From contig CAWGAV010000034.1 of the NCBI GenBank assembly GCA_963820625.1, positions 95 to 64,094 of the forward strand: 64,000 bases of DNA. Direction: 5' to 3'. The position numbers and the translations under genes were made by a program. Source of the stretch: an uncultured delta proteobacterium (GTDB lineage Bacteria; Desulfobacterota; BSN033; UBA1163). How positions within the stretch are numbered: the first letter of the stretch is position 1; each line of letters begins with the position of its first letter. The notes beneath the pieces are model-generated. The model ran no database searches. It was not told the origin of the DNA and saw only the letters and a list, made by a program, of their open reading frames with translations. This document shows, one piece after another, positions 1 to 64,000 of the stretch.

Positions 1-659
1 CATCTCGGACTTTTGAGAAACTTTTATGAAATTCTTACAATTTTCAAGGGCTTCCTTATTCCTCCCCATTTTTTCATAACACCGGCCCATCCCTAAATAG
101 GCATTTGCCAGCTGAAAGCTTTCACCCACATCAACGACCTTTTGATAAGCATTCATTGCCTTTTCATAATCCTTTTTCCCTTCATAGGAATAACCGAGAC
201 CTTCCATGGAAAATGACCGGTAAAGTTTTTCCTTCCCTACTTTTTGGAGAAAGTTCTCATAAGCTTTAATGGCCTCATCAAATTCACCCAACCGGAGATG
301 GATGTTTCCTTTATACAAGATAGCGAGTTTCCCGGACGACGTTTTTGGGAATTTTGTGATGACCTCATTAAACTTTTCTAAGACATTTTTATATTCTTGG
401 AGAGATCCCTCCGGTATGGAGCGCTAACGATCTGGTAAGCTTCCGTGGCCAGACTAAATAGTTGATAACCATTTCCCTCATTTTTCTTCTCCCATCTTTG
501 ATAAAAGAAAATAGTCAAGAGGAGGATTAAGACAATCATCCCCCCTGTTGCGATAGACTTGGAATGGTGGGTGACAGAAAGATAGGCTCTTTCGGTAAGA
601 TTAATAAATTCATCAGGCTCTTTTAACTTCTTTTTTATAATCTTTTTTGCCCTGGTCAT
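1..659 (-). pseudogene. Membrane-anchored TPR protein (YfgM-like layout); its 3' end lies beyond the window and the reading frame is broken near 424-430
   Basis: ORF 378..659 gives a basic N-terminus plus a TM helix (GGMIVLILLLTIFF). Hand translation of the minus strand from 423 to 1 in another frame gives TPR-like text: SIPEGSLQEYKNVLEKFNEVITKFPKTSSGKLAILYKGNIHLRLGEFDEAIKAYENFLQK... That frame has a TAG at 424-426, so joining the halves needs a 1-nt frame change. Confidence 0.55.
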
Positions 660-677
660 CTCAAACCACCTTTCATT

Positions 678-2618
678 TTAACTTTTATAATAACTTTTTT
701 TGGGACTTTGAGAAGTGCCCCTCAGCACTCTCTTCTCCCCTAATCGAAGCGTCAATTTGATCTGATCAAAATACTCAATCAATGGGATGGCATATTTTCT
801 TGAGGCCCTGGTCATCTCCTTAAATTGAGGGGTTGTAATCTCCTGATGGCTCTTTAAGTAGGTGATCAATTCCTCTTTTAAATTTTCAAAAGGGACTCGA
901 TGTAAATAGATTTCACTTTTGATCTTAACGAGTATCCCCTCATGAACCAGATGTTCAAAAATCGCTCGAACCTCTTCTTCTCTTTCAGACCATTCCTCTG
1001 ACAATTCTTTTGGGGAGCGGGGTTGGAGTCCTCCCCTCAGGATAGCTGCCTCCACCCGCTTGAACAACCCCTTCTCATCGGCAGATGAGATTTGGTGACC
1101 GGAAAGCCTCAACTTATCTTTTTCCAGTACAACCTCTTTCGATTGGATCAGCTCATTAATGAGGATTTGAAAAAGTTTAACATCCACCTCTGGAGGGAGT
1201 TTTGTCCTCAACTCCTCTTTGGACAATCCAGATTTCATGGGTGATCTCTGATGGAAATCTCTCAATTGGGTCAATACCATTTCCTTCAACCCCTGATATT
1301 GTCCCCTTTCAATTACTTTTAATTTTTCAGGATCAATGAATAGGAGATCCCCTTTCCCCGCCATCTTTCGGAGTATCAACTGAATCTCACTGGATGGCAT
1401 CTCAATGCGGTTCAATAGGTCTTCCAGGGTAATGCCTCCCATCCCTGAGTGATGAATGTGCTGTCGGAGGGCCTGTTCACTTGTGCCGTCTTTGAGGAGA
1501 CTCAGATCAGCGATCACCGACGAAGAATACCTTCTATGTTTGTCCGGATGACTGTCCAGGATAATCCCTCCCCCTATGGTTTGGATGGCTGAAGAACCGC
1601 GGATGACAAAGCGGTCCTGCGGTAAAGCCACCACTGGTCGTTCCAATCTCAATTGGACAAACCCGCCTTTTCCTGGAGCCAACTCTTCCCGATCAAGGAG
1701 AAAGATGGATGCATTAGTGAGAGTGGTACCAATATGAAACCTCTGCTTGGTCCGGTGTTTTAAGGGTCGTGGGGCATCCGGTAAATATTCAAGATAAGCA
1801 TCGATGAGCTGACTAGGCTTAAGGGTATTCAGCTTTGTGAGAACGTCTCCCCTCTCGATCGATGAAGTTTCTATCCCCTGAAGGTTAACCGCTGACCTTT
1901 CCCCTGCTACTGCCTTTTCAACACTTCGACTATAGACTTGGAGGTTCCTGACCTTCCCTTCTAAGCCGGAAGGAAGGACTTGAACCGTATCTCCCAGAGA
2001 AAGGCTTCCCGAAATCATGGTCCCTGTCACCACTGTTCCAAAACCTTTCATAACAAAGACACGGTCGATCGGCAAGCGGAATAGACCTTTCGATGACCTC
2101 TCCTCAATATCCTGCGAAAGAAGATCGAGTGTGGAAAGGAGCTGAGGGATCCCCTCCCCTGTCATGGAGGAAACAGCAAGGATCGGCGCCCCTTTTAAAA
2201 ATGTATCCTGGACAATTTCCGACACTTCCTCTTTAACTAATTCTAATAATTCACGATCAATCAGGTCAATTTTGGTTAGAACGATTAATCCTTTTTTGAC
2301 ATTCAAAAGCTTACAAATATCCAAATGCTCTCTCGTCTGTGGCATGACCCCTTCATCCGCAGCGATGACTAAGGCAACGAGGTCGATTCCCCAAACACCC
2401 GCCACCATATGCTTAACAAACTTTTCGTGGCCTGGCACATCAATGATCCCCAATCGTATCCCGCTGGGGAGATCTAGGAAAGTGAACCCCAGTTCAATAG
2501 TGATCCCTCTTTCTTTTTCTTCTTTCAATCTATCGGTATCCACACCTGTGAGAGCTTTCACGAGAGAAGTTTTCCCATGGTCGATATGTCCGGCAGTCCC
2601 TAGAATGACATGTTTCAT
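678..2618 (-). CDS. selB: Selenocysteine-specific translation elongation factor SelB
   Basis: 646-aa ORF. GTPase motifs [16 protein letters not shown] and TKID are present. The long C-terminal extension is typical of bacterial SelB winged-helix domains. Confidence 0.93.
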
Positions 2619-3251
2619 CAGCCTACCCTACAATGAATCCTTCCATTATTATCTAATAAGATAACAAAAAGCCCTACATCTTTCAATTCCATTCCTTTCT
2701 CTTCTCTAATATTCCGCCACATCGGACTTGAAGCTGAAAACGATAGGCAATCCTGCTCAAGAAAGACAGGCCTTTGAGAAAGATCTAGGGATAGGTCATT
2801 TCAAAGAAGCCCGGAGATATTGTATAGAAACAATATATTCTTCTCCACGATTGAATTTTCCTATCATTGCCATGCTGGACTCATTCTTTTGTCGATTCCG
2901 TCTTTGTCTCCGCGTGATGGGTGGGGCAATTGATTTAAGATCAAGGGAAAGAGGGCGGTGCTATCCCCGGATGCAGAAAAATCAATGCTTGGAAGAATAG
3001 CTTCTCCCGATGTGTAAATCCTGTGGAAAATAATGTTTCAACGTTACATACCTCTTCAATTCCCTTAAATAATTAAATTCAAGGATGGATTGATTTAAAA
3101 AAAAATCTTGATATTTCAATAGGTTACATTTTTGTGGTTTTTGGCTATAGCAACACAACATCTTGTGGTCTAAGAGATAACTTTCAAAACTTCAATGTTC
3201 ATAACCTGTTTATATGCTATCTCTCAAATAGTAACTTTACGACCCCTTCAT

Positions 3252-3290
3252 ATAACAAAAGAGGGGAGGATTTTACCTTCCTCCCCTCTT
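3252..3290 (-). terminator. Intrinsic terminator downstream of hup
   Basis: A 12-bp perfect stem (AAGAGGGGAGGA 3259-3270 / TCCTCCCCTCTT 3279-3290) with an 8-nt loop. On the minus strand it is followed by TTGTTAT. Confidence 0.75.
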
Positions 3291-3328
3291 TATCAAAACT
3301 TATAAAACAGGATTTAGTTTATCAAGGA

Positions 3329-3601
3329 TTACTTTACCGACCTTTTTAGCAGATTGCCTGCTTTAAATTTTGCCACTCTGGTGGCAGGAATTTTAATCTC
3401 TTTTCCGGTTTGGGGATTCCTCCCTATTCTAGCCCTCCTCTTCGCCACAGAGAAAGTTCCAAATCCAGTCAGGGTCAACTTATCTCCCTTCTTTAACGCC
3501 TTCGTCACCGTATTGGTAAATGCATTGAGGGTTTTTTCAGCTGACGCTTTCGAGATCTTGGCCTCCTTCCCTATACTGACAATCAACTCCGCCTTCGTCA
3601 T
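3329..3601 (-). CDS. hup: HU family DNA-binding protein
   Basis: 90-aa ORF with the HU/IHF signature GFGTFSV..R.ARIGRNPQTGKEIKIPA. Confidence 0.95.
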   Translation of the reverse strand: MTKAELIVSIGKEAKISKASAEKTLNAFTNTVTKALKKGDKLTLTGFGTFSVAKRRARIGRNPQTGKEIKIPATRVAKFKAGNLLKRSVK

Positions 3602-3748
3602 TTAAATCACCTCCTTTTTTGTGGGAAATATTTCCTTGGATGAAATGTTATTGAGCTACTTAAAATGATGCCCATCATAAACCATCGATATTTTAAAAGT
3701 CAAGTCTTTTATTTCAAAAATTTAATTCTTTTATTCCTCCATATTGAA

Positions 3749-4915
3749 TCATATAAACGATTCCATGAAATCAGAAAGGGCCTTCTCAAGGCCTCCTGGT
3801 CTCTCTGATTCGATCTGTTGAAGGGCCCTTTCGACCTCGTTCCTGAGCTCCGGTTTGGAAAGGTCCTCCATCGAATGATAGATTCCTGCCCTCCTTCCTA
3901 ATCGAAAGTTGTTCTTTTCTTCTTTGGGGAGAGCGAGATAGCGGTCAATGAGCTTCAGCATCTTTTTTTTCTCTTCCGGAAGTTTCCCTTCCACTTCTTG
4001 GAGGAGGTTCAAGACGTGATCGCTGACAAAGGTGCTTGTGATCCCTTCCAAATGCTCGATCAAAAGCCTTTCTTCTTCGACCATTTCCTCATCATTCAAT
4101 AGGAGGAACTCACCTTTTTCGATTTTCTGGTAAAGGATCATTGTCTTTAAAACCTTCAATGTTCGAACCCGAATGAAGTCTGGGTTAATTTGATTGAGGA
4201 CCTTTGCCGTTTCCATAGCATGGTCCCGCCACATCCCTTTTCCTCCCAACCCAAGGATCACATATTCCGAAAGGGAGATCCCGGACTCCTTTACCTTTTT
4301 CCCCGCTTCAATATGTTCCTGGGCTGTGACCCCCTTTTTGATATATTGAAGGAGAGGGTCATATCCCGTCTCTAAACCAATGTGAATTCGGGAAAGTCCA
4401 GCGCGGTTCAGGTTCTGAAGTTCTTCAACCCTCTTTTTTGAAACCGTTTTGGCCCGTGAATAAGTAGTAATCCTCTCGATGGAAGGGAAAGTTTCTTTCA
4501 AATATTTTAATATCTCGACTAATTGATTTGTTTTGAGTATCAAATTGTCCCCATCTTGAAGAAAGACGTTTTTGCCTCCTGTATAAAGCCATAAAGCAAT
4601 TTGTCGGAATCCGTCTGAATAATGTTGCGGATCTTGTAAAATAAGATTGATGAGAGGGGCTGAGGTCTCCCCTCCGAGTCCAGTTCTCCAAGATAAGGAC
4701 TTGATCTCTGAAACCATCTCCTGAATCGTGTCAATATCTTTTTTCACCTCCTCCACAGTCCTTAAACTGAACTTCTCATTCTTATAGGTATGACAGAACT
4801 CGCAGCGATTCCAAGGGCAGTTACGTGTAATCCGTAAGAGAAGGCTATAGGCTTCACTTGGAGGACGAATAGGACCTTGTTCAAATTGGACTCTTATCAT
4901 GAATTGAAACTCCAA
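3749..4915 (-). CDS. Radical SAM protein of unknown function
   Basis: 388-aa ORF. It has the N-terminal GPIRPPSEAYSLLLRITRNCPWNRCEFCHTY Cys motif and a radical-SAM core (GLETGYDPLL). Confidence 0.8.
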   Translation of the reverse strand: MEFQFMIRVQFEQGPIRPPSEAYSLLLRITRNCPWNRCEFCHTYKNEKFSLRTVEEVKKDIDTIQEMVSEIKSLSWRTGLGGETSAPLINLILQDPQHYSDGFRQIALWLYTGGKNVFLQDGDNLILKTNQLVEILKYLKETFPSIERITTYSRAKTVSKKRVEELQNLNRAGLSRIHIGLETGYDPLLQYIKKGVTAQEHIEAGKKVKESGISLSEYVILGLGGKGMWRDHAMETAKVLNQINPDFIRVRTLKVLKTMILYQKIEKGEFLLLNDEEMVEEERLLIEHLEGITSTFVSDHVLNLLQEVEGKLPEEKKKMLKLIDRYLALPKEEKNNFRLGRRAGIYHSMEDLSKPELRNEVERALQQIESERPGGLEKALSDFMESFI

Positions 4916-4950
4916 ATCATTCCTTGTTTAAATTTTTTCGCTCCAATAAA

Positions 4951-5099
4951 CTCGAAATCCTAAGCTCCTGCCTGCGGTAGGCAGGGTAGGCAGGCGAAAT
5001 TCTAAACCTAATCAAAATCCATCTATCGAATGGTTAAAAAAGATAATTTATGTTTTGAATTTGGAGTTCTGATTATTCGGACTTGCTTAGAATTTCGAA
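4951..5099. repeat. About 150-bp intergenic element: terminal inverted repeats around a GCCTGC palindrome
   Basis: CGAAATCCTAAGC (4953-4965) is complementary to GCTTAGAATTTCG (5085-5097). The internal palindrome is CCTGCCTGCGGTAGGCAGG (4967-4985), followed by a repeated GTAGGCAGG. Confidence 0.7.
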
Positions 5100-5112
5100 T
5101 TTAGATATTATC

Positions 5113-5667
5113 TTACTCAACCGTTCTCTCAAGCTGAAGATGCTGAAGGTCATTGGGGTCGACCTGTAAAATAAAAAAGATTTTGTTCTCGATTCCGTAG
5201 ATCTCCTTTTGCAGTCGGTCTAAATAATCCATGGCCCTCTGATTTCCACCATATCTTTCTTTGAGGTCGTTAAACCTCTTCTCCAATGAAACAATCCGAT
5301 CGTGCATCACTCGTTTATCCGCATAATTCACAATTTCCTCTTCATAGACGGACAAGGGGTCTCCCTCCTTCCCTATCCAGATATGTTGCGCCACGACCTC
5401 CCCTACCCTTTCATACCCCATTCCTTTTAAGAGCTGAGAGCCTGTCTGGGCATGGTCTTCCTTTGTCTTGAGGCACTCTGTTTTCGTAAGATCATGCAAT
5501 AAAGAGGCTGCTTCCACTAAGCCGAGATCAACCCTTTGGCCTTTTTTATTCAATTCCACGGATAGATAAAGGGCTACTTTCGCCACCTCAAGGCTATGGG
5601 CGATAATGTTTTCTAACATTCCATATTGACCCATCATTCTCAAGCATTCTTCCCTGTTAGGGACCAT
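5113..5667 (-). CDS. HD-domain phosphohydrolase
   Basis: 184-aa ORF with H..HD motifs (IAHSLEV, LLHDLTK) and a later ADKRVMHD. Confidence 0.75.
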   Translation of the reverse strand: MVPNREECLRMMGQYGMLENIIAHSLEVAKVALYLSVELNKKGQRVDLGLVEAASLLHDLTKTECLKTKEDHAQTGSQLLKGMGYERVGEVVAQHIWIGKEGDPLSVYEEEIVNYADKRVMHDRIVSLEKRFNDLKERYGGNQRAMDYLDRLQKEIYGIENKIFFILQVDPNDLQHLQLERTVE

Positions 5668-5690
5668 CTATCTATTCCGCTCCTTGCTGA

Positions 5691-6206
5691 CTACCTTCTC
5701 AAAAAAACTCTCTTCTCTACGGAGTCTCTTTCGCCACCGCCTGGTCTTTTTGCTGGGTGGCCGAATGCCACAACAGCCATCAACTCTAAACCCTTACCCG
5801 CTCCTAATAATTCCCCCACCTTCTCTTTATTCTTTAAAATCTCCCCCAACCATACCCCTCCTAATCCCAAGGAATGAATGGTGAGAAGCATATTTTGAAT
5901 GCAGGCCCCTACTGCCTGGACATCCTTCGTTCTGTCATACACTCTGGAATGATCTAAAAAAACGACGATGCAAACCGGAGCCTCTTGAAGGATGGATCGA
6001 GAATGGGTGAAAGCGGCTAAGGACTCTTTCAATGCAGGGGCCTGGATGACGGCAAGCTTCCAGGGTTGGTTGTTCTTCCCAGAAGGTGCCCACAAACCTG
6101 ATTCAAGAATTTGGTTCACCGCTTCATCCGAAACCGCTTCCTTGGCAAACTGCCGGATGGACCTCCTCGTTCTGATGACTTCGATGACCTGATCCTTCGC
6201 TTTCAT
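5691..6206 (-). CDS. Nitroreductase family protein
   Basis: 171-aa ORF. The RRSIRQF motif near the N-terminus, PSGKNNQPW and the length fit the nitroreductase fold. Confidence 0.85.
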   Translation of the reverse strand: MKAKDQVIEVIRTRRSIRQFAKEAVSDEAVNQILESGLWAPSGKNNQPWKLAVIQAPALKESLAAFTHSRSILQEAPVCIVVFLDHSRVYDRTKDVQAVGACIQNMLLTIHSLGLGGVWLGEILKNKEKVGELLGAGKGLELMAVVAFGHPAKRPGGGERDSVEKRVFLRR

Positions 6207-6237
6207 CTTCCATCCTGTGCCTGAATCCTTAAAGAGC

Positions 6238-7380
6238 TCATGAATTTTTCAACTCCCCTTGTTTCTCCTTAAAGGGCAATGAAGGTTGGCTTTCAATCTG
6301 TTCCAATTTAAAACTGAATTTATCCAATCGTCTTCTTGCTTCCTCAAACTTATTCATCGCATTGCTGATATGTTTTCCCACCAGTTGAAAATCTTCTTGA
6401 AAGCCTCCGATGTCTTTTTTCAGACCAGACAGCAAGGCCTGTATCTTCTGAGCCTCTTTCTCAATCTGCAATCCCTTCAACCCCAGAACGATCACTTGGA
6501 GGTACGCATAGAAAGAGTTCGGGGAGACGGGGATCACTTTCTTGGTCAACGCATAATTTAAAACCCCTTTCTCCTCTCCAAACGACTCATCCTTGGTAAT
6601 TATTTCATAATAGACATTTTCTGCAGGAATATAGAGCAAGGCGAAATCATAGGTCCCCTCTTGGGGGAGAATATATTTGCTGGCAATGTCATCAATATGT
6701 TTTTTAACATCTCTATAAAAAATCTTTTTGAATGACTTTTTTTCTTCTTCCGTCTTACACTCAATGATCCGCCTAAAATTATCAAGGGGAAATTTCGAAT
6801 CGATTGGAACAAGTTTTTCTCCCAGCCTCACTACGGCATCGACCCTCTCTCCACTGGAAAATGGGTATTGAAGGCTGTAGAACTCTGGAGGAAGGATCTG
6901 GGATAACAATTCCCCTAAAAATTGCTCTCCCAGTCCCCCTCTCAATTTTGGAGGGCGGAGGATCTCTTGAAGGGTAGCAATGTTTTTACCTACTTCATGA
7001 ATTTGTTCACTGGTCTTAGAGAGCTCTCCGAGCTTTTCTCTCACCTCGCCGATCACTTGTCTTGCGGTGTCGAGCCGCTGACCGATCTGTCCACTGGAGT
7101 TCTGAAGTTGCTGGTTCACCATCTGGAGTTGCTGATTTACCTGTTCATTGATCGCTCGCAACTGTTCGGTAAGGAGAGAAATATTTTTATTAAGTCCATC
7201 GCTCATTTGTCCTCTTAATTGTTCCATCTGCTGTTGCATCATTGTCCACATCATGGGTGAGGACTGATCTGCTTTGAGCTCTTCGAGAATTTTCCTTCCC
7301 TTTCGCTCTATCAGGAAGTAAAGGGCCCCGCCTGCGATAACGATTAAGCCTATCAGTAAATAAAATAGTTCCATCTTCAT
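6238..7380 (-). CDS. rmuC: DNA recombination protein RmuC
   Basis: 380-aa ORF with an N-terminal TM helix, a long Q/E-rich coiled coil and a C-terminal RmuC-type region (ERVDAVVRL..LVPIDSKFPL, LLYIPAENVYYE). Confidence 0.88.
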   Translation of the reverse strand: MKMELFYLLIGLIVIAGGALYFLIERKGRKILEELKADQSSPMMWTMMQQQMEQLRGQMSDGLNKNISLLTEQLRAINEQVNQQLQMVNQQLQNSSGQIGQRLDTARQVIGEVREKLGELSKTSEQIHEVGKNIATLQEILRPPKLRGGLGEQFLGELLSQILPPEFYSLQYPFSSGERVDAVVRLGEKLVPIDSKFPLDNFRRIIECKTEEEKKSFKKIFYRDVKKHIDDIASKYILPQEGTYDFALLYIPAENVYYEIITKDESFGEEKGVLNYALTKKVIPVSPNSFYAYLQVIVLGLKGLQIEKEAQKIQALLSGLKKDIGGFQEDFQLVGKHISNAMNKFEEARRRLDKFSFKLEQIESQPSLPFKEKQGELKNS

Positions 7381-7400
7381 TCCCTGGGCCTATCCCTTAT

Positions 7401-8888
7401 TCAAGGATGTTGAATGATGAGATGTCCTTCCACCTTCTTATCTATTAGGTTAGTAATTAAGACATTCCAAACACTCTCTTTATGGACCTCTTCAAAATAA
7501 ATTGGAAATTCTACTTTGAGGGGGCTTTTCCCTGAGAGAGTGGGAATCCCCTTGATGGTTCCTGATTTTTTAAAAGAAAGCATGAGGGAGGAACTCCCCC
7601 CCTCCCATCTCGCCTCTGTCTTCACCTTTTCTGTTTGACCTTCCCCCTGAGGCCGGGGGGCAGAGAAAGAAAAGGAGAATTCTTCTCTTCCATGAGGCCC
7701 AATCTTGAACGGAAAGATAATGAATGTTCTTTCGAGGACATTATTTTCTAAACGGATATCATCGGAAGGTAATTTAGGAGAGATAGAAACTTTCACTTTT
7801 GAGATCCCAGCAATTCCAACGCGGTAAGGGGGGTCGATGTGATAACGGTTTCCAAAATTGGCCTTTAATGCCTCAGAAATGAAATGGTCGAATTCTGAAA
7901 TCTTTCGGTCGTTCACAAGGATGCGAATTCGAAAGGTAACGCCCTTCCGGAGATCAACTTCACCTCCATTGGAGAGGATGATCATGAGTTCTAAATCTTC
8001 TGTCAAATCTAAATCTTTCACCAAAATGTCCGGTCCAAAAGGCGCTCCATCCAATATCTTCTTCAGGCTGTTATTCCCTTCATTGGACTCCTTCACCCCG
8101 GAAGTAAAGTCGACATGGGCATCAATTTCATGTCGGCCAATAAGGGTTAAAGGGGTCGTCAAAGTGATGCTTCCTTTCACAGGAAGAGAGGACTGATCAG
8201 AAAGGCTTCCTAAGGTATAACTTCCTTTTAGGGATCCATCAACAATGATCTTCAGATTTCCTCCTCCTAAAGGAAGTGGGCTGTCTCCGATATTGGCAAT
8301 GGTTACTAATAGTTTCCTCTTGGGGTTGAGAAAAAGATCAGTAATGGTGAGGTCAGGAAGAAGAGGTTTGATCTCTAATTTTTCTTTCCCTAAAACTTTT
8401 ATAAAGACATTGTTCGCTCCATTTTCTTCGACCATCTGGTCCTCATTATCCACAACGGCCCGGACCTCGTGCTTCCCGACCAACTTGACCGGGGTGGTAT
8501 AGAGTACAAAACCTCCTGGCTGAAGAAAGGTTTGATCCGGGAGGTTTCCAAGAGAATCCCTCCATCTCAGATGACCATCTACATAAATCATCAAACTTCC
8601 AGTACGATAGGGAACGGGTCCTTTCCCAATATTCGAAATCACAACCTCAACCTCTCCTGTTTCACTCAAAGAGATATCCGAAATGATGAGGTCAGGGAGG
8701 AGAGCAGGTTGGGGTGGAGCGAGAGGAGGTTGAATAATGGCTTTCGTGGCGCAACTGAAGAGAAAGATAGAAAAGGCGAAGATCGCAATCGCCCCTTTGA
8801 ACATGAATGAAATTGAGCCTCCTTTGGAACCAAAATAACGCATCACACACCGAAATGCAAGAGATTTTTCCCTTTCCAATCTTGACAC
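7401..8888 (-). CDS. Exported or lipoprotein with three CARDB-like repeats
   Basis: Three repeat starts are visible: LPDLIISDISLSE..VVISNIGKGP, LPDLTITDLFLNP..VTIANIGDSP and GPDILVKDLDLTE..IILSNGGEVD. The likely true start is M29 (8804), giving the signal/lipobox FSIFLFSC. Confidence 0.65.
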   Translation of the reverse strand: MSRLEREKSLAFRCVMRYFGSKGGSISFMFKGAIAIFAFSIFLFSCATKAIIQPPLAPPQPALLPDLIISDISLSETGEVEVVISNIGKGPVPYRTGSLMIYVDGHLRWRDSLGNLPDQTFLQPGGFVLYTTPVKLVGKHEVRAVVDNEDQMVEENGANNVFIKVLGKEKLEIKPLLPDLTITDLFLNPKRKLLVTIANIGDSPLPLGGGNLKIIVDGSLKGSYTLGSLSDQSSLPVKGSITLTTPLTLIGRHEIDAHVDFTSGVKESNEGNNSLKKILDGAPFGPDILVKDLDLTEDLELMIILSNGGEVDLRKGVTFRIRILVNDRKISEFDHFISEALKANFGNRYHIDPPYRVGIAGISKVKVSISPKLPSDDIRLENNVLERTFIIFPFKIGPHGREEFSFSFSAPRPQGEGQTEKVKTEARWEGGSSSLMLSFKKSGTIKGIPTLSGKSPLKVEFPIYFEEVHKESVWNVLITNLIDKKVEGHLIIQHP

Positions 8889-9074
8889 CTATCATTTAAA
8901 ATTGTATTTTTTGAGAGATTAAAGATGACTAAAATGGGGATAGATATTTATTTGTCCCCAAACTTTCAAGAGGTCTCCAAAAAAGCTTGAAATCTTTATC
9001 AGAGACCTCCGAGAGACCTGCATATTTTTAGATTTTTTCAGAGATCTCTTCAATGAGTCTTTCCCGGAGGAAAC

Positions 9075-10115
9075 ATGAAGGAGTTTATTGATCTGAGAAG
9101 CGATACGGTCACCCGACCCACTCCTGCCATGAGAAAAGCGATGGCAGAAGCAGAGGTGGGCGACGATGTCTTTGGAGAAGACCCGACCGTGAATGCCCTG
9201 CAGGAAAAGGTGGCCAAAATCCTTGGAAAAGAAGCTGCCCTCTTTGTCCCCTCAGGGACAATGGCCAATCAGTTATCCATTAAATCCCACACTCAACCCG
9301 GCGATGAGGTGATCATCGAAGCGTCTTCTCATCCCTATAATTTTGAGGGGGGAGCTGGAGCTGCCCTTTCAGGTATCCAATTTCAGTGCCTCAAAGGTGT
9401 ACGAGGGATTCTCGACGCCTATCAGATTGAAGACGCTATCAGACCTGCTGATCACCATTTTCCTGTCACAAGACTGGTCTGTCTTGAAAACACTCACAAC
9501 CGCGGGGGTGGATCTATCTACCCCCTTGAGAAAATGGCAGAAATCTATCGATTGATCAAATCAAAAGGTCTCCTACTCCATCTCGATGGAGCCAGGCTTT
9601 GGAACGCCTCTGTGGCCACAGGAATTAAACCCCATGAATACGCTCAATGGGCGGACTCCGTCTCGGTCTGTCTTTCCAAAGGATTGGGAGCTCCTATTGG
9701 CTCCCTGGTCGCAAGCTCTAAACCATTTATTGATTGCGTTCACCGTTTTCGGAAAATGTTTGGAGGTGGTATGCGACAGGTAGGAATCATTGCTGCTGCC
9801 GGAATTTATGCATTAGGCCATCACCTCGAACGTTTGAAGGAAGACCATCAGAATGCAAAGCGTCTGGCAGTGGGTTTGAAAGAATTTAAAGGAGTCTCCG
9901 TTGATCCTAAGCATGTAGAAACGAATATTATCATCTTTGATGTGGCCGATACGGGGATGACAGGTTCCCAAGTGGCCGAAGCAATGAAGAAGGAAGGAGT
10001 CCTCATCCACCCCTTTGGCAAGACCCAAATCCGCCTGGTCACCCATTTGGATGTAGACGCTGAGGACATTGAGAAAGCACTGAAAACTTTTGAAAAGGTA
10101 TTAGGTAGAAAATAA
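9075..10115 (+). CDS. ltaE: Low-specificity L-threonine aldolase
   Basis: 346-aa ORF with [11 protein letters not shown] at the N-terminus. The PLP-dependent aldolase layout includes the CLSKGLGAP lysine region. Confidence 0.88.
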
Positions 10116-10132
10116 ACCACTAAATATCAATT

Positions 10133-10318
10133 GTAGGGGAGTCCCTCTGTGGACTCCCAACCAGGCGGCCACGGAGGACCGCCTCTACTAACTTTTAAGA
10201 AGGTATTTCCTGGAAAATAATTCATAATCCCTCCCAACCTCCCTTTAAAAAAGGGAGGAGGAATAATTCCCCCTTTTCTAAAGCCTGCCTGCCGGCAGGC
10301 AGGGGAGACGGGGGGGGG
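10133..10318. repeat. Cluster of modular hairpin repeats (modules M1, M3, a CCCTTT hairpin, M2, then a G9 run)
   Basis: M1 is GTAGGGGAGTCCCTCTGTGGACTCCC (10133-10158). M3 is CCAGGCGGCCACGGAGGACCGCCTCTAC (10161-10188). Next come the hairpin CCTCCCTTTAAAAAAGGGAGG and M2, CCTGCCTGCCGGCAGGCAGG (10284-10303). A G9 run lies at 10310-10318. Confidence 0.8.
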
Positions 10319-10354
10319 ATTATCAATCTTAGTAGTTTTTAAAAGGAGAAAAAC

Positions 10355-10894
10355 ATGACTTGGAAGCTGGCTGTCGTTGCTGAACGATGTTCCGGATGCA
10401 AGATTTGCGAACTGGTCTGTTCCATTCACCGTTTCGGGGTGAACAACCCCAAGAAGAGTGCGATTCGGGTGATGGTGGTTTACCCTCACCCTATTATACG
10501 GATGCCCATTGTCTGCCGACAATGCAAGGTAGCCAAATGCATGGAGAACTGTCCTACCGGAGCCATCACAACAAAGGATGGTATCTATGATATTGACAGT
10601 GAAAAGTGCATCTCCTGTCAACAATGCGTGATCTCCTGTCCTTTTGGTGCTGTCTTTCTCCACGAGGAGATCGAAACACCTTTTAAATGTAATCTCTGTA
10701 ACGGGAATCCACGCTGTGTGGAGGCCTGCCCCAAAAATGCGCTTCTCTTCTTACCTGAGCATGTATTGGGTCAGGCTCAGAGGATGACCAGCGTTTTAAA
10801 ATATGTGCACATGAAAGAAGTGGAATATGTGGAAAAGGGAGAAAGGAAGGTTCTGAGATATGCCGACATCGAAAAGGGAAAAACGGAAGATTAA
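10355..10894 (+). CDS. 4Fe-4S poly-ferredoxin (electron-transfer partner of AOR)
   Basis: 179-aa ORF with several CxxCxxCxxxCP-type motifs (CSGCKICELVC, CRQCKVAKCMENCP, CISCQQCVISCP, CNLC..RCVEACP). It lies directly upstream of, and overlaps, the AOR gene. Confidence 0.85.
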   Translation: MTWKLAVVAERCSGCKICELVCSIHRFGVNNPKKSAIRVMVVYPHPIIRMPIVCRQCKVAKCMENCPTGAITTKDGIYDIDSEKCISCQQCVISCPFGAVFLHEEIETPFKCNLCNGNPRCVEACPKNALLFLPEHVLGQAQRMTSVLKYVHMKEVEYVEKGERKVLRYADIEKGKTED

Positions 10895-12723
10895 GGGCGG
10901 ATATTTCTGGAAGATTCTCTGGGTGGATCTTGATCGCGCCGAGGCAAAGCCGTTGGAATTTGACGAAGCATTTGCCTCTAAATATATTGGTGGAAGGGGA
11001 TTCGGAGCAAAACTGCTTTGGAATCATCTCCAGAAGGAACCGATCGATCCCCTCGGTTCAGGAAATCTTTTGGTGATCTCTCCTGGACCTCTGGCGGGTC
11101 TTTACCTTCCTGCATCTGGAAAAACATCCTTTGTCTCCATCTCTCCGGAAACAGGGATTTATGGCGATTCGAGCATGGGCGGCTCTTTTGGCGCAGAACT
11201 TCGACAGGCTGGTATAGATGCCCTCGCCATTACTGGAAAGGCCAGAACCCTCTCCTACCTCTGGATCGATAATGGAGAAGTAAAAATCATTCCCAATGAG
11301 AAATTGAAAGGAAAAGGAAGTCTGGAGAGCGAAGGGATGATTAAGGAGGATCTGAAGGATGAACATATTAAAGTAGCCACCATTGGTCCTGCAGGAGAGA
11401 ATCGAGTCCGATTTGCCTGTGTCACTTCGGATTGGGGAAGAAATTCTGGAAGGACTGGCATCGGGGCCGTCATGGGATCTAAAAATATCAAGGCCATCGC
11501 TGTCCGTGGTTCTAAAGATCTCCCTGTCTTCGATCTTCCAAGACTGCAAAAAGCTTCTGAGACCTCCTTTCAAAGTCTGAGGGAGAATAAGAATTTTACC
11601 TTCTGGCAGGAACAGGGCCTCATGTCCGTCATCGATTATGTCAATGAGGCAGGGGTGATGCCTACTTATAATTTCAGGGAAGGCGTCTTCGAGCATGCCA
11701 AGAAGGTCAATGGCTATGAAATGCTCTCAAAATATAAGATCGGTGATACCTCTTGCTTCGCTTGCCCCATGGCCTGTGGGAATGTCTGCTTGGTGAAAGA
11801 AGGAAAATATCGAGGGACGGTGGTGGAAGGACCGGAGTATGAAACGGCTTGTATGTTTGGCCCCAATATTGGAGTTCAAAACTTTGCTGCCATTCTCAAG
11901 GCCAATCAACTCTGTGATGAACTCGGAATCGACACGATCACGGCTGGAAATCTTATCGGCGTCCTGATGGAGGCACAGGAGACAGGACTTCTCTCTGAAA
12001 AGGATCTGGATGGTCTCAACTTTAAATGGGGAGATGAAGAGGTCATCTTAGAAACCGTCCATCGGATCGCCCATCGAAAAGGAATAGGGAATATTCTCGC
12101 TGAAGGCAGCTACGGGGTGATCAAACAGTGGCCTCAATTAAAACCTATCATCTCGCAGGTGAAAGGACTGGAACAATCTGCCTACGACGCACGGATTGCC
12201 ATCTCCATGGCATTGGGATATGCCACCTCGGATATTGGAGCCCATCATGCACGGGCGTGGACAATCGCCAAGGAGTTGGAGATGGGAATGGATTGGCCAC
12301 TGGAGAAGAAGGCGGATCTGGTGATCTATCACCAGACACTTCGGCCCCTGTTTGACATGTTGGGAGTCTGCCGGTTGCCCTGGATTGAACTGGGTTTTGA
12401 TGAACATCAGTATGCTGAATTCTATTCAGCGGTCACAGGCGTTGAGACGACATTTGAATGAACTTCTCCAACGTTCTATGGACCTCTATGATCTCACCCG
12501 GGCCATCAATATGAAATTTGGCATCTCTCGGAAAGATGATTATCCTCCTGAAAGGGTTTTCAATTTGCCGATGACCGAAGGACCCCATGCAGGAAAGATC
12601 TTGAAACGGGATGATTACGAGGCGATCCTCGATATCTATTACCAGAAAAGGAGTTGGACCAAAGACGGTCTGGTGGATGGAAAAAAAATAGGAAGTTTTA
12701 ACGATCCACTGATCACCCCATAA
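10860..12723 (+). pseudogene. Aldehyde:ferredoxin oxidoreductase (AOR family) with an apparent frameshift at about 12450
   Basis: ORF 10860..12461 carries the AOR N-terminal and core domains (WKILWVDLD.., GRGFGAKLLW, GPAGEN.VRFA). It stops at a TGA at 12459-12461 right after AVTGVETTFE. The expected C-terminus (NELLQRSMDLYDLTRAINMKFGISRKDDYPPER...) continues in the +1 frame as ORF 12352..12723. Confidence 0.85.
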
Positions 12724-12748
12724 CTTTGTGAATTGTACCGGGAGCCAC

Positions 12749-12825
12749 GTAGGGGAGCCCCTCTGTGCCTGCCTGCCGGTAGGCAGGGGCTCCCGAATCA
12801 GGCGGCCACTGAGAGCCGCCCCTGC
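12749..12825. repeat. Second copy of the modular hairpin set, in order M1-M2-M3
   Basis: GTAGGGGAGCCCCTCTGTG (12749-12767), CCTGCCTGCCGGTAGGCAGG (12768-12787) and CAGGCGGCCACTGAGAGCCGCCCCTGC (about 12798-12825). These are the same modules as at 10133-10303 in a different order. M2 is nested inside a GGGAGCCCCT/AGGGGCTCCC stem. Confidence 0.8.
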
Positions 12826-12838
12826 AAGCTAAAAAAAC

Positions 12839-13159
12839 ATGAACGAATTTATCGTTGTATTGATTACCTGTGGTTCTGAAGAGGAGGCAATGAAGATTGC
12901 CAATGCCTTGGTAGAGGAGCATCTGGCTGCCTGTGTCAACCTTGTCTCTCCAATCCGTTCTATCTATCGATGGAAGGGAAAGATCTGGGACGAAAAGGAG
13001 TGGCTGTTGATCATCAAGACACAAAAGCAAAGGTTTGAGGAGCTAGAGAAAAAAGTCAAATTCCTTCACTCCTATTCTGTCCCTGAAATCATCAGCCTCC
13101 CCATTGTGGAGGGGTCTTCATCCTATCTCAACTGGTTGGAAGAAATGACCAGAAAATAG
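12839..13159 (+). CDS. cutA: Divalent-cation tolerance protein CutA
   Basis: 106-aa ORF with the CutA1 signature AACVN..P..S.Y.W.G.I and C-terminal HSYSVPEI. Confidence 0.9.
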   Translation: MNEFIVVLITCGSEEEAMKIANALVEEHLAACVNLVSPIRSIYRWKGKIWDEKEWLLIIKTQKQRFEELEKKVKFLHSYSVPEIISLPIVEGSSSYLNWLEEMTRK

Positions 13160-13164
13160 AATGA

Positions 13165-13292
13165 CCAATGTCAAAGCTCAAATGCCAAATTAAATCTAAC
13201 TTTAAATGCCATTTTATTTTGATTTTAGAATTTGACATTAATTTGACATTTGCCTGCTTACTGCAGGCAAGAACTTAGGCATTTGGCATTTT
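13165..13292. repeat. Word-type inverted repeats (AATGTCAAA / AAATGCCAAAT words) around a GCCTGC palindrome
   Basis: AATGTCAAA (about 13167) pairs with TTTGACATT x2 (about 13231 and 13242). AAATGCCAAAT (about 13181) pairs with ATTTGGCATTT (about 13281). The core is TTGCCTGCTTACTGCAGGCAA (13250-13270). Confidence 0.7.
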
Positions 13293-13315
13293 AATAGATC
13301 AGGAGGAAATATTTT

Positions 13316-13798
13316 ATGCCGACCGTATTAATCTTATACCATTCTAAAAGCGGAAACACGGAGGAGATGGCAAAAGCGGTTGAAGAAGGTGTGAAATCCG
13401 AGGGCGTCAAGGTGGTCAGAAAAAAAGTGATTCGAGCCACTTTGAAAGACCTTCTCAATGCAGACGGAATCATCTTAGGTTCACCAACTTATTATGGCAC
13501 AATGGCCGCTGAGATAAAGTCCTTTCTTGATAGGAGCGTCCAAATTCACGGCAAGTTAGAGGGGAAAGTCGGGGCAGCCTTTTCATCCTGTGGCGGATTG
13601 GGAGGGGGCGCTGAAACCACAGTCCTCGATATGACGAAGGCCCTCCTCATCCATGGAATGATTATTCAGGGAGATCCCTGGGGCTCCCATTATGGAACGA
13701 TCTCCATTGGTAAACCCAACGTAGCTGCCAAGAAGGAATGTAAAAAGCTTGGGGAAAAAGTCGCCCGCCTGGTCAAGCAATTGAAGGCGGTTTCTTAA
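13316..13798 (+). CDS. Flavodoxin-fold NAD(P)H-dependent oxidoreductase (WrbA-like)
   Basis: 160-aa ORF with [16 protein letters not shown] and GSPTYYGTM motifs. Confidence 0.8.
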
Positions 13799-15239
13799 GA
13801 TAAAAGTTTGTGCTCTGCTCAAAAGTGTAGGCCACTCTTAAGAGCATTCCTTCATCGAAGTGCCTCCCCATGATCTGAAGGCCTATGGGGAGTCCTTCGT
13901 GGCTGAACCCGCAGGGGATGGAGACCGCAGGAATTCCTGCTAGGTTCACTGGAATGGTATGGATATCGGATAAGTACATCTGGAGGGGGTCTTCTGTCTT
14001 CTCACCAATTCGGAAGGCCGGTGTGGGTGCAGTCGGCGCCACAATGACATCAACCTTCTGGAAGGCCTCCTCAAAATCCTTTCTCATCAAGGTTCTTACC
14101 TGTGAAGCCTTTCGGTAGTAGGCTTCATAATATCCCGCAGATAAGACATACGTCCCCAGAATGATTCGTCGTTTTACTTCCTTTCCAAATCCCTTTGCAC
14201 GGGTCTGAGTGTACATCTCCATCAGATCCCGATACCCTTTCGAACGGAGACCGTACTTCACCCCATCATATCGAGCTAGATTAGAACTGGCCTCTGCTGT
14301 CGCAATGATGTAATAAACGGCCACTGCATATTCCGTATGGGGTAAAGAGATCCTCTGGATTTCTGCTCCCCACTTTCTAAAGGAATCGATCGCCTCTTTG
14401 ACGGATTTATCCACTTCCGGATCCATTCCCTCTACAAAATATTCTTCAGGGATCCCAATTCGAATCCCTTTAACATCCCTTTTAAGCGACTGCTTATAAT
14501 CTGGGACTTCCACATTGACAGAAGTTGAGTCATTGGGGTCATAACCGCTGATCGCATTCATCAGGATAGCACAGTCTTCTACATCTTTTGTGATCGGGCC
14601 GATCTGATCCAAAGAGGAGGCAAAAGCCACCAACCCATATCTGGATACTCTGCCATAAGTCGGTTTCAATCCGACCACTCCGCAACAGGCGGCTGGCTGT
14701 CGGATCGAGCCTCCTGTATCCGTGCCCAGAGCAGCCATACATTCACCAGCGGCCACCGCGGCTGCCGAACCACCGCTGGAGCCCCCTGGGATCCGTTGAA
14801 GGTCCCAGGGATTATGAGTGGTTTGAAATCCTGAGTTTTCTGTAGAGGACCCCATAGCAAACTCGTCCATGTTGAGCTTTCCCAAAAAAACAGCTTTCCT
14901 CTCTTTAAGTTTTTTAATCACTGTCCCGTCATAAAACGGAATATATCCTTCTAAAATCTTTGAGGCACAAGTGGTTCGAATTCCTTTCGTGCAAAGAATA
15001 TCTTTCAGCCCGATGGGGACTCCTGCAAGGTCTCCAATTTCTTCTCCTTTAGTTATTTTCTGGTCCACTTGACCGGCCTGACGGAAGGCCTCTTCTTCTG
15101 TCAATAAGAGATAGGCTTTAATCTTCCCCTCCATCTCATGAATCCGCCTGTAGAGGGCTTCTGTGGCCTCTCTGGAGGTGACCTCCTTCTTAACCAAAAG
15201 GTCATGTAGTTCGTGGATGGTCAATGAGTGTAATTCCAT
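13773..15239 (-). CDS. gatA: Glutamyl-tRNA(Gln) amidotransferase subunit A
   Basis: 488-aa ORF with the amidase signature [14 protein letters not shown] and the catalytic region [12 protein letters not shown]. Confidence 0.95.
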
Positions 15240-15252
15240 AATTATCCCAAAA

Positions 15253-15363
15253 TTGGAATATTGGAATGATGGAATGTTGGAATGATGGGTATGGAAAATT
15301 TAATAACTTCTTCAGGGTTTTATCTCTTGTTGTACCATTATTCCATTATTCCACTATTCCATT
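15253..15363. repeat. Long imperfect inverted repeat built from GGAAT-word tandem repeats, between gatC and gatA
   Basis: The left arm is TTGGAATATTGGAATGATGGAATGTTGGAATGATGG (15253-15288). The right arm is CCATTATTCCATTATTCCACTATTCCATT (15335-15363). A related CCATTATTCCATTATCCCATG occurs at about 53110-53131. Confidence 0.75.
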
Positions 15364-15373
15364 TGTTTTCGTC

Positions 15374-15652
15374 CTACTCGATGATCCTCGGGACCTTAAA
15401 ATGTCCATCCTCTTCATCGGGTGCAATAGCCAACACCTCTTCCTGCGGGAACGAGGGTTTGACTTCATCTTCTCTAAAGACATTGTGAATGGGGATAGCG
15501 TGAGAAGTAGGCTCCACCCCAGTGGTATCGAGCCTGTTCAATTGTTCCATATAGGTTAGGATTTGGTCCATTTGGTCCCCGAAAATTCCCTTTTCTTCTT
15601 CGGACAACTCAAGGCGAGCCAGTCTTGCTACCTTTTCAATATCGATTTTCAT
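15374..15652 (-). CDS. gatC: Glutamyl-tRNA(Gln) amidotransferase subunit C
   Basis: 92-aa ORF. It has a typical GatC N-terminus (IDIEKVARLARLELSEEE) and a FREDE-type C-terminal region. Confidence 0.9.
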   Translation of the reverse strand: MKIDIEKVARLARLELSEEEKGIFGDQMDQILTYMEQLNRLDTTGVEPTSHAIPIHNVFREDEVKPSFPQEEVLAIAPDEEDGHFKVPRIIE

Positions 15653-15673
15653 CTTTCTTTCTCCACAAGCAGG

Positions 15674-18343
15674 TTACCCGATCATCTCTTTTATTTTGTT
15701 TAAGCTCTCTTCTAATTTATCCCGCTGAGATCGAAACTCCAATGCTTTCTCTTTCACTTCTTGAACGATCTCTGAAGGGGCTTTAGAAAGAAATTGCTCG
15801 TTGGAAAGCTTCTTCATGACAAAAGCACTCTCTTTCTCGATCTTCAACATCTCTTTCTGAAGCCTTTTCGCCTCTTCTTCCATTCGAGATCGCTCCATGG
15901 GAACGAAGATTTCAACATCCCGAACAACCGTAAAAGCGCTGTAGAGCGGTTTTTCAAGATTCTGACCGTATTTAAACTTTTGGACCAGGGCAAGAAACTG
16001 AATGAAGGATTGATTTTCTCGAAGCCTCTTCTCCAGCCCTTCACTCTTTGTTCGGAAGAAGGCAATGATCTGTTCCCCTGGTGGAAGGTTCATCTCTCCA
16101 CGGATGTTTCGCAGGGCATTGATCACTTCAATGATCAGCGCCATCTCATTCGCCACCTCTTCATCCTCATACCGCTCGTCGGGTTTTGGAAATTCGGCAA
16201 TCATGATCGATTCATTTTCTTTTCGTTGGGGAAGTTGTTGCCAGATCTCTTCAGTGATAAATGGCATGAAGGGGTGAAGCAATCTGAGGATGGCATCGAG
16301 AATCTCCAAAAGCGTCCGCTGGGTGAGGTTCTGTCTCTTCTTGTCCCCTTCTTTATAGAGGTAGAGTTTGATCAATTCCAGATACCAATCGCAGAATTCA
16401 TGCCAGATAAATTGGTAGAGGACATGGGAGGCTTCATTGAATTTGTAATCCTCCAATGATTTCCGAACTTCCCGTATCACCTGGTTTAACCTTCCCCGGA
16501 TCCACCGATCTGGAAGACTAAATTCCTCCGGGGAAACCTCCTGGGTCATCTCCTCGACATTAAATTTCTCAAGATTCATCAGGGCGAAACGGGAGGCATT
16601 CCAGATCTTATTGGCAAAGTGACGGTAACCCTCTGTCCTCGACTCGGAGAGTTTTAAGTCGCTTCCTGGCATCGTCAACGCCGCGAGGGTAAAACGAAGG
16701 GCATCGGCACCGAAACGATCGATGAGGTCAAGAGGATCAACCACGTTTCCACGGGTCTTCGAATATTTTTCACCTCTCTCGTCCCTCACCAGACCGTGGA
16801 TATAAACATCCCTGAAAGGAACGTCACCCATAAACTTCAAACCCATCATCATCATCCTGGCCACCCAGAAGAAGAGGATATCGAAGCCGGTCACCAGAAC
16901 AGAAGTGGGATAGAATCGTTTTAATTCTTTCGTCTCTTTCGGCCATCCCATGGTGGAGAAAGGCCAGAGGGCCGAACTGAACCATGTATCTAAGACATCT
17001 GTCTCAGGAGTCAAATGATCTGAACCGCATTTTGAACAAGAGTTGGGCGTCTCCTTGGACACAATGACCTCTCCGCATTGCCCACAATACCACGCAGGAA
17101 TACGATGGCCCCACCAGATCTGTCGAGAGATGCACCAATCCCTGATATTTTCCATCCACTCGAAATAGGTCTTCTCCCAGACCTCAGGGATGATTCGAGT
17201 CCGGCCATCTCGAACTGCCTCGATGGCTGTCTTGGCCAACAGTTTGGTTTTGACAAACCATTGGAGGGAAAGATTTGGCTCAACGATCGTCCTACAACGA
17301 TAACAATGACCCACCACGTGGTGGTAGTCCTCGATTTTTATCAGCACCCCATCCCGCTCAAAATCCTTGACAATCTGTTCCCGACATTCAAAACGATCCA
17401 TCCCTTGATAAGGGCCTGCGTTTTCATTCATTCGACCCGCTTCATTGATCACCTTGATCTGTTCAAGACCATGATTCAATCCAATTTCAAAATCATTGAA
17501 ATCGTGAGCCGGGGTGATCTTCAGGCAGCCCGTCCCAAACTCGATATCCACATAGGGGTCGGCAATGACAGGGATCTCCCGATGGACAACAGGAAGGATG
17601 ACCTTCTTCCCGATCTCCGCTTGATAGCGTTCATCCTCAGGGTTTACCGCCACCGCCGTATCCCCAAGCATGGTTTCCGGCCGGGTGGTCGCCACGACGA
17701 CGAAGCGATCACTTTCTTTGAAGGGATATTTAAGATGATAGAGTTTCCCCAAGACCTCTTGATGTTCCACTTCAAGATCGGATAAGGCGGTTTGGCATCG
17801 GGGACACCAATTGATGATGTAATGGCTGCGGTAGATCATGCCTTCCTGATAGAGACGGATGAAAACTTCTTTGACCGCTTCGGAGAGGCCTTCATCCATG
17901 GTAAACCGTTCACGGTCCCAGTCACAGGAAGCCCCCAGTTTCTTCAACTGGCTGATGATCGTTCCACCGGATTGTTCTTTCCACTTCCAAATCCTCTCGA
18001 TAAATTTTTCTCTTCCCAGGGCATGGCGGTCAAGCCCTTCCTCCAAAAGCTGTTTCTCAACGACGTTCTGAGTCGCAATGCCCGCATGGTCCGTCCCCGG
18101 CATCCAGAGGACATTGTAGCCCTCACTCCTTTTAAATCGAATCAAAATGTCTTGCAGGGTATTATTCAGTGCGTGTCCGATGTGAAGGACACCGGTTACA
18201 TTTGGAGGTGGGATGACAATGGAATAGGCTTTCCGCTCTGAATCTTCATCGGCCCTGAAATAGCCATGTTCCTCCCAATAGCGATACCACTTTCCCTCCA
18301 CCTGGTGGGGATCATAAGATTTGTCCAAGACCTTTGAGGCCAT
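15674..18343 (-). CDS. valS: Valyl-tRNA synthetase
   Basis: 889-aa ORF with the class I HIGH motif (LHIGHALN), the KMSKS variant (KYSKTRGN), an editing domain and a C-terminal coiled coil. Confidence 0.97.
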   Translation of the reverse strand: MASKVLDKSYDPHQVEGKWYRYWEEHGYFRADEDSERKAYSIVIPPPNVTGVLHIGHALNNTLQDILIRFKRSEGYNVLWMPGTDHAGIATQNVVEKQLLEEGLDRHALGREKFIERIWKWKEQSGGTIISQLKKLGASCDWDRERFTMDEGLSEAVKEVFIRLYQEGMIYRSHYIINWCPRCQTALSDLEVEHQEVLGKLYHLKYPFKESDRFVVVATTRPETMLGDTAVAVNPEDERYQAEIGKKVILPVVHREIPVIADPYVDIEFGTGCLKITPAHDFNDFEIGLNHGLEQIKVINEAGRMNENAGPYQGMDRFECREQIVKDFERDGVLIKIEDYHHVVGHCYRCRTIVEPNLSLQWFVKTKLLAKTAIEAVRDGRTRIIPEVWEKTYFEWMENIRDWCISRQIWWGHRIPAWYCGQCGEVIVSKETPNSCSKCGSDHLTPETDVLDTWFSSALWPFSTMGWPKETKELKRFYPTSVLVTGFDILFFWVARMMMMGLKFMGDVPFRDVYIHGLVRDERGEKYSKTRGNVVDPLDLIDRFGADALRFTLAALTMPGSDLKLSESRTEGYRHFANKIWNASRFALMNLEKFNVEEMTQEVSPEEFSLPDRWIRGRLNQVIREVRKSLEDYKFNEASHVLYQFIWHEFCDWYLELIKLYLYKEGDKKRQNLTQRTLLEILDAILRLLHPFMPFITEEIWQQLPQRKENESIMIAEFPKPDERYEDEEVANEMALIIEVINALRNIRGEMNLPPGEQIIAFFRTKSEGLEKRLRENQSFIQFLALVQKFKYGQNLEKPLYSAFTVVRDVEIFVPMERSRMEEEAKRLQKEMLKIEKESAFVMKKLSNEQFLSKAPSEIVQEVKEKALEFRSQRDKLEESLNKIKEMIG

Positions 18344-18363
18344 CGATGCACCCTTTGCCCTCC

Positions 18364-19791
18364 CTATTCCTTTTCTCCCTTCTGAAGCCGTTTGATCTCC
18401 TCCTGAATGGCTTTCTCTGCCAAATCCGGAACAACCTCTCTCACCATCTTCTCAATCCGTTCAAGGGTAAGACCGACGACATTCTGGGTCATCTCCGGGA
18501 CGAGTTTGGTGATGATTTCTTCCATCATCTCCTGAATCCTTTGCGAGATGACTTCTTGCATCTTTTTATCCACGGGCCTCACCAAGGGAGGGACCTCTTC
18601 CAGAGGGATTTTCGGGGCTTCCATCTCTTCGAGTCTATCCATCCCTATCTCTTCTGCCCTCCTCTCCTTGGGCCTCACCTCTTCAGGCTTTAACTCTTTC
18701 GGCTCCTCAATAACACTAATCTCCTCTTCTCCCAATATCTCTTCCAAAAGTTCATCCGGAAATTCCTCTTCAGACAGTTCCTTAAGTTCCTCCTCCTCCA
18801 CGGATTCTTCTATGGGGATAGCTTCTTCTGAGATCTTTTTCTCAGGCTCCTCCATAAAAAAGGGCTGCAGATCTTCCTCTGGCAACTCAGCTTTTACTCC
18901 CTTCTGAAGGGCCGCTTCGAATTCTTCGAGATCTAAACCTTTTTCAACAGGCTCCTCCATCTTGAGGGACCTTTCTTCACTATCCCTTACCTCTTTTTCA
19001 GAAGGCCATTCCTTCTCCAAAGAAGGCTTGAGTTGTTCCACCTTTTCGAGGATCTCCTCCAATTCGATCTTCTCAAAAAGTTCCTCTTCGGGTGAGGCTC
19101 CTTTCGGAGGCATCTCCCTTTTCAATTGAAGATCCATCTCTCTGATGACTTCCTCTTCCTTGTCTGGTTGTAGCACAAATTCTTTTTCCTCTGGTTTTTC
19201 TTCAAGCTCCAGTTTTTCCCAGGGTTCCAGAGGAGTGATTTCCCCAAAGGGTTCTTCTTTCCCTGAAGCGATAAAATTATCAATGCTCATTCTGGGTTCG
19301 GGTTCTTCCACGACATCCACCAGTTCGATGATCTCCTCTTCGCTTTCCCCCTCCCCTACTTCATCCAATAAAAACCCCTCCTGTTTTTCAGAAACCATTT
19401 CTTCTCTCTTTCCAAACGCCTCCTCTTCCATCAGGTGGTCCACCAAATTGAGAATCTCATCTTCGTTGAGAGGTCTTGAGATCACCCCATCCGCCTGGAC
19501 GCGTTTACGATCCTTTTCCGAAATCTCATCAAAAATACTTGAAATGAGGATGAACGGGATATGTTTAGACTCCGGATCCCCTTTGATGGCTTCACATAAT
19601 TCCAAACCGCCCATCTCTCGAAAACCCGTTCCTGAAGCAATGATCATTTCCGGTTTGAAAAGTTTTGCCCGGAGAAGGGCATCCTCTCCGCTTTCTGAAA
19701 AGATGAGGTGATAATCAGTGGTTTCAAAAATTTTTTGAAACTCTTCCTGATCAGCCTTATCCGAATCAGCAATTAAAATTTCCTTTGCCAT
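18364..19791 (-). CDS. Receiver-like (probably aspartate-less) domain protein with a ~300-aa Glu-rich disordered region and a conserved C-terminal helix
   Basis: 475-aa ORF with an N-terminal CheY-like fold (ILIADSD...). The usual D..MP.MDG phospho-acceptor segment reads MIIASGTGFREMGG. The central region is extremely E/K/P-rich. The stop lies 20 nt before the valS start. Confidence 0.65.
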   Translation of the reverse strand: MAKEILIADSDKADQEEFQKIFETTDYHLIFSESGEDALLRAKLFKPEMIIASGTGFREMGGLELCEAIKGDPESKHIPFILISSIFDEISEKDRKRVQADGVISRPLNEDEILNLVDHLMEEEAFGKREEMVSEKQEGFLLDEVGEGESEEEIIELVDVVEEPEPRMSIDNFIASGKEEPFGEITPLEPWEKLELEEKPEEKEFVLQPDKEEEVIREMDLQLKREMPPKGASPEEELFEKIELEEILEKVEQLKPSLEKEWPSEKEVRDSEERSLKMEEPVEKGLDLEEFEAALQKGVKAELPEEDLQPFFMEEPEKKISEEAIPIEESVEEEELKELSEEEFPDELLEEILGEEEISVIEEPKELKPEEVRPKERRAEEIGMDRLEEMEAPKIPLEEVPPLVRPVDKKMQEVISQRIQEMMEEIITKLVPEMTQNVVGLTLERIEKMVREVVPDLAEKAIQEEIKRLQKGEKE

Positions 19792-19848
19792 TCTCAGGTC
19801 TCCTTTTGGCGGTTAGAGAGAACGGATCCTAATTCTTTGAATTGTAAT

Positions 19849-19877
19849 TTTCTATCACAAGGGATAGGGAATGTCAA
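19849..19877 (-). promoter_or_regulatory. Sigma70-type promoter for the receiver-like/valS unit
   Basis: The minus strand reads TTGACA (19877-19872), a 17-nt spacer ending in TGa (extended -10), then TAGAAA (19854-19849). This is about 55 nt upstream of the ATG at 19791. Confidence 0.5.
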
Positions 19878-19893
19878 CCTTTCGACTCGCCAG
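19878..19893. repeat. Left copy of the 16-bp target-site duplication of the IS
   Basis: CCTTTCGACTCGCCAG is identical to 21379-21394. Confidence 0.85.
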
Positions 19894-21378
19894 TGTCATT
19901 TAAGAATTAAAAGTGCACACCTTTTGATGGATTTAAAGTTTAAAATTGCACACCTGGTTTTTTGGATTCTTCGAGTTATCCATAGAGGGGGCAGAGAGCC
20001 GAACTCTCGTAGCACTCTGTGGATAACTCTCTTTCGGCTCTCTTGGATTTGAGGGATATAGTCCAAAACTCAAAAGGAGGTTTTAGGCTATGTCCCAAAT
20101 CCATAAACGATTTACTTCAGATCAAGTCAAAGAGCTTTTTGACCGTTATTCCAAGAATGAAATCGAACGAAAGTATATTCAGGAGATCCTGGGGGTGAGG
20201 AAAAGGCGGTTCTTCATGCTTCTGAAGCAATACAAAGAGAATCCTCAGCATTTCACGATTCGATACCAAAGAACGACCCCTCCACGCATCATCTCTCCCG
20301 AGATTGAGCACAATATCCTCAAAGAATTAACCATTGAAAAGAAAATCATTCAGAACAAAGAGATTCCTTTAAAATCTTACAATTACAGCTATATCCGAGA
20401 TCGTTTAAAAGGAAGATGCCATCAGAAGGTCTCCCTACCCACGATCATCGATCGGGCCAAAAAACATGGCTTCTATCTGAAGAAACCCAAAAGAACCCTC
20501 CATGACCGAGAGGTCTTAACCCGTTATGTCGGAGAACTGATTCAGCATGACTCCTCCTTTCATCTCTGGGCACCCGCCGCTCAAGAGAAATGGTATCTGA
20601 TCACTTCCCTGGATGATCATAGCCGCTTCATCCTTTATGCTGCCCTGGTCAAGAAAGAGACCAGTTGGTCCCACATCCAGGCTCTCCAAACCGTCATCCT
20701 TCGATACGGCCCTCCTTTCGCCTACTATGTCGATTCTCATTCCATCTTCCGATTTGTCCAGGGAAGAGACTCCTTCTGGCGAAAACACCATCTTCTGACC
20801 GATGAGGTCACCCCTCAGTGGAAACAGGTCCTGGAGGACTGCAATGTCAAAGTCACTTACGCCCTTTCTCCCCAAGCCAAAGGCAAGATCGAACGACCTT
20901 ACGGTTGGCTCCAAGACCATTTGATTCGAACCTGTGTCCGTGAAGATATCGCCGACATCAAACCGGCCCAGCAGATCCTTCGACAGGAAGTCCACCGATA
21001 TAACTACCGTCAGGTTCACTCGACCACTCAGGAGATTCCCTATTTTCGTTTTCAAAGAGCTTTGAAACAGAGGCGCTCTCTCTTTAGAGAATTCAAAATC
21101 AACCCTCCTTTCCAATCCGTGAAAGATATCTTCTGCCTCAGAATGGATCGAACCGTAGACTCCTATAGACAAATCTCTATTAGCCCTCTACAGTTCAAAG
21201 TCCACGCCGATCCAAGAAAAGAAGTCAATCTGCGTATTCACCCCCTCAACGATGAGATCTCTGAAATCCGATTCTGGTGCGAGGGAAAGTTGATCGACGT
21301 CCAAAAAGTCAAAATCTCCGACTTGAAAGGTGTGCACTTTTAAAGCTTAAAGTGTGCACTTTTAAACTTTAGCTAACA
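19894..21378 (+). mobile_element. Complete insertion sequence, 1485 bp, IS1202/ISNCY-like (rve DDE transposase, TGT termini, long TSD)
   Basis: The left end is TGTCATTTAAGAATTAAAAGTGCACAC. The reverse complement of the right end is TGTTAGCTAAAGTTTAAAAGTGCACAC. Each end carries two copies of the AAAAGTGCACAC-like subterminal repeat. There is a single 417-aa transposase ORF, flanked by a 16-bp direct duplication. Confidence 0.85.
20090..21343 (+). CDS. DDE (rve/integrase-core) transposase
   Basis: 417-aa ORF with an N-terminal HTH-like region. The catalytic region has IQHDSS, YYVDSHS and PQAKGKIERPYGWLQD (D, D, E context). Confidence 0.88.
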   Translation: MSQIHKRFTSDQVKELFDRYSKNEIERKYIQEILGVRKRRFFMLLKQYKENPQHFTIRYQRTTPPRIISPEIEHNILKELTIEKKIIQNKEIPLKSYNYSYIRDRLKGRCHQKVSLPTIIDRAKKHGFYLKKPKRTLHDREVLTRYVGELIQHDSSFHLWAPAAQEKWYLITSLDDHSRFILYAALVKKETSWSHIQALQTVILRYGPPFAYYVDSHSIFRFVQGRDSFWRKHHLLTDEVTPQWKQVLEDCNVKVTYALSPQAKGKIERPYGWLQDHLIRTCVREDIADIKPAQQILRQEVHRYNYRQVHSTTQEIPYFRFQRALKQRRSLFREFKINPPFQSVKDIFCLRMDRTVDSYRQISISPLQFKVHADPRKEVNLRIHPLNDEISEIRFWCEGKLIDVQKVKISDLKGVHF

Positions 21379-21394
21379 CCTTTCGACTCGCCAG
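21379..21394. repeat. Right copy of the 16-bp target-site duplication
   Basis: CCTTTCGACTCGCCAG is identical to 19878-19893. Confidence 0.85.
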
Positions 21395-21538
21395 CATAAA
21401 GGCTAAGGCTTGCCCAGTCCTCCGATGTAGCTCAGGACCGGATTTTGAGTATTGCCCAATGGCTCAGGGTTGACCCTGAGCGGCGCTATAAACAGTGCCC
21501 TAAGGCGTAGCTTGTCGCTGCCGAATGGGTCAAGAAAA

Positions 21539-22903
21539 TCACAGTTTACTGCCCACAAATTGATCGATGAGGGGTTGGAGATCAACGTTGAAATCATAAT
21601 GGACTCTCACCGTGGGCTGATCGATTCTGATCTTCCTTCTCAAATCCGTTGGTGTCGCAATGGCCACCGCATCACAAACGCAGCGCCGGATGGTGTTTTC
21701 AAGATCTTTGATCTGCTCCTCTGAATAACCCATGGCCGGAAGGACCTGACCAATATGCGGGTATTTCTCATAGACCCCTTTCAGCGAACCCACCACATAA
21801 GGCCTTGGATCCACCAATTCTCTGGCGAGTTTTCTGCAAGCCGCCGCACCTGCTCCATCAGGCATCCCTCCGTGGGTGATGGTTGGCCCATCCTCAACGA
21901 CCAATACCTTTTTGCCCACGATTCTCTCTGGATGATCCAAATGAGTGATAGAGGGGGCCTCCAGAACTTTCGCCCCAGGATTCATCAGAGAGATATTCTT
22001 CCTTATCTTTTTTAAAGACTCTTCACTCCCTTCATTCACCTTTGTAATGATGAGAAGATCTGCCCTCCTCAAGTTCACCTCTCCGGGATAATAGAGTTTT
22101 TCATGGTCAGGCCTCAGAGCATCTACAAGAACAATCTCCCAATCGGGCTTGATAAATGGAAAATCATTGTTTCCTCCATCCCAGACAATGACTTGAGACT
22201 CTTGTTCAGCCGCCTTCAATACCTGTTCATAATCCACCCCTGCGTAAACGGTAATGCCTATCTCCACGAGGGGTTCGAATTCCTCCCTCTCTTCAATGGT
22301 GCAGGATTCTTCGTCCACATCCCTCATATTGGAAAACCGTATCAACGGTTTGAACTCGCAATAAGCCATCGGGTGCCGGATCACCGAAACCTTAAGACCT
22401 TTCCTTTTCAAAAGGGAAGCTAACTTTCGAGTGATGGCCGACTTCCCGCAACCTGTCCTGACCGCACAAACAGAAATGACGGGGACCCGGCTTTCAATCA
22501 TCGTCTCCTTAGGCCCCAGGAAGACAAAATCTTGGCCTTTTGAAAGGACCCATGAGGCCTTATCCATGACCTCTTCGTGGGAAACATCACTGTAGGAAAA
22601 GATGACCTGATCGACCTGATATTCTGAGAGCAACTGAGGAAGTTCCTCTTCTGCGTAGATGGGGATGCCTTGGGGATAATGGGGTCCGCCAAGTTCTGGG
22701 GGATAGATTCGATCGGTAATGAAAGGAATTTGTGTGGCGGTGAAAGCCACCACATGGTAGGAGGGGCGGTCTCTGAAAAAGGTATTGAAATTATGGAAAT
22801 CCCTACCTCCGGCCCCGAGGAGTATGACCTGGATGGGTTCCCCTTTTGAACGACCTCTTTTCAACTTGTTCTCAAAACCTCTCTTTTTCACAGAACGACC
22901 CAA
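21539..22903 (-). CDS. Cyclic 2,3-diphosphoglycerate synthetase-like / P-loop GTPase-like protein
   Basis: 454-aa ORF with [13 protein letters not shown] at the N-terminus and the P-loop-like VRTGCGKS. From memory it resembles the cDPG synthetase-related family. This was not checked by search. Confidence 0.55.
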
Positions 22904-23934
22904 GGAAGAGGAAGAAAAATTTTTTCATAAAGATTGAAGGCGTAACGGTCTGTCATGCCAGCCAGAAAGTCACAGACACATCGCTCCAAGGAATCATAAA
23001 GCGATTCCATTTTGATCAGCGTTAAAAAATAATCCGGATGGTCGACCAGATATTGATAGAGCTCCCGCAAAATCTTTGTCGCCTTATGGAAATCGGAATG
23101 AACGGCTTCACTCTCGTAAACATGCTCCCATAGGAATTCCCGAAGGTCCCAGATCCCTGAGAGAACCTCTTTTGAAATGAAAAGTTTCCCGCCCCCGGAT
23201 CGGAGGGTTTCTTGGATCAGATCATTGACCATCGTATTAATTCGTTTCGAATGGGTATCGCCCAGACATTTCAGACAATCACCAGGAATATCGTTTGGGG
23301 AAATCACCCCTCCTCGAATCGCATCATCGATATCATGGTTGATATAAGCAATGATATCTGCAATGCGCACCACCTGACCTTCAGGCGTAAAGGCCATCGC
23401 TTCGGGATCCTCACAGAGGATCTCCCCTTTCCCTTTGGTATGTTTCAAAATGCCATCTCTCACCTCAGATGTCAGATTCAATCCTTTCCCATCCTTCTCT
23501 AAAAGATCAACCACTCTCAGGCTTTGATCGGCATGGTTAAATCCGCCTGGAACGATCTCATTCAGGGTATCCTCTCCGGCATGGCCGAATGGGGTGTGAC
23601 CCAAATCGTGTCCCAATGAGATGGCTTCTGTTAAATCCTCATTGAGACGGAGGGCTTTGGCAATCGTCCGTGCAATCTGAGAAACCTCAAGGGTATGAGT
23701 CAATCGGGTCCGGTAATGATCACCCATTGGAATGAGAAAAACCTGGGTTTTATGTTTCAACCTCCGAAAAGATTTGGAATGGATGATTCGATCCCGGTCG
23801 TGTTGGAAGGCAGGCCGGAGCGGACATTCCTCCTCAAAGAATTGACGGCCTTTCGTCTTTGAACTAAATGTTGCAAAAGGAGAGAGAATTTCTCTCTCCC
23901 GCTCTTCTAATTCCTCCCTGATCGTTCTTGTCAA
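22888..23934 (-). CDS. dgt: dGTP triphosphohydrolase-like HD protein
   Basis: 348-aa ORF with [27 protein letters not shown] and [11 protein letters not shown] motifs. Confidence 0.9.
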
Positions 23935-24013
23935 TTGACAGGCTCCATTTGATCGAATATGCTTTAAAAGCTAACTTATCATAAAAAAAAGGCTTTATCA
24001 AACTGAACCTAAA

Positions 24014-25417
24014 ATGGACGCGAATCAATTGAAAGAAGAAATCCATAAGGATTTGATCCTCTCTAAACTGTCGAGACTGGCAAAGGAGAAGAAGATACCT
24101 TTTTTTTTGGTAGGAGGTTACCTCAGGGATCTCTTGCTTGGAACACCGGGAAAGGACTATGACTTTGCCTTGTCGAAAAATGCCTCCTTATTTATCGAAA
24201 CCATTGAGGAAGCCTTTCGTCTTCACTTCTTTAAAGTGGGAAAAGAGGAAATGAACACCATCACTTATCGAATTATCAAGGAGAATATGTCCATTGATCT
24301 CACTTTTTTACAAGGGGAAACGATTGAAGAGGATCTTCGAAGAAGAGACTTCACCATCAACGCCATTGCCTTCTCCCTCCAAGAAGAATCTTTCCATTTT
24401 GTGGGAGGAAGTCTGGAGGATATTGGGAAAAAGGTGATCCGTACTGTCTCAAACCACTCCATTGATCAGGATCCATTAAGGATGCTACGGGCGATCCGTT
24501 ACCTTTGCACCCTTGATGGTTTTGTCATGGATAAGGAATTGAGGGAGGAGATTTCCTTAAAAAAAGAAAAGATCCTTAGCCTCCCCGGAGAGCGGATCAA
24601 AACAGAACTGGATCAGATTCTTCTCTCTCCTTGGCCAGTCATTGGAATAAAATCCCTTCATGAATCCAATTTACTCTTCACCCTCATTCCGGAGTTTAAG
24701 GGTTTGGAAAACCTCGGCCAAAATGAACATCACCATCTGGACGTCTTTTCTCATACCCTTCTCATGGTTGAAAAAATATCATGGGCTTCTGAATGGGTCG
24801 CTCGAAATCATCAAGAGATCTTCCTAAATCAAGAAGATCAGCTCTCTTTATATTATGCCGCCCTATTCCACGATATCGGCAAACAAGACACCTATTCAAA
24901 GGATGAAAAAGGAAGAGTTCATTTCTATTACCATGAGGCTTTCTCTGTTCGAGCAGCGGAGAGGATCATGGAAAGGCTCCGTTTTTCCAACTTGATGAAA
25001 AATAAAATTCTCCGTCTCATTAAAAATCATATGAGAATCCTCAACCTATCCCAGGAGACAAAAGAGACAGCCCTTAAAAGATTGGTCAATCAGATTGGGG
25101 ATGAAACTCCTCTCCTCGTCCTCCTCACCCTTGCGGATAAGGAGGGGAGTCGCGGAATCTTATCGATCCAGATTGACGAAGTGGTCGAGGGCCATTGTCT
25201 CCGGATCTTGGAATTGTTTAATGAAAAAGATATTGTCCACCCTCCCCCTTTTATTACAGGACACGATGTGATGGCATTGGGCTATTCCTCTGGACCGAGA
25301 GTGGGGCAAATCCTGAACTTCATCCGCCAGAAGCAGGTTGAGGGCGAGATCAAAAATAGGGAAGAGGCTTTAAGGTTGTTAAGAGAAAAATTCGGGATCG
25401 AAGGGTTGAAGGGTTAA
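24014..25417 (+). CDS. cca: CCA tRNA nucleotidyltransferase / poly(A) polymerase-family protein with a C-terminal HD domain
   Basis: 467-aa ORF with the head domain FLVGGYLRDLLLG..KDYDF, RRDFTINA and an HD region (LFHDIGK). Confidence 0.82.
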   Translation: MDANQLKEEIHKDLILSKLSRLAKEKKIPFFLVGGYLRDLLLGTPGKDYDFALSKNASLFIETIEEAFRLHFFKVGKEEMNTITYRIIKENMSIDLTFLQGETIEEDLRRRDFTINAIAFSLQEESFHFVGGSLEDIGKKVIRTVSNHSIDQDPLRMLRAIRYLCTLDGFVMDKELREEISLKKEKILSLPGERIKTELDQILLSPWPVIGIKSLHESNLLFTLIPEFKGLENLGQNEHHHLDVFSHTLLMVEKISWASEWVARNHQEIFLNQEDQLSLYYAALFHDIGKQDTYSKDEKGRVHFYYHEAFSVRAAERIMERLRFSNLMKNKILRLIKNHMRILNLSQETKETALKRLVNQIGDETPLLVLLTLADKEGSRGILSIQIDEVVEGHCLRILELFNEKDIVHPPPFITGHDVMALGYSSGPRVGQILNFIRQKQVEGEIKNREEALRLLREKFGIEGLKG

Positions 25418-25507
25418 ATTTGGAGCAATATTCAAGTAGATATTTCGACTGTCAGTTGCTATAATCCAAATAAAGTCCGTGGACGTAATGGAGAAAGGAG
25501 TTATCCA

Positions 25508-26221
25508 ATGATTATTCGAATGCTTACGATCGTTATAGTCGTTTTACTGACCGCCTTACCTGCTTCGGCCCAACTTGATCGAATTTTCAAGGGACTAGGC
25601 GTTGGCCAGCAGAGCGGGCTTAGCGATGCAAAGATCGGATCCGGTTTGAAGGAAGCCTTAAAGGTTGGTACAGAAAATACCGTCAATTTGACCGGTCGAC
25701 TCGATGGTTATTTTCTTAACCAGGCCATAAAGATCCTGATGCCTGAGAAACTCCGAAACTTGGAAAAAGGATTGAGAACGGTTGGCTATGGTCCGCAAGT
25801 AGACGAATTTGAGCTGAGTATGAACCGTGCTGCCGAGCAAGTAGCTCCTTTTGCCAAAGAGATCTTTTGGGATGCCATTGGAGAGATAACCTTCGAAGAT
25901 GCAAGGAAAATCCTTTCAGGCCATGAAACTGCTGCAACAGATTATTTCAAGTCCAAGACGACTGATAAACTTACAGCCGCTTTCCGGCCAGTGGTCGATA
26001 AGGCAATGAATGAGGTGGGTGTGACCCGTCAATATAAGGAATTGGTCGGACGCTTTCAATCCATCCCCTTCGTCAAGAGCGAGTCCTTTGACATCGACCA
26101 CTATGTCGTCACCAAGGCACTCGATGGCTTGTTTCATGTATTGGGGGAAGAAGAACGAAAGATTCGCACAAACCCTACCGCCCGAGTTACGGATCTTCTG
26201 AAAGAGGTATTTGGAAAGTGA
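25508..26221 (+). CDS. Secreted DUF4197-like protein
   Basis: 237-aa ORF with a signal peptide (..LTALPASAQ). The GLKEAL..G and ILMPEKL motifs are recalled for DUF4197. Confidence 0.65.
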
Positions 26222-26241
26222 AGCTATGTGAGAGGAAACCA

Positions 26242-29200
26242 ATGCGCCGATTAAAGAAAATCCTCATTGGGTTAGTTTCATTCTTTGTATTATTTACCAT
26301 CGTCGGTTTTTTTGTATTACCACCTATTCTTAAATCCATATTGGTAAAAAAACTTTCTGAAAATCTTCATCGTGAGGTAACGATCAGTCAGATCAAGGTT
26401 AATCCTTACACCCTATCCATAACGGCGAGAGGCCTTTTGGTGAAAGACCGGGGTAGCTCAGAAACTTTCGTATCTTGTGAGGAAATCTATTTGAATTTCC
26501 AGAGTTTTTCAGCCCTTAGATTGGCCCTTATTCTTAGTGAAATCAGGTTAAAGGAACCCTTCATAAAAATTACTCTCAATCAAGACATGTCCTATAATTT
26601 TTCTGATTTGATTGAAAAGAAGGAAGCTAAACCCCCAGAGAAGGAAAAGTCGAAACCCTTAAGGTTTTCATTGAATAACATCAGAATAGAAAACGGGAGC
26701 ATAGATTTTTGGGATGGACCTAAACAGACAAAGCATACGGTCAGAGAACTGAATATCGCTGTTCCATTTTTATCCAATATCCTTTACTACATCGATACTG
26801 ACGTTCAACCCGTGTTTTCAGCAAAAATTAACGAGACTCCTTATACCCTTCAAGGAAAGATAAAACCGTATGCAGATTCCCTCGAAACCTCTTTTGACAT
26901 CAATATTAGCGATCTGGATATTCCCTATTACCTTGCTTATTTCCCCATCAAAATGAATTTAAAGATTGTCTCGGCATATCTTGATACACAGGCAAAGATT
27001 TCTTTTATTCAATCTAAGGGCAGGAAGCCTTCCCTCATAGTCACAGGAAATGTCTCCCTAAAAAAAATAGCCGTTGACGACCAACAGAATAAACCCTTAT
27101 TACGGCTTCCCCTGTTCGATATCTCCTTTGCTGAGTCAGAACTGCTTTCTAAAATCATTCATCTATCAAAAATCTCCATTCAATCGCCTGAATTGGAAAT
27201 ACGACGTGATGAAAAAGGAGCTCTCAATGTTCAATCCCTTTTACCAGAAAAGAAAGAGACGAAACCTACCCCTAAAAAAGAAGAGGACTCCGCACCCTTA
27301 TTTTTAGACATAGATGAGGTGCAACTGGCAGGTGGAAAAATCTCTTTCTCTGACTTTTCCAGAAGTAAACCCTTCAAGACGATCTTAGATCCGGTAGAAC
27401 TGAAGGTTGAACATTTCAGCAACGGCAAAGATAAGAAATCGGCCTATGCTCTGTCACTCAAAACGGAAGCCAAAGAAACCATCCAGCTTGGGGGTGAATT
27501 TTCCATGGAACCTCTTTGGGGAGAGGGAGCCTTGGAGCTCAAATCTGTCCCGTTAAAGAAATATGCACCCTATTATCGCGATAACGTCCTATTTGACATC
27601 GAGGATGGCCGCCTTGACCTATCAACCCGCTACAAATATGCAAAAGGAGAAAAGGAACCGGATGTCAATCTTTCAGGGATTTCCATTTCCATCAATGCCC
27701 TCCGTCTTAAAAAAGCTGAAGAAAATGAGGACTTCCTCAAAATCCCTAACTTTTTAATCAAAGAGACTGAACTCGATCTTACAAAAAAGGAACTTAAAAT
27801 TGGAGGATTCTCCATACAGAAAGGTGAACTTCTTATCAGGCGTTTAAAGAACGGGGATATGAATGTCCTTAAGCTGGTCGCCCCTCCGTCGGTTCCGAAA
27901 GAAACAGTTCCTAAGGAACGATCCGATGAAACCAAAAGCAAACCTCCTGAAAAACCATGGCTTGTATCACTGAAACAAGTGTCCGTTGATAATTATATGA
28001 TCCGAGTCGAAGACCGAACCCCTTCCCAACCCGTCACCATTGCTGCAGAAAACATGAAGTTAAGGGGAGAGAATATCTCGACAGCTAAAAATAGCAAGGG
28101 CAAACTCTCCCTTTCTCTTCTTTTAGATAAGAAAGGAACCATTTCCACAACGGGGATGATCGGCATTGATCCCCTTACCGCTGATTTAAAGATGGATTTG
28201 AAAGGCATTGAGATTGGCCCACTCCAATCCTACTTCACGGATAAAATAAAGATTACGGTAACAGAGGGCACCATTTCAACAGCGGGCAACTTTTCATTAG
28301 GGACTACCGACAAAAAAGAGCTGAAAGCCGCCTACAGAGGTGAAGCCTCTCTATCCAATTTCTCTTCGATCGACAAACTGAATGCGGAGGATTTCCTGAA
28401 ATGGGAATCTCTCTCTTTCAGTGGTCTCAACGTGGGGTACAACCCTCTCTTGATTGATATTAAAGGAATCTCACTTACCAATTTCTATTCTCGGGTGATC
28501 ATGAACCCTGGTGGAACTCTTAACCTTCAGGAGATCATTGAAAAGGGTGAGCTAAAGCAAGAAACCACCCAACCTCCTGTAACACAAGGAAAGACTCCCC
28601 CTCCGACTCAGGAGAAGGCAACCCCTTCGCAAAAAGAAAAAGAGTCTACAAAAGACATCAAAATTGGCACGGTCACCCTTCAGGGAGGAACAATTGACTT
28701 CTCAGACAGATCCGTTAAACCAGATTACTCAGCAAAACTGACTGAGATAGGTGGAAGAATCTCAGGGCTTTCCTCTGAAGAAACCACCATGGCAGATGTG
28801 GAACTCCGCGGGAAACTCGATGATTACGCCCCACTCGAAATCACGGGTAAAATCAATCCTCTGAAAGAGGACCTTTATGTAGACATAAAAGCCAGATTTA
28901 AGGATATGGAACTCAGTCCGACGACCCCCTATGCGGGGAAATACGTCGGATACACCGTCGAGAAAGGAAAACTCTCCTTTGACCTTAAATATCTCATCGT
29001 CAAGAAGAAACTTGAATCTCAGAATCAAATCTTCATGGATCAGCTCACCTTGGGAGAAAAAGTGGAAAGTCCTCATGCGACGAAGCTCCCTGTCAAGCTT
29101 GCCATTGCTCTTCTTAAGGATCGGAAGGGGGAAATCAAACTGGACATCCCTGTGACAGGGAGCCTGGATGACCCTAAATTCAGTGTTTGGGGAATCATCC

Positions 29201-29844
29201 TGAAGATACTCATTAATTTGATCGCGAGGGCTGCCACCTCACCTTTTTCACTTCTTGGAGCTGTGTTCGGCGGTGGAGAAGAACTGAGTTACGTAGAGTT
29301 TGATTACGGAAGCACAATCATATCAGAAGCGAATGTAAAAAAACTCGATACTATAGTAAAGGCTCTCCATGATCGACCTTCCCTCAAAATGGATATTGAG
29401 GGCCATGTGGATATGGAGAAAGACAGGGAGGGATTAAAGCAGTACCTCTTCAACAGAAAGGTGAAAGCACAGAAACTCAATGAAATGGTCAAGAAAGGAC
29501 AACCAAGCGTTCCCGTCGATGAGGTTAAAATCGAACCTAACGAGTACGAAAAATATCTAAAAATGGCTTATAAAGAAGAAAAATTCCCAAAGCCAAGAAA
29601 TATTCTCGGCATGGCCAAAGACCTTCCAGTCCCTGAAATGGAAAAGTTGATGCTGACCCATCTAGAGATAAAGGAGAGCGACCTGAGAAACCTTGCCTCT
29701 CAGCGGGCCATGAAGGTAAAAGACGCCATCCTGAAATCGAGGCAGGTTGAACCAGAAAGAGTATTTATCCTTGAACCAAAATCTCTTGCGCCGGAAAAGA
29801 AGGGAAAGGTCAAAGATAGCCGTGTTGATTTTAAACTTAAATAA
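26242..29844 (+). CDS. Large DUF748 / AsmA-like envelope protein
   Basis: A roughly 1200-aa ORF. The probable start is ATG 26242, after GAGAGGA. It has an N-terminal TM anchor, a repetitive beta-rich body and a C-terminal segment typical of DUF748 proteins. Confidence 0.65.
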   Translation: MRRLKKILIGLVSFFVLFTIVGFFVLPPILKSILVKKLSENLHREVTISQIKVNPYTLSITARGLLVKDRGSSETFVSCEEIYLNFQSFSALRLALILSEIRLKEPFIKITLNQDMSYNFSDLIEKKEAKPPEKEKSKPLRFSLNNIRIENGSIDFWDGPKQTKHTVRELNIAVPFLSNILYYIDTDVQPVFSAKINETPYTLQGKIKPYADSLETSFDINISDLDIPYYLAYFPIKMNLKIVSAYLDTQAKISFIQSKGRKPSLIVTGNVSLKKIAVDDQQNKPLLRLPLFDISFAESELLSKIIHLSKISIQSPELEIRRDEKGALNVQSLLPEKKETKPTPKKEEDSAPLFLDIDEVQLAGGKISFSDFSRSKPFKTILDPVELKVEHFSNGKDKKSAYALSLKTEAKETIQLGGEFSMEPLWGEGALELKSVPLKKYAPYYRDNVLFDIEDGRLDLSTRYKYAKGEKEPDVNLSGISISINALRLKKAEENEDFLKIPNFLIKETELDLTKKELKIGGFSIQKGELLIRRLKNGDMNVLKLVAPPSVPKETVPKERSDETKSKPPEKPWLVSLKQVSVDNYMIRVEDRTPSQPVTIAAENMKLRGENISTAKNSKGKLSLSLLLDKKGTISTTGMIGIDPLTADLKMDLKGIEIGPLQSYFTDKIKITVTEGTISTAGNFSLGTTDKKELKAAYRGEASLSNFSSIDKLNAEDFLKWESLSFSGLNVGYNPLLIDIKGISLTNFYSRVIMNPGGTLNLQEIIEKGELKQETTQPPVTQGKTPPPTQEKATPSQKEKESTKDIKIGTVTLQGGTIDFSDRSVKPDYSAKLTEIGGRISGLSSEETTMADVELRGKLDDYAPLEITGKINPLKEDLYVDIKARFKDMELSPTTPYAGKYVGYTVEKGKLSFDLKYLIVKKKLESQNQIFMDQLTLGEKVESPHATKLPVKLAIALLKDRKGEIKLDIPVTGSLDDPKFSVWGIILKILINLIARAATSPFSLLGAVFGGGEELSYVEFDYGSTIISEANVKKLDTIVKALHDRPSLKMDIEGHVDMEKDREGLKQYLFNRKVKAQKLNEMVKKGQPSVPVDEVKIEPNEYEKYLKMAYKEEKFPKPRNILGMAKDLPVPEMEKLMLTHLEIKESDLRNLASQRAMKVKDAILKSRQVEPERVFILEPKSLAPEKKGKVKDSRVDFKLK

Positions 29845-29855
29845 GTAGCAGGTTA

Positions 29856-29972
29856 CTGAAAAAGTCCTCCCTATCATTAGAATGCCATTCCTGCAGAAGC
29901 AGGAATCCAGTTTTTTCATGCCTTTCTAGACTCCCGCTTTTGCGGGAGTGACAATGAAATGGCATTTTTCAG
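29856..29972. repeat. Multi-hairpin intergenic element E1, upstream of mscL
   Basis: The outer stems are CTGAAAAA / TTTTTCAG and AATGCCATT / AATGGCATT. The inner hairpins are ATTCCTGCAGAAGCAGGAAT and ACTCCCGCTTTTGCGGGAGT. Confidence 0.75.
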
Positions 29973-30026
29973 CACCCTGTTTGAAAACAGTCCATCAAAC
30001 TCTCATTTTAAGAGGAGGGGCCATTG

Positions 30027-30482
30027 ATGTTAAAGGAATTTAAAGAATTTGCAATGCGGGGGAATGTGTTGGATATGGCTATTGGAATTATCATTGGGGC
30101 TGCCTTTGGTACCATCGTCAATTCATTTGTTCAAGATGTAATCATGCCACCTATTGGTCTGCTTCTCGGAAATGTCGATTTTGCCAATATCTTTGTTGTC
30201 CTCAAAGAAGGCAAGGTAGCCGGGCCTTACGCCTCAGTGGCCGCTGCGAAATCGGCGGGTGCAGTGACCATCAACTTTGGAGTGTTCGTGAACACCCTCA
30301 TCAGCTTTATCATTGTTGCCTTCGCCGTATTTCTTCTTGTTCGGACCATAAATAAACTAAGACGCCAAGAGGAAGCACCACCCCCCGTACCAACAACAAA
30401 AGAGTGCGCTTACTGTTTCTCAAAGATCCCCGTTAAGGCAACACGTTGTCCAAGCTGTACTTCTGAGTTGAAGGCAGGTTAA
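30027..30482 (+). CDS. mscL: Large-conductance mechanosensitive channel MscL with a C-terminal CxxC..CxxC zinc-ribbon tail
   Basis: The N-terminus [26 protein letters not shown] is typical of MscL. The C-terminal tail is [18 protein letters not shown]. Confidence 0.9.
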
Positions 30483-30500
30483 AGGTAGGTCTAACAGATT

Positions 30501-30586
30501 GCTGAAGAAATCATTTCCGGCCTTTCAGTCATTCCTTCGGAAGCAGGGGCGGGAGTGACAGTTCGTTGGGGTTTTTCAGCAGCCTG
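30501..30586. repeat. Multi-hairpin intergenic element E2, a shorter variant of E1 downstream of mscL
   Basis: It shares GCTGAAGAAA...CATTCCTTCGGAAGCAGG..GCGGGAGTGACA...TTTTTCAGCAGCCTG with E1. Confidence 0.7.
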
Positions 30587-30609
30587 CCAAAATAGAGCGG
30601 AGAGTAGCA

Positions 30610-31938
30610 ATGGTATCACGGATCATCTACTTCTTCAGGACAGGTATTTGGGAAATCCGATTGAAAGATCTTTCTCCCCTAAAGGCCTTTTTCATTAAAT
30701 ACCTACGCATTATTCTTTTAGCATCGCGAGGATTTATCAGGGATAATTGTCAGAAGACCACTTCGGTTTTGACCTATTATTCTCTACTTAACATTGTTCC
30801 CGTAGTAGCCGTAGCCTTTGCCATAGCCAAAGGTTTCGGCCTTGAAAAACTCATCGAAAAACAAATTCTCCAAATGGCAGATAAAGCCAATTGGCAGGCG
30901 GATGTAACCAATCAGATTATTTCGTTTTCTCATAAGCTCCTTGAACAGGCAAAGGGTGGTTTAATTGCTGGCATCGGCGTGGTGTTGCTGTTCTGGACGG
31001 TGATATCAATATTAGGGAAAATTGAAGAATCGTTAAATGACATCTGGGAAGTGGGGAAATCAAGGACACTGGTAAGAAAATTTAGCGATTATATTGCCAT
31101 GATGGTCTTTACCCCCGTTCTCTTTATCATTTCCAGCAGTACGACCGTCCTCGTGGCAAGCCAGGTGAAAGTGATCGTTAATAAAATCGCCCTTCTTGGG
31201 GTATTCAGTTCGGTGATCTTTTTCCTGTTAAATCTACTGCCTTATGTCTCCATCTGGGTTCTCTTAACAATGCTCTACATCTTGATGCCAAATACTCGAA
31301 TTCCGCTCAAGTCAGCCATTTTGGGAGGGATCGCTGCAGGGACGATTACCCAAATCGTTCAGTGGTTATATATTAAATTCCAGATAGGAGCAGCGAGTTA
31401 TGGTGCCATTTACGGGAGTTTCGCGGCCCTGCCCCTTTTCTTAGCAATGCTTCAAATGAGTTGGATGATCTTTCTTTTCGGTGCAGAAATCGCTTATGCC
31501 AATGAGCATTACGAAACGTTCGGCTTTCATCCAGACTATTCCGGGATGAGCGTTTCATCGAAAAAACTTCTCATGCTTAGGATCTTCCACCTTCTCACTA
31601 AGAAGTTTTCTCTGGGAGAAAAGCCCTCAAGTGTCAGCCAGATTGCCCATGCCTTGGAGATTCCGGTTCGCCTGGTACGGCAATTTCTTCATGAATTAAG
31701 CGATGTGGGTCTGGTGGTGGAGACGGCAAAAGGAATCAAGGGCGAAGTCGCCTTTCAACCAGGACGGACGATTGAAAACATTACAGTCAAATTCGCTCTC
31801 GATGAGTATGAGAAATATGGAACCACAAAGATCCCTGATTATCAATCTGATGAAGCGGTAAAGATTTCAAACTATCTGAAAGATATTTCGGAAACCATCG
31901 AGAAATCCCCTGCAAATGTCCGCTTAAAAGAGATCTGA
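30610..31938 (+). CDS. YihY/BrkB family membrane protein with a C-terminal winged-helix-like domain
   Basis: 442-aa ORF with a multi-TM core (YYSLLNIVP.., LFLAMLQMSWMIFLFGAEIAYA) typical of YihY. Confidence 0.78.
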   Translation: MVSRIIYFFRTGIWEIRLKDLSPLKAFFIKYLRIILLASRGFIRDNCQKTTSVLTYYSLLNIVPVVAVAFAIAKGFGLEKLIEKQILQMADKANWQADVTNQIISFSHKLLEQAKGGLIAGIGVVLLFWTVISILGKIEESLNDIWEVGKSRTLVRKFSDYIAMMVFTPVLFIISSSTTVLVASQVKVIVNKIALLGVFSSVIFFLLNLLPYVSIWVLLTMLYILMPNTRIPLKSAILGGIAAGTITQIVQWLYIKFQIGAASYGAIYGSFAALPLFLAMLQMSWMIFLFGAEIAYANEHYETFGFHPDYSGMSVSSKKLLMLRIFHLLTKKFSLGEKPSSVSQIAHALEIPVRLVRQFLHELSDVGLVVETAKGIKGEVAFQPGRTIENITVKFALDEYEKYGTTKIPDYQSDEAVKISNYLKDISETIEKSPANVRLKEI

Positions 31939-31961
31939 GATTCCTGAAAAATCCTAGTAAT

Positions 31962-32058
31962 CTCTGATTACACCGATTAGGAAACGATTACACAGATTAG
32001 AAACGTATTGAAAATAAAGCAAAATCCGTGTAATCATTTTTTGAGATCTGTGTAATCA
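31962..32058. repeat. Inverted repeat built from the GATTACAC word
   Basis: GATTACAC occurs at 31966 and 31986. GTGTAATC occurs at about 32028 and 32050. The repeat lies between the yihY-like stop and galE. Confidence 0.7.
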
Positions 32059-32136
32059 AGAGAGTGTGAAATAGTTTCTATAGCTCTCGACTTGTTTCAT
32101 TGACAAATATGCCGGGAATCCCTTATAAAAGATTAG

Positions 32137-33123
32137 ATGCCAATAATTCTTATCACAGGTGGGGCAGGATACATAGGAAGTCATGTGGTTAAAGAACTTC
32201 TCCGCCAAGGCGACAAGCCCATCGTCTTTGATAATCTTCAGACCGGCCATCGAAAAGCCGTTAAGAAGCCCCTCTTCATAGAAGGAGACCTATCTGATCA
32301 ACAAAAACTTAAAGAGACTTTTCAAACCAACTCCATTGACGCTGTAATGCATTTTGCAGCCGATTGCTCGGTGGGAGAGTCTGTTCAGAATCCGGTAAAA
32401 TATTTCAACAATAATGTGAAAAATAGCCTGAAACTTATCGAAATGATAGAAGAATTTAAAGTTAAGAAAATTGTATTTTCCTCCTCTGCCGCGGTCTACG
32501 GCGAGCCTAAAGAAATTCCTATTTCCGAGGAACATCCATGTGCTCCAACGAATCCATATGGTGAGACCAAATGGATATTTGAAAAGGTTCTCAAGGCCTT
32601 TCATGATGCCGGCAAATTAAACTACATCTCTCTCAGGTACTTCAATGCAGCAGGAGCCGATCCAGAGGGTGAACTCGGAGAGGATCACTCTCCAGAAACC
32701 CATTTGATACCTTTGGTGATCAAAGCAGCTTTGGATGGAACTTCCGTTCCTGTTTATGGTACGAACTATAATACACCCCATGGAACTTGCATCCGTGACT
32801 ATATTCATGTAACCGATCTCGCCAATGCACATATTTTAGCACTCCGGAAATTAGAACAAGGGAAAATTTCTGCAATTTATAATCTGGGAAATGGTAATGG
32901 ATATTCAGTGCGAGAGGTGATTGAAACGGTTGAAAAGGTAACAGGGAGAAAGGTGACTGCTGTGGATTCGCCAAGGAGGCCTGGGGATCCTGCCCGGCTG
33001 GTGGCCAGTTCAGAAAAGATTAAAGAAGAGTTGGGATGGATTCCCAAATATCCTGATCTGGAAACGATCGTTGAAACCGCCTATCAATGGCATAGAAACC
33101 ATCCCAAGGGATACGGAGACTAA
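32137..33123 (+). CDS. galE: UDP-glucose 4-epimerase
   Basis: 328-aa ORF with TGGAGYIGSH, a YGETK catalytic Tyr-Lys and DYIHV. Confidence 0.92.
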   Translation: MPIILITGGAGYIGSHVVKELLRQGDKPIVFDNLQTGHRKAVKKPLFIEGDLSDQQKLKETFQTNSIDAVMHFAADCSVGESVQNPVKYFNNNVKNSLKLIEMIEEFKVKKIVFSSSAAVYGEPKEIPISEEHPCAPTNPYGETKWIFEKVLKAFHDAGKLNYISLRYFNAAGADPEGELGEDHSPETHLIPLVIKAALDGTSVPVYGTNYNTPHGTCIRDYIHVTDLANAHILALRKLEQGKISAIYNLGNGNGYSVREVIETVEKVTGRKVTAVDSPRRPGDPARLVASSEKIKEELGWIPKYPDLETIVETAYQWHRNHPKGYGD

Positions 33124-33213
33124 AACTAATGTCAGTAAGTCATTGGGTCATTGAGTCATCAAGACACTATGATGCCATGACACTAAGGCGCAAAGACGAT
33201 TTGGAGAAAAACC

Positions 33214-34566
33214 ATGTGCGGTATCTTTGGTATCTACAATCATCTTGAAGCATCAAATCTCGCCTATTTAGGTCTCTATGCCCTTCAGCATCGTGGTCAG
33301 GAGAGTGCTGGAATTGTCTCATCAGACAATAGACAACTCCATCATTACCGACAGATGGGACTGGTCTCCGAAGTCTTCACTAAGGATATCCTGAAGAGAC
33401 TCTCTGGGAAAAGTGCTGTGGGTCATGTCCGATATTCCACGGCTGGATCAAGTGAGCTCAAGAATGCTCAGCCTTTTGTCGCGGATTACTACAAGGGAAA
33501 CCTGGCCATTGCCCACAACGGCAATCTAACCAATGCCTTTCTGATTAAAAGCGAACTCGAATTTAAGGGATCCCTTTTCCAATCGAACATGGATACCGAA
33601 GTGATCGTTCACCTCATCGCACGGTCTAAGGAGAAAAACTCCATTGAGCGGATAGTCCACGCCCTTAAACAGGTTGAAGGGGCCTACTCTTTGCTCATCC
33701 TGACGGAAAAGGAAATGGTTGCCGCGAGAGATCCTTTTGGCTTCAGACCCCTGGTGCTTGGCCAGCTTAAGGAGGCACCTGTGGTTGCCTCCGAGACCTG
33801 CGCTTTTGACCTCATCGGAGCCAAGTTTGTGAGGGAGATCGAACCAGGAGAAATTCTCCTCATTAATGAGGAAGGAATCAAATCTTTCAAGCCTTTTCCT
33901 CAGAAACAACATCATCAGTGCATCTTCGAGTTCATTTACTTCGCTCGGCCGGATAGTTTCCTTTTCAAAAGAAGTGTCTATGAGGTCAGAAAATCATTTG
34001 GAGTCCAACTCGCCAGGGAAGCGCCTGTGGATGTAGATATGATTGTCCCCATCCCGGATTCCGGATTCCCTGCCACGTTGGGCTATGCGGCTGAATCGAA
34101 AATCCCTCTGGAGCTTGGGATGATAAGAAATCATTATATAGGACGGACATTCATCGAGCCTGAGCAGCGAATCCGCCATTTCGGCGTCAAGATCAAACTG
34201 AATCCAGTAAAAGAATTGCTGAAAGATAAAAAGATTGTCACTGTGGATGATTCCATCGTTCGGGCGACCACCAGCCGAAAGATCAACAAGATGTTTCGAA
34301 ATGCCGGCGCCAAAGAGGTTCATGTCAGGATCAGCTCTCCACCGATCACCCATTCTTGTTTCTTCGGCATTGATACGCCAAAAAGATCTGAGTTGATTGC
34401 CTCCTCTCATAAATTAAAGGAGATTCAGAAATTTATTAATGCAAACTCTTTACATTATTTAAGTTTAGAGGGCTTGAAGAAATGCGTGAGGGAGGATGCC
34501 GAACATTTCTGTTACGCTTGTTTTACAGGGGATTACCCTATTCCGTTCCAGATGGATTTAGAGTAA
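33214..34566 (+). CDS. purF: Amidophosphoribosyltransferase
   Basis: 450-aa ORF with the MCGIFGI N-terminal nucleophile, the PRTase loop VTVDDSIVRATT and C-terminal Cys residues. Confidence 0.95.
   Translation: MCGIFGIYNHLEASNLAYLGLYALQHRGQESAGIVSSDNRQLHHYRQMGLVSEVFTKDILKRLSGKSAVGHVRYSTAGSSELKNAQPFVADYYKGNLAIAHNGNLTNAFLIKSELEFKGSLFQSNMDTEVIVHLIARSKEKNSIERIVHALKQVEGAYSLLILTEKEMVAARDPFGFRPLVLGQLKEAPVVASETCAFDLIGAKFVREIEPGEILLINEEGIKSFKPFPQKQHHQCIFEFIYFARPDSFLFKRSVYEVRKSFGVQLAREAPVDVDMIVPIPDSGFPATLGYAAESKIPLELGMIRNHYIGRTFIEPEQRIRHFGVKIKLNPVKELLKDKKIVTVDDSIVRATTSRKINKMFRNAGAKEVHVRISSPPITHSCFFGIDTPKRSELIASSHKLKEIQKFINANSLHYLSLEGLKKCVREDAEHFCYACFTGDYPIPFQMDLE
34544..34565. repeat. att-like direct repeat, left copy (the last codons of purF)
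   Basis: CGTTCCAGATGGATTTAGAGTA matches CGTTTCAGATGGATTTAGAGTA at 39137-39158 at 21 of 22 positions. Confidence 0.8.
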
Positions 34567-34734
34567 AATATTTCCTGTTAAATTCTGATCCCCCATGGAC
34601 TCCCGGATTCTCTGACCCTTAAAGATAAATCGATATACCAGTTCTCTCCTCTCTTGTAGACTGCCATTCAACTCGCCTCCCTTTTTGGCCATTGGCCGGT
34701 TAAGTTTAATTGGGTTCACCTCCTTCCATAACTT

Positions 34735-35127
34735 TTATTCTTCATCCTTAATAGATGCTATTCGTGCATACAGGTGTTTGACTTCTTCCGGTTTAATTCT
34801 TTCCCAAAAGAAAAAAGTTTGGATGTCTATCCTCATCTCGGCAACGGTTTCCTGTAAAGCCTTTGTGATGTCACCTCTTGAAGGTTTAACCATTATTGAA
34901 ACGGCATAATCCATCTTCTTGGCTACATTTTTGCTGCCATACAGCCATAATTTACTTAGTGCTTTGTTTAGCCCTTCTTCGTCTTTGCTTGCTGGGTCAT
35001 ACGCAGCCTTCAAGATGATTGGAAGTATTTCTTCATACACTCTTTGTTTCCCTTCTAAAAATGTCTTGGCACGCCCGAAAACATATCCAACGAATGCCAT
35101 TAATAGCGCTACCAGAATTGCAACCAT
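34735..35127 (-). CDS. Hypothetical protein with an N-terminal TM helix
   Basis: 130-aa ORF (MVAILVALLMAFVGYVFG...). The RBS GGAAAGGAG lies upstream. I recognise no family. Confidence 0.55.
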   Translation of the reverse strand: MVAILVALLMAFVGYVFGRAKTFLEGKQRVYEEILPIILKAAYDPASKDEEGLNKALSKLWLYGSKNVAKKMDYAVSIMVKPSRGDITKALQETVAEMRIDIQTFFFWERIKPEEVKHLYARIASIKDEE

Positions 35128-35193
35128 AAAAACTCCTTTCCTCAGAAACTAAAAACGCCCTAACCCCAGGGTGTTGGTGAGAAGCGTGGCTCT

Positions 35194-35343
35194 TTATTTC
35201 TTCTCTTTCTCTTCATGCTTCTCCAACCATTCATCCAATGCTCTCCGAATCAGCTCCGCCATCGAATAGCCTGTTTTCTTTGACAACCCCTTGAACTTCT
35301 TAGATTGAATCTCAGTTAGATAGATATTGGTCCTCTTCATCAT
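35194..35343 (-). CDS. Ribbon-helix-helix (CopG/antitoxin-like) small protein; not in the supplied ORF track (<60 aa)
   Basis: Hand translation gives MMKRTNIYLTEIQSKKFKGLSKKTGYSMAELIRRALDEWLEKHEEKEKK. The beta-strand (TNIYLTE) plus two helices is the classic RHH pattern. A hairpin plus T-run follows at about 35135-35165. Confidence 0.6.
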   Translation of the reverse strand: MMKRTNIYLTEIQSKKFKGLSKKTGYSMAELIRRALDEWLEKHEEKEKK

Positions 35344-35465
35344 TTTACACTCCTAAATTCGGAATACACCATATATACACCATCATCATTTCTTTGTCAA
35401 GCTTTTTCTCCCGTGGATAGAGAATCCGGGGGACCGTGGTGGTCTGATTTTAGGGTTTGACGCTA

Positions 35466-35494
35466 TTGACTTGCCTTTACAATTTATATATTAT
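35466..35494 (+). promoter_or_regulatory. Candidate sigma70 promoter
   Basis: TTGACT (35466-35471), a 17-nt spacer, then TATTAT (35489-35494). It is about 160 nt upstream of the 35652 ORF. Confidence 0.35.
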
Positions 35495-35651
35495 CCCCTT
35501 GAAATCGCACCTTTCAAAAATCCATTAACCTTTGACTCATAGGGGGTGTGGTCTTGAGTTATGAAGCCTCTTTCTTGGGCAACAGGGATCGATTTTTCTA
35601 TATGGGCTAATTTTCCCCGAGGAAATAAATTACAATTAAGGAACTAAATAA

Positions 35652-36140
35652 ATGCTTTATCTAAAAGTATTAGCGGTTCTTTTAACATCAGCAATTGGTT
35701 TTATGCAGGCGCTCGATAAGAAAAAACACCTCAAAATTTTCCTAATTGTCGGTGTTTTATTTTTATTTGGAACGACCGTGACATCGGAATTCGTAACAAT
35801 CCGAGAAAAAAAGAACCAGGATGGAAAATTAGATGAGCTTTTGACTACAAATAAGGAGCTTAAAGGCCAAGTGACAGGATTGGAAAAAAAACTCGATCCC
35901 TTCATAAAAACTGCTGAAAAACGTTATCCGGATTTAACAAAGGAAGAGGCTCTCAAAAAACTTCAGACTGACATCGAAAAAATTGAGGTTCGTGCTAAAA
36001 TCCTTGAAGAGAAAGTTACCGACCAAAAGGAACAACTGTCAAATTATTTCACGTATGCTGAGGTCGCAACATGGAATGTCCATGGAGATAAATCTGTCGG
36101 TTCGGGTGTTGCGGTAAGTAGTCCGGTTTCTGGTGGATGA
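35652..36140 (+). CDS. Hypothetical membrane protein (2 TM helices plus a coiled coil)
   Basis: 162-aa ORF with two N-terminal hydrophobic helices followed by heptad-like K/E-rich sequence. Its stop overlaps the next start (ATGA). Confidence 0.55.
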   Translation: MLYLKVLAVLLTSAIGFMQALDKKKHLKIFLIVGVLFLFGTTVTSEFVTIREKKNQDGKLDELLTTNKELKGQVTGLEKKLDPFIKTAEKRYPDLTKEEALKKLQTDIEKIEVRAKILEEKVTDQKEQLSNYFTYAEVATWNVHGDKSVGSGVAVSSPVSGG

Positions 36141-36409
36141 AAAATTACATTGAAGATAAAGACGGTCAGCTTAAATGGAAGTGTGATCCTTCTGCCATCG
36201 CTTACTACAAGAGCAAAATTAAAGAACAACCTTATTATCCTTTTCCATACTATTTTCTTGCCATTTGTCTCAAACGAATGGGAGATGACAGCTGGCAGAA
36301 ATACGCAAAAGATGGAATACAGATTCTTGAAAAAACGATCACAATCCCTGGTCATGATCCTGGACATGACGACGCTCTTAAAAGGATGAAAGATCTTTTT
36401 AAAAATTAA
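36137..36409 (+). CDS. Hypothetical small protein, translationally coupled to the upstream ORF
   Basis: 90-aa ORF with an ATGA overlap at 36137-36140. It has a single TPR-like helix pair (YYFLAICLKRMGDDSWQKYAKDGIQILEK). Confidence 0.5.
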   Translation: MKNYIEDKDGQLKWKCDPSAIAYYKSKIKEQPYYPFPYYFLAICLKRMGDDSWQKYAKDGIQILEKTITIPGHDPGHDDALKRMKDLFKN

Positions 36410-36432
36410 ATAATGTCCCCGGTGTAGTCTTC

Positions 36433-36495
36433 AAAAAAAAACAGTATTCAATTTTCAAAGAGCGTGCAGGGTCAGAAATGGCTCTGCTTTTTTTA
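36433..36495. repeat. About 63-nt direct repeat, copy 1
   Basis: A-run..CAGTATTCAATTTTCAAAGAGC..TCAGAAATGGCTCTGCTTTTTT. The last 22 nt are identical to 38447-38468. Confidence 0.75.
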
Positions 36496-36746
36496 TCCCA
36501 TCAAGAATAAAGCCTTCTGAGACCAAAATCCCTGTGGTCTCCCGGAAGACCCCTTCCTCTTAATTTTTAGATCTTGCTTCACAATCCAACATTTCAAATC
36601 GAAATCGCTTATGGTCTATCAAGCTGATGATGAGTCAATAAATATTTATTCTTTGAGACAAAAAAGGTCACAATTCCCCCTTTATTAAAATTTCAATTTT
36701 CAAACAAATCTTTAAAAATCAATGGGTTTAAGCCTCCAATCCCTTT

Positions 36747-36761
36747 TGGCATTGAAATTGC
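36747..36761 (+). promoter_or_regulatory. Sigma54 (-24/-12) promoter
   Basis: TGGCAT-TGAAA-TTGC has the exact GG-N10-GC spacing of the TGGCAC-N5-TTGC consensus. It is about 35 nt upstream of the riboswitch-like leader. Confidence 0.6.
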
Positions 36762-36794
36762 TCTTAAAACAATAGGAGAAAACTAAAACCAACA

Positions 36795-36885
36795 TTGCCG
36801 ATAAAGCCAAACCACGAGTAATCGTGGGACGGAAAGCCACGGGTCCCGAGTTTTCGGGATAGCCGGGTTGCCGAAGCAAAAGGAA
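36795..36885 (+). promoter_or_regulatory. GEMM-I (c-di-GMP class I) riboswitch-like aptamer
   Basis: GCCAAACC-ACGA-GUAA-UCGU-GGGACGGAAAGCCACGGG...AGCCGGGUUGCCGA matches the remembered Vc2 core GGCAAACC-(GNRA hairpin)-GGGACGCAAAGCC.CCGG...GCGGGGUUACCGA. A PilZ gene lies downstream. Confidence 0.75.
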
Positions 36886-36893
36886 TTTTGCGG

Positions 36894-36927
36894 GGCCCGT
36901 GGTCTATATAACCATGGGCCTTTTTTT
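36894..36927 (+). terminator. Intrinsic terminator forming the riboswitch expression platform
   Basis: GGCCCGTGG (36894-36902) pairs with CCATGGGCC (36912-36920), followed by T7. GGGGCCCGTGG (36892-36902) can instead pair with CCACGGGTCCC (36837-36847) in the aptamer. Confidence 0.75.
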
Positions 36928-36945
36928 GGAGTTTCGAGAGGAATT

Positions 36946-37722
36946 ATGAGGTCAACCACAACAAGATGTATTTTTTATCGAGATTCGAAAGGTATTGGCA
37001 TGGGTAAGGGCCTCGGTTACTGCGATTTCGATGGATGCCAATCAGTTTGTGATGGAGATATCCAGTTCTGTGAAAAGCCAGATGTTATGAGGAAATATCT
37101 TTTGGATCAAAAGGGTAAGGAAGAAGGGGGTGGAATAAAAGAGGAATTACTAAATTTGAATAAATTAGAAAGCTTAAATATAAAATCTTCTAATTACCAA
37201 GTTCTTGTAGTGGATGATGAGGAACCAATGAGAAAGCTAATTGTGACTTTATTGTCCCAAAAGGGACATCAATGCGTAACCGTAAGTAATGGTCTTGAGG
37301 CGTTAGATAAAATTAGGGAAAACAAATTTGATGCCGTAATTGCTGACATTGTCATGCCCGAAATGGATGGGGTTGCCCTTACAAAAGAACTCTCTAAACA
37401 TTATCAAAGCCTTCCCGTGATGATAATGACAGGGCATACTGATGAATATTCAGCAGAAACTGCCATTGCTTCAGGTGCACGAGAATTTATTAATAAGCCA
37501 TTCTCAATTGAAGAATTTATCATACGATTTCATAAAATGATGCATGAACATGAAATCCTCTGCCAGATAGAGGCTAAAACTAAAGACATAGTTTTCAATT
37601 TACAAAGAGATTCAAATGAGAAGATCGAAAAACTCAAAGGGGAGATAGAGAATCTAAAAAACAAATTAACCTCTCTTTATGAATTAGGAGGAGCAGTTGG
37701 TTCTAAGAATCATCTCAGGTAG
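36946..37722 (+). CDS. Response-regulator receiver protein with a Cys-rich N-terminal domain and a C-terminal coiled coil
   Basis: The start was moved to ATG 36946 (RBS GAGAGGA); the listed 36868 start lies inside the riboswitch and terminator. The REC motifs are VLVVDDEE, AVIADIVMPEMDG, MIMTGH and INKPF. The N-terminus has 5 Cys (C-x17-C-x4-C-x3-C-x6-CEKPD). Confidence 0.8.
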   Translation: MRSTTTRCIFYRDSKGIGMGKGLGYCDFDGCQSVCDGDIQFCEKPDVMRKYLLDQKGKEEGGGIKEELLNLNKLESLNIKSSNYQVLVVDDEEPMRKLIVTLLSQKGHQCVTVSNGLEALDKIRENKFDAVIADIVMPEMDGVALTKELSKHYQSLPVMIMTGHTDEYSAETAIASGAREFINKPFSIEEFIIRFHKMMHEHEILCQIEAKTKDIVFNLQRDSNEKIEKLKGEIENLKNKLTSLYELGGAVGSKNHLR

Positions 37723-37738
37723 TGGTTAGGAGGATTCG

Positions 37739-38107
37739 ATGGAGAATTTAAATTATAATAAAGACAGAAGAAGATTTCCTCGGGTATTCATGGACTTACC
37801 CTTGGAATATCAAATTATGGATACCCCCAATGCTCATGGAGGACTGGTTGTTAATGTGAGTGAGAATGGCCTTCTAATTCATTCTTTAAAAGACATGCCG
37901 ATAGGAGCAAAACTAAATATTGCAGTTTTGTTCTCCAAGGCATTCGAATTGACCAACTTTGAAGTCTCAGCCGAAATTGTTTGGAAAGACATCCATTTGG
38001 ATGGAGATTGGGAGGGATATGAATATGGATTAAAATATATTCAGATCGGTAAGGATGACCATTGGAAGCTAAGACAACTTCTTAACCATGGAATCATGAA
38101 GGGGTGA
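37739..38107 (+). CDS. PilZ domain protein (c-di-GMP receptor)
   Basis: 122-aa ORF with RRRFPR (RxxxR) and NVSENG ((D/N)xSxxG) motifs at canonical spacing. Confidence 0.85.
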   Translation: MENLNYNKDRRRFPRVFMDLPLEYQIMDTPNAHGGLVVNVSENGLLIHSLKDMPIGAKLNIAVLFSKAFELTNFEVSAEIVWKDIHLDGDWEGYEYGLKYIQIGKDDHWKLRQLLNHGIMKG

Positions 38108-38187
38108 CCCGGTTTCATTTTTAAGGAGAGTCGCTTGAGCACATCAGTAAGATTCCAAATTAAACTCACTAGCAAAAAGGGAAGGCG

Positions 38188-38340
38188 ATGCGAATCAAAA
38201 TATTGAAAATGACATTGTTAGGAGTTGTTATTATCGCTTCCATTACTTTGATCCTTAAGCACCAGATAATTCAAGATTATTTCTTTACTCTGGGATGTCG
38301 TATCGTTGATATAATTAACTTGGTGATAAAAAACAGATAG
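38188..38340 (+). CDS. Possible 50-aa single-TM mini-protein; not in the supplied ORF track
   Basis: Hand translation gives MRIKILKMTLLGVVIIASITLILKHQIIQDYFFTLGCRIVDIINLVIKNR. The RBS AAGGGAAGG lies 3 nt upstream. Confidence 0.35.
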   Translation: MRIKILKMTLLGVVIIASITLILKHQIIQDYFFTLGCRIVDIINLVIKNR

Positions 38341-38404
38341 TAAAGCTGGGGAAAAAGGTTTTGAACGTTGGCTGATCTAGATAGGAGGGGGGTGGAAAGA
38401 AGTT

Positions 38405-38469
38405 TAAAAAATATCTGTATTCAGTTTTCAAAGAGCAAAGGTAGGATCAGAAATGGCTCTGCTTTTTTA
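38405..38469. repeat. About 63-nt direct repeat, copy 2
   Basis: A-run..CTGTATTCAGTTTTCAAAGAGC..TCAGAAATGGCTCTGCTTTTTT. See 36433-36495. Confidence 0.75.
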
Positions 38470-38760
38470 TTTTTCAGCAGTGGGAAACCTTTATCCATCT
38501 TCACCCTCAACGCAGCACAACATGAAAACCTGTCAACACGAAGTTCAAATTGCATTTTTGTGAAAATGTCCATATGCAAACCAGGCATATCAAGATCTTT
38601 CCTTTCATTGACGAGAAATCAATATATGTCTACATTTTTCTACAAGTTAGGACTTTAAGAATTGGAAGGGTGGTTGCCTCTAAATTCCTGCACTGAACAT
38701 TGAGAGTCTGGAATTTCCCTTACGTTAGGAGAGTCAGATAGGCATTTTTGACATGTATTT

Positions 38761-39150
38761 CTAATGGATTGACTTTCTTATTATTTTTACCCTCCTACGC
38801 AGAAAGCCACGGATCTTTAGACCGTGGATGAATACGAGGAGGTTACCCTTCGAAGCTCCTAAGGAGCGTAGTGGAGTATGCTTCGGAGGGTTCCGCCCGA
38901 CGAAGCATGTGGAGAAGCCATGGGCTTTAGCCCGTGGGGCTCCACTTTTCAGATTATCCATAAAAACAATATATCGCATCAGTTTTCTGAATAACGAAGA
39001 AAACTCCCTCTTATTCGGTATCATCAATTTTAACAATTTATCGTGTTTAATGAGGTAATCTACTAAGCAATAAAAATCCCCATCTCCAGTCACAATTAAA
39101 GCTTTGTTGTAATTCGGATATTTCTTGCTGTTTTTTCGTTTCAGATGGAT
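38761..39150 (-). pseudogene. 5'-truncated NYN/LabA-like fragment whose ORF tail reads through a hairpin-repeat cluster
   Basis: The frame is open from 39150 with no start codon: ..KKYPNYNKALIVTGDGDFYCLVDYLIKHDKLLKLMIP.. This is the SGDGDF-type C-terminal half of NYN domains. The N-terminal half is absent and the frame is closed by the TAA inside the 39137-39158 repeat. Confidence 0.55.
38807..38937. repeat. Cluster of four short hairpins
   Basis: CCACGGATCTTTAGACCGTGG (38807-38827), GCTCCTAAGGAGC, ATGCTTCG..CGAAGCAT and CCATGGGCTTTAGCCCGTGG (38918-38937). Confidence 0.7.
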
Positions 39151-39158
39151 TTAGAGTA
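39137..39158. repeat. att-like direct repeat, right copy
   Basis: CGTTTCAGATGGATTTAGAGTA matches purF 34544-34565 at 21 of 22 positions. Confidence 0.8.
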
Positions 39159-39169
39159 GGTTCAGTTTT

Positions 39170-39445
39170 TTAGGAGGGTTTTGGCTTAGATTTCTTTTTC
39201 GCTTTGCCCGCTGTAATTTTTTTCATTTCCGCCATACCCGCGATCAATTTTTGCCATTCAGATTTGATCTGCTCTCTTTCCTTTTCAACTTTTAAAATTT
39301 GGCGATAGACAGAAAGCACCCGCAAGGCAATCTTAGCTTTCTCGTCATTCACCTGTTTCCCATCACAATAAGCCCTGAGATACTTTTCCGCTGTGTCCAC
39401 CAACGGTTTAAAGAGGTCTGAATCCTTTTTCTTCATTTTCTCCAT
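39170..39445 (-). CDS. Hypothetical small protein with a Lys-rich tail
   Basis: 91-aa ORF. No motif recognised. Confidence 0.5.
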   Translation of the reverse strand: MEKMKKKDSDLFKPLVDTAEKYLRAYCDGKQVNDEKAKIALRVLSVYRQILKVEKEREQIKSEWQKLIAGMAEMKKITAGKAKKKSKPKPS

Positions 39446-39776
39446 CCTTTATTCTTTTTACTTTACTTCATGCGGAAAGTTTAACAAGAAATGTAAGCAG
39501 ATGCAATTAATAATATTCTTTATACTCCCAAGCCCTCTGACTGAATTTTTCAGTCAAGTCTGATACAGGAGGATAAGGCCCGAGGAGAGGCGACAGAAGT
39601 GATGAGACTCAAATCAAAGTTCTCTGTTGAACATTTTGTCAGGGCGATTTCCCAGAAGAATCAAACTTAAATAGATCGTGTAACTTACGGCCTGCGCAAG
39701 GTGGGCCTGAAGTGAGGAGGTCCTTCGGATCAGCTGGAAAATCTGTCATACACCACTTACTCCAAAAGACTTTTCT

Positions 39777-41105
39777 TTACTTCTTCGGATATCTGGGATG
39801 GGTCACTCCTTCGGTAGGTTTTCCAAAAGAAGCTGTATCCAGATTACGTAGAGGATGATTTTTCTCGTACATCGGCTTGAGTCTTTTCGCTCTTACTCCT
39901 TCTGGGTAGAACTTTGCAATAGCTGCCTGACTCCGGTCGAGAGATACATTTTCAATGACATAGTCAACCCTACCCAGACCATTTTCCACTCCTCCATAGA
40001 CCTGTTGCTCAATATCTTTACCTTTGATGAGGTTTAACTTTTTCGAACCCGGAGCAAGGGCATTAAATTCTTCTGCTTCAGAGTTAATCAGTCCTGGTGC
40101 TTCATTCATCAGGTCAATGCAAGCCTTATCCACAGCCACCGGGTCCAATGAGGCCAATACCCCAATACCATTCACAAAAGGTGTATCCGTCCATCCATAG
40201 CAGTCACAGGCAGGAGTGATATCCATAGCATAGTTAATGAAGAACATCCCCCCTGGTTCCTTCGTCATCATCGTGGCCAAAGCTGAGTCAGCAATTCGCC
40301 TACCCAGAGCTGGTAAATAATCGAACCGCTGAATACCATTAACGCCTGCCATATTCACACATAAGTTAGCACAAGCAAAGCAATAGACGCATGAATCCAA
40401 ATCAATCTCTAATCCTTTTTCTGTCACCTTGATTGACCCTTCCGGACAACATTCCTCACAGGTTTGCCACCACTCGCACTTTTGGCCAGGACAGAGCTCG
40501 GCTTTAATGACCGGCTTATCACCAGCCAGAGCACCGTGAAGGTTCATTTTGCCCCGTTTGCTCGCACAGCCGACACCTATATTCTTGATCGCTGCTCCAT
40601 AACCTCCAGCAGGGTGGCCTTTGAAATGAGCTACTGATAACAGAGCATCTGCATCCGCAATGGCCCGAGCAACAAACTGCTTGTTTAAATAGTTCCCTCG
40701 GCCTTTGAGATCAACAATCACATCGTCTGTCCCCAGCCAACCATCCGCAATGATAATCGGACAGCCCATCGAGGCATGGTTAAAACCATTGCGGTTAGCA
40801 GTCTCCAAATGGTCCAAAGCAAGGGTTCTACTGATCCATGGGTGGTAAGGCATTGTGGTCGTGTCAGTAACAAACGGCTTGCATCCTCGTTCTTTCAGGG
40901 CATCCACAAATGTCCGAACAATGATTGGTCTTAGGTAACCGACATTGTAGGCCTCCCCCATGTGAGTTTTAACAGCCACGATGTCACCGGGCTTAAGGTT
41001 GTCCATCCAACCCGAATGCTCAAGGATCTGGAGACCTTTAATGGCAGTGGATTCTAAAAACCTTCTTGACCGGGCATCCATAAACCAAACTGTTGTTTTG
41101 CTCAT
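39777..41105 (-). CDS. DUF362-like protein with an inserted 2x[4Fe-4S]-type Cys-rich segment
   Basis: 442-aa ORF. KTHMGE, FVTDTTT, AHFKGH and NIGVGCASKRGK are typical of DUF362 as I recall. The Cys clusters are CPGQKCEWWQTCEECCP and CVYCFACANLC. Confidence 0.7.
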   Translation of the reverse strand: MSKTTVWFMDARSRRFLESTAIKGLQILEHSGWMDNLKPGDIVAVKTHMGEAYNVGYLRPIIVRTFVDALKERGCKPFVTDTTTMPYHPWISRTLALDHLETANRNGFNHASMGCPIIIADGWLGTDDVIVDLKGRGNYLNKQFVARAIADADALLSVAHFKGHPAGGYGAAIKNIGVGCASKRGKMNLHGALAGDKPVIKAELCPGQKCEWWQTCEECCPEGSIKVTEKGLEIDLDSCVYCFACANLCVNMAGVNGIQRFDYLPALGRRIADSALATMMTKEPGGMFFINYAMDITPACDCYGWTDTPFVNGIGVLASLDPVAVDKACIDLMNEAPGLINSEAEEFNALAPGSKKLNLIKGKDIEQQVYGGVENGLGRVDYVIENVSLDRSQAAIAKFYPEGVRAKRLKPMYEKNHPLRNLDTASFGKPTEGVTHPRYPKK

Positions 41106-41291
41106 AAATCCTCCTCCCTTTTTTCAGTGATCATTACTTCGTCTTTTAAGTGAATGGCCTGAATTCCCGTACGCTCGACTTTCGTGGTGGGTAAAACCCC
41201 AAAGGCCTCTCCCGCAGGGGGGATCCCTGCCTGCGGCAGGCAGGAATGGGCACAATATGAATGAGGTCTCTTTTCCGGAATTTCAACTCTT

Positions 41292-43316
41292 TTAATTCAT
41301 ATTTTTTAAAACAAACTCTGAGATATCCATCACAGTAATAGGGATCTTCTTTTTCCGGGCGTTGGAAAAAATAGTGCGGACGCACTGCTGGCAGGCAGTG
41401 ATTACCATGTCAGCTCCTGTGGCTTTGATCTCCTCGATCTTCGCTTGGGCTATTGCTGCCGAGAGGTCTGGACGCACCATCTCAAGATTACCACCCCCTC
41501 CGCAACATTTGCACTCTTCCCTACTTCCATTCATCTCCACCAATTCCACACCTGGAATGGCTTGTAGGATTTCTCGCGGGGCTTCATAAACTCCACTGGC
41601 CCTCCCGAGGTCGCAGGGGTCATGATAGGTAACCTTCGTCTTCTTCTCTTTGAAGGTGATTTTGCCTTCTTCAATCAACCTCTTGATGAATTGGGTAGAA
41701 TGAAAGATCTCGATTTCATTCTTACACCCCTCCATCCAGGTGTGGTAACAGGAGGGGCAAGCGAAGACAATCCTTTCTGCCCCCTTTTCTCTAACTTTTT
41801 GCAAGTTGTGTTGCATCAAAGCTTCAGCCTTTTCTTTCATCCCTGCGGCTATCAGAGGAAACCCGCAACACCACTCCTCTCCTCCCAGAAGGGTAAAATC
41901 GACCCCAGCTTTTTCCAAAATCTGGACCAAGGATTGAGGAATTCTCTTCGTCATTGGGAAATAGGCAGCCACACATCCAGTGAAGTAGACCACCTTCGCC
42001 TTTTCCCTTTCAAACCTATCCTTGGGGGCTTCGCCCAATGCCTGCACCCACATCGCCCTATCCTCGCTTGGCTCACCGATGATGTTATGCACCCTTTCCA
42101 AAGTCTCTGCCAAACGATCCATGCTCGGGGGGTATTCCCCTTTCTCAACCATGAACCTTCGAGCCGCAATCCTCGTATCTTTTGTATCGATAAACGAGGG
42201 ACATACGATCGAACACCTTCCGCATAATGTGCAGAGGTACGGGTACTCAGAATACTCTTTCAGCGTCTCCCCGGTTTTGGTGGGTCCGAAGAACATCCTG
42301 GTTAATCCGTATGCCTTCCTGATGAAAGATTTAAGGTTAGTATATAATCCTCCCATCGTGGTCTCTAATTGCTGGGTCTGTGCGTATACCGGACAGACAT
42401 CCACGCAGCTGCCACATTTCACGCAGGAATCGAGCGCGATGAGATCCTTAATAGATAGAGGAAGGGGAGTCTTTCTGGTTCCGGGCTTAAACGCCTCTTC
42501 GGGCATCAAGTTGATAAACATGACAACGGGTATGGTGATAATATGCCATAGCTTCTTATTATAAGGAATAAAACCAACCAGGGTACCAAGGAACAACCCG
42601 GCTACAGACCAAAGGGGATAGTTGATCGAGGACCACGGCAGCCCTAAAGGGGAAATGGCTTTACTCAGACCAAAGGATACGAACCAATATTGGGCCACAG
42701 AGTTTCGGAGGGAATAGGTTAGGATGCTTGTTGCCTCACAGAAAAAACGAAGGATGAACCAACCTCCTAACAGGTTCACTGCAACGATATCTCCCGTCGA
42801 TGTTTTAAACGTTACCGTTTTTGCCACGAATCTTCGGTAGATAGCGATGAACTCTCCCATCAAGATCATGGCTCCGAAAAGATCGAAGGAAATTGCGAAA
42901 AAGGCGTCGGAGGTGTTTAAGGACGGGGTAACCACATCACGAAAAAAATAAAAGTCGCAAAAAGGTGCATAGAAAATTCTAAGAAGGAATGATAGATGCT
43001 CTAATTGGGGCATCACATCCGCTTTGAGATGGCCTGCGATGAGGATCCCGGGATAACCGATCATGATCAAAACCTTCATCAACCATCTCAATTTATCCTG
43101 GCCGAAAAGTCTCCTCTGGAGAATACCGTCCAAAAACATTATCTCTATCAGCTTAACAATCTTGCCGCTGAAAACAGTTGAAAAGACACCCTTCACAAGC
43201 GCCCAAAAATCCCACTGCCCTCTCCAGTAAAGGAATAGTCTCGTGGCGAGACCCGTGAAAAAGACTACTGCCCCCAACATAAAAAAGATCACAAAGAGTG
43301 GATAACCAGTCACCAT
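41292..43316 (-). CDS. Membrane-integral HdrD/DsrK-like Fe-S oxidoreductase (NarI/DsrM-like TM domain fused to 2x[4Fe-4S] and two CCG domains)
   Basis: 674-aa ORF with an N-terminal multi-TM region of about 270 aa. It has CVKCGSCVDVCP and CTLCGRCSIVCP motifs. The CCG motifs are WCCGFP and CKCCGGGGN. Confidence 0.8.
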   Translation of the reverse strand: MVTGYPLFVIFFMLGAVVFFTGLATRLFLYWRGQWDFWALVKGVFSTVFSGKIVKLIEIMFLDGILQRRLFGQDKLRWLMKVLIMIGYPGILIAGHLKADVMPQLEHLSFLLRIFYAPFCDFYFFRDVVTPSLNTSDAFFAISFDLFGAMILMGEFIAIYRRFVAKTVTFKTSTGDIVAVNLLGGWFILRFFCEATSILTYSLRNSVAQYWFVSFGLSKAISPLGLPWSSINYPLWSVAGLFLGTLVGFIPYNKKLWHIITIPVVMFINLMPEEAFKPGTRKTPLPLSIKDLIALDSCVKCGSCVDVCPVYAQTQQLETTMGGLYTNLKSFIRKAYGLTRMFFGPTKTGETLKEYSEYPYLCTLCGRCSIVCPSFIDTKDTRIAARRFMVEKGEYPPSMDRLAETLERVHNIIGEPSEDRAMWVQALGEAPKDRFEREKAKVVYFTGCVAAYFPMTKRIPQSLVQILEKAGVDFTLLGGEEWCCGFPLIAAGMKEKAEALMQHNLQKVREKGAERIVFACPSCYHTWMEGCKNEIEIFHSTQFIKRLIEEGKITFKEKKTKVTYHDPCDLGRASGVYEAPREILQAIPGVELVEMNGSREECKCCGGGGNLEMVRPDLSAAIAQAKIEEIKATGADMVITACQQCVRTIFSNARKKKIPITVMDISEFVLKNMN

Positions 43317-43821
43317 ATAGCTCCTCCCTCAGGTTGTTCGTTTCACATGCTTACAGCTACGGTCGCTGACATTTGCTTTGGGCGAAATCTCAAAAGGCCG
43401 ATCAAACTCTTCTCCCCTTTCGAGGGCTGTAACTCCTTTAAATACCTTTCTCCTCGACAAAGACTACTCCCCCTTTTAGGAGGATTTATAAAATTTATCG
43501 AATATTATTTAACATAGGAAGAAAATTTTTGTCTATAGTAAGCTATCGATTTCTAATTGTGATTTTAACACTTATTTCAAACTCTATCCATGAGGATTAC
43601 ACGAAGAAACTAATGTTATATACCTGCCTTCCCGAGTGCTTCATAAGATGACACACCGCTAATATTAATTCTTTACTCTTGTCCTGAGAATTTGAAGGAT
43701 GATTGCCTCTACCTTTTTGCTGAAGTCTGAACAAATCAGAAAAGAGACTTTGATCCCTCTCTTGTCGGATTTTTTATTCCGTGTTATCTTTCTATAAAAA
43801 GCTATCAACCATCAAAAAGAG

Positions 43822-44928
43822 ATGAATTTATCCATTCTAAAAGCTATTTTCGCCTCCATGGAACAGGGGGTCGTTTTTATCGATAATCAAAATCGGATCA
43901 CCTACTGCAACCCGGCAGCAGAGAAGATTCGAAACATTATGTTGGATCAAGTGTTGGATCAATCCATCTTGGATTGCCATCCTCAAAAGGCCCATCCAAA
44001 AGTCCTTCAAATTATTGAAGACTTGAAATCCGGTCAAGTCAAAGGACGCCACCGGATGAATATCCAGATGGTGCAGGGGAAATTCTATGATAATACCTAT
44101 TCTGCCGTCTGGGGTACAAAAAACAAATATCTGGGCGTCATCGTTATCACCCAGGAAGTCACACGACGAAAAAAGGCAGAGGATGAACTCAAAGAGGCAT
44201 TGAGAAAATTAGAGATCGCTAATGAAGAATTAAGACGGATCGATCAAATGAAAGATGATTTTCTCTCCAACATCAGCCATGAATTGAAAACCCCTATGAT
44301 CTCGGTGATGGGCTATATCGGAATGATCCTCAAGGAGAAGATTGGCTCATTGACCGAGCAGCAAAGAAAGTTTTTAGAGATATCCTATAAGAACCTCCGG
44401 AAACTTGGAAAGAACATTGACGACTTATTGGATTTGGCCGCACTGGGGATACAAAAAGAGTCCTGGATATTCGAACCGATCGATCTCGTTAAAGTAATCG
44501 AATTCTCATGCTCCACCGTTGAACCTTTGGCTCAGGAACACCAAATCCAACTGGATGCTCAGCTCCCTTCCGGACAGGTAAATATCACCGGGGTCGAGGA
44601 TAAGCTCAACCAGCTCTTCGATAATCTTCTCACCAATGCCATCAAATACAACCGTCAGGGAGGGAAGATCTGTGTAAGCCTTGATCATGATTCTGAATTT
44701 GTCTTCACCCGCATCACCGATACAGGGGTTGGAATCTCCCATCAATCTCTGAAGGAAGTTTTCACACGCCATTTCCAAGAAAAAACAAAACCCCTTGGAA
44801 ATGCCAAGGGGTTAGGAATTGGGCTCTCCCTCGTTCAGGAAATTGTTAAACTCCATCGAGGAGAGATCCAGATCGAGAGCGAGTTGGGCAAAGGAACCAC
44901 CTTCACGGTGATGCTTCCCAAAAAATAA
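43822..44928 (+). CDS. PAS-domain sensor histidine kinase
   Basis: 368-aa ORF with a PAS-like N-terminus, the H-box SHELKTPM and HATPase boxes (NAIKYN, GLGIGLS). Confidence 0.88.
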   Translation: MNLSILKAIFASMEQGVVFIDNQNRITYCNPAAEKIRNIMLDQVLDQSILDCHPQKAHPKVLQIIEDLKSGQVKGRHRMNIQMVQGKFYDNTYSAVWGTKNKYLGVIVITQEVTRRKKAEDELKEALRKLEIANEELRRIDQMKDDFLSNISHELKTPMISVMGYIGMILKEKIGSLTEQQRKFLEISYKNLRKLGKNIDDLLDLAALGIQKESWIFEPIDLVKVIEFSCSTVEPLAQEHQIQLDAQLPSGQVNITGVEDKLNQLFDNLLTNAIKYNRQGGKICVSLDHDSEFVFTRITDTGVGISHQSLKEVFTRHFQEKTKPLGNAKGLGIGLSLVQEIVKLHRGEIQIESELGKGTTFTVMLPKK

Positions 44929-44966
44929 CTCACGTTATCTTACTCTTAACTCATAACTTTTAACTA

Positions 44967-45839
44967 TTATTTTTTTCCTCCCCCTAACAATCCCTCTGGT
45001 TTTCCTAGATCAATGAGGGGGATCCCACCTCCAGAAACCTGCGGTAAAATTCCATTCCACTTCTCGATGCTCTTATACTGAACCAGGATAGGACTGAGGG
45101 AACGGGAAAGGGCTTCATTGGCCTTGGCCTGTCCCTGAGCCACGACCAAGATCGATTCGGCCTCTCCTTTAGCCGTGGCAACCTTTTGTTGAGCTTCGAT
45201 CTCTCGTTGGGCTAATACCTGTCTCTGTGTTTCCACTTGCTGTTGAGCAACCTGTTTGGCTTCAACTGCCTTCTCGTATTCCGGTGAGAAGCGGATGTTG
45301 GCAAAGTAGATGTCATCGACGATGATGTGATACCTGGCCAAGTTTTCCCCCAATTTTGCCATCGCCTTCTTCCGGATATCTTCTCTTTTCGGAAGGATCT
45401 CGGTGATCTGATAGATGGGGACGACTTCCTTGACAAAGTCGTTAAAGGCCGGATCGATGACTTTGTTGGCAAAATCAAGGCCTACCTTCTGATAGAGATC
45501 ATTGACATAGGAGGGATCGATATGGAAGTTCATCATTCCAGTCAGCTTCACCATTTGGTATTCCTTGGATGCGGCATCAATCTCTCTGAATGGATGGGGC
45601 TGAACCCTAACATCGACCTTGATGACCCTTTCCGTAATGGGGACTTTGAAATTGAGTCCTTCTCCCATGATTCTCTTTTCTACACTTCCCCACCAGAGGA
45701 CGACCCCTCTATGGCCTGCAGGAACAATGGCAAAGGAACCCCAGAAAAAGATGAAGAGGATGAGAAGAATAACAAGGATTCCAATGGTTCGGGGTTTCGG
45801 TCCTTTGAATTCAAAAGCCTCCAAGGTTCTTTCTGACAT
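44967..45839 (-). CDS. SPFH/Band-7 (prohibitin/HflC-like) membrane protein
   Basis: 290-aa ORF with an N-terminal TM, an SPFH core and an A/Q/E-rich coiled coil (EAKQVAQQQVE..). Confidence 0.85.
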   Translation of the reverse strand: MSERTLEAFEFKGPKPRTIGILVILLILFIFFWGSFAIVPAGHRGVVLWWGSVEKRIMGEGLNFKVPITERVIKVDVRVQPHPFREIDAASKEYQMVKLTGMMNFHIDPSYVNDLYQKVGLDFANKVIDPAFNDFVKEVVPIYQITEILPKREDIRKKAMAKLGENLARYHIIVDDIYFANIRFSPEYEKAVEAKQVAQQQVETQRQVLAQREIEAQQKVATAKGEAESILVVAQGQAKANEALSRSLSPILVQYKSIEKWNGILPQVSGGGIPLIDLGKPEGLLGGGKK

Positions 45840-45888
45840 AGTTCACCTCCCATAAACGATTTGCCTTTAAACTTTTAAATTTTCAATT

Positions 45889-47337
45889 TCATCTCTCCCA
45901 CATCCGATAAAATGATGAGGCATATCCATGTTCCAATCTCGCCACCCCTGTTTGAATGGCTGCCTCCCTCACGTTATTAGCGACCCTCTCTGGAACTTTC
46001 CGGTTTAAAACACTTGGAATGATGTAATCCTCGCTCAATTCCTCCTCTAAAATGATGTAGGCAATCGCATTGGCCGCAGCGAAAAGCATCTCGTCGTTGA
46101 TATTTCGTGCCTGGCAGTCCAGCACGCCCCTGAAGAGACCTGGGAAACAGAGGACATTATTAATCTGATTAGGATAATCTGAGCGTCCTGTGGCAATAAT
46201 CCTCGCTGATCGGCCTACTTCCTCAGGCATGATCTCAGGATCGGGATTCGCCATGGCGAAGACAATCGGGTTTTTTGCCATTTTCTTGATATCGTTCACA
46301 TGAATGACGCCAGGTTGAGAAAGGCCAATAAAAAGATCAGCACCCTTTAGGGCCTTTGATATGGGCCCACGAATCCTCTCTGGGTTTGTATTTTCTGCGA
46401 TGAGTGTCTTTATTGGGTTCATGTTTTCCTTTCGACCTTTATAGAGAATACCACTTCGGTCGCATCCAATAATTTGCTTCACTCCTGCAGAAAGGAGAAG
46501 TCGTATGGAAGCAATTCCGGCGGCGCCCAGACCGCTGAACACAACTCGGATATTTTCCAATCTCTTGTTAACAACCTTCAAGGCATTGATCAATCCTGCC
46601 AAAATCACTACGGCTGTTCCATGTTGATCATCATGAAAGACAGGAATATCCAATTCATTTCTCAATCGTCTTTCGATCTCAAAACAACGGGGAGCAGAGA
46701 TATCCTCCAGATTCACTCCACCAAATCCAGGGGATATAGATTTAATCACTGTGACAATTTGTTTTGGATCTTTAGTTTTTAAACAAATGGGAATGGCATC
46801 GACACCTCCAAATTCTTTAAATAGCATGGCTTTGCCTTCCATGACCGGCATCGCTGCCTCGGGGCCAATATCCCCCAGTCCGAGAACAGCAGTCCCATCT
46901 GTTACCACCGCTATGGTATTCTTTTTAATGGTAAGATCATACACCCTCTCTCGTTTTTCTTGGATGGCCTTGCAGATCCTTGCCACTCCTGGAGTGTAGG
47001 CCATGGAAAGATCCTCTCGGGTGTTCAGGGGAATCTTATTTTTAATTTCGATCTTTCCTCCCTGATGAACCATAAAGGTTCGATCTGTGACATTGAGGAC
47101 ATTGACTCCTTTCACCTGCTTCACCCGGTCCACCACCTTCTGCCCCATCGGGATATCTGCCACATTTACGATGATATCTCTGATGGTGGTGTTCTTCTTA
47201 AATCCCGCAATATCGATAGCACCAATATCCCCTCCTGCTTTGCCGATGGCAGAGGTAACTCTCCCCAGCATTCCTGGTTTAGAGAGTATCTCGACTCGAA
47301 TTTGGATGCTATAGCTTGCACTGGGCGTCCTGATCAT
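45889..47337 (-). CDS. NAD(P)-dependent malic enzyme with an N-terminal ACT-like domain
   Basis: 482-aa ORF with YTPGVA, VVTDGTAVLGLGD, FHDDQHGTA and GLGAAGIA motifs. Confidence 0.9.
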   Translation of the reverse strand: MIRTPSASYSIQIRVEILSKPGMLGRVTSAIGKAGGDIGAIDIAGFKKNTTIRDIIVNVADIPMGQKVVDRVKQVKGVNVLNVTDRTFMVHQGGKIEIKNKIPLNTREDLSMAYTPGVARICKAIQEKRERVYDLTIKKNTIAVVTDGTAVLGLGDIGPEAAMPVMEGKAMLFKEFGGVDAIPICLKTKDPKQIVTVIKSISPGFGGVNLEDISAPRCFEIERRLRNELDIPVFHDDQHGTAVVILAGLINALKVVNKRLENIRVVFSGLGAAGIASIRLLLSAGVKQIIGCDRSGILYKGRKENMNPIKTLIAENTNPERIRGPISKALKGADLFIGLSQPGVIHVNDIKKMAKNPIVFAMANPDPEIMPEEVGRSARIIATGRSDYPNQINNVLCFPGLFRGVLDCQARNINDEMLFAAANAIAYIILEEELSEDYIIPSVLNRKVPERVANNVREAAIQTGVARLEHGYASSFYRMWER

Positions 47338-47407
47338 AAAATTAGCCTCCTGACTTCATCTTTTGCTTGTCATTTCGTATACCTTATGGCTTCAATGACA
47401 AAAATCT

Positions 47408-47767
47408 TTAAACCAGTTTCTTCTCTACCAAAAAAATCATCGCCTTTTGGCACGATGTGGTGGCCAGGGAGATGGCTTCTGAAAAAGACCATTGAGCCTC
47501 TTCAATTTGAGACATGTGAATTCTTCCAATCACTTCCATCACTTTTCTTTCTAAGTCAGCATAATGGCCCGATCCTAAGACATTCTCTGCAATTCGAATC
47601 TCGCGTAGCAATCCCTCTAAGTACCATACCAACACCTTTTTGCCCCCGGAGAGTTCTTCATCTCTTTTGAGCGATACCAGTTGATCCAGGAGGGTTGTTC
47701 CTATAATCAATCCGGACTTCATCTTCTCCGAATATTGAAAATCCAAAATCGCCTCTCTCGTCTCCAT
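47408..47767 (-). CDS. Hypothetical protein
   Basis: 119-aa ORF directly upstream of the malic enzyme gene on the same strand. No motif recognised. Confidence 0.45.
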   Translation of the reverse strand: METREAILDFQYSEKMKSGLIIGTTLLDQLVSLKRDEELSGGKKVLVWYLEGLLREIRIAENVLGSGHYADLERKVMEVIGRIHMSQIEEAQWSFSEAISLATTSCQKAMIFLVEKKLV

Positions 47768-47967
47768 TCCCCCTCCCCTTCTTCATCCATTATTTTACCA
47801 TCTCTCCTATCCCAAGGTGTATTAAAATTAATTAGGATGAAAATAATCAGTCGCTGGAGAATTATCAGAAAAAGGAGGAAAAATCAAGCCCCTTTCCAGT
47901 CTGCTATGGTCTTGACATTTTTAAGGATGATGGACAGGTCGGTGAAAGGTGGAAACTGAGATAGAGT

Positions 47968-48720
47968 TTAACGATAGGGTTTAAGCCGTTCTAACAATTT
48001 AGGATCCACGACCATCCCCAATTTTCCAGCCTGATCGAAATGTTCAATCGCTAACTTAAACTCCTGTTTCTCATAATAAATCACAGCGAGACTATAATGA
48101 GCTTCTGCAAATTTAGGATTGATTTCCAATGCTTTTTGGAAGGAAGCGATCGCCTCTTCTATTTTCCCCTTTCCGCGATAGACACCGCCGATATTATAAT
48201 AACCTTTGGCATAATCCGGCTTGATGCCGATCGTCTTCTGATACTCAGCCAGGGCCTGATCGAGCATTCCTTTTCTGAAGTAAAGAATCCCCAGATTGGT
48301 ATGAGCTTCGACATAATTCGGATAGAGTTGAAGCGTCTTTTGATATTGAGCCGTCGCCTCTTTGAGGTTTCCTCTTCCTTGGTAGGCGACCCCAAGATTA
48401 AAATGGGCCTCAGCGAAATTGGGGTCAATACGGATGGCTTTCTCATACTCCGAAATCTCTTTTTTCCACTTCTCCTGTCTTCCATAGACGATGCCGAGAT
48501 TGAGGTGAGCTTTTGCATTCTTGGGATCCAATTTCAGCACTATTTGATATTCCGTGCCAGCCTCCTCCAGATTCCCTCTCTCTGCAGCGCTATAAGCCGA
48601 TTGAAAATGTTCCTCAATGGTGACGGCTTTATCTTTCTTTTCGGTCTTGCTTCCTCCTGCACAGGAGATCAACAGAAGGGTCATGATAAAAACAAGGAAA
48701 TATTTCGGCATCGTTTTCAA
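47968..48720 (-). CDS. TPR-repeat lipoprotein
   Basis: 250-aa ORF with a lipobox (LLLISC). It has about 6 canonical TPR units (AHLNLGIVY, AHFNLGVAY, AHTNLGILY, GYYNIGGVY, AHYSLAVIY). Confidence 0.85.
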   Translation of the reverse strand: MKTMPKYFLVFIMTLLLISCAGGSKTEKKDKAVTIEEHFQSAYSAAERGNLEEAGTEYQIVLKLDPKNAKAHLNLGIVYGRQEKWKKEISEYEKAIRIDPNFAEAHFNLGVAYQGRGNLKEATAQYQKTLQLYPNYVEAHTNLGILYFRKGMLDQALAEYQKTIGIKPDYAKGYYNIGGVYRGKGKIEEAIASFQKALEINPKFAEAHYSLAVIYYEKQEFKLAIEHFDQAGKLGMVVDPKLLERLKPYR

Positions 48721-48892
48721 GGGTCTCCTCCTCAGTTAAAATCTCCTGAATCATTAACAAAAAAATAAAAGTAAATCAAGAAATATTATTACTTGATAAT
48801 GGAGGCCACCCATTATTTTCATGCTTCCATCTCTGCAAAGCTACCCATAAGCTCAAAAAATATGTTATGATGATTGGCAAATCTGATGAGAG

Positions 48893-49045
48893 TTAATACA
48901 AACGTATTTAGTATTGTTACATGTTCATTGAAAACATTGAGATTCCGAAACAAGTTCGGAATGACCCCCTCTATGTCATGCTGAACTGGTTTCTGCATCT
49001 ATTTTGATTTTGGCCCATGTAATTTTATTTATTGCGTTTGTATTA
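48893..49045. repeat. Intergenic element with 11-bp terminal inverted repeats and internal hairpins
   Basis: TAATACAAACG (48894-48904) pairs with CGTTTGTATTA (49035-49045). The internal hairpins are ATTCCGAAACAAGTTCGGAAT and GTCATGCTGAACTGGTTTCTGCATC. Confidence 0.65.
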
Positions 49046-49135
49046 GAAACCCTGATGGTTTCAAAGTCTGTAATTTTCCATATTCCTTTCATGGTCTAAC
49101 TGACTTTGTAATGACAAGGATTGAGGAGAATCCGT

Positions 49136-49927
49136 ATGCCGAAATTTAGCGCTGATCTCACCATGATGTTTAATGAAGTTGATTTCCTGGATCGCTTTGA
49201 GCGGGCAGCCAGGGTTGGTTTCAAAGCGGTTGAATACCTGTTCCCTTTTGGATTGAATAAGGATCAACTGGTGAACCAGTTAGGGAAATACGGACTGGAG
49301 CAGATTTTACACAATCTGCCAGCCGGTAATTGGCAGGCTGGAGAGCGGGGGATTGCATGCCTGCCAGGACGAGAGGGGGAATTCCAAGAGGGTGTGGGGC
49401 TGGCTATTGAGTACGCCAAAGCCCTGAAATGTTCTCGTCTCAACTGTCTTGTAGGAAAAACTCCTCAGGGGATGCCTTCAGAAAACACTCGTCAAACACT
49501 GGTGGATAACTTGCGATTTGCCGCAAGGGCTTTGGAAAAAGAAGGCATTGAGTTACTCATTGAGCCTTTGAATGATCAGGACATTCCTGGCTTTTATTTG
49601 GTACACACGAGGGATGCAATTCAGTTGTTTGAGGATGTCCATCATCCCAACCTTTGGCTTCAATACGACATCTACCACATGCAAATCATGGAAGGGAATT
49701 TAACAAAAACGATTCTTCATCACCTGCCCCGCATCGCACATATTCAATTGGCGGATCATCCAGGGCGACACGAACCAGGAACCGGAGAGATCAATTTTAC
49801 CAATCTATTTCGTTCCATTGACGAGGCAGGCTATAAGGGATGGATCGGCTGTGAATACATTCCTGTAGGTAAAACCGAAGAAGGCCTTGAATGGATCAAA
49901 CCTTATCTGAAGGAAGGAGGAAGATAA
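49136..49927 (+). CDS. hyi: Hydroxypyruvate isomerase
   Basis: MPKFSADLTMMFNEVDFLDRFE.., HNLPAGNWQAGERGIACLPGRE and QYDIYHMQIMEG closely parallel E. coli Hyi as remembered. The start was moved to ATG 49136, after GAGGAG. Confidence 0.9.
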   Translation: MPKFSADLTMMFNEVDFLDRFERAARVGFKAVEYLFPFGLNKDQLVNQLGKYGLEQILHNLPAGNWQAGERGIACLPGREGEFQEGVGLAIEYAKALKCSRLNCLVGKTPQGMPSENTRQTLVDNLRFAARALEKEGIELLIEPLNDQDIPGFYLVHTRDAIQLFEDVHHPNLWLQYDIYHMQIMEGNLTKTILHHLPRIAHIQLADHPGRHEPGTGEINFTNLFRSIDEAGYKGWIGCEYIPVGKTEEGLEWIKPYLKEGGR

Positions 49928-50814
49928 TGGCAGAACTTGGATTTATTGGTCTGGGGATCATGGGTAAACCGATGGCGAAGCATTTGGTGGCCGCAGGTCA
50001 CACCGTCCATGTTTGTGACCTGGTGGAAGAATCCGTAGCCCATCTATGTGCCATAGGTGGCAAGGCATGCAGTTGCTGCAGAGAGGTCGCCCAAAAGGCA
50101 GAGATCATCTTCATTATGGTGCCGGATACGCCTGATGTGGAGGCTGCTTTGTTCGGCCCAGATGGAGTAGCAGATGGGCTTAAGAAAGGGGCCATTGTTG
50201 TGGACATGAGTTCGATCTCTCCCATTGCCACCAAGGAATTTGCAAAAAGATTAGCAGCTATGGGTGTGGAGATGTTGGACGCGCCAGTTTCAGGAGGCCA
50301 AGTGGGAGCTGAGAATGCGACCCTATCGATTATGGTGGGTGGACCCGTTGAAGTGTTCAACAAGATCAAACCTTATTTTGAACGGATGGGTAAGAACATC
50401 GTCCATATTGGGGATCATGGAGATGGTCAAACTTGTAAGGTCGCCAACCAGATTGTTGTGGCCTTGACGATTGAAGCGGTTGCAGAGGCCCTTTTATTTG
50501 CCTCCAAAGCTGGGGCGGATCCATCAAAGGTTAGGGCCGCATTGCTCGGAGGGTTTGCCCAGAGTCGGATCTTGGAACTCCATGGTGAAAGAATGATCAA
50601 CCGTAAGTTCGATCCTGGATTTCGTATTCGATTACATCAAAAAGATTTAAACTTGGCCTTGCAATCAGCGCGTAGTTTGGGATTGAGTTTGCCGAATACG
50701 GCCACGGCGCAGGAACTCTTCAATGCCGTGGCGGCACAAGGAGGGAGTGAATTAGATCATTCTGCAATGTTGCTCGCTCTCGAGAGGCTTGCTAATTACA
50801 CCGTCTGTGGATAG
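49927..50814 (+). CDS. garR: 2-hydroxy-3-oxopropionate (tartronate semialdehyde) reductase
   Basis: The start was moved to ATG 49927 (MAELGFIGLGIMGKPMA Rossmann motif). It belongs to the beta-hydroxyacid dehydrogenase family and is coupled to hyi. Confidence 0.85.
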   Translation: MAELGFIGLGIMGKPMAKHLVAAGHTVHVCDLVEESVAHLCAIGGKACSCCREVAQKAEIIFIMVPDTPDVEAALFGPDGVADGLKKGAIVVDMSSISPIATKEFAKRLAAMGVEMLDAPVSGGQVGAENATLSIMVGGPVEVFNKIKPYFERMGKNIVHIGDHGDGQTCKVANQIVVALTIEAVAEALLFASKAGADPSKVRAALLGGFAQSRILELHGERMINRKFDPGFRIRLHQKDLNLALQSARSLGLSLPNTATAQELFNAVAAQGGSELDHSAMLLALERLANYTVCG

Positions 50815-50976
50815 GTAGCTTCCAGGTCTGGAGCACGAACTCATGGAGATGGAGAGGGAATCTTGACAAAATGGAAGCAAAGTCCAGACCCTAATCACTG
50901 AGTTCGCGGTGCTGTGAACGGACGAGCTCATCCAAAATTTTCTTCGACTTTTTAAAAACATGAAGGAGGTTGACAG

Positions 50977-51663
50977 ACGAAATCCATTCTAATTATTGAA
51001 GATGAAAAAGATATTGTTGATCTGATAGAGTACCATCTGAAGCAGTCTGGTTTTTCTGTCCTCACCGCCAGGGAGGGTGCTTCGGGCCTGGAAAGGGCAA
51101 AAAAGGAACATCCCGGTCTCATTATCTTAGACTTGATGCTTCCGGGGATGGACGGAAAAGATGTCTGCAGAGCACTCAAAGCAAATCCCCTCACTCAATC
51201 GATCCCTATCCTCATGTTGACCGCAAAGGTGGAAGAGATGGACCGAGTGATCGGGTTTGAGTTAGGGGCGGATGACTATGTCACCAAACCCTTCAGTCCG
51301 AGGGAATTGGTTTTAAGGGTGAAGGCCATTCTTCGAAGGAAGGAAGCCCCTTCTGAAGGGGAGAAAAAGATTCAAATAGGCGACCTTTTGATTGATGTTG
51401 ACAGGCATCAAGTTTTCATCAAAAAAAATTCCGTTCAATTAACCTCTACAGAATTTAAACTCCTTTTAGAACTTGCCTCTAAAAGAGGGCGAGTCCAAAC
51501 CCGAGAACAACTTCTGGATAAAGTTTGGGGATACACTTATGAAGGGTATGCCCGGACAGTGGATACACATATCCGCCGCTTAAGGGAAAAGCTTGGGCCT
51601 TTGGGAAATTCCATCGAGACCCTCCGAGGAGTGGGGTATCGATTCCGAGAGGAAGAAGAATGA
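50977..51663 (+). CDS. phoB: OmpR/PhoB-family response regulator with no canonical start codon
   Basis: The frame is open from 50974 (after a TGA): QTKSILIIEDEKDIVDL...ILDLMLPGMDG...LTAK..DDYVTKPF, then a winged-helix (VDTHIRRLREKL). ACG at 50977 sits 7 nt after AGGAGG. The stop overlaps the phoR start (ATGA). Confidence 0.8.
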   Translation, partial: TKSILIIEDEKDIVDLIEYHLKQSGFSVLTAREGASGLERAKKEHPGLIILDLMLPGMDGKDVCRALKANPLTQSIPILMLTAKVEEMDRVIGFELGADDYVTKPFSPRELVLRVKAILRRKEAPSEGEKKIQIGDLLIDVDRHQVFIKKNSVQLTSTEFKLLLELASKRGRVQTREQLLDKVWGYTYEGYARTVDTHIRRLREKLGPLGNSIETLRGVGYRFREEEE

Positions 51664-53045
51664 AACTCAGATTTCAATGGAAATTGATGATTCTCTTTCT
51701 CCTCCTCCTCCTGCTCCTCCTTATCGTTCAGGGATATTCTCATTACTTTCTTAAAAATCCCCTCTTTTTCTCCTCTCTCATCGGCCTTGTGATCGTCATC
51801 CCTTTTGCCTACCTATTGGCAAGGTCTCTCGCTCAGCCGATTTACGACCTAACCCAGAAGGCGATCCAGTTGGTTTCCAGTCATTTAGACCAAAGAGTGA
51901 CGATCGATTCCCGTGAAGAACTGCGAACGTTATCGAAAGCTATTGATGAGATTGGAATTCAACTCAGAAATAAGATTGATGAAATTTCTACAGAGAGGGA
52001 TTATTTTCAAACGATTCTTAAAGGTATGGCGGAAGGGGTATTGGTCGTAGATGAGAGGGGAAGGATCCTTGTGGCGAACGATGCCCTTCGTCAGCTCCTG
52101 TTCCTTCCCAGGAATGTGGCGAACCGAACACCTTTGGAGATCATCCGAAATGCAGAATTAGAGGAAGCCATTCGAAAAGTCATCCAGGAAGGGAATAGCA
52201 CCTCCTTCGAACTAAACCTTCCCTTGCCTTTAGGAAAAACCTTCGAGGTCAATGTGGTGGGAATTCTCCCCTCTCTTGAAGAGAGGGAGAGAGGGGACGA
52301 AGGGATTCGAGGAGCCATTGCGGTCTTTCATGATATCACTCGTTTGAAAGAGTTAGAAAAGGTCCGGCAGGATTTTGTGGCCAATGTCTCTCATGAATTG
52401 AGAACTCCATTGACGACCATCAAGGGTTATACGGAAACCCTTTTAGATGGGGCCCTCAAGGAAGAAGTGGCACCTCAATTTCTCCAGGTCATCCAGAAAC
52501 ATGCCGATCGGTTGACAAAAATTGTTGAAGACCTTTTGACGCTTTCAAAGATCGAATCCAAAGAGTTTTATCTGAAATGGGAACGTCTTCCCCTTTCAGA
52601 GCTGATCGATGACGTTTTGGATTTTGTCAAAGAGGCGGCAGAGAAGAAGAAAATATCCATCTCACGAAGCATCATTCCCCCTTCTCTTGAAGTGATGGGG
52701 GACCGAAGTTATTTAGAACAGGTGTTCATCAATCTTCTGGATAATGGCATCAAATATAGCCATGAGACAGGAGAGATTTCGATCTCTGCCCTTGAAGAAG
52801 GTCAAAGAGAGATTCGAGTTGTGATTAAAGACAATGCCATTGGAATTCCAAAAGAAGACCTTTCCAGAATTTTTGAACGTTTTTACAGGGTGGATAAAGG
52901 GAGGTCCCAAGAATTAGGGGGAACGGGTCTCGGGCTATCCATTGTCAAACATATTATTCAAGCCCATGGTGGAAGGGTGTGGGCAGAGAGTAAGCTCGGG
53001 GAAGGTTCAACCTTCTATTTCACCCTGCCGATACATATAAAATAA
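51660..53045 (+). CDS. phoR: PhoR-like sensor histidine kinase
   Basis: 461-aa ORF with 2 TM helices, HAMP, PAS, the H-box SHELRTPLT and the N/G boxes NGIKYS and GGTGLGLSIVK. Confidence 0.85.
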   Translation: MKLRFQWKLMILFLLLLLLLLIVQGYSHYFLKNPLFFSSLIGLVIVIPFAYLLARSLAQPIYDLTQKAIQLVSSHLDQRVTIDSREELRTLSKAIDEIGIQLRNKIDEISTERDYFQTILKGMAEGVLVVDERGRILVANDALRQLLFLPRNVANRTPLEIIRNAELEEAIRKVIQEGNSTSFELNLPLPLGKTFEVNVVGILPSLEERERGDEGIRGAIAVFHDITRLKELEKVRQDFVANVSHELRTPLTTIKGYTETLLDGALKEEVAPQFLQVIQKHADRLTKIVEDLLTLSKIESKEFYLKWERLPLSELIDDVLDFVKEAAEKKKISISRSIIPPSLEVMGDRSYLEQVFINLLDNGIKYSHETGEISISALEEGQREIRVVIKDNAIGIPKEDLSRIFERFYRVDKGRSQELGGTGLGLSIVKHIIQAHGGRVWAESKLGEGSTFYFTLPIHIK

Positions 53046-53132
53046 CGTGACCATGCCCCTGCCTTCCGGCAGGCGTGCCAAGTTTCCGTCACCTGAGCCG
53101 CTTTGATCCATTATTCCATTATCCCATGAAGT

Positions 53133-53627
53133 TTAAAGGTCCTTAAAAGAACTCTCGATTCGACCCAAATCGGATTCTGCAATATGAACAACGAAAATGG
53201 ATTCCTTGGCATCTTCCATAGCAGAACCGTAGATATAGTCAATATTCACATTGGCTTCACCTAATTTTTTTGCCACTCTTCCGAGCATTCCCGGCTGATT
53301 TACCAACCTAAATACTAACACCTGTTCGTTTTCCACCAGATGGTTGGCTTTCATCAATGCCTTCTCCGCTTCGGGAGCTTTGTCTACCAGTAGTCGGATC
53401 AGGGAATAATCCGAAGAGTCTTTTAAGATACCCCGATAACTCTCAGCCAGGGCAATCCTCCTCCCAGTCTTTTCTCTCATGTTATAAAGCTCTTTGACCG
53501 AATCCTTTGCATTTTGAATGCTCATAGCTAGGATATTGACATTTGCCGCTTTGAGCACATCGCAGAGTTTCGAAAGTTCCCCAGGTGCATTCGTTAAGAT
53601 CACTGAAAGTTGAGTTTTTTTCTCCAT
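53133..53627 (-). CDS. Tandem ACT-domain protein
   Basis: The probable start is M20 (53627), after GAGGGAGGGGG. Two ACT-like units are present (LSVILTNAPGELSKL..; VFRLVNQPGMLGRVAKKL..). Confidence 0.7.
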   Translation of the reverse strand: MEKKTQLSVILTNAPGELSKLCDVLKAANVNILAMSIQNAKDSVKELYNMREKTGRRIALAESYRGILKDSSDYSLIRLLVDKAPEAEKALMKANHLVENEQVLVFRLVNQPGMLGRVAKKLGEANVNIDYIYGSAMEDAKESIFVVHIAESDLGRIESSFKDL

Positions 53628-53781
53628 CGTCCCCCTCCCTCTTCTTAACCCAGAATTAACGAAATGGTGAACGAAAGTTAACAAATTGACGGCAGAAGGT
53701 CAAGCTTTAAAAGGATTAAATGTCACATAATTTTCGTTTTTTTGACATTTTCCTGTCACATTAAGGGGTTAATCTAAAACT

Positions 53782-55737
53782 ATGAAAAAATGGTTGCTGG
53801 CTGATTTGCACATTCATTCAACCTTCAGCGATGGGTCCATGCCAGTGGAGGAGATTGTAGAGATTTATGGGGAAGCAGGTTTCGATGCGATCGCCATCAC
53901 CGACCATCTTTTTGATACCCAATCCCCGAGGAGTCTCGAAATCTGTGAAGAAGGCAAGTCAATTCAGGATGTGGAAACCTATTTTCGCAAGATCGAAGAG
54001 GTTTCGAGTTGGGCCAAGGCGGCCTATGATCTCTTGGTCATCCCAGGCATGGAGATTTGCAATCTGCTTGAAGATTACCATATCCTTGGTATTGATTTGA
54101 AGGAAGGCGTAAATCCAAATCAAGATGCAGAGGGCGTGATCAAAGAGATTCATCGTCAGGGCGGCCTTGCGATTGCTTCTCATCCCCATTTGAAGCTTTC
54201 CTACTTCTTACAAGGGGACACCGTATCTATTCAGAGGCATCCTCTCCATCTATGGAAATATCGGGAGAGATATGTAGGTAAAATTGATGCATGGGAGATT
54301 GCCAACCGCGAAGACCTCTTTCCCATTATCGGATTGGAACGTTTCCCTTTCTTGGCCAGTTCCGATTTTCATGAACGCCATCACCTCACCTCTTGGAAGT
54401 CACTCATCCTTGCCGAAAAGGATAAGGAAGATGTCAAGAAAGCTATTATTGAGAAGAGTGTTAGCCTCTTCTTCTTTAGAGATGGGATAGAAAGTAGTAT
54501 TCCGCCTCAGATCGAGAATCGTGAAGCATTTGGAGAAACGATTATGGACGACGAAAAGGATTGGGAGGGTCCCGGAAAAGCTAAGATCTTAATCGCCGAT
54601 GACGAAAGAGATCTTGTGGAGATGCTCTCTTATAACTTTCAGAAAAAAGGATATAAAACGATCAACGCCTACGATGGATTTGAGGCCTGGGAGAGAATCG
54701 AATCAGAAAACCCTGACCTCCTCATCCTCGACCTGATGATGCCAGGTATTGATGGCTGGGAACTCTGTCGCCTGATCCGTCGTAGTCAAAAAAAAGAGAT
54801 CAATGAGATGGGAATATTGATGCTCACCGCCAGAGCCATGCCAGAAGACAAGGTCTATGGCCTTGAGCTTGGGGCCGACGATTATCTCACCAAGCCTTTT
54901 TCTCTTCATGAATTGATCCTTCGAGTTGAAAAGCTGGTCGAAAAGAAAAGGGCCGTGTGTCAACTAAAAGAAGAAATGGATTCTCTTCATTCCTCGATCC
55001 AGAAGAAGGAAACGGACCTCAAAAGAGTCGTGCATGATCTAAAGAATCCCCTTCTCTCCATGGGGGCTTCCGCAAAAAGAATGCTCAGAAGGAGTCAGAA
55101 CGAAGAGGAAGTCAAGATTCTCAAAAACATCTATGACAGCAGTATCCATCTGACCCGATGGATAGACGATACATTGCTCTCTTCTGATCATTTGTCACAG
55201 AAAAATAAAGGGGAGATGAAAGAAATCGAAATACAGCCAATAGTTCAGCAAGCGATCGATTTACTAAAAGAGGCGAGCAGGGATAAGAATATCGAGATTC
55301 ATTTTGAGGCTTCACCTCCTATCCCTCCTGTTTACTGTCAAGACCAATTATTGTTACGAGCCATCGAAAACCTTTTAAGTAATGCTCTGAAGTTCACACC
55401 GCGAGGTGGAAAGATAGAGGTAGCAGTAACACCCTACATCGGATGGAAAGATGGAGGGATCGTTGAAATTTCCATTAAAGATACAGGAATCGGAATTGGG
55501 GAAGATGAAATCGAAAGGATTTTTGAGCCTTTTTATAGGGGAAGGAATAGTTCTGTGGAGGCCGGCACTGGTTTGGGCCTTTCGTTCGTCAAAGAAGTAG
55601 TGGATTTACATGGAGGCAGGATATTGGTTCAGAGCGAGCCTCAAAAGGGGAGCACGTTTTCCATCCTGTTGCCCATTGGGAAATGTTCAAATTATGAAAG
55701 TAATGTGCATTCGACATTCTTAAAGGGATCTTTGTAA
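53782..55737 (+). CDS. PHP phosphoesterase domain - receiver - HisKA - HATPase fusion protein
   Basis: 651-aa ORF. PHP: DLHIHSTFSDG..AITDH..ASHPH. REC: ILIADDERD..LILDLMMPGIDG..LTAR..DDYLTKPF. H-box: VHDLKNPL. ATPase: NALKFT and GTGLGLSFVK. Confidence 0.85.
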   Translation: MKKWLLADLHIHSTFSDGSMPVEEIVEIYGEAGFDAIAITDHLFDTQSPRSLEICEEGKSIQDVETYFRKIEEVSSWAKAAYDLLVIPGMEICNLLEDYHILGIDLKEGVNPNQDAEGVIKEIHRQGGLAIASHPHLKLSYFLQGDTVSIQRHPLHLWKYRERYVGKIDAWEIANREDLFPIIGLERFPFLASSDFHERHHLTSWKSLILAEKDKEDVKKAIIEKSVSLFFFRDGIESSIPPQIENREAFGETIMDDEKDWEGPGKAKILIADDERDLVEMLSYNFQKKGYKTINAYDGFEAWERIESENPDLLILDLMMPGIDGWELCRLIRRSQKKEINEMGILMLTARAMPEDKVYGLELGADDYLTKPFSLHELILRVEKLVEKKRAVCQLKEEMDSLHSSIQKKETDLKRVVHDLKNPLLSMGASAKRMLRRSQNEEEVKILKNIYDSSIHLTRWIDDTLLSSDHLSQKNKGEMKEIEIQPIVQQAIDLLKEASRDKNIEIHFEASPPIPPVYCQDQLLLRAIENLLSNALKFTPRGGKIEVAVTPYIGWKDGGIVEISIKDTGIGIGEDEIERIFEPFYRGRNSSVEAGTGLGLSFVKEVVDLHGGRILVQSEPQKGSTFSILLPIGKCSNYESNVHSTFLKGSL

Positions 55738-55836
55738 AATCCTTGCCCGCCCTTAACAAGAATTTCATATTAATGTCATCAAATCGTGACATTTATTTGT
55801 TTCAATAAGGATACTAAAATCATTTAGGAGGTTCAG

Positions 55837-56061
55837 ATGAATTGTCATCGCTGTGGTGGTACCATGATTTCCAAGAAGTTCTGTGACTATGGAGGATATT
55901 CTTGGGGATGGAAATGCATCTTTTGTGGAGAGATTATTGATCAGATCCAAGAAAATCTTCAATCACTCAAGGTAGCCGGGCACCCAAAACAAGATAGGGA
56001 GGGGGCACTTTGTGACGACATGAAGGAAGGTGATTTTCCCATCACAAGACAAATTAGTTAA
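55837..56061 (+). CDS. Zinc-ribbon mini-protein
   Basis: 74-aa ORF with CHRC...WKCIFCG (CxxC-x21-CxxC). The RBS is AGGAGG. Confidence 0.6.
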   Translation: MNCHRCGGTMISKKFCDYGGYSWGWKCIFCGEIIDQIQENLQSLKVAGHPKQDREGALCDDMKEGDFPITRQIS

Positions 56062-56119
56062 GTTATGGGGTGATAAGAGGCACTGAAATCATTCTTGGAA
56101 AATCAAGGAGGAGACAACC

Positions 56120-56332
56120 ATGGATAAGAAATTTGCCCCGGAAAAATATGGGATGGTGATCTGTCCACTTTGCAGCGGAAAAGGGTTTTTACTCAAAGGC
56201 TCTGACCAGATTAACATTAGGTTAAGAAGGGTTTGCACAGAATATGGGGGATTTGGTGCTATTAAGAAGGAAGAGGGAACTTTTGGAAGCTTGGGAAATG
56301 AGAATTTGATAGAGAAAAGGAAACTGACTTGA
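56120..56332 (+). CDS. Small protein with a DnaJ-type CxxCxGxG finger
   Basis: 70-aa ORF with CPLCSGKG followed by a degenerate second unit, VCTEYGGFG. The RBS is AAGGAGGAG. Confidence 0.5.
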   Translation: MDKKFAPEKYGMVICPLCSGKGFLLKGSDQINIRLRRVCTEYGGFGAIKKEEGTFGSLGNENLIEKRKLT

Positions 56333-56577
56333 ACTGGCAGGAACAGATTTCGAGAGGAGGTCTTCAGGTGATGATGCGGAGGAAAGTAAATTCCTTTTTA
56401 TTAAGATTTCGATACTTAAAACTTTTGATAAAAATAAATAGCCTAATTGGCCTTAATGAAGTCAGAAGAAAGTTCGATTTTAGTTAGGCAAAATAACAAT
56501 ACCCCGAGAGGGCAACACGTTTTCTAACCTCTTATCCGTTAAGGGCAATTTTAGAGCAAAAGGGACGGAAAGAGCTC

Positions 56578-56967
56578 ATGAAGTCATTTGAATCAAAAGG
56601 AAGAACAGTAATGAATTATGAATTTAAAGAAGAGGGGAATATCCTAGTCATCAAATTATCCGGCACTGCTGAAGTGAACGACCGTCTGCTTACAAAGGAG
56701 TCCGTCACTCCTTATCTTCAAAAATCATACCCAAAAGTGATCGTTGATTTGGAAGAGGTAGGGGAAAAGGAGGCCGTTTCCATCTTGGGGGTCTTGAATG
56801 TGATCAAGAAAGAATTTCAACTCATGGGTGGAGAGGTTAAACTCTGCTCCTTGAGGCCGAGTCTTTATCGTTATTTTAAGGAAAATCGTTTGGATCGGAT
56901 TTTCGATATTGTGCAGCCGGCAGAACAAGCCAAACGAAGTTTTAAGGGGAAAAGCAATGGGAGCTAA
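56578..56967 (+). CDS. STAS-domain protein (anti-sigma-factor antagonist family)
   Basis: 129-aa ORF; the alternative start is ATG 56611. The STAS layout reads ILVIKLSG..VIVDLEEV..GVLNVIKKEFQLMGGEVKLC. Confidence 0.7.
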   Translation: MKSFESKGRTVMNYEFKEEGNILVIKLSGTAEVNDRLLTKESVTPYLQKSYPKVIVDLEEVGEKEAVSILGVLNVIKKEFQLMGGEVKLCSLRPSLYRYFKENRLDRIFDIVQPAEQAKRSFKGKSNGS

Positions 56968-57688
56968 AACAGAAGAGATCCAGCAAGATATCTATCTTTT
57001 AAAAGGGGAAGGAAAAGGTAGTCACAATTATCTGGTCCGTGCAGCTTATCGAAATGTTTTGATCGATTCAGGCCTGGACCAAAATTTTCTTTATCTTCAG
57101 GAACAACTCCTCAGTTTGGGCCTGAAGGTTAGGGACATCGACGTGGTGATCAATACCCATGAGCATTTGGATCACATCGGTTCCAACCGGTATTTCCAGG
57201 AATCTTCTTTGATCGCTGCACACCGTTTCGCGGCAACCAAGATTACTCTCGAAGATCACTATGTGACCCTCTACCGTTCTGGAGACCTGAACGAGGTGCC
57301 GCTCCGCGTACATCTCTGGTTGGAGAATAGATCACTTTTCGACCTCGGAAGTCATACTCTTGAAGTAATCCATACGCCGGGACATACGTCAGGCTCCATA
57401 TGCATCTATGAGTTCAAAACAAAGGTTCTTTTCTCAGGAGATACGGTGTTTGCGGGAGGCACCCTTTCCTATATTGCCGAATCTGGAAGCGTGGGAGATT
57501 ACATCAATTCCATCACACGACTGGAGGCTCGGAAGATATCAAAGATCTTTCCAGGTCATGGAGACATTTCTCAAAATCCCGAGCAGGATTTATCCGAGGC
57601 AATTATCAATGCAAAGAAACTATTGCGAGGAGAACGAAGTATTTCAACCAGCCCTTATCGACCTCCGGTTTTCGGGAGTGCCCCTTAA
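56957..57688 (+). CDS. MBL-fold metallo-hydrolase
   Basis: The start was moved to ATG 56957. The motifs are NTHEHLDHIGSN (HxHxDH), HTPGHTSGS and FPGHG. Confidence 0.82.
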   Translation: MGAKTEEIQQDIYLLKGEGKGSHNYLVRAAYRNVLIDSGLDQNFLYLQEQLLSLGLKVRDIDVVINTHEHLDHIGSNRYFQESSLIAAHRFAATKITLEDHYVTLYRSGDLNEVPLRVHLWLENRSLFDLGSHTLEVIHTPGHTSGSICIYEFKTKVLFSGDTVFAGGTLSYIAESGSVGDYINSITRLEARKISKIFPGHGDISQNPEQDLSEAIINAKKLLRGERSISTSPYRPPVFGSAP

Positions 57689-57795
57689 AGACCCCGTGGT
57701 GGGGCAAATTCGCAGACCCTGGTTTCTCCGCAGGAATCTTGGAAGGGAGGTGAGAAAAAGCACTGAAAAATATGTCTAAAACGAGGGCGAAAGAA

Positions 57796-57839
57796 GTTTA
57801 ACCAAAATGTTAAAAAACCGTAACAGAAATGTAACAAAC
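57796..57839 (+). promoter_or_regulatory. Pho-box-like array upstream of pstS
   Basis: Four direct hexamer-like repeats at about 11-bp phasing: GTTTAAC caaaat GTTAAA aaacc GTAACA gaaat GTAACA. TATGCT follows at 57845-57850 and the RBS AAGGAGG at 57866. Confidence 0.6.
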
Positions 57840-57878
57840 AACAATTATGCTAAAGAATAAACCTAAAGGAGGTATAGA

Positions 57879-58922
57879 ATGGAAAGAGTTTTGAAACTTC
57901 TCACTATTTTATTTGTTTCGTTAATTTTTTGCAGTACGGGTCTTGCGAAAGAGACGGAGCTCATCGGAGCAGGTGCCACGTTTCCATATCCACTGTACTC
58001 AAAAATGTTTGATGTCTATAACAAAGAGTACGGAGTGAAGGTGAACTATCAGTCTATAGGTTCAGGTGGAGGGATACGGCAACTGATCAATAAGACTGTC
58101 GATTTCGGGGGTTCTGATGCAATTATGAGCGACAAAGACATGCAAGAGGCAGTCGCCCCAATCTTACATATACCCATATGTGCGGGTGCAGATGTTATTA
58201 CCTACAACTTAACCGGGGACCCAGAATTGAAATTTACACCGGATATTATCGCCGACATTTTCCTTGGGAAAATAAAGAAATGGAACGACCCTCGCATTTC
58301 TGCGCTTAATCCCGGAATAAAGGTTCCTGATATGGCTGTTACAGTGATACATAGGTCGGACGGAAGTGGAACGACCTTCATATTCAGCGACTATTTGTGC
58401 AAGGTCAGCTCTGAATGGAAAGAAAAGGTTGGAAGGGGTACTTCCTTAAATTGGCCAACCGGGTTGGGCGGAAAGGGCAATGAAGGTGTTGCAGGCTTGG
58501 TAAAGCAGACGCCCGGAAGCATTGGCTATGTCGAGCTCATCTATGCTCTCCAGAACAAGATGCTTTATGGAACTGTAAAGAACAAGAAAGGTAAGTTTGT
58601 GACTTCAACTATCGCTTCTATAAGCCTGGCTGCAGATACCGATTTGCCGGATGACATGAGAGTAAGCCTGACTGATACGGGGGCTGCAGATGGTTACCCC
58701 ATAAGCGGCTTTACCTGGGTTTTAGTCTACAAAGAGCAGAATTACGCAGACAGGTCCGAGGAGAAGGCAAGGCAACTCGTTAAAATGCTCTGGTGGATGA
58801 CCCATGAGGGACAAAAGCAAGCTGAGCCCCTCCATTATTCTCCGCTTTCAAAGAAGGCTGCGGAAAAGGCGGAGAAATTGATTAGATCGATTTCCTACAA
58901 AGGAAACCCGTTAATGAAGTAG
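57879..58922 (+). CDS. pstS: Phosphate ABC transporter substrate-binding protein PstS
   Basis: 347-aa ORF with a signal peptide, GAGATFPYPLY, SIGSGGGI and RSDGSGTTF motifs. Confidence 0.93.
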   Translation: MERVLKLLTILFVSLIFCSTGLAKETELIGAGATFPYPLYSKMFDVYNKEYGVKVNYQSIGSGGGIRQLINKTVDFGGSDAIMSDKDMQEAVAPILHIPICAGADVITYNLTGDPELKFTPDIIADIFLGKIKKWNDPRISALNPGIKVPDMAVTVIHRSDGSGTTFIFSDYLCKVSSEWKEKVGRGTSLNWPTGLGGKGNEGVAGLVKQTPGSIGYVELIYALQNKMLYGTVKNKKGKFVTSTIASISLAADTDLPDDMRVSLTDTGAADGYPISGFTWVLVYKEQNYADRSEEKARQLVKMLWWMTHEGQKQAEPLHYSPLSKKAAEKAEKLIRSISYKGNPLMK

Positions 58923-58934
58923 AGTCGCAGGAGG

Positions 58935-58965
58935 CAGGGTGGAATTTGTTCCCACCCTGTTTTTT
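58935..58965 (+). terminator. Intrinsic terminator/attenuator between pstS and pstC
   Basis: CAGGGTGGAA-TTTG-TTCCCACCCTG followed by T6. Confidence 0.8.
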
Positions 58966-59068
58966 CCCGACGTTTTCAACAACAACTCCGAAATAGAAGA
59001 GCAACCTTTAACGGGATTAAAATCAAAAAGGACGGAGAAAGTGTTTCATTTCAGGACTAATTCGATAG

Positions 59069-60019
59069 GTGGATCTAATGGCCGATCATAGTAACGCAGA
59101 TGTTCTGGCTTTAAAGGTCGATGCAAAAACGGTGAATCAGTATAAATTCGTTATGTCAGAATCTTCCTTTCGCAAAATACTCTATCTTGCAGCAATCTGT
59201 GTGCTGATTCTCCTTGTGGCTATCTTCTTTTCGCTACTGCTTTCTTCTCTTCCAGCCATTCGACATTTTGGTCTGGGATTTCTCGCTGGAATAACATGGG
59301 ACCCGGTCAAGAGCGAGTTCGGAGCTCTTCCTTTTCTCATCGGCACTCTTGCTACTTCCTTTTTAGCCCTTATCCTTTCGCTCATCTTCTCCTTACCCAT
59401 CTCCATCTTTTTGGGCGAGTATTTCAGACATGGTACTGCATCAATGTTTATAAAAAGTATGATTGAACTGTTGGCAGGCATTCCTTCGGTCATTTATGGA
59501 TTCTGTGGACTATTCCTTCTGACTCCCGTCATAAGGGGGCTGGAGACCAAAGTGGGTGTATCGCCTTATGGGGTGGGGATATTTACCGCATCTCTGGTCC
59601 TTTCAATCATGATCATTCCATATTCAGCATCCATCGGCAGAGAAGTGATCAGCCTAGTCCCTTCCGATCTCAAGGAAGCGGCCCTTTCGCTCGGGGCAAC
59701 CAGATTCGAGGTTATACGGAAAGTAACCCTTCCTTACGCCTATTCCGGCATATTTGCAGGTATCCTTCTCGCACTGGGAAGAGCTCTCGGAGAGACAATG
59801 GCCGTTACAATGGTCATTGGCAATTCAAATTTTATTCCGACTAATATTTTTAGCCCTGGCAATACTTTGGCGAGCGTCATTGCCAATGAATTCACAGAAG
59901 CTACAGGAAGTCTATACCTCGCGAGTCTGATTGAGTTGGGACTCGTCCTCTTCATCGTCACCACTATTATAAACGTCATTGGCAAAATCATCATCCGCCG
60001 CATGGGGGCAGGGGTATAA
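59069..60019 (+). CDS. pstC: Phosphate ABC transporter permease PstC
   Basis: 316-aa ORF (alternative ATG at 59078). It is multi-TM and has the EAA-loop region EAALSLGATRFEVIRKVTLP. Confidence 0.9.
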   Translation: MDLMADHSNADVLALKVDAKTVNQYKFVMSESSFRKILYLAAICVLILLVAIFFSLLLSSLPAIRHFGLGFLAGITWDPVKSEFGALPFLIGTLATSFLALILSLIFSLPISIFLGEYFRHGTASMFIKSMIELLAGIPSVIYGFCGLFLLTPVIRGLETKVGVSPYGVGIFTASLVLSIMIIPYSASIGREVISLVPSDLKEAALSLGATRFEVIRKVTLPYAYSGIFAGILLALGRALGETMAVTMVIGNSNFIPTNIFSPGNTLASVIANEFTEATGSLYLASLIELGLVLFIVTTIINVIGKIIIRRMGAGV

Positions 60020-60020
60020 C

Positions 60021-60869
60021 ATGAGAGAATTCCCGATTCGAAGAAGAATTTTGGCGGATAAAACATTCAAAATCATCATTATCCTCCTCTCTTTCGCCTG
60101 CATACTCCCTATGTTCTTTATCATTTTTTTCATAACCAGTAAGGGAATTTCTGCTATCAACTGGAAATTCCTTACCCAGCTTCCCAAACCTGTAGGTGAG
60201 ACCGGTGGAGGAATTCTGAACGCGATCATAGGAACGTTTATTCTGGTTATTATCTCAATTCTCTTTTCTGTTCCTCTGGGTGTCTTCGCCGGCATTTTCC
60301 TTTCAGAATACAGAAAGGGAAGGTTCGTATACTTTACGAGATTGTCCATCGAGATATTGCAGGGAATCCCCTCCATTGTCATTGGTATCATCGCATATAC
60401 ATGGGTGGTCGTACCTATGGGCTCCTTTTCGGCTCTTTCGGGTGCGGTGGCCCTTGGGTTGATGATGCTGCCGGTTATTGTCACGGCAACAGGAGAAACC
60501 TTAAAACTCATTCCGGATTCCCTAAGAGAAGCTTCCTTGGCTTTAGGGGTCTCATATCCTAGAACGATTATAAAAGTGATCCTGCCGGCAGGCCTAAGCG
60601 GCATAGTGACAGGGGTGCTGCTGAGCATAGCGAGGGTTGCCGGGGAGACGGCTCCACTGCTTTTTACCGCCTTTGGCAGTCCGTTCATGAACCTTAACAT
60701 TCTTAAGCCTGTCAATAGTCTCCCTTTGATGATATTCAATTATGCCACGAGCCCCTATTCTGAGTGGCATACGCTTGCCTGGGGGGCTTCTTTTGTTTTG
60801 GTCGCACTTGTTTTAGGGCTGAATCTCCTTACCAAGTTTGTGACAAGAAAATGGAAAGTACAGTTTTGA
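60021..60869 (+). CDS. pstA: Phosphate ABC transporter permease PstA
   Basis: The start was moved to ATG 60021, 1 nt after the pstC stop. The EAA loop is [20 protein letters not shown]. Confidence 0.9.
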
Positions 60870-61609
60870 GGATTGAAAAATTCAGCGCCTTTTTTGGCGA
60901 AAATGCGGTCTTGAAGGACATCGACCTTTCGATTCCCAGGAATAAGATCACGGCTATTATGGGGCCATCGGGTTGTGGCAAGACGACACTCATTCGCTGC
61001 ATCAACCGGATGCACGAGTTAACCCCCGATGCCAAGGTCTCTGGTAAGATTTTTCTGGATAATGAAGACATCTATGCCACGGATCCCATCATTGTGCGAA
61101 GGCAAATTGGGATGGTTTTCCAAAAGCCCAATCCATTTCCCACGATGAGTATTTATGACAATGTGATTGCAGGATACAATCTGAACGGGATCCGATTAGC
61201 CAAGGATGAGAAGGAAAGAGTCGTTGAAGAGTCGTTGCGGAAGGCGGCTCTTTGGGAAGAGGTCAATGGGACCCTTCACAGAAGGGGAACCTTTCTCTCC
61301 GGCGGGCAGCAGCAGCGACTCTGTATCGCCCGTGCCCTTGCTATGGGGCCTGCAGTACTTCTCCTCGATGAGCCCACTTCTGCCCTGGATCCGAAAGCGA
61401 CCTCCCATATCGAGGAGTTAATTTTGCGGCTAAAGGATACAGTTACGATCATTCTCGTCACTCACAACATCGCTCAGGCGGCCCGTGTTTCGGATTTCAC
61501 TGCCTTTCTTTACTTGGGTGAGCTCGTCGAGTTCGGACTAAGCGAAAAGATGTTTACCGCCCCCAAGGATAAGAAAACGGAAGAATATCTCTCCGGGAAA
61601 TTTGGCTAA
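60851..61609 (+). CDS. pstB: Phosphate ABC transporter ATPase PstB (divergent copy 1)
   Basis: The start was moved to ATG 60851. It has Walker [10 protein letters not shown], the signature LSGGQQQRL, Walker [12 protein letters not shown] and C-terminal [10 protein letters not shown]. Confidence 0.9.
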
Positions 61610-61704
61610 GCACGAAAGATCGCCAGTGGAGGTAATTGGACGCAAAACATGATTTGTGGCCTCGGGATCTTCATTCGGGGCCAGAAGCCCAAGGAGATTA
61701 AGCT

Positions 61705-62139
61705 ATGAGCAAAGCTAAAGTCTTATTTCTATGCACAAGCAATTCTGCCCGGAGTCAAATGGCTGAGGCCCTTCTAAGAAAGCATGGGGGAGATCAATTT
61801 GAGGCATACAGCGCTGGACTTGAACCCAAAGGTGTCAACCCTTATGCCGAGCGCGTCATGAAGGAAGTTGGCATAGACCTCAGCCGGCAGTATTCGAAAC
61901 ATGTCAAGGAGTATATGGGAAAAGTCCATTTCGCATATTTGATCACTGTTTGTGACGAAGCGGAAGAAAAATGTCCAACGACTTTTCCTGGATTTGGGAA
62001 GAGGATACATTGGCCGATTGAAGATCCTGCAGCTTTCGTTGGTTCGGATGATGAAAAGTTGGCCAAATTTCGGAAAGTGAGAAACCAATTGGAGCAAGGT
62101 ATCAGGGCTTGGCTAAAGGAACAGCGAGATGGGAAATAA
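61705..62139 (+). CDS. arsC: Thioredoxin-coupled arsenate reductase (LMW-PTP fold), copy 1
   Basis: 144-aa ORF with the P-loop CTSNSARS (CX5R) and the redox pair in [10 protein letters not shown]. The layout parallels B. subtilis/S. aureus ArsC as remembered. Confidence 0.8.
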
Positions 62140-62356
62140 CCCAGCCGCCCAAAAGGCTGAAGAACTCATCCAGGAGTTGAAAAAGAAGTATACCATCGTC
62201 ATCGTCACCCACAACATGCAGCAGGCTGCTCGGGTCTCTGATTATACAGCCTTTTTCTATTTGGGGGAGCTCATCGAAGTGGACCATACAGAGAAGATTT
62301 TCACGCGCCCGGGCCTCAAGAAGACAGAGGATTACATCACCGGACGCTTTGGTTAG
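62117..62356 (+). pseudogene. 3'-terminal remnant of a canonical pstB (last ~72 codons only)
   Basis: [72 protein letters not shown] is the D-loop-to-C-terminus part of PstB. The frame is closed by a TAA at 62114-62116. There are no Walker A/B or signature motifs. The remnant begins exactly where arsC copy 1 ends. Confidence 0.8.
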
Positions 62357-62382
62357 ATAGAAGGAAAGAGAAGAAAGAGATC

Positions 62383-63063
62383 ATGATGGTTACGGAAACC
62401 CATTTTCAAAAAGAATTAGAGGAATTGAAAGAGAATCTCCTAAAGATGGCGGCGATGGTAGAAGAGGCCATCCGTGATGCGGTACAATCTCTCGTTAAAA
62501 GAGATTCTGATCTTGCCCAGAGGACGTTTGAGTTTGAAGATCGAATTAACAAATTGGAAATCGCCATCGATGATGTGTGCTTGAAACTTCTCGCTTTAAG
62601 GCAACCGATGGCAGCTGATCTCCGCTTCATTACCTCGGCGATGAAGATCATCACCGACCTGGAAAGAATGGGTGATCAGGCAGTGAATATTGCCGAGCGC
62701 GCCATCTCCTTAAACCAGGAGCCTCAACTCAAACCATATATCGATATTCCTCGAATGGCTGAGATTGCCAAATCGATGGTCAAGGATGTCTTGGATGCTT
62801 TTGTAAACCGGGACTCCAAACTGGCTCGTTCCGTTTGCGAGAGGGATGATGTGGTCGATGGGTTAAACGATCAGGTGGTGAGAGAACTACTTACCTATAT
62901 GATGTCTGATCCAAAGACCATTACCCGGGCAGTCCACCTGATAATCGTTGCCCGATGCCTGGAGAGAATTGCAGACCATGCCACGAATATCGCTGAAGAT
63001 GTGATCTTTATGGTTGATGCCCTCGTCATTAAACATCATGCTGACGTTAAAGAAGAGGGATAA
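62383..63063 (+). CDS. phoU: Phosphate signalling regulator PhoU
   Basis: 226-aa ORF with two PhoU repeats carrying the E(D)xxxD-type motifs (DLERMGDQAVNIAE and CLERIADHATNIAE). Confidence 0.92.
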   Translation: MMVTETHFQKELEELKENLLKMAAMVEEAIRDAVQSLVKRDSDLAQRTFEFEDRINKLEIAIDDVCLKLLALRQPMAADLRFITSAMKIITDLERMGDQAVNIAERAISLNQEPQLKPYIDIPRMAEIAKSMVKDVLDAFVNRDSKLARSVCERDDVVDGLNDQVVRELLTYMMSDPKTITRAVHLIIVARCLERIADHATNIAEDVIFMVDALVIKHHADVKEEG

Positions 63064-63075
63064 AGGAGATGGCCG

Positions 63076-63507
63076 ATGAGCAAAATCAAAGTTCTTTTTA
63101 TATGCACAGGCAATTCGGCCCGAAGTCAAATGGCCGAGGCCTTCCTAAGGAAATATGGGGGAGCCGATTTTGAGGCGTACAGCGCAGGAACAGAGCCGAA
63201 GGGTATCCACCCATATGCTGAGCGTGTCATGGAAGAAGTTGGAATAAGTCTCAGCAGTCATTACTCTAAACACCTCAAAGAATATATGGGGAAAATACAC
63301 TTCGCCTATATGATTATTCTGTGCGAAGAAGGTGAGAAACAGTGCCCCACGACATTTCCTGGAATCGTTCAGAGATTGCACTGGTCTTTTGAAGACCCTT
63401 CAACAATGGTGGGATCCGATGACGAAAAGTTGATGAAGTTTCGAGAAGTGAGGGACAAGATAGAAGAACACATCAAAGATTGGTTAGTTAAAAAAAAGGC
63501 GGTATGA
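63076..63507 (+). CDS. arsC: Thioredoxin-coupled arsenate reductase (LMW-PTP fold), copy 2
   Basis: 143-aa ORF with CTGNSARS and LCEEGEKQCP. By eye it shares roughly two-thirds of its residues with copy 1. Confidence 0.8.
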   Translation: MSKIKVLFICTGNSARSQMAEAFLRKYGGADFEAYSAGTEPKGIHPYAERVMEEVGISLSSHYSKHLKEYMGKIHFAYMIILCEEGEKQCPTTFPGIVQRLHWSFEDPSTMVGSDDEKLMKFREVRDKIEEHIKDWLVKKKAV

Positions 63508-63661
63508 CTACTATTCATCCCACTTAATTTTTGCCTCGAATAATAAATAGACATCAGTCAACCTTCCCCTATCCTTCCAATAGAAATTACTTGATCAGAA
63601 GATCATAATCTGGTAATTTCAAACGGAATCGAAACATTTCACTCTCCATGAAAGTGTTCCA

Positions 63662-64000
63662 ATGACAGAATCGAATCCCATCGTAAAGATGGAGACACAA
63701 GGGCTTCATTTCTATTACGGGTCTAACCATGCCCTCAAAAATATCAACATTGTTATCAGAGAGCGCCAGATCACTGCCTTGATCGGTCCTTCTGGATGTG
63801 GGAAATCGACTTTTCTCCGAACCCTCAACCGGCTAAACGAACTCATCCCTAACACACGTATTGAAGGAACCGTTACACTCGACGCAGAGGATATCTATCA
63901 CTCGGATATGGATGTCGTTTCCCTCCGGCAGAGGGTTGGGATGGTCTTTCAACGCCCCAACCCATTTCCAAAGAGTATTTTTGAAAATGTGGCCTTTGGT
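63662..64000 (+). CDS. pstB: PstB (canonical copy 2); 5' part only, runs off the window
   Basis: Hand translation from ATG 63662 gives [71 protein letters not shown]...[22 protein letters not shown]. Confidence 0.88.

Follow-up and report, generated by a model that had tools for sequence, protein, structure and literature searches.

Mobile elements of several kinds insert at the end of protein-coding genes. Prophages e14 and 21 of E. coli are tyrosine-integrase elements in the 3′ end of icd, for which they supply a replacement; the displaced original end stays as a repeat at the far junction, and e14 is itself a defective remnant. Conjugative plasmids mobilise the islands of the SGI1 and GIsul2 types, which have retained a working integrase and excisionase. 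In two published accounts, these are tyrosine-integrase islands at conserved-gene ends (the trmE 3′ end for the SGI1 type, guaA for the GIsul2 type), with short imperfect direct repeats at their ends and sites that are empty or occupied in relatives (PMC8409611, PMC9376610).

Here we analyse a 4.6-kb islet at the 3′ end of purF in a 64-kb stretch of DNA (the window) from an uncultured member of the Thermodesulfobacteriota, and we propose, with a probability of roughly 85%, that it is a decayed integrative element, inserted there by a tyrosine integrase. It resembles e14 and 21 in that a housekeeping-gene 3′ end is the target, the protein is kept intact and the displaced end forms the far-junction repeat; it differs in its target, in its duplicated segment of about 22-25 nt, in its integrase, which is a stub, and in its host. 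With the SGI1- and GIsul2-type islands of those accounts it shares the targeting of the last bases of a conserved protein gene, the imperfect repeats and the mixture of empty and occupied relatives. Unlike them it has no remaining mobilisation functions, and its integrase-bearing relatives (among them L081 and L167; L numbers denote the loci compared) resemble phages or satellites and encode a capsid protein or a primase-polymerase. It is also like the decayed (“anchored”) islands and cryptic prophage remnants of tRNA hotspots, with an integrase pseudogene by attL, varied cargo and atypical composition, tandem accretion (in L102) and differential decay between relatives, except that this hotspot is the 3′ end of a protein gene.

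A putative likeness to phage-inducible chromosomal islands and capsid-forming satellites can be drawn from the genes of L081 (about 10 kb, with genes for a terminal integrase, AlpA/HTH_17 and a major capsid protein) and from the primase-polymerase encoded by L167. In contrast, the islet in the window retains none of the capsid, AlpA/HTH_17 or primase-polymerase genes, and domain and family searches of the window found none of the genes that a satellite or PICI-like element would combine within about 10-15 kb (integrase, replication module, packaging or capsid-hijacking genes); capsid, terminase-like or primase genes occur only in the relatives L081, L082 and L167.

The duplicated purF end and its empty counterparts

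The target gene purF (33214-34566, + strand) encodes a 450-aa amidophosphoribosyltransferase and is full-length (it scores 533 bits with the TIGR01134 equivalog, whose cut-off is 350, over profile positions 1-432; Pfam GATase_7/6). Its last seven codons come from the left copy of a direct repeat. The original prediction, that the final 22 nt of purF recur 4.6 kb downstream, was confirmed: CGTTCCAGATGGATTTAGAGTA at 34544-34565 and CGTTTCAGATGGATTTAGAGTA at 39137-39158 lie on the same strand and differ by one mismatch (21/22). With up to 3 mismatches allowed, the window contains no further match, and two matches arose in none of 100 shuffled sequences, in agreement with the view that the repeat is far beyond chance. 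It can be extended to 25 nt with 23/25 identity (attL, 34541-34565, and attR, 39134-39158, both +) and contains a perfect 17-nt block, CAGATGGATTTAGAGTA, at 34549-34565 and 39142-39158. The left copy encodes the final purF residues F-Q-M-D-L-E and the TA of the stop codon, which is TAA here vs TAG in most empty sites; the right copy preserves the frame of the purF tail and ends with an in-frame TAG stop.

Beyond attR lies a right flank that is outside the element (39159-39445, −), formed by an ancestral 11-nt spacer (39159-39169) and a conserved chromosomal 91-aa gene (39170-39445) that is convergent with purF and has homologues after purF in 60 loci. The distance from the right repeat copy to the stop codon of this gene, first put at 12 nt, is essentially as given, with 11 nt in between. 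Together, attR and the spacer align colinearly, TAG stop included, with the unoccupied sites in L090, L091, L034 and L009, and the spacer, GTTCAGTTTT, is similar to that of L090 (GTTCGGTTTC) and that of L091 (GTTCAGTTTCC). This suggests that attR is the displaced ancestral 3′ end of purF.

A census of 120 related loci with purF at least 78% identical found 37 empty sites and 23 sites occupied by 0.55-8.8 kb of varied cargo. At an empty site purF had been expected to meet the small gene tail to tail, and L090, L091 and 35 other loci match this exactly. L090 has a single repeat copy, and the alignments of the two flanks of the islet to it (window 33203-34565 to L090 9479-10841 at 93.3%; window 39139-40278 to L090 10822-11982 at 92.9%) overlap on that one 20-nt att copy, which supports the proposal of site-specific integration into the purF 3′ end. 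Repeat-bounded insertions at purF are also present in L042 (an 18/22 copy 5.45 kb downstream; single-copy comparator L002) and in L102 (CATTCCAGGTGGATTTAGAGTAG 4.95 kb downstream; a 34-nt overlap between the two alignments to comparator L010), where two elements have accreted in tandem. Left of attR, the probably attP-derived distal arm (39094-39133, +) has motifs in common with the same arm of these two elements: in the alignments TATTTCTTGC is matched 10/10 in L102, and the motifs CTTGC and TTAA recur in L042. At most occupied sites attR is absent altogether. The purF 3′ end is a recurrent insertion hotspot; in a galE tree the empty L090 is nested in an otherwise occupied clade, and either one old insertion followed by a loss or several insertions could account for this history.

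Composition also sets the islet apart. Its GC content (34566-39136) is 38.6% vs 45.0% for the rest of the window, a value that none of 503 other windows of equal length approaches (minimum 42.1%), and its tetranucleotide distance is 0.267 vs a maximum of 0.205 elsewhere, so that the AT-richness first judged by eye holds when computed. End repeats that duplicate the target, a single-copy empty site in relatives and divergent composition, by which integrative elements are recognised, are all found at this locus.

The integrase stub and its family

The original prediction that no recombinase is present stands for an intact gene, as tblastn found no intact family integrase in the 64-kb window; it does not stand for remnants, as about 100 nt of a tyrosine integrase pseudogene lie directly beside the left repeat (34567-34667, −). 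This stub, recognised by tblastn, frame reading and DNA homology to other remnants, is frameshifted and internally deleted. Its N-terminal codons 1-27 (34596-34667) read MAVYKRGENWYID, then a frameshift, then FIFKGQRIRESMG, and run on directly into about 25 nt from the 3′ terminus of the integrase gene (34567-34595), where the terminal motif tttcctgttaaattc matches tttacctcttaaattcc, coding ...LEFKR* of the L100 and L005 integrases. The tblastn match of protein P0004 (34667-34596, E=2e-4) covers 27 residues, comes from a small database and needs the frameshift. The DNA of the stub is homologous to integrase remnants in L005, L001 and L089, and the identification leans partly on this similarity to better-preserved remnants.

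At 14 other loci (15 with the window) remnants of this integrase family follow purF directly, on the strand that the stub occupies here; they range from small stubs to fragments of at least 110 aa. Precomputed Pfam matches (Int_N, Phage_int_SAM, Phage_integrase) place the family among the tyrosine integrases. An intact purF-targeting integrase was found at none of the loci compared, with one possible exception, L100, which is truncated by the contig end; integrase-mediated insertion at purF is therefore deduced from the remnants and from relatives at other targets. As a stub is present, an integrase-independent mechanism is not needed, and of the three mechanisms first offered (a decayed element, a trans-mobilised one, or insertion independent of an integrase) the decayed element is favoured.

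The element in L081 is a positive control for the integrase family. It is phage-like, 10.2 kb long, with a capsid gene and an HTH_17 gene. Its two ends carry a 23-nt repeat (22/23) copied from the 3′ end of the target, a TPR gene, which the 3′ end of int abuts. Its gene order is RHH, Adhesin_E, int, and the order RHH-to-integrase-to-att is common to L081 and the window; the integrase gene is frameshift-split in each of the cases examined, L081 and L167. In the window the 49-aa ribbon-helix-helix (Arc/CopG-like) regulator (35194-35343, −; Pfam RHH_3, E=5e-8; PHROG Arc-like repressor) is 58% identical to that of L081 (E=4e-16). It has homologues in the same position in L003, L006, L007, L038, L042, L087, L102, L106, L112, L113, L119 and L126, and is a conserved gene of the element family. 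Between it and the stub, a gene for a predicted 130-aa membrane protein (34735-35127, −), which had no family match in profile searches, sits in the slot that an Adhesin_E-like gene holds in L081, L087, L102 and L113.

Cargo and alternative histories

The gene content first described, comprising the membrane protein, the RHH protein, an overlapping pair of unknowns, a riboswitch-REC-PilZ cassette and an NYN fragment, holds except that the last is weak. The overlapping pair (35652-36409, +) consists of a 162-aa membrane/coiled-coil ORF (35652-36140) and a 90-aa ORF (36137-36409), with sub-threshold family matches only. There follows the cassette, with a c-di-GMP-I-GGC riboswitch aptamer (36797-36876; a full-length match to the Rfam model RF03167 at 70.9 bits, where the gathering score is 59) and an intrinsic terminator (36892-36922), both +. 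These precede an operon (36946-38340, +) for a Cys-rich-domain and receiver protein (36946-37722; Response_reg, E=1e-29), a PilZ protein (37739-38107; E=5e-11) and a 50-aa membrane ORF (38188-38340). Further right is a GC-rich segment of four stem-loops (38790-38945; MFE -78.2 kcal/mol, with z=-5.7 for the + and z=-5.2 for the − strand), with no Rfam match and no second copy among 166 loci. The possible NYN fragment, a C-terminal pseudogene piece (38950-39093, −; …ALIVTGDGDFYCLVDYL…), matches PF01936 at E=0.087 and 13.8 bits, under the 24.2-bit cut-off, over profile positions 93-134 of 145.

Not all of this cargo need have come with the element, and some may have been swapped in later. Because the gene fragment on the attR side is truncated, and because the cargo differs completely from that of the islets in the closest relatives, L087 and L093, the middle of the islet may not be original. 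It is quite possible, if rather less than an even chance, that only the ends derive from the integrase element (about 0.8 kb on the left with the stub, membrane gene and RHH gene, and about 0.1 kb on the right), and that the two unknown ORFs, the riboswitch cassette and the gene fragment came later, through homologous recombination or the kind of secondary insertion typical of chromosomal hotspots. What lies between purF and the small gene is different in almost every relative, and the cassette is flanked by a nested direct repeat of its own, about 65 nt long and containing a terminator (copy 1, 36430-36495, +, with a stem-loop at 36466-36487 followed by T7; copy 2, 38403-38470, +). A sequence of 128 nt that spans most of copy 1 (36433-36558) is 90.6% identical to L087 14353-14480. 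A homologous cassette, with riboswitch and Cys-rich ORF, lies in opposite orientation in the purF hotspot of L028, and another outside the hotspot in L025. Recombination at the locus is also suggested by purF, whose body is 99% identical to that of L001/L087 while the flanks are 80-91% identical, and the tandem accretion in L102 is in keeping with piecemeal growth. However, GC is uniformly low over the whole 4.6 kb, and neither a further att copy inside the islet nor another integrase remnant turned up in a search of the window. Such a composite origin refines the explanation as a decayed element rather than replacing it.

We consider it unlikely that the islet is non-autonomous and still mobile, having kept both att sites and attP arms and being moved in trans by a full-length family integrase from another place in the genome or from a co-resident element. 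Such mobility could explain why attL and attR are so alike when the integrase is reduced to a stub, although their mismatches are uninformative on age because they may be original differences between attP and attB. Similar N-terminal stubs do occur in several lineages (window, L089, L001/L087, L102, L118), two with a clear attR, but the remnants form a continuum whose deletion patterns are unrelated (C-terminal only, N-terminal only or internal), as independent decay would produce. In favour of mobility, the distal arm keeps its motifs across independent insertions; against it, most occupied sites are without attR. The nesting of the empty L090 among occupied relatives would need a precise loss, but allelic replacement by homologous recombination explains nested empty sites without an integrase. 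Full-length relatives of the integrase exist in databases at 48-60% identity, whereas the window holds no intact one.

That the repeat is a chance match, a transposon target-site duplication or an assembly artefact is very improbable, even though the window is probably part of a metagenome-assembled genome and 99% purF identity to contigs of another species could mean a chimera: the shuffles argue against chance, an imperfect 22-25-nt duplication far exceeds transposon target duplications (and an insertion sequence was rejected, with no transposase domain and no inverted repeat joining the ends), the same architecture occurs in the independent assemblies L042 and L102, and at the right junction every base agrees with the empty sites of relatives.

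A probable decayed element at purF

Returning to the decayed integrative element that we favour, we propose that a member of a family of small phage-like or satellite-like elements of uncultured Syntrophaceae-type Thermodesulfobacteriota left the interval 34566-39133 as its fixed remnant. A tyrosine integrase would have recombined a circular attP with attB, the last 20-25 nt of purF, probably with the exchange inside the 17-nt block. The original purF tail would thereby have been displaced 4.6 kb rightward to become attR, together with its TAG stop and the 11 nt that separate it from the convergent small gene, and purF would still end in ...PFQMDLE-stop because the incoming element carried a purF tail of its own. 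The integrase gene would have lain at the attL end, reading toward the att site as in phage lambda, and would later have lost about 1 kb by internal deletion and gained a frameshift, so that the islet would no longer be self-mobile. Left behind would be the RHH regulator of the family, a membrane-protein gene in the usual accessory slot, and a cargo of two unknown ORFs, the riboswitch-controlled REC-PilZ operon, a gene fragment and the hairpin-rich segment.

So understood, this is a well-documented but ordinary genomic islet. Were the stub-bearing purF islets instead a lineage of non-autonomous elements moved by co-resident full-length family integrases, to which we give a small chance, this would explain how more than 15 purF-adjacent integrase genes can include none shown intact and yet be accompanied by repeat-bounded insertions and nested empty sites.

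The duplicated purF end and its empty counterpart

The 22 nt that end purF (34544-34565) recur at 39137-39158 with one mismatch. Allowing up to three mismatches, the window contains no further match, and two matches did not arise in any of 100 shuffles, so that chance is rejected as the source of the repeat, as the original prediction had held. When extended, the repeat covers 25 nt (34541-34565 and 39134-39158; 23/25 identity) and includes 17 nt without any difference, CAGATGGATTTAGAGTA, which we define as the att core. PurF is full length (TIGR01134, 533 bits), and the left copy codes for its final residues, FQMDLE, and stop; the right copy is in the same frame and ends in a TAG stop, with 11 nt between it and the stop codon of a convergent chromosomal gene of 91 aa (the small gene, 39170-39445). 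The two copies differ at two positions: C versus T at 34548/39141, and TAA versus TAG at the stop. No tRNA gene is present. The 4.6-kb islet between the copies, earlier judged AT-rich by eye, is indeed so, having a GC content of 38.6% versus 45.0% in the rest of the window; no other segment of that length has a GC content as low or a tetranucleotide profile as deviant. Transposition and assembly artefact were both rejected as sources of the islet.

When GTDB species genomes and metagenome contigs from JGI were scanned with purF, 160 related loci emerged, most of them belonging to uncultured Thermodesulfobacteriota of the Syntrophaceae type from peat, soil and sediment. One of these, L090, has flanks ~93% identical to those of the window, with window positions 33203-34565 aligning to L090 9479-10841 and 39139-40278 to 10822-11982; both flanks thus converge on a single 20-nt repeat copy. 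The L090 junction (...TTCCAGATGGATTTAGAGTAG GTTCGGTTTC TTA...) resembles the right copy and spacer of the window (...TTTCAGATGGATTTAGAGTAG GTTCAGTTTT TTA...), which identifies the right copy as the displaced ancestral end of purF. Of 120 loci whose purF is at least 78% identical, 37 are empty, purF meeting the small gene tail to tail, and 23 (the window counted) are occupied by 0.55-8.8 kb between these genes; the remainder stop before the small gene or differ in gene order. The predicted empty site is therefore found, both as a single copy in L090 and more widely, and this supports site-specific integration into the purF 3′ end. The purF stop codon is TAG at most empty sites and TAA at about two-thirds of occupied ones, and the right copy is entirely lost at most occupied sites.

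Two further observations concern the related loci. At the empty site of L034 (10001-11354), purF appears as two overlapping tblastn segments in different frames (residues 1-445 and 401-450), which suggests a frameshift or assembly error near its 3′ end. Upstream of the purF locus, ~650 nt of the window (27355-28011) are missing from the L003, L005 and L090 alignments and present in L001, L002 and L093, and are a further presence/absence polymorphism.

Integrase remnants and the proposed route of integration

The absence of any recombinase, as originally claimed, holds for an intact gene, but a tyrosine-integrase stub beside the purF stop had been overlooked. This remnant (34567-34667, minus strand) directly follows purF and reads MAVYKRGENWYID, a frameshift, then FIFKGQRIRESMG, matching the N-terminus of tyrosine integrases such as P0004 (MAIYKRGKNWYIDFTFKGQRIRESIGPSRKG...), whose family has Int_N, Phage_int_SAM and Phage_integrase domains. 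Better-preserved integrase copies have at their extreme 3′ end a counterpart of the 25 nt adjoining the purF stop (aatatttcctgttaaattc); in L100 it is aaaatttacctcttaaattcc, coding ...LEFKR-stop. With the N-terminus joined to the extreme 3′ end, ~1 kb of the integrase gene has been deleted internally. A 24-nt inverted repeat (34590-34613/35419-35442, 83% identity) brackets the stub, a membrane gene (34735..35127, minus strand) and an RHH gene (35194..35343, minus strand); it is probably a chance pairing, as the same scan gave many pairs of similar quality.

Remnants of the same integrase family occupy this position and strand in 14 other loci: as N-terminal stubs in L001/L087/L088, L089, L102 and L118; with internal deletions in L005 and L113; and as C-terminal pieces in L028, L042, L093, L100, L101 and L139. 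Protein P0047 is another C-terminal piece adjoining purF. None of the purF-adjacent remnants is demonstrably intact (L100, Ga0326726_10075084, continues past its contig end), and two homology searches for an intact purF-type integrase gave only fragments among the nearest relatives. The integrase contexts examined were either other targets (a TPR gene, hisS) or truncated copies beside purF. In viral contigs, a scan with the integrase N-terminus gave no match, and the att core gave four unrelated phage matches, none with purF or integrase context.

A classical integrase-mediated account is best supported by these results. A circular element would have recombined with the purF 3′ end through its own tyrosine integrase, with strand exchange placed within the 17-nt core; we infer both the circular intermediate and the crossover point. 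The two copy differences may be original differences between attP and attB, placed outside the region of exchange, with which the prevalence of TAG at empty and TAA at occupied sites is consistent. Later decay of the integrase gene would have fixed the islet. Mobilisation of the islet in trans is improbable: full-length relatives of the integrase do exist, at 48-60% identity, but the varied patterns of integrase decay and the frequent loss of the right repeat favour simple decay. On the integrase-mediated account the islet operates in the manner of e14 and phage 21 at icd, or of SGI1 at trmE; its present state is akin to a cryptic prophage or anchored island. It adds no new mechanism, and apart from the overlooked stub the original reading of integration is upheld.

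Recurrence at purF and the integrase family elsewhere

Besides the window, repeat-bounded insertions at purF occur in two loci, L042 and L102. L042 has an 18/22 repeat copy 5.45 kb downstream of purF, and the sequence to its right is what directly follows purF in L002. In L102, CATTCCAGGTGGATTTAGAGTAG lies 4.95 kb downstream, and the two alignments of this locus to L010 share a 34-nt overlap on the att region. The first part of L102 1693-9000 is a 4.95-kb element with an integrase stub, an Adhesin_E-like gene and an RHH gene, then the att copy; to the right of this copy lie an older remnant of an integrase tail, a 213-aa gene also present in L010, two further Adhesin_E-like genes and another RHH gene. 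This layout shows tandem accretion of two elements. The ~100 nt left of the right repeat contain motifs common to the window, L102 and L042, so the right end of the islet is a genuine element end. A literature search for purF as an attachment site found no specific report.

The integrase family targets protein-coding genes at their 3′ ends, namely purF and a TPR gene. The latter case, L081, is an element of 10.2 kb that carries a major capsid gene, an HTH_17 gene and a related integrase split by a frameshift, in the gene order RHH, small genes, Adhesin_E-like, int. Its two ends are marked by a 23-nt repeat (22/23), a duplicate of a stretch in the 3′ end of a convergent TPR gene; the integrase 3′ end abuts this gene. 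The RHH protein of the window is 58% identical to that of L081 and holds the corresponding place in the gene order (RHH, membrane gene, integrase stub, att); Adhesin_E-like and RHH genes recur beside purF in many relatives. In L167 the integrase adjoins the hisS 3′ end, and the element carries a primase-polymerase gene.

Several family integrases are split into two ORFs (L167 5363-6599, L168 1-785, L169 7261-8465, L081 10001-11052). The integrases of L167 and L168 (two short-read assemblies) and L169 break precisely at the first catalytic arginine, between HTG and MRKGE, owing to a single additional G in L167/L168 and the lack of one base in L169; the assembly that yielded both L169 and L081 may contain homopolymer errors. 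For both halves, the nearest relatives in databases are without exception fragments of up to 199 aa. Both ends of the L081 element (881-1041 and 10977-11107) also carry a second motif, GTCACAAAATCC(C/A)CC, ~100 nt from the core, one copy lying within the last codons of the integrase; these are possible arm-type integrase binding sites.

Cargo, history and implications

Cargo varies even among the closest relatives. The riboswitch-REC-PilZ cassette of the islet (36797-38107) comprises a c-di-GMP-I-GGC variant riboswitch with terminator, a receiver protein with a Cys-rich N-terminal domain and a PilZ protein; it is flanked by its own 65-nt repeats, and a homologous cassette occupies the L028 purF hotspot in opposite orientation (12107-14791, opposite strand; riboswitch, free-standing Cys-rich ORF, REC protein). 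Together these suggest that part of the islet interior may have been exchanged after integration. A riboswitch-PilZ pair also lies outside the hotspot in L025 (14601-15214).

The repeats belong to a conserved non-coding module (window 36430-36558 and 38403-38470; L087 14353-14480; L003 17219-17258), which contains an intrinsic terminator (GCAGGGTCAGAAATGGCTCTGC, then T7) and, occurring twice in the islet, forms the ~65-nt direct repeat that brackets the riboswitch-REC-PilZ-tm50 cassette. A 128-nt stretch of it is 90.6% identical to a segment of L087's otherwise different islet. Folding of a GC-rich segment at 38790-38945 gives four stem-loops (-78 kcal/mol, z=-5.7), two of them with similar loops (CCAYGG..CUUUAG..CCGUGG); Rfam has no match to the segment at E up to 1, and neither the window nor the 166 compared loci contain a second copy. 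For defence functions, PADLOC gave only sub-threshold coiled-coil or receiver matches.

In a galE neighbour-joining tree the window grouped with the occupied L087/L088 and L093 and the empty L090. Flanking identities are mosaic across relatives, and because the lineages are mosaic the tree did not separate a single old insertion from several. The history may thus be either: one old insertion with later precise loss or allelic replacement; or several separate insertions. The body of purF (33296-34530) is ~99% identical in DNA to L001/L087/L088, flanking genes only 80-91%, and identity falls again at the att site; the pattern reflects either recent recombination over a tract that ends at the hotspot or a chimera of metagenome assembly.

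Our analysis shows how an ‘integrase-less’ islet can be resolved in annotation by searching for gene stubs, and the related loci provide a decay-dated series from elements with large integrase remnants to bare islets. Integration explains the arrival of a REC-PilZ cassette under c-di-GMP riboswitch control beside purF, whose 3′ end is a recurrent integration hotspot in widespread uncultured Thermodesulfobacteriota of peat, soil and sediment.

Follow-up and report, generated by a model that had tools for sequence, protein, structure and literature searches.

Several described systems bear on the locus analysed here. The riboswitch upstream of the flagellar operon of Clostridioides difficile, Cd1, is an OFF-type terminator switch of the c-di-GMP-I class. 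Transcription from sigma-54 promoters needs an enhancer-binding ATPase, and the classical enhancer-dependent promoters of the glnAp2, nifH and Pu type carry an intervening IHF site. A c-di-GMP-I-GGC variant reportedly came out of the 2017 variant riboswitch screen of Weinberg et al., and its ligand is said not to have been established; the sense of 'GGC' and the Vc2 numbering used below are those that we take from the Rfam consensus and secondary papers. An A at position 20 is typical of the 3'3'-cGAMP-sensing GEMM-Ib riboswitches, which are known from Geobacter (cited in PMC5473149). Bc1 of Bacillus thuringiensis is an OFF-type c-di-GMP-I terminator switch (PMC11218506), while the terminator design most often described for GEMM RNAs is of the ON type and overlaps the 3' side of P2 (PMC1950547). 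Among the ligand contacts, G20 contacts G-alpha and C92 pairs with G-beta (PMC5888326), and A47 stacks between both guanines (PMC9049102). Here, we analysed a 64-kb stretch of DNA (the window) from an uncultured delta proteobacterium. It contains a region that we consider likely to be a self-contained regulatory cassette that would check transcription twice in succession: a predicted sigma-54 promoter would control initiation and a putative c-di-GMP OFF riboswitch would control elongation.

An Rfam scan of the 64-kb window returned a sole match at or above the gathering threshold, a class-I c-di-GMP (GEMM-I) aptamer at 36797–36876 on the + strand, which scored 70.9 bits against the RF03167 covariance model (gathering score 59, E = 9e-15). 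Two further matches of the c-di-GMP-I clan, each at or above its own threshold, were masked by clan competition. The strings GCCAAACC / ACGAG-UAAU-CGUG / GGGACGGAAAGCCACGGG were confirmed from 36806. P1 of the aptamer is short (3–4 bp), P1b spans 36812–36827 with a GUAA loop, P2 spans 36835–36869, and the fold of the leader had a z score of –4.4 against shuffled sequences. The sequence-only reading had suggested that two core deviations, C36807 and G36832, would be a compensatory swap if they pair like Vc2 G21–C46, and the Rfam alignment indeed places both nucleotides on that pair as a compensatory flip. The flipped pair marks a common natural subtype, found in at least 120 species genomes, and is fixed throughout this large and coherent group. 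Across 90 distinct subtype sequences, canonical pairing in P1b and P2 ranged from 78 to 100%, and four P1b pairs and several P2 pairs each occurred as four to six pair types; a P1a/P1b hairpin with a GNRA loop followed by a P2 hairpin fits the consensus structure and is backed by this covariation. Four related loci (L001, L002, L005 and L006) have the same RNA ahead of homologous genes. The aptamer of the window is intact and scores on par with its best relatives. Many relatives carry an insert of about 50 nt exactly between positions 45 and 46. The riboswitch is real and belongs to a known class, the c-di-GMP type; taken alone, it is an ordinary further member of GEMM-I.

Placement of the aptamer in the c-di-GMP-I clan agrees with the earlier reading, but RF01051 is not its top model. 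The best model, here and in most relatives, was RF03167 (the GGC variant), a label that denotes the best clan member after clan competition, with the window aptamer's RF01051 score masked. Sequences with the same core but otherwise different were assigned to RF01051 in three other loci (L076, L053 and L083) at 54–64 bits (gathering score 35), and according to PMC9943018 the related covariance models pick up the same sequences. The G47 that defines GGC is absent; A36833 aligns there, at model position 37. Where the RF03167 consensus reads ACGCGAAG, the window reads ACGGAAAG, with the A kept and the change lying in the adjacent pair C36807:G36832. Judged from this alignment, the window aptamer should not be classed as a GGC variant despite its top score of 70.9 bits. 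Clan competition labels these RNAs as an orphan 'GGC' class without the nucleotide that defines it, which matters for automated Rfam variant counts.

The ligand-contact set of G20, A47 and C92 is present in the alignment to the model as G36806, A36833 and C36871. This is the canonical c-di-GMP set, and c-di-GMP is the predicted ligand. Since the equivalent of Vc2 G20, a position singled out in the earlier reading, is G36806 and not the A of cGAMP-type RNAs, a cGAMP-type aptamer is disfavoured. It seems unlikely, if less so than the other alternatives below, that the aptamer senses something else, whether 3'3'-cGAMP, another dinucleotide or the ligand of the GGC class, and that the C21:G46 flip beside the pocket marks a subclass of altered specificity. 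Such a view could draw on RF03167 being the top model here and in most relatives, on the fixation of the flip in a coherent subtype, on the position of the 50-nt insert precisely between 45 and 46, and on simulations in which G21 and C46 are among the contributors to ligand binding (PMC9049102). It is opposed by the missing G47, by the canonical G20, A47 and C92, by the assignment of identical cores to RF01051 and the reported overlap of the models, by the preservation of pairing in the G:C to C:G flip, and by cargo genes for PilZ and GGDEF proteins, which are c-di-GMP machinery.

With c-di-GMP kept as the predicted ligand, the question becomes how the leader could act on transcription. The strings CCACGGGTCCC at 36837–36847, GGGGCCCGTGG at 36892–36902 and CCATGGGCC at 36912–36920, the last followed by T7 at 36921–36927, were all confirmed. 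An intrinsic terminator at 36892–36927 (+ strand), with a 12-bp stem at 36892–36922 and a U7 run, was also picked up independently by a terminator scan with the same 12 pairs. Its 5' arm (36892–36903) is complementary to the 5' strand of P2 (36836–36847) and can form an antiterminator with it; the terminator hairpin was computed at –20.6 kcal/mol and the alternative duplex at –28.4 kcal/mol. Both pairings had been proposed as mutually exclusive alternatives, and each proved to be the minimum free energy (MFE) fold at its own transcript length. For the transcript 36773–36903 the MFE fold was the antiterminator at –47.1 kcal/mol (–34.2 for the aptamer-only transcript to 36880), and for a transcript ending at 36930 it was aptamer plus terminator at –62.8 kcal/mol, versus –53.4 when the antiterminator was forced. 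The MFE fold of the full-length leader is the terminator fold with or without ligand, and switching must therefore be kinetic. The MFE folds also contain a small hairpin, GCAAAAGGAAUUUUGC (36876–36891, + strand), whose 5' arm and the 3' strand of P1 overlap (UUGC/GCAA); the hairpin is kept with compensatory changes in related leaders, and it may stabilise the antiterminator fold.

The terminator lies outside the aptamer, and when the 5' arm pairs with P2 on the 5' side, the terminator hairpin is excluded. This geometry is that of an OFF switch, and it predicts that ligand would favour termination. A segment complementary to P2 followed by a T-run was found in 52 of 62 related modules, and two differing platform designs both have a segment complementary to GCCACGG ahead of the T-run. 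We regard it as improbable that regulation is left to the promoter alone and that the leader is instead a constitutive terminator or attenuator, an ON switch or a relic in decay. The full leader does have its thermodynamic optimum in the terminator fold in any case, aptamers are decayed or interrupted in some relatives (L008/9, L132 and L216), and the commonest described GEMM terminator design is ON and overlaps the 3' side of P2 (PMC1950547). However, the window aptamer is intact, with a score level with that of the top relatives, its terminator is clear of the aptamer with a 5' arm complementary to the opposite, 5' side of P2, and such complementarity recurs both in two independent platform designs and in 52 of the 62 modules. 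The aptamer has been lost or disrupted and the promoter kept in L007, L008/9 and L132, which indicates that the riboswitch is dispensable in some lineages.

Upstream of the OFF-type leader so predicted, the strings TGGCATTGAAATTGC at 36747–36761 and TGGCATTGAAATTGCT at 36747–36762 were confirmed, and with them a claim that TGGCAT-N5-TTGC occurs here at exact –24/–12 spacing. This sigma-54 type promoter (36747–36761, + strand) has GG at –24 and GC at –12, is of the TGGCAC-N5-TTGCW type, and has a predicted start near 36773. One copy of the pattern occurs in the window versus 0.22 expected, and at least one occurred in 18 of 100 shuffles; a single match is weak on its own and becomes strong through conservation. 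TTGGCAY-N5-TTGCT was invariant in all aligned related loci (18 loci) while the flanks had diverged. The promoter lies upstream of 65 of 104 copies of genes encoding the four-cysteine (Cys4) domain described below, and among 120 unrelated genome loci that carry the aptamer subtype, 16 also had the motif 36–96 nt upstream. The motif recurs at a constant distance across 64 distinct modules.

Two further elements occupy fixed positions upstream of this promoter. An IHF-like site, AATCAATGGGTT (36717–36728, + strand), matches WATCAA-N4-TT; such a site stands at –30/–31 from the TGG in 43 of the 64 modules and at –29 in one more (44 in total), versus 0.9% in shuffles. The layout of classical sigma-54 promoters suggests, by analogy, that it would serve as an IHF site. 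An enhancer-like dyad, GAGACAAAAAAGGTCAC (36655–36671, + strand), lies farther upstream than the IHF-like site, at about 90 nt from the –24 TGG. The dyad is unique in the window (0.08 expected), is aligned and conserved in 18 loci that combine the sigma-54 promoter and the aptamer with different cargo genes, and stands at –90/–91 in 24 of the 64 distinct modules by a strict regular expression, versus 0.5% in shuffles. It is the presumed site of a bacterial enhancer-binding protein (bEBP), which would bind there. Because the –24/–12 element is invariant and the IHF-like site and the dyad keep fixed offsets, sigma-54 control is well supported comparatively, and use of sigma-54 and an enhancer is what the DNA predicts. 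No GAFTGA, ELFGH or RpoN-box motif was found in any frame of the 64-kb window, and no bEBP or rpoN gene, in line with the earlier remark that no bEBP is encoded nearby; bEBP genes adjoin related cassettes in two other loci (L131 and L133). There is little chance that an ordinary sigma-70 promoter, TTGGCA-16-AACAAT (36746–36773), or a start elsewhere is used, with TGGCA/TTGC coincidental or meant for another protein: the weak –35/–10-like pair that overlaps the –24/–12 element scores 9 of 12 matches, the lone –24/–12 match is not significant by itself and the window has no bEBP or rpoN gene, but the –10-like hexamer varies in relatives whereas GG/GC and the exact spacing do not, the motif holds a constant distance across the 64 modules and is accompanied by IHF-like and dyad sites at set positions, and sigma-70-like sites are not in excess in the region (5 versus 7.4 expected from shuffles).

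The sigma-54 promoter and the riboswitch would together drive, first, a gene for an orphan response regulator of 258 aa (36946–37722, + strand; ribosome-binding site GAGAGG at 36936–36941). The protein comprises a Cys4 domain at about residues 5–50, a linker, a receiver at 86–192 and a long C-terminal helix at 188–248, and it has more than 100 full-length homologues. Its description as a canonical receiver holds: it matched PF00072 with 103 bits versus a cut-off of 30 (E = 1e-29), and the catalytic residues D90, D91, D134, T162 and K184 are invariant or nearly so in the homologue alignment. The N-terminal part had been described as an unrecognised domain with five cysteines. Unrecognised it is, with no Pfam match up to E = 10, no NCBIfam match and no sequence relative in the PDB by profile search (best E 0.65, which is noise), but conservation extends to only four of its five cysteines: C8, C26, C35 and C42 are nearly invariant, in the spacing C-x17-C-x8-C-x6-C, and relatives have H, N, S or D in place of C31. 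The AlphaFold check proposed for residues 1–60 gave low confidence (pLDDT 48–72 in the full-length model; mean 49.8 for the domain alone, with 69 sequences). The full model shows a receiver and a stalk helix, and a fold search with it returned receivers only (TM 0.9). The Cys4 domain probably binds a metal or an Fe-S cluster. It is found by itself and in fusions with REC, REC-GGDEF or PilZ; a GGDEF domain was confirmed in the Cys4-REC-GGDEF protein P0105. The receiver of the window is 87% identical to that of the REC-GGDEF protein P0084, whose leader contains the same promoter and aptamer module.

The second gene (37739–38107, + strand) encodes a single-domain PilZ protein of 122 aa. The RxxxR and (D/N)xSxxG c-di-GMP-binding motifs had been called intact, and both are there as RRFPR and NVSENG in a PF07238 match of 43 bits versus a cut-off of 22.5 (E = 5e-11); the protein is a predicted c-di-GMP receptor. 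PilZ homologues follow the Cys4-response-regulator genes in three other loci (L001, L138 and L140), one stands alone directly behind the module in L130, and others are fused to Cys4 (L159 and L167/L168). PilZ is a frequent, not a constant, partner of the cassette. A possible transmembrane peptide had been read third, and a 50-codon ORF does exist there (38188–38340, + strand), with an N-terminal hydrophobic helix followed by conserved QDYF...LGCR.VDIINLVIK. It has four homologue clusters at 76–80% identity, all of 50–51 aa, and matched no family in Pfam or NCBIfam. It is kept in a decayed cassette (L216) with near-neutral substitutions (4 synonymous and 11 non-synonymous), and is absent from the closest cassette, that of L001. 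The notion that the ORF is pure noise was rejected in part, because its homologues retain their length, yet a signal of purifying selection was not seen. A small membrane protein is possible, and the coding evidence is weak.

A terminator-like element (38403–38468, + strand) closes the cassette and is a direct repeat of 36430–36493 upstream of it. Copies fall into families D1, D2 and D4, with 85–96% identity; the left copy appeared as a hairpin plus T-run in the terminator scan, and the element also occurs after PilZ in L001 and within the leader of L006. We also considered whether a mobile islet had inserted between the duplicated terminators. Although the repeat is real, neither an empty site nor, within the window, a recombinase was found, and the idea stays an observation.

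The same regulatory unit recurs ahead of Cys4 domain genes in many anaerobic bacteria. It precedes at least 45 of 80 metagenomic Cys4-encoding genes, and promoter architecture and riboswitch travel together in 64 distinct copies. The cassette is a recurrent composite module with varied cargo genes and not a one-off islet. The earlier reading was aware of no described case of the three-layer arrangement on a small islet; a limited literature search returned no description of a conserved sigma-54 plus GEMM-I unit and no relevant one of the Cys-rich family, but the arrangement is not unique. Its parts are known, and the composite module and the link between riboswitch and Cys4 domain appear to be new.

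We propose the following course of events. At the first checkpoint, transcription would initiate from the sigma-54 promoter when an enhancer-binding ATPase encoded elsewhere binds the dyad and the DNA is bent at the IHF-like site. At the second, about the first 100 nt of the transcript would fold as the class-I aptamer. With c-di-GMP bound, P1 and P2 would be locked, the strand GGGGCCCGUGGU would be left free to form the terminator, and transcription would stop before the genes; without ligand, GGGGCCCGUGGU would invade P2 and pair with GCCACGGGUCCC, and polymerase would read through the resulting antiterminator. With the two checkpoints in series, the operon would be expressed only with the activator on and c-di-GMP low. 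The products would be a phosphorylatable orphan receiver with an N-terminal four-cysteine domain, a dimerisation stalk and no output domain, a PilZ receptor for c-di-GMP, and perhaps a 50-aa membrane peptide. In sister genomes the cassette stands ahead of Cys4-REC-GGDEF or REC-GGDEF cyclases, where an OFF switch would place c-di-GMP synthesis under negative feedback. The GGDEF-less regulator would most likely serve as a partner, a decoy or a phosphate sink that modulates this same phosphorelay or cyclase, although its function, like the ligand and the direction of switching, is predicted from sequence. Against the scheme, it is not an obvious design for c-di-GMP to shut off synthesis of its own receptor, PilZ. 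Also counting against it are the short P1, the GGC variant as top model, the terminator fold as full-length optimum regardless of ligand, the window's lack of a bEBP or rpoN gene, the weak overlapping sigma-70-like pair and the loss of the aptamer in some relatives.

If so, the cassette would be a hard-wired gate for 'activator ON and c-di-GMP LOW', a natural case of enhancer-dependent initiation combined with riboswitch-controlled elongation. It ties the Cys4 family to c-di-GMP, through the aptamer at no fewer than 45 of the 80 loci and through fusions to REC, GGDEF and PilZ, and offers a lead to second-messenger biology in uncultured anaerobes. More speculatively, the Cys4 domain could be an unrecognised component of c-di-GMP signalling, perhaps a redox sensor or adaptor with a metal or Fe-S cluster, produced as small proteins in tandem or as fusions. 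Together with a few others, its genes might then constitute a dedicated regulon, found in Thermodesulfobacteriota and neighbouring phyla and controlled by a single portable cassette of enhancer, IHF site, sigma-54 promoter and c-di-GMP OFF riboswitch. Bolder still, the flipped-pair aptamers, including the members with the 50-nt insert between positions 45 and 46, may be shifted in ligand specificity.

Compared with known systems, the aptamer resembles Vc2 of Vibrio cholerae (RF01051) in its two hairpins, its GNRA-capped P1b and P2 helix, its place in a leader upstream of signalling genes, its cores GCAAACC / GGGACG.AAAGCC / GGGUUNCC, and the presence of G20, A47 and C92; it differs in the flip of G21:C46 to C:G and in an A in place of G19. 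Unlike canonical GEMM-I RNAs, it would be transcribed from a sigma-54 promoter, and unlike the many GEMM RNAs of the ON type, whose terminator overlaps the 3' side of P2 (PMC1950547), it has a separate downstream terminator and an antiterminator directed against the 5' strand of P2. P1b and P2 are nearly identical in sequence and length to those of the GGC variant RF03167, which has a G at the A47 position that the window lacks. The Geobacter GEMM-Ib riboswitches share the fold and the broad lineage (the former Deltaproteobacteria), whereas the window has G36806 at position 20, as do all 90 subtype sequences, in which this G was fixed by the search pattern. As in Cd1 and Bc1 of the Firmicutes, ligand would be predicted to promote an intrinsic terminator and to reduce downstream expression, but the phylum and the cargo are different and the predicted promoter is of the sigma-54 rather than the sigma-70 or sigma-D type; Bc1 also has a long platform with two terminators, and the window a single terminator with a short helper hairpin. 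The promoter is like those of the glnAp2, nifH and Pu type in its TGGCAY-N5-TTGCW core and in having, upstream, an IHF-like site at about 30 nt and a dyad at about 90 nt, and unlike them in that a riboswitch leader follows directly and the activator is not encoded nearby. Finally, the response regulator resembles the REC-stalk-GGDEF cyclases WspR, PleD and DgcR in the long helix that runs on from alpha-5 and in having GGDEF-bearing relatives, but it stops after the stalk without a GGDEF domain and carries an N-terminal Cys4 domain.

The -24/-12 match of the sigma-54 promoter claimed by the sequence-only reading, TGGCATTGAAATTGC, was present at 36747-36761. The pattern matched once in the window against 0.22 matches expected, which is weak evidence when taken alone. 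The sigma-54 reading is strong because comparison across loci showed that the -24/-12 core is conserved: across five loci that carry homologous genes, TTTGGCAY-N5-TTGCT was invariant and kept a constant distance to the aptamer, while the flanks had diverged. A sigma-70 promoter is unlikely, as the overlapping sigma-70-like hexamers in the window were not conserved among the five homologous loci. In addition, three conserved blocks were found in 18 aptamer loci, some with unrelated cargo: a dyad (GWGACAAAAAA-GTCAC), an IHF-like site (AATCAA-N4-TT) and the -24/-12 core. Among 64 distinct sigma-54 plus aptamer modules, 44 had the IHF-like site at -30 from TGG and 24 had the dyad at -90/-91 from TGG, compared to less than 1% in shuffles for each. 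The corresponding elements of the window are a candidate dyad at 36655-36671, unique in the window, and an IHF-like motif match at 36717-36728. No bEBP or rpoN signature occurs anywhere in the window, in line with the earlier statement that no bEBP is encoded nearby; bEBP genes adjoin related cassettes in loci L131 and L133. A sigma-54 promoter is very probably located at 36747-36761.

All sequence strings and coordinates of the sequence-only reading were correct when the window was re-read. Its c-di-GMP-I-like aptamer, whose core begins at 36806 and whose P1 is short, was the single match when the whole window was scanned with Rfam at gathering thresholds (36797-36876, + strand; clan CL00126, c-di-GMP-I; 70.9 bits, E 9e-15). 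With cmscan, RF03167 (the 'c-di-GMP-I-GGC' variant) was the top-scoring clan member, and two further clan matches scored lower, the score displayed being that of RF03167 and not that of RF01051. At model position 37 of RF03167, the place of Vc2 A47, the consensus ACGCGAAG has G, which, from the model consensus, we take to be the defining feature of 'GGC'; the window has A36833 there. The GGC variant was rejected for the window aptamer since this distinguishing G is absent. Among related loci, an identical core was assigned by Rfam to RF03167 or to RF01051, varying with the remainder of the sequence, and the GGC label on the window aptamer is best seen as a clan-competition effect; these covariance models were reported to pick up the same RNAs (PMC9943018). 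A cGAMP-type riboswitch was also rejected, since the Vc2 G20 equivalent, singled out earlier for inspection, is G36806 and not the A20 of cGAMP riboswitches. The equivalent of Vc2 position 92 is C36871 in the printed alignment. Previous work showed that G20 and C92 touch the two guanines of the ligand (PMC5888326) and that A47 is stacked between them (PMC9049102). Because equivalents of G20, A47 and C92 are present, the pocket is of the canonical c-di-GMP type rather than the A20 cGAMP type. The compensatory swap that had been proposed was borne out, as model pair 11:36 (Vc2 G21:C46) is C36807:G36832, compensated according to cmscan.

When one genome per species was scanned by exact pattern, the flipped-pair motif, GCCAWACC...GGGACGGAAAGCC, turned up in at least 120 stretches; among the matches listed, most were from Thermodesulfobacteriota, and others were from Campylobacterota, Gammaproteobacteria, Acidobacteriota, Planctomycetota and further phyla. 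In 90 distinct flipped-pair sequences, each of the four inner P1b pairs was represented by 4-6 pair types and several pairs of P2 covaried; canonical pairing was 78-100%. Judged by sequence comparison, the flipped-pair subtype is a functional, structured RNA family, and chance resemblance is excluded. By its structure, covariation and pocket nucleotides, the window RNA almost certainly belongs to the c-di-GMP-I class, and c-di-GMP is probably its ligand. We also observed class-I aptamers of 130-135 nt, in which a two-hairpin insert of ~50 nt between GGGACG and GGAAAGCC lies exactly between positions 45 and 46, adjoining the ligand pocket (L181 2766-2895, L154 2759-2893 and 17 more loci). Their promoter and terminator/antiterminator platform were otherwise unchanged, and they reached only 36-45 bits with RF01051.

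The first protein of the cassette (36946-37722) carries a canonical receiver, as had been read (PF00072, 1e-29), with catalytic residues that are all conserved among homologues; the REC-GGDEF protein P0084 has a receiver 87% identical to it. In the structure model, confidence was high over the receiver and over a long C-terminal helix (residues 188-248) and low over residues 1-60, and a structure search with the model returned receivers only. Of the unrecognised 5-Cys domain described at the N-terminus, four near-invariant cysteines stood (C8, C26, C35 and C42, spaced C-x17-C-x8-C-x6-C), but the fifth is variable in relatives. This Cys4 domain had no match in Pfam, NCBIfam or PDB, and modelling gave no confident fold for it, even from 69 sequences. 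The PilZ protein (37739-38107) was confirmed with both binding motifs. The 50-codon ORF at 38188-38340 stays a possible gene, as first proposed: its four homologue clusters keep the length (50-51 residues each, 76-80% identity), but the substitutions in locus L216 (4 synonymous, 11 non-synonymous) are close to neutral, and the ORF is absent from the closest cassette, L001, which is 92% identical over 36640-38083.

More than 100 full-length homologues of the receiver protein were found in metagenomes, and a Cys4 profile search yielded 68 clusters of stand-alone Cys4 proteins of 54-94 residues. The domain occurred alone, often as tandem genes of 74 and 66 residues; as Cys4-REC-stalk, the form of the window protein; as Cys4-REC-GGDEF (proteins P0105, P0107 and P0108); and as single-ORF Cys4-PilZ fusions of 176 and 222 aa (L159 90-575; L167 560-1608; L168 3001-4043), followed by a second PilZ gene in L167 and L168. 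PilZ genes also came after a Cys4 regulator in L001, L138 and L140 and after a bare cassette in L130. The flipped-pair aptamer was detected by pattern in 26 of 80 Cys4-encoding metagenome loci, a lower bound, as are all our pattern-based counts, set by the regular expressions used. When 40 pattern-negative Cys4 loci were scanned with Rfam, 19 had a class-I aptamer directly upstream; at least 45 of the 80 loci have an aptamer before the Cys4 gene, with six too short to judge. Furthermore, a sigma-54 motif lay within 420 nt of the Cys4 gene in 65 of 104 gene copies. The three layers that had been read in one cassette (sigma-54, riboswitch and PilZ) are real, but the design is recurrent and not a singular islet.

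Locus L027 (uncultured delta proteobacterium MFD04408.bin.2.84; 298-1012 and 3746-7993) has purF-region genes in common with the window at 70-73% nucleotide identity, and its cassette precedes two small stand-alone Cys4 genes, not a receiver-PilZ pair. Such different cargo near shared genes points to an exchange of cargo at a syntenic position. In L007 (2917-4726), two tandem Cys4 receiver paralogues each have their own sigma-54 promoter and IHF-like site, and the aptamer is reduced to the stub AATAAAGCCAAAC; the riboswitch has thus been lost in some lineages with the promoter kept. The leader of a REC-GGDEF gene in L132 (3740-4090; also L133 and L134) is the same cassette interrupted at three places by GC-rich palindromes (CCTGCC...GGCAGG), with the Cys4 coding part missing. 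The first ~60 residues of its product, P0084, result from reading through the riboswitch leader, and the 290-aa protein P0001 and a TTG-start ORF of the window (36868-37722) likewise reach into the leader. The decayed cassette of L216 (3480-4160) retains the promoter, a mutated aptamer and the C-terminal third of PilZ; its receiver gene is deleted and its 50-codon ORF is intact.

A direct repeat of ~65 nt, containing ..GTATTCAGTTTTCAAAGAGC..GCAGGGTCAGAAATGGCTCTGC and a T-run, flanks the window cassette (36430-36493 and 38403-38468, 85-96% identical). The same element was found after PilZ in L001 (4156-4197) and within the leader of L006 (about 3900-3960), and it may represent a terminator in shared use, a small repeat element or the scar of a recombination event. 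Traces of mobile elements adjoined some related cassettes: a group II intron domain match just upstream (L005 3434-3509), a serine recombinase gene directly behind the receiver gene (L002-L004, about 4930-5675) and an int-alpA RNA (L009 740-808). The gene neighbourhood in the window is of an anaerobe's chromosome type, with genes for DUF362 (39777-41105, - strand), an HdrD-like CCG/4Fe-4S protein (41292-43316, - strand), two PAS histidine kinases (43822-44928 and 51660-53045, + strand) and a PHP-REC-HisKA hybrid kinase (53782-55737, + strand); each of the three kinases is a possible partner for the orphan receiver. DUF362 and Fer4 genes lie beside the related cassette in L132 too.

The mutually exclusive strands were found as described: CCACGGGTCCC (36837-36847), its complement GGGGCCCGTGG (36892-36902) and the alternative partner CCATGGGCC (36912-36920), followed by seven T. 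An independent scan recovered the terminator as a 12-pair hairpin with T-run at 36892-36922, and the leader folded far more stably than its shuffles (z = -4.4). The terminator's 5' arm (36892-36903) and the P2 5' strand (36836-36847) are complementary, and the computed energy of this duplex was -28.4 versus -20.6 kcal/mol for the terminator hairpin. The aptamer-only transcript ending at 36880 folded at -34.2 kcal/mol. With the transcript extended to 36903, a point at which the 3' arm has yet to be made, the antiterminator was the minimum-free-energy fold (-47.1 kcal/mol). For the full leader, aptamer plus terminator was optimal (-62.8 versus -53.4 kcal/mol with the antiterminator forced), and the terminator fold was the thermodynamic optimum with or without ligand. 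A short hairpin at 36876-36891, which has GCAA in common with the P1 3' strand and is located within the antiterminator fold, was kept with compensatory changes in related leaders. Relatives had two distinct platform designs, and in both an anti-GCCACGG segment precedes the T-run (52 of 62 distinct modules). By these predicted folds, the platform geometry is that of a kinetic OFF switch, and switching is likely to be in the OFF direction.

We propose that an enhancer-binding activator would first switch on the sigma-54 promoter and that the c-di-GMP level would then decide, via the nascent leader, whether polymerase gets to the genes. Low c-di-GMP would allow read-through; at high c-di-GMP, the ligand would hold P1 and P2, the terminator would form and transcription would end. 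Placed before a diguanylate cyclase gene, the cassette would provide simple negative feedback, and a paralogue that shares the receiver and stalk but lacks GGDEF would most plausibly hinder or help the same phosphorelay or cyclase. At low messenger, the PilZ protein may be stocked, ready to read the next rise, and the Cys4 domain is probably metal- or Fe-S-binding, which would give a redox or metal input. As a whole, the chain from activator through sigma-54 and a c-di-GMP OFF riboswitch to cargo is fairly likely.

Precedents exist for class-I switches of the OFF type, for sigma-54 promoters with IHF sites, for receivers and for PilZ proteins. In the literature searched, we found no description of a sigma-54 architecture and a riboswitch conserved as one portable cassette, of the tight association of this cassette with the new Cys4 domain family, or of Cys4 fusions to c-di-GMP modules. 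Many GEMM RNAs follow an ON design in which terminator and 3' side of P2 overlap (PMC1950547); the window platform differs from this design in that its terminator arm is complementary to the P2 5' strand.

Follow-up and report, generated by a model that had tools for sequence, protein, structure and literature searches.

A 75-codon pstB fragment near the end of the window (the whole stretch of 64,000 nucleotides that we analysed) is, in our analysis, most probably a pseudogene of very recent origin that preserves the 3' end of a resident gene, which we call pstBx. Our best explanation, which we consider probable, is an operon swap in which a cassette replaced the resident pst genes and cut pstBx down to a 3' stub. 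We favour this explanation because the stub groups with intact pstBx genes, because relatives (G004 and L044) keep the intact gene, and because the cassette is 99.85% identical to DNA of a sister lineage, S, whereas the sequences on either side match the same S contigs at only 73.8% and 76.7%.

Layout of the locus

The window belongs to a metagenome-assembled genome (MAG) of 71% completeness in 35 contigs. An earlier note on this DNA had described the order pstB1, arsC1, pstB remnant, phoU, arsC2 and pstB2. This order is correct, and all ORFs named there were found at their coordinates. With the genes upstream, the locus reads pstS-pstC-pstA-pstB1, arsC1, the 75-codon pstB 3' stub, phoU1, arsC2 and a complete pstB2. 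Its features are as follows.

57614..57636, + strand: left switch interval, 3' end of the MBL-hydrolase gene (three-way alignment, mismatch list)
57637..62141, + strand: putatively transferred cassette (99.85% identity to lineage S)
57879..58922, + strand: pstS of type a, 347 aa (TIGR00975 PstS, 371 bits, cut-off 205)
59078..60019, + strand: pstC of type a, 313 aa (BPD_transp_1; length from the gene call on identical S contigs)
60021..60869, + strand: pstA of type a, 282 aa (BPD_transp_1; length from the gene call on identical S contigs)
60851..61609, + strand: pstB1, complete PstB ATPase, 252 aa (TIGR00972, 351.5 bits, cut-off 343.2)
61610..61704, + strand: pstB1-arsC1 spacer, 95 nt (phoU occupies this slot in relatives with the same operon type)
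61705..62139, + strand: arsC1, thioredoxin-type ArsC-like low-molecular-weight phosphatase (PF01451; TIGR02691, 131 bits)
62129..62356, + strand: pstBx stub, 75-codon ORF (TIGR00972, partial match, model positions 179-248)
62168..62196, + strand: right switch interval inside the stub (six-way alignment, mismatch lists)
62383..63063, + strand: phoU1 (TIGR02135, 242 bits)
63076..63507, + strand: arsC2, ArsC-like (PF01451; TIGR02691, 128 bits)
63662..64000 in the window, + strand: pstB2, 256 aa, ending at 64432 past the window (TIGR00972, 384.4 bits)

pstB1 had been called complete, and it passes the PstB cut-off of TIGR00972 over model positions 2-248. In the pstB tree it falls into the type-a clade with the pstB genes of G005, G010, G012, G013 and G024 (100/100 support). 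pstB2 passes the same cut-off over the same positions, and carries LTLGQ instead of the LSGGQ signature. The earlier note predicted a full pstB2 beyond position 64000, which the contig bears out; there, pstB2 is followed by a second full pstS-pstC-pstA-pstB3-phoU2 set (64562-68588). The second phoU that was also expected exists (phoU2), but it lies after this other pstSCAB set and not directly after pstB2. Many genera keep the pstB2-pstS-pstC-pstA-pstB3-phoU2 set, with pstB2 as its first gene, together as a unit. phoU1 scores well above the TIGR02135 cut-off of 130 bits and has two PF01895 stretches. A Pho-box-like repeat array lies upstream of the cassette pstS; a scan for promoters and terminators gave counts not above those in shuffles.

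Both arsC products pass Pfam LMWPc, and both score below the TIGR02691 cut-off of 174.3 bits. Each has a CX5R P-loop and a Cys82/Cys89 pair (CTSNSAR and CDEAEEKC in arsC1, CTGNSAR and CEEGEKQC in arsC2), residues whose roles we take to be those in pI258 ArsC. The two are 67% identical in amino acids, in agreement with the two-thirds estimated earlier by eye; each is nearer to the arsC of relatives, and they are not sisters. arsC1 is 100% identical in the S contigs and appears to have arrived with the cassette. As phoU-arsC-pstB2 occurs in this order in L047 and arsC is also adjacent to pstB2 in G014, we regard arsC2 and the pstB2 set as resident.

Affinity of the pstB stub

The stub matches only positions 179-248 of the 248 in TIGR00972 (E 1.5e-29) and, at 103 bits, stays far below the cut-off of 343. 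The Walker A, Q-loop, signature and Walker B motifs are all missing, the stub fails PstB membership, and Pfam ABC_tran gave no match for it; the earlier description of a pstB remnant at the arsC1 stop, lacking the N-terminal ATPase core, was accurate. The stub's ATG overlaps the arsC1 stop, with AAGGA 8 nt upstream. PstB homology extends from about 62144-62158 to the stop codon, and the first codons (MGNNPAAQ) are specific to the junction. Nothing similar to the approximately 20 junction-specific bases (62140-62160) was found downstream of the relatives' arsC genes, which counts against the operon swap; a candidate source is a pstB allele of the 'DPTAAQKIEEL' type such as P0023, to which they bear a resemblance.

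In the pstB tree, the stub lies in a pstBx clade with the intact pstBx genes of G004, L044 and L045 (99/95 support), apart from the pstB1, pstB2, pstB3 and 'y' clades. The closest sampled genome, G004, is 81-94% identical in nucleotides around the locus. On its contig C150, an intact pstBx of 253 aa lies between pstAx and pstB2, in the order MBL-pstSx-pstCx-pstAx-pstBx-pstB2-pstS. The tail of this gene is 93% identical in nucleotides to the stub (62158-62355). In L044, a JGI metagenome contig that is 99.2% identical in nucleotides to window positions 62158-62902, pstBx is intact over at least 128 codons and phoU1 comes next. A pseudogene remnant is marked by an intact ortholog in the same place in close relatives, and both G004 and L044 provide one. 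The stub had been thought to be a pstB2-like copy, but it is only 78% identical to the pstB2 tail in nucleotides (over 110 nt) and 68.6% in amino acids. Judged by sequence, the stub was copied from none of pstB1, pstB2 and pstB3.

The phoU1 gene is 99.2% identical in nucleotides to the phoU after the intact pstBx in L044, compared with 75% for the S-lineage phoU; on this comparison, phoU1 is the resident phoU downstream of pstBx. Of the two phylogenies proposed earlier, that of pstB resolved the clade of the stub, whereas that of arsC was star-like. The phoU tree was star-like as well, and neither star-like tree assigns an origin to phoU1 or arsC2.

Identity mosaic of the cassette

As assembled, the window is a mosaic. 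Between 57637 and 62141 it differs from lineage S by 7 mismatches in 4.5 kb, whereas identity to the same contigs is 73.8% at 53272-55691 and 76.7% at 63565-68587. So sharp a break in identity within one genome pair, observed here in assembled contigs, is a mark of horizontal exchange. The near-identity of the cassette in lineages otherwise about 25% divergent points to a recent exchange, and it supports the second suggestion of the earlier note, that a foreign pstSCAB1-arsC1 block had entered a native pstB. Besides the MBL 3' end, the cassette holds the Pho-box-like promoter region, pstS-pstC-pstA-pstB1, the 95-nt spacer and arsC1.

Both switches are confined to intervals no longer than about 30 nt (approximately 22 nt on the left and 29 nt on the right). 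On the left, within the last 75 nt or so of the MBL-hydrolase gene, the window and S last differ at 57613 and 57636, after which the identical tract begins. The window resembles G004 to the left of this interval, G004 homology stops at about 57633, and the sequence to the right is identical to S. The right switch separates S-type bases upstream of 62168-62196 from bases of the own-lineage intact pstBx allele downstream. A further interleaved patch is S-like at 56650-57090 and own-lineage-like at 57090-57636. Composition had been suggested as a check of foreignness, but we found no contrast in GC or GC3, as expected for an exchange within a family; GC is 0.44-0.50 throughout compared with 0.456 for the genome, and gives no signal contrary to import of the cassette.

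A type-a operon with phoU-arsC occurs in G005, G010, G012, G013, G024 and L047, and the type-a pstS orthologs of G005, G010, G012 and G013 are 74-78% identical in nucleotides. G012 has the same HK-STAS-MBL context upstream; its homology to the window stops at 61610 and resumes at 61691, in the pstB1-arsC1 spacer. Among species-representative genomes, the pstB1 closest to ours is 88% identical in amino acids, and phoU always follows pstB1 there. Two further searches count against the operon swap: that for a phoU deletion scar in the spacer gave only chance 7-11-mers, and that for a donor with a natural pstB1-arsC order found none.

At least 11 contigs share the arsC1-stub-phoU junction; they were assembled independently, from different samples, and come from Logan, ENA and JGI. 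A misassembly can thus be dismissed for the junction as such. The window joins this junction to the own-lineage stub allele, phoU1 and arsC2. Neither exact-protein look-ups of stub, phoU1 and arsC2 nor a DNA pattern in JGI contigs recovered this combination from another assembly, and this too counts against the operon swap. The general DNA pattern of the junction had only two matches in JGI contigs, both of them known S contigs.

Discussion

Based on these results, we propose a model for the origin of the stub, in which the direction of transfer and the mechanism of recombination are what we infer. The resident locus of this Syntrophaceae-like lineage would have been HK-STAS-MBL-pstSx-pstCx-pstAx-pstBx-phoU1-arsC2, followed by pstB2-pstS-pstC-pstA-pstB3-phoU2. 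The cassette that recombined into it may have consisted of the Pho-box promoter region, type-a pstS-pstC-pstA-pstB1, arsC1 and a pre-existing arsC1-pstBx junction, and would have lost its own phoU. Crossovers in the last 75 nt or so of the MBL gene and approximately 30-55 nt into the pstBx tail would have removed pstSx-pstCx-pstAx and the 5' two-thirds of pstBx. We suggest that an illegitimate join exactly at the stop codon of arsC1 created the junction once, at an earlier time and in a donor lineage, and that the junction now moves with the cassette.

It is possible that the mosaic is an assembly chimera, in which the contig switches between a population of the own lineage (with intact pstSx-pstCx-pstAx-pstBx-phoU1-arsC2) and the co-occurring lineage S. 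The stub would then be real in lineage S and absent from this organism. The source is a MAG assembled in many contigs, the cassette nearly equals the S contigs, a near-identical strain with intact pstBx-phoU1 exists (L044), and the mosaic is known from assembled contigs, its exact haplotype being the one missing from other assemblies. However, the identities at the switches fall short of the final k-mers that metagenome assemblers usually employ, and reads are far longer still, so that read support across the switches is to be expected, and the patch at 56650-57090 and 57090-57636 would require more switches in short identities. We therefore think a chimera unlikely. We give hardly any credence to the first suggestion of the earlier note, a tandem duplication of an arsC-pstB-phoU unit in this genome followed by a deletion of about 0.7 kb. 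Two arsC genes, two phoU genes and several pstB genes do lie within 10 kb, and phoU1 and phoU2 are 87% identical in nucleotides and 94.6% in amino acids. PhoU is, however, about 85-94% identical in amino acids across the family whatever its position, so the likeness of phoU1 and phoU2 is no signal of duplication, and pstB2-pstSCAB3-phoU2 is the widely conserved unit noted above. The stub is 54-69% identical in amino acids to the pstB genes of its own genome but 93-99% identical in nucleotides to the pstBx of relatives, and the two arsC genes are likewise each closer to relatives than to one another. Both the pstB tree and the intact pstBx ortholog in relatives contradict duplication with deletion.

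The stub might also be a retained, translated mini-protein (the 70 C-terminal residues of PstB, with the H-loop), coupled to arsC1 and acting on PhoU/PstB signalling. If so, by binding PhoU or a PstB partner it would tune Pho signalling for the incoming transporter, and it would explain why the junction is kept intact whenever the cassette moves. The start codon and AAGGA at the arsC1 stop, and the position directly before phoU, would suit this idea. We found no decay in the form of stops or frameshifts: the ORF is intact in 12 of 12 sequences, and of the 25 differences among its three haplotypes 21 are synonymous and 4 non-synonymous, which on its face looks like purifying selection and speaks against the operon swap. 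However, every haplotype has its own counterpart among the intact pstBx alleles (P0005/L044 for that of the window, P0009/L045 for that of S), so the synonymous bias is accounted for by haplotypes that import functional pstBx alleles through recombination. The window stub is unchanged in alignment from the intact L044 allele; its lack of decay is explained by this recent origin, which left no time for decay. The fragment has no ATP-binding motif whatever, and a homolog search with it yielded thousands of short products from the PstB C-terminus, for the most part artefacts of contig ends or frameshifts, so this search defines no mini-protein family. We consider a mini-protein quite improbable, and the stub is presumably without function.

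The operon swap that we prefer can be compared with several known systems. As in the canonical pstSCAB-phoU operon of the E. coli type, the genes here run pstS-pstC-pstA-pstB and then phoU, a Pho-box-like repeat array lies upstream of pstS, and the PstS, PstB and PhoU models are passed. Unlike in that operon, the cassette has no phoU after pstB1 and has an ArsC-like gene appended, and the phoU that follows comes from the displaced resident operon, behind arsC1 and a dead pstB fragment. Homologous recombination that replaces an operon is known to leave gene remnants behind, for example when capsule or O-antigen loci are switched, and in transformation mosaics. Such cases share with our locus the conserved flanking genes as crossover sites, the sharp identity breaks and the truncated resident gene at the border. 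Here, in contrast, a high-affinity phosphate transporter and an arsenate-reductase-like gene were swapped, the partners are uncultured, Syntrophaceae-like and about 25% divergent in the flanks, and the junction is inherited with the cassette. Some pst operons have two pstB genes, for example pstBA and pstBB in Bacillus subtilis. The neighbouring resident set also holds two PstB paralogs, pstB2 and pstB3, but pstB2 precedes pstS instead of following pstA, and has LTLGQ for LSGGQ.

Arsenic islands have been described as containing phosphate-metabolism genes (bioRxiv 10.1101/870428). Our locus resembles them in the physical linkage of ars and pst/phoU genes, but has only single ArsC-like genes, without arsR, arsB/acr3 or arsA. 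An ArsC-like gene at the 3' end of a pst operon recurs across the family, and entry of arsenate via Pst is a reasonable, putative rationale for it.

In sum, this is an ordinary recombination scar, unusually well documented, and it reveals no new mechanism. Annotators should label the 75-codon ORF a pstB fragment instead of a gene, and should not read a duplication into the presence of two arsC genes. The locus would be a clean natural case of the replacement of a whole operon at one chromosomal slot. Across the family, whose members are uncultured anaerobes, no fewer than three unrelated pstSCAB types (a, x and y) occupy this slot, which is bounded by the conserved MBL-hydrolase gene on one side and by phoU/pstB2 on the other. 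The swap would mean that phosphate-uptake hardware was exchanged recently, possibly under selection and perhaps in connection with exposure to arsenate.

Gene content of the Pho region

The window corresponds to bases 95-64094 of a 114.9-kb contig in a 2.34-Mb metagenome-assembled genome (MAG) that is 71% complete. Genes were assigned with Pfam and NCBIfam models, and every ORF listed in the earlier note was found where that note had placed it, which confirms its observation.

60851-61609, pstB1: complete PstB, above the TIGR00972 cut-off
61705-62139, arsC1: low-molecular-weight phosphatase fold
62129-62356, stub: 75-codon ORF matching the PstB model at its last 70 of 248 positions only (E 1.5e-29)
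62383-63063, phoU1: full PhoU
63076-63507, arsC2: low-molecular-weight phosphatase fold
63662-64432, pstB2: complete when the contig is read past the window end
64562-68588, pstS-pstC-pstA-pstB3-phoU2: second set directly downstream of pstB2, past the window

Two hallmarks of thioredoxin-coupled ArsC, a CX5R loop and the Cys pair, are present in arsC1 and arsC2, but both proteins score below the TIGR02691 cut-off. A full pstB2 had been predicted beyond the window and is present. The second phoU predicted to follow it also exists, but it comes after pstS-pstC-pstA-pstB3 and not directly after pstB2.

The resident second Pst set (63662-64000 in the window and on to 67872) has an unusual order, pstB2-pstS-pstC-pstA-pstB3-phoU2, with two PstB paralogs. 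PstB2 carries the signature LTLGQQQRL in place of LSGGQ, and PstB3 has the variants GPARSGKT and VPHN. Two related genomes, G004 and G020, show the same order and the same kind of altered signature, which suggests that PstB2 and PstB3 may form a heterodimer in which one ATPase site is degenerate. In some relatives, a pstB gene is broken into a pair of ORFs that overlap or adjoin: pstB2 in G020 (L018, 6344-7115) and pstB1 in G005 (L014, 8012-8858) and G013 (L015, 3788-4706). The arsC of G005 lacks its 5' part. These could be either assembly frameshifts or additional pst pseudogenes.

Origin of the pstB stub

The reading preferred in the earlier note was that an arsC-pstB-phoU unit had been duplicated and then partly deleted. 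This is unsupported and is rejected, because the stub copies none of the three full pstB genes, arsC1 and arsC2 are not joined and PhoU similarity is family-wide. The stub shares 68.6% amino acid identity with PstB2, 60% with PstB1 and 54% with PstB3, which are themselves only about 50% identical to one another; its top nucleotide match among the pstB genes of this genome is pstB2 (78% over 110 nt). A tree built from 42 PstB sequences (this genome, 14 relatives and metagenome contigs) places the stub in a separate clade, pstBx (support 99/95), apart from the pstB1, pstB2, pstB3 and 'y' clades. ArsC1 and ArsC2 are 67% identical and do not join in the ArsC tree; each is as near or nearer to ArsC of relatives (67-76%) than to the other. 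PhoU is 80-94% identical throughout the family regardless of position, the exception being the 98.8% identity between phoU1 and the phoU of metagenome contig L044. Thus, the 94.6% identity of phoU1 and phoU2 is no evidence for local duplication.

Close relatives carry an intact pstBx gene in the corresponding place. The closest sampled genome, G004 (81-94% nucleotide identity across the neighbouring 14 kb), has on contig C150 the order HK, frameshifted MBL, pstSx, pstCx, pstAx, an intact pstBx of 253 aa, pstB2 and pstS. The stub is 93% identical to the final ~200 nt of this pstBx, with homology beginning at ~62144-62158, immediately past the arsC1 stop. L044 (JGI sample 3300047181) contains at least 128 codons of an intact pstBx, retaining the LSGGQQQRL signature and Walker B, followed by phoU1; it is 99.2% identical to window 62158-62902. 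L044 appears to show the window's own lineage before replacement. L047 has the order phoU-arsC-pstB2, G014 has arsC next to pstB2, and the pstB2-pstSCA-pstB3-phoU2 set is kept in many genera. Hence phoU1, arsC2 and all genes to their right are resident.

A probably imported cassette

The other proposal, that a foreign pstSCAB1-arsC1 block was placed into a native pstB, is supported by comparison with a sister lineage, S, together with the intact pstBx of relatives. Exact-protein look-ups found the arsC1/stub/phoU arrangement in 11 contigs from other samples in Logan, ENA and JGI assemblies. All 11 belong to a single population (96-100% mutual identity), which has the layout ACT-HK-STAS-MBL-pstSa-Ca-Aa-B1-arsC1-stub-phoU-pstB2-pstS-C-A-B3-phoU2 and lacks arsC2. 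The window is 99.85% identical to S across the cassette (57637-62141; 7 mismatches in 4.5 kb), but only 73.8% and 76.7% identical in the flanks (53272-55691 and 63565-68587). The left switch lies at 57614-57636, in the last ~75 nt of the MBL-hydrolase gene, and leftward the window's bases are G004-like. The right switch lies at 62168-62196, in the stub, and rightward they are those of the intact L044 allele. The left block is therefore probably a recent import. Neither GC nor GC3 sets the cassette apart, and none would be expected to if the exchange took place inside one family.

The earlier note had raised misassembly at the arsC1/stub junction. As the junction is present in 11 independent contigs, it is no artefact. 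The window's exact mosaic haplotype was found in none of the other assemblies searched, and its basis is one MAG contig. We regard a chimera from de Bruijn-graph assembly as unlikely, because the switches fall in stretches of identity of 30 nt or less. At about 22-29 nt, these stretches are near the minimum length known for efficient RecA-dependent homologous recombination.

Could the stub be a translated, functional mini-protein? Among its three haplotypes, all with an undisrupted ORF, 25 of 217 positions vary but only 4 of 75 residues, a pattern that by itself looks like purifying selection. Each haplotype, however, corresponds to a different intact pstBx allele: the window stub has H53, G62 and K65, as in P0005/L044, and the S stub has R53, S62 and R65, as in P0009/L045. 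One S stub haplotype is itself mosaic, and the stub lacks any ATP-binding motif. We consider a functional mini-protein very improbable. The simplest reading is that each time the cassette entered a new background, crossovers occurred inside the stub, whose variation would have been shaped while it was still part of working pstBx genes.

Several further features lie nearby. A second S-like patch in STAS/MBL (56650-57090, 99% identical to S) is separate from the main cassette; between them, 57090-57636 is 90% identical to S, with third-codon differences. Pho-box-like repeats upstream of pstS (57796-57847) fall within the transferred cassette; this region is 84-90% conserved before pstS in G012 and G003, with an additional match in G013. 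HK and STAS are separated by ~840 nt (55738-56577), in which there are two small ORFs, at 55837-56061 and 56120-56332, whose products would be Cys-rich and zinc-ribbon-like; both are missing in G004 and in S, where the gap is 20 nt. This neighbourhood is also mosaic in G004 C150 (L027; minus strand, 5737-6423 and 6688-7998): MBL has an internal deletion and a frameshift past ...ICIYEF, STAS is missing, and HK almost matches that of the window across its PHP/receiver part, but is only ~60% identical in its kinase part.

A slot for interchangeable transporters

Type-a operons, pstS-C-A-B1-phoU-arsC, occur in G005, G010, G012, G013 and G024 (74-79% nucleotide identity) and in L047; that of G012 follows the same HK-STAS-MBL genes. 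Unlike them, the cassette has no phoU between pstB1 and arsC1, and the 95-nt spacer holds no recognisable trace of one. In G020, the slot is occupied by another pstSCAB type, 'y'. The slot from MBL to phoU/pstB2 therefore holds, across the family, no fewer than three kinds of transporter (a, x and y) that are interchangeable.

The arsC1/pstBx join is at most a few bases away from the stop of arsC1, and is the same in the window and all S contigs except for one C/T difference at 62142. The join therefore arose once and travels with the cassette. The junction-specific bases (62140-62161) form a small hairpin, CAGCC-8 nt-GGCTG, which scored terminator-like on the minus strand; regional counts were not above shuffles.

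In sum, sequence comparison indicates that the stub is a recombination scar of operon replacement, and events of this kind are known. A preprint (bioRxiv 10.1101/870428) has already described that ars and pst genes can be linked. In the present case, the exchanged unit would be a phosphate-transporter and ArsC-like cassette, passed between divergent uncultured lineages.
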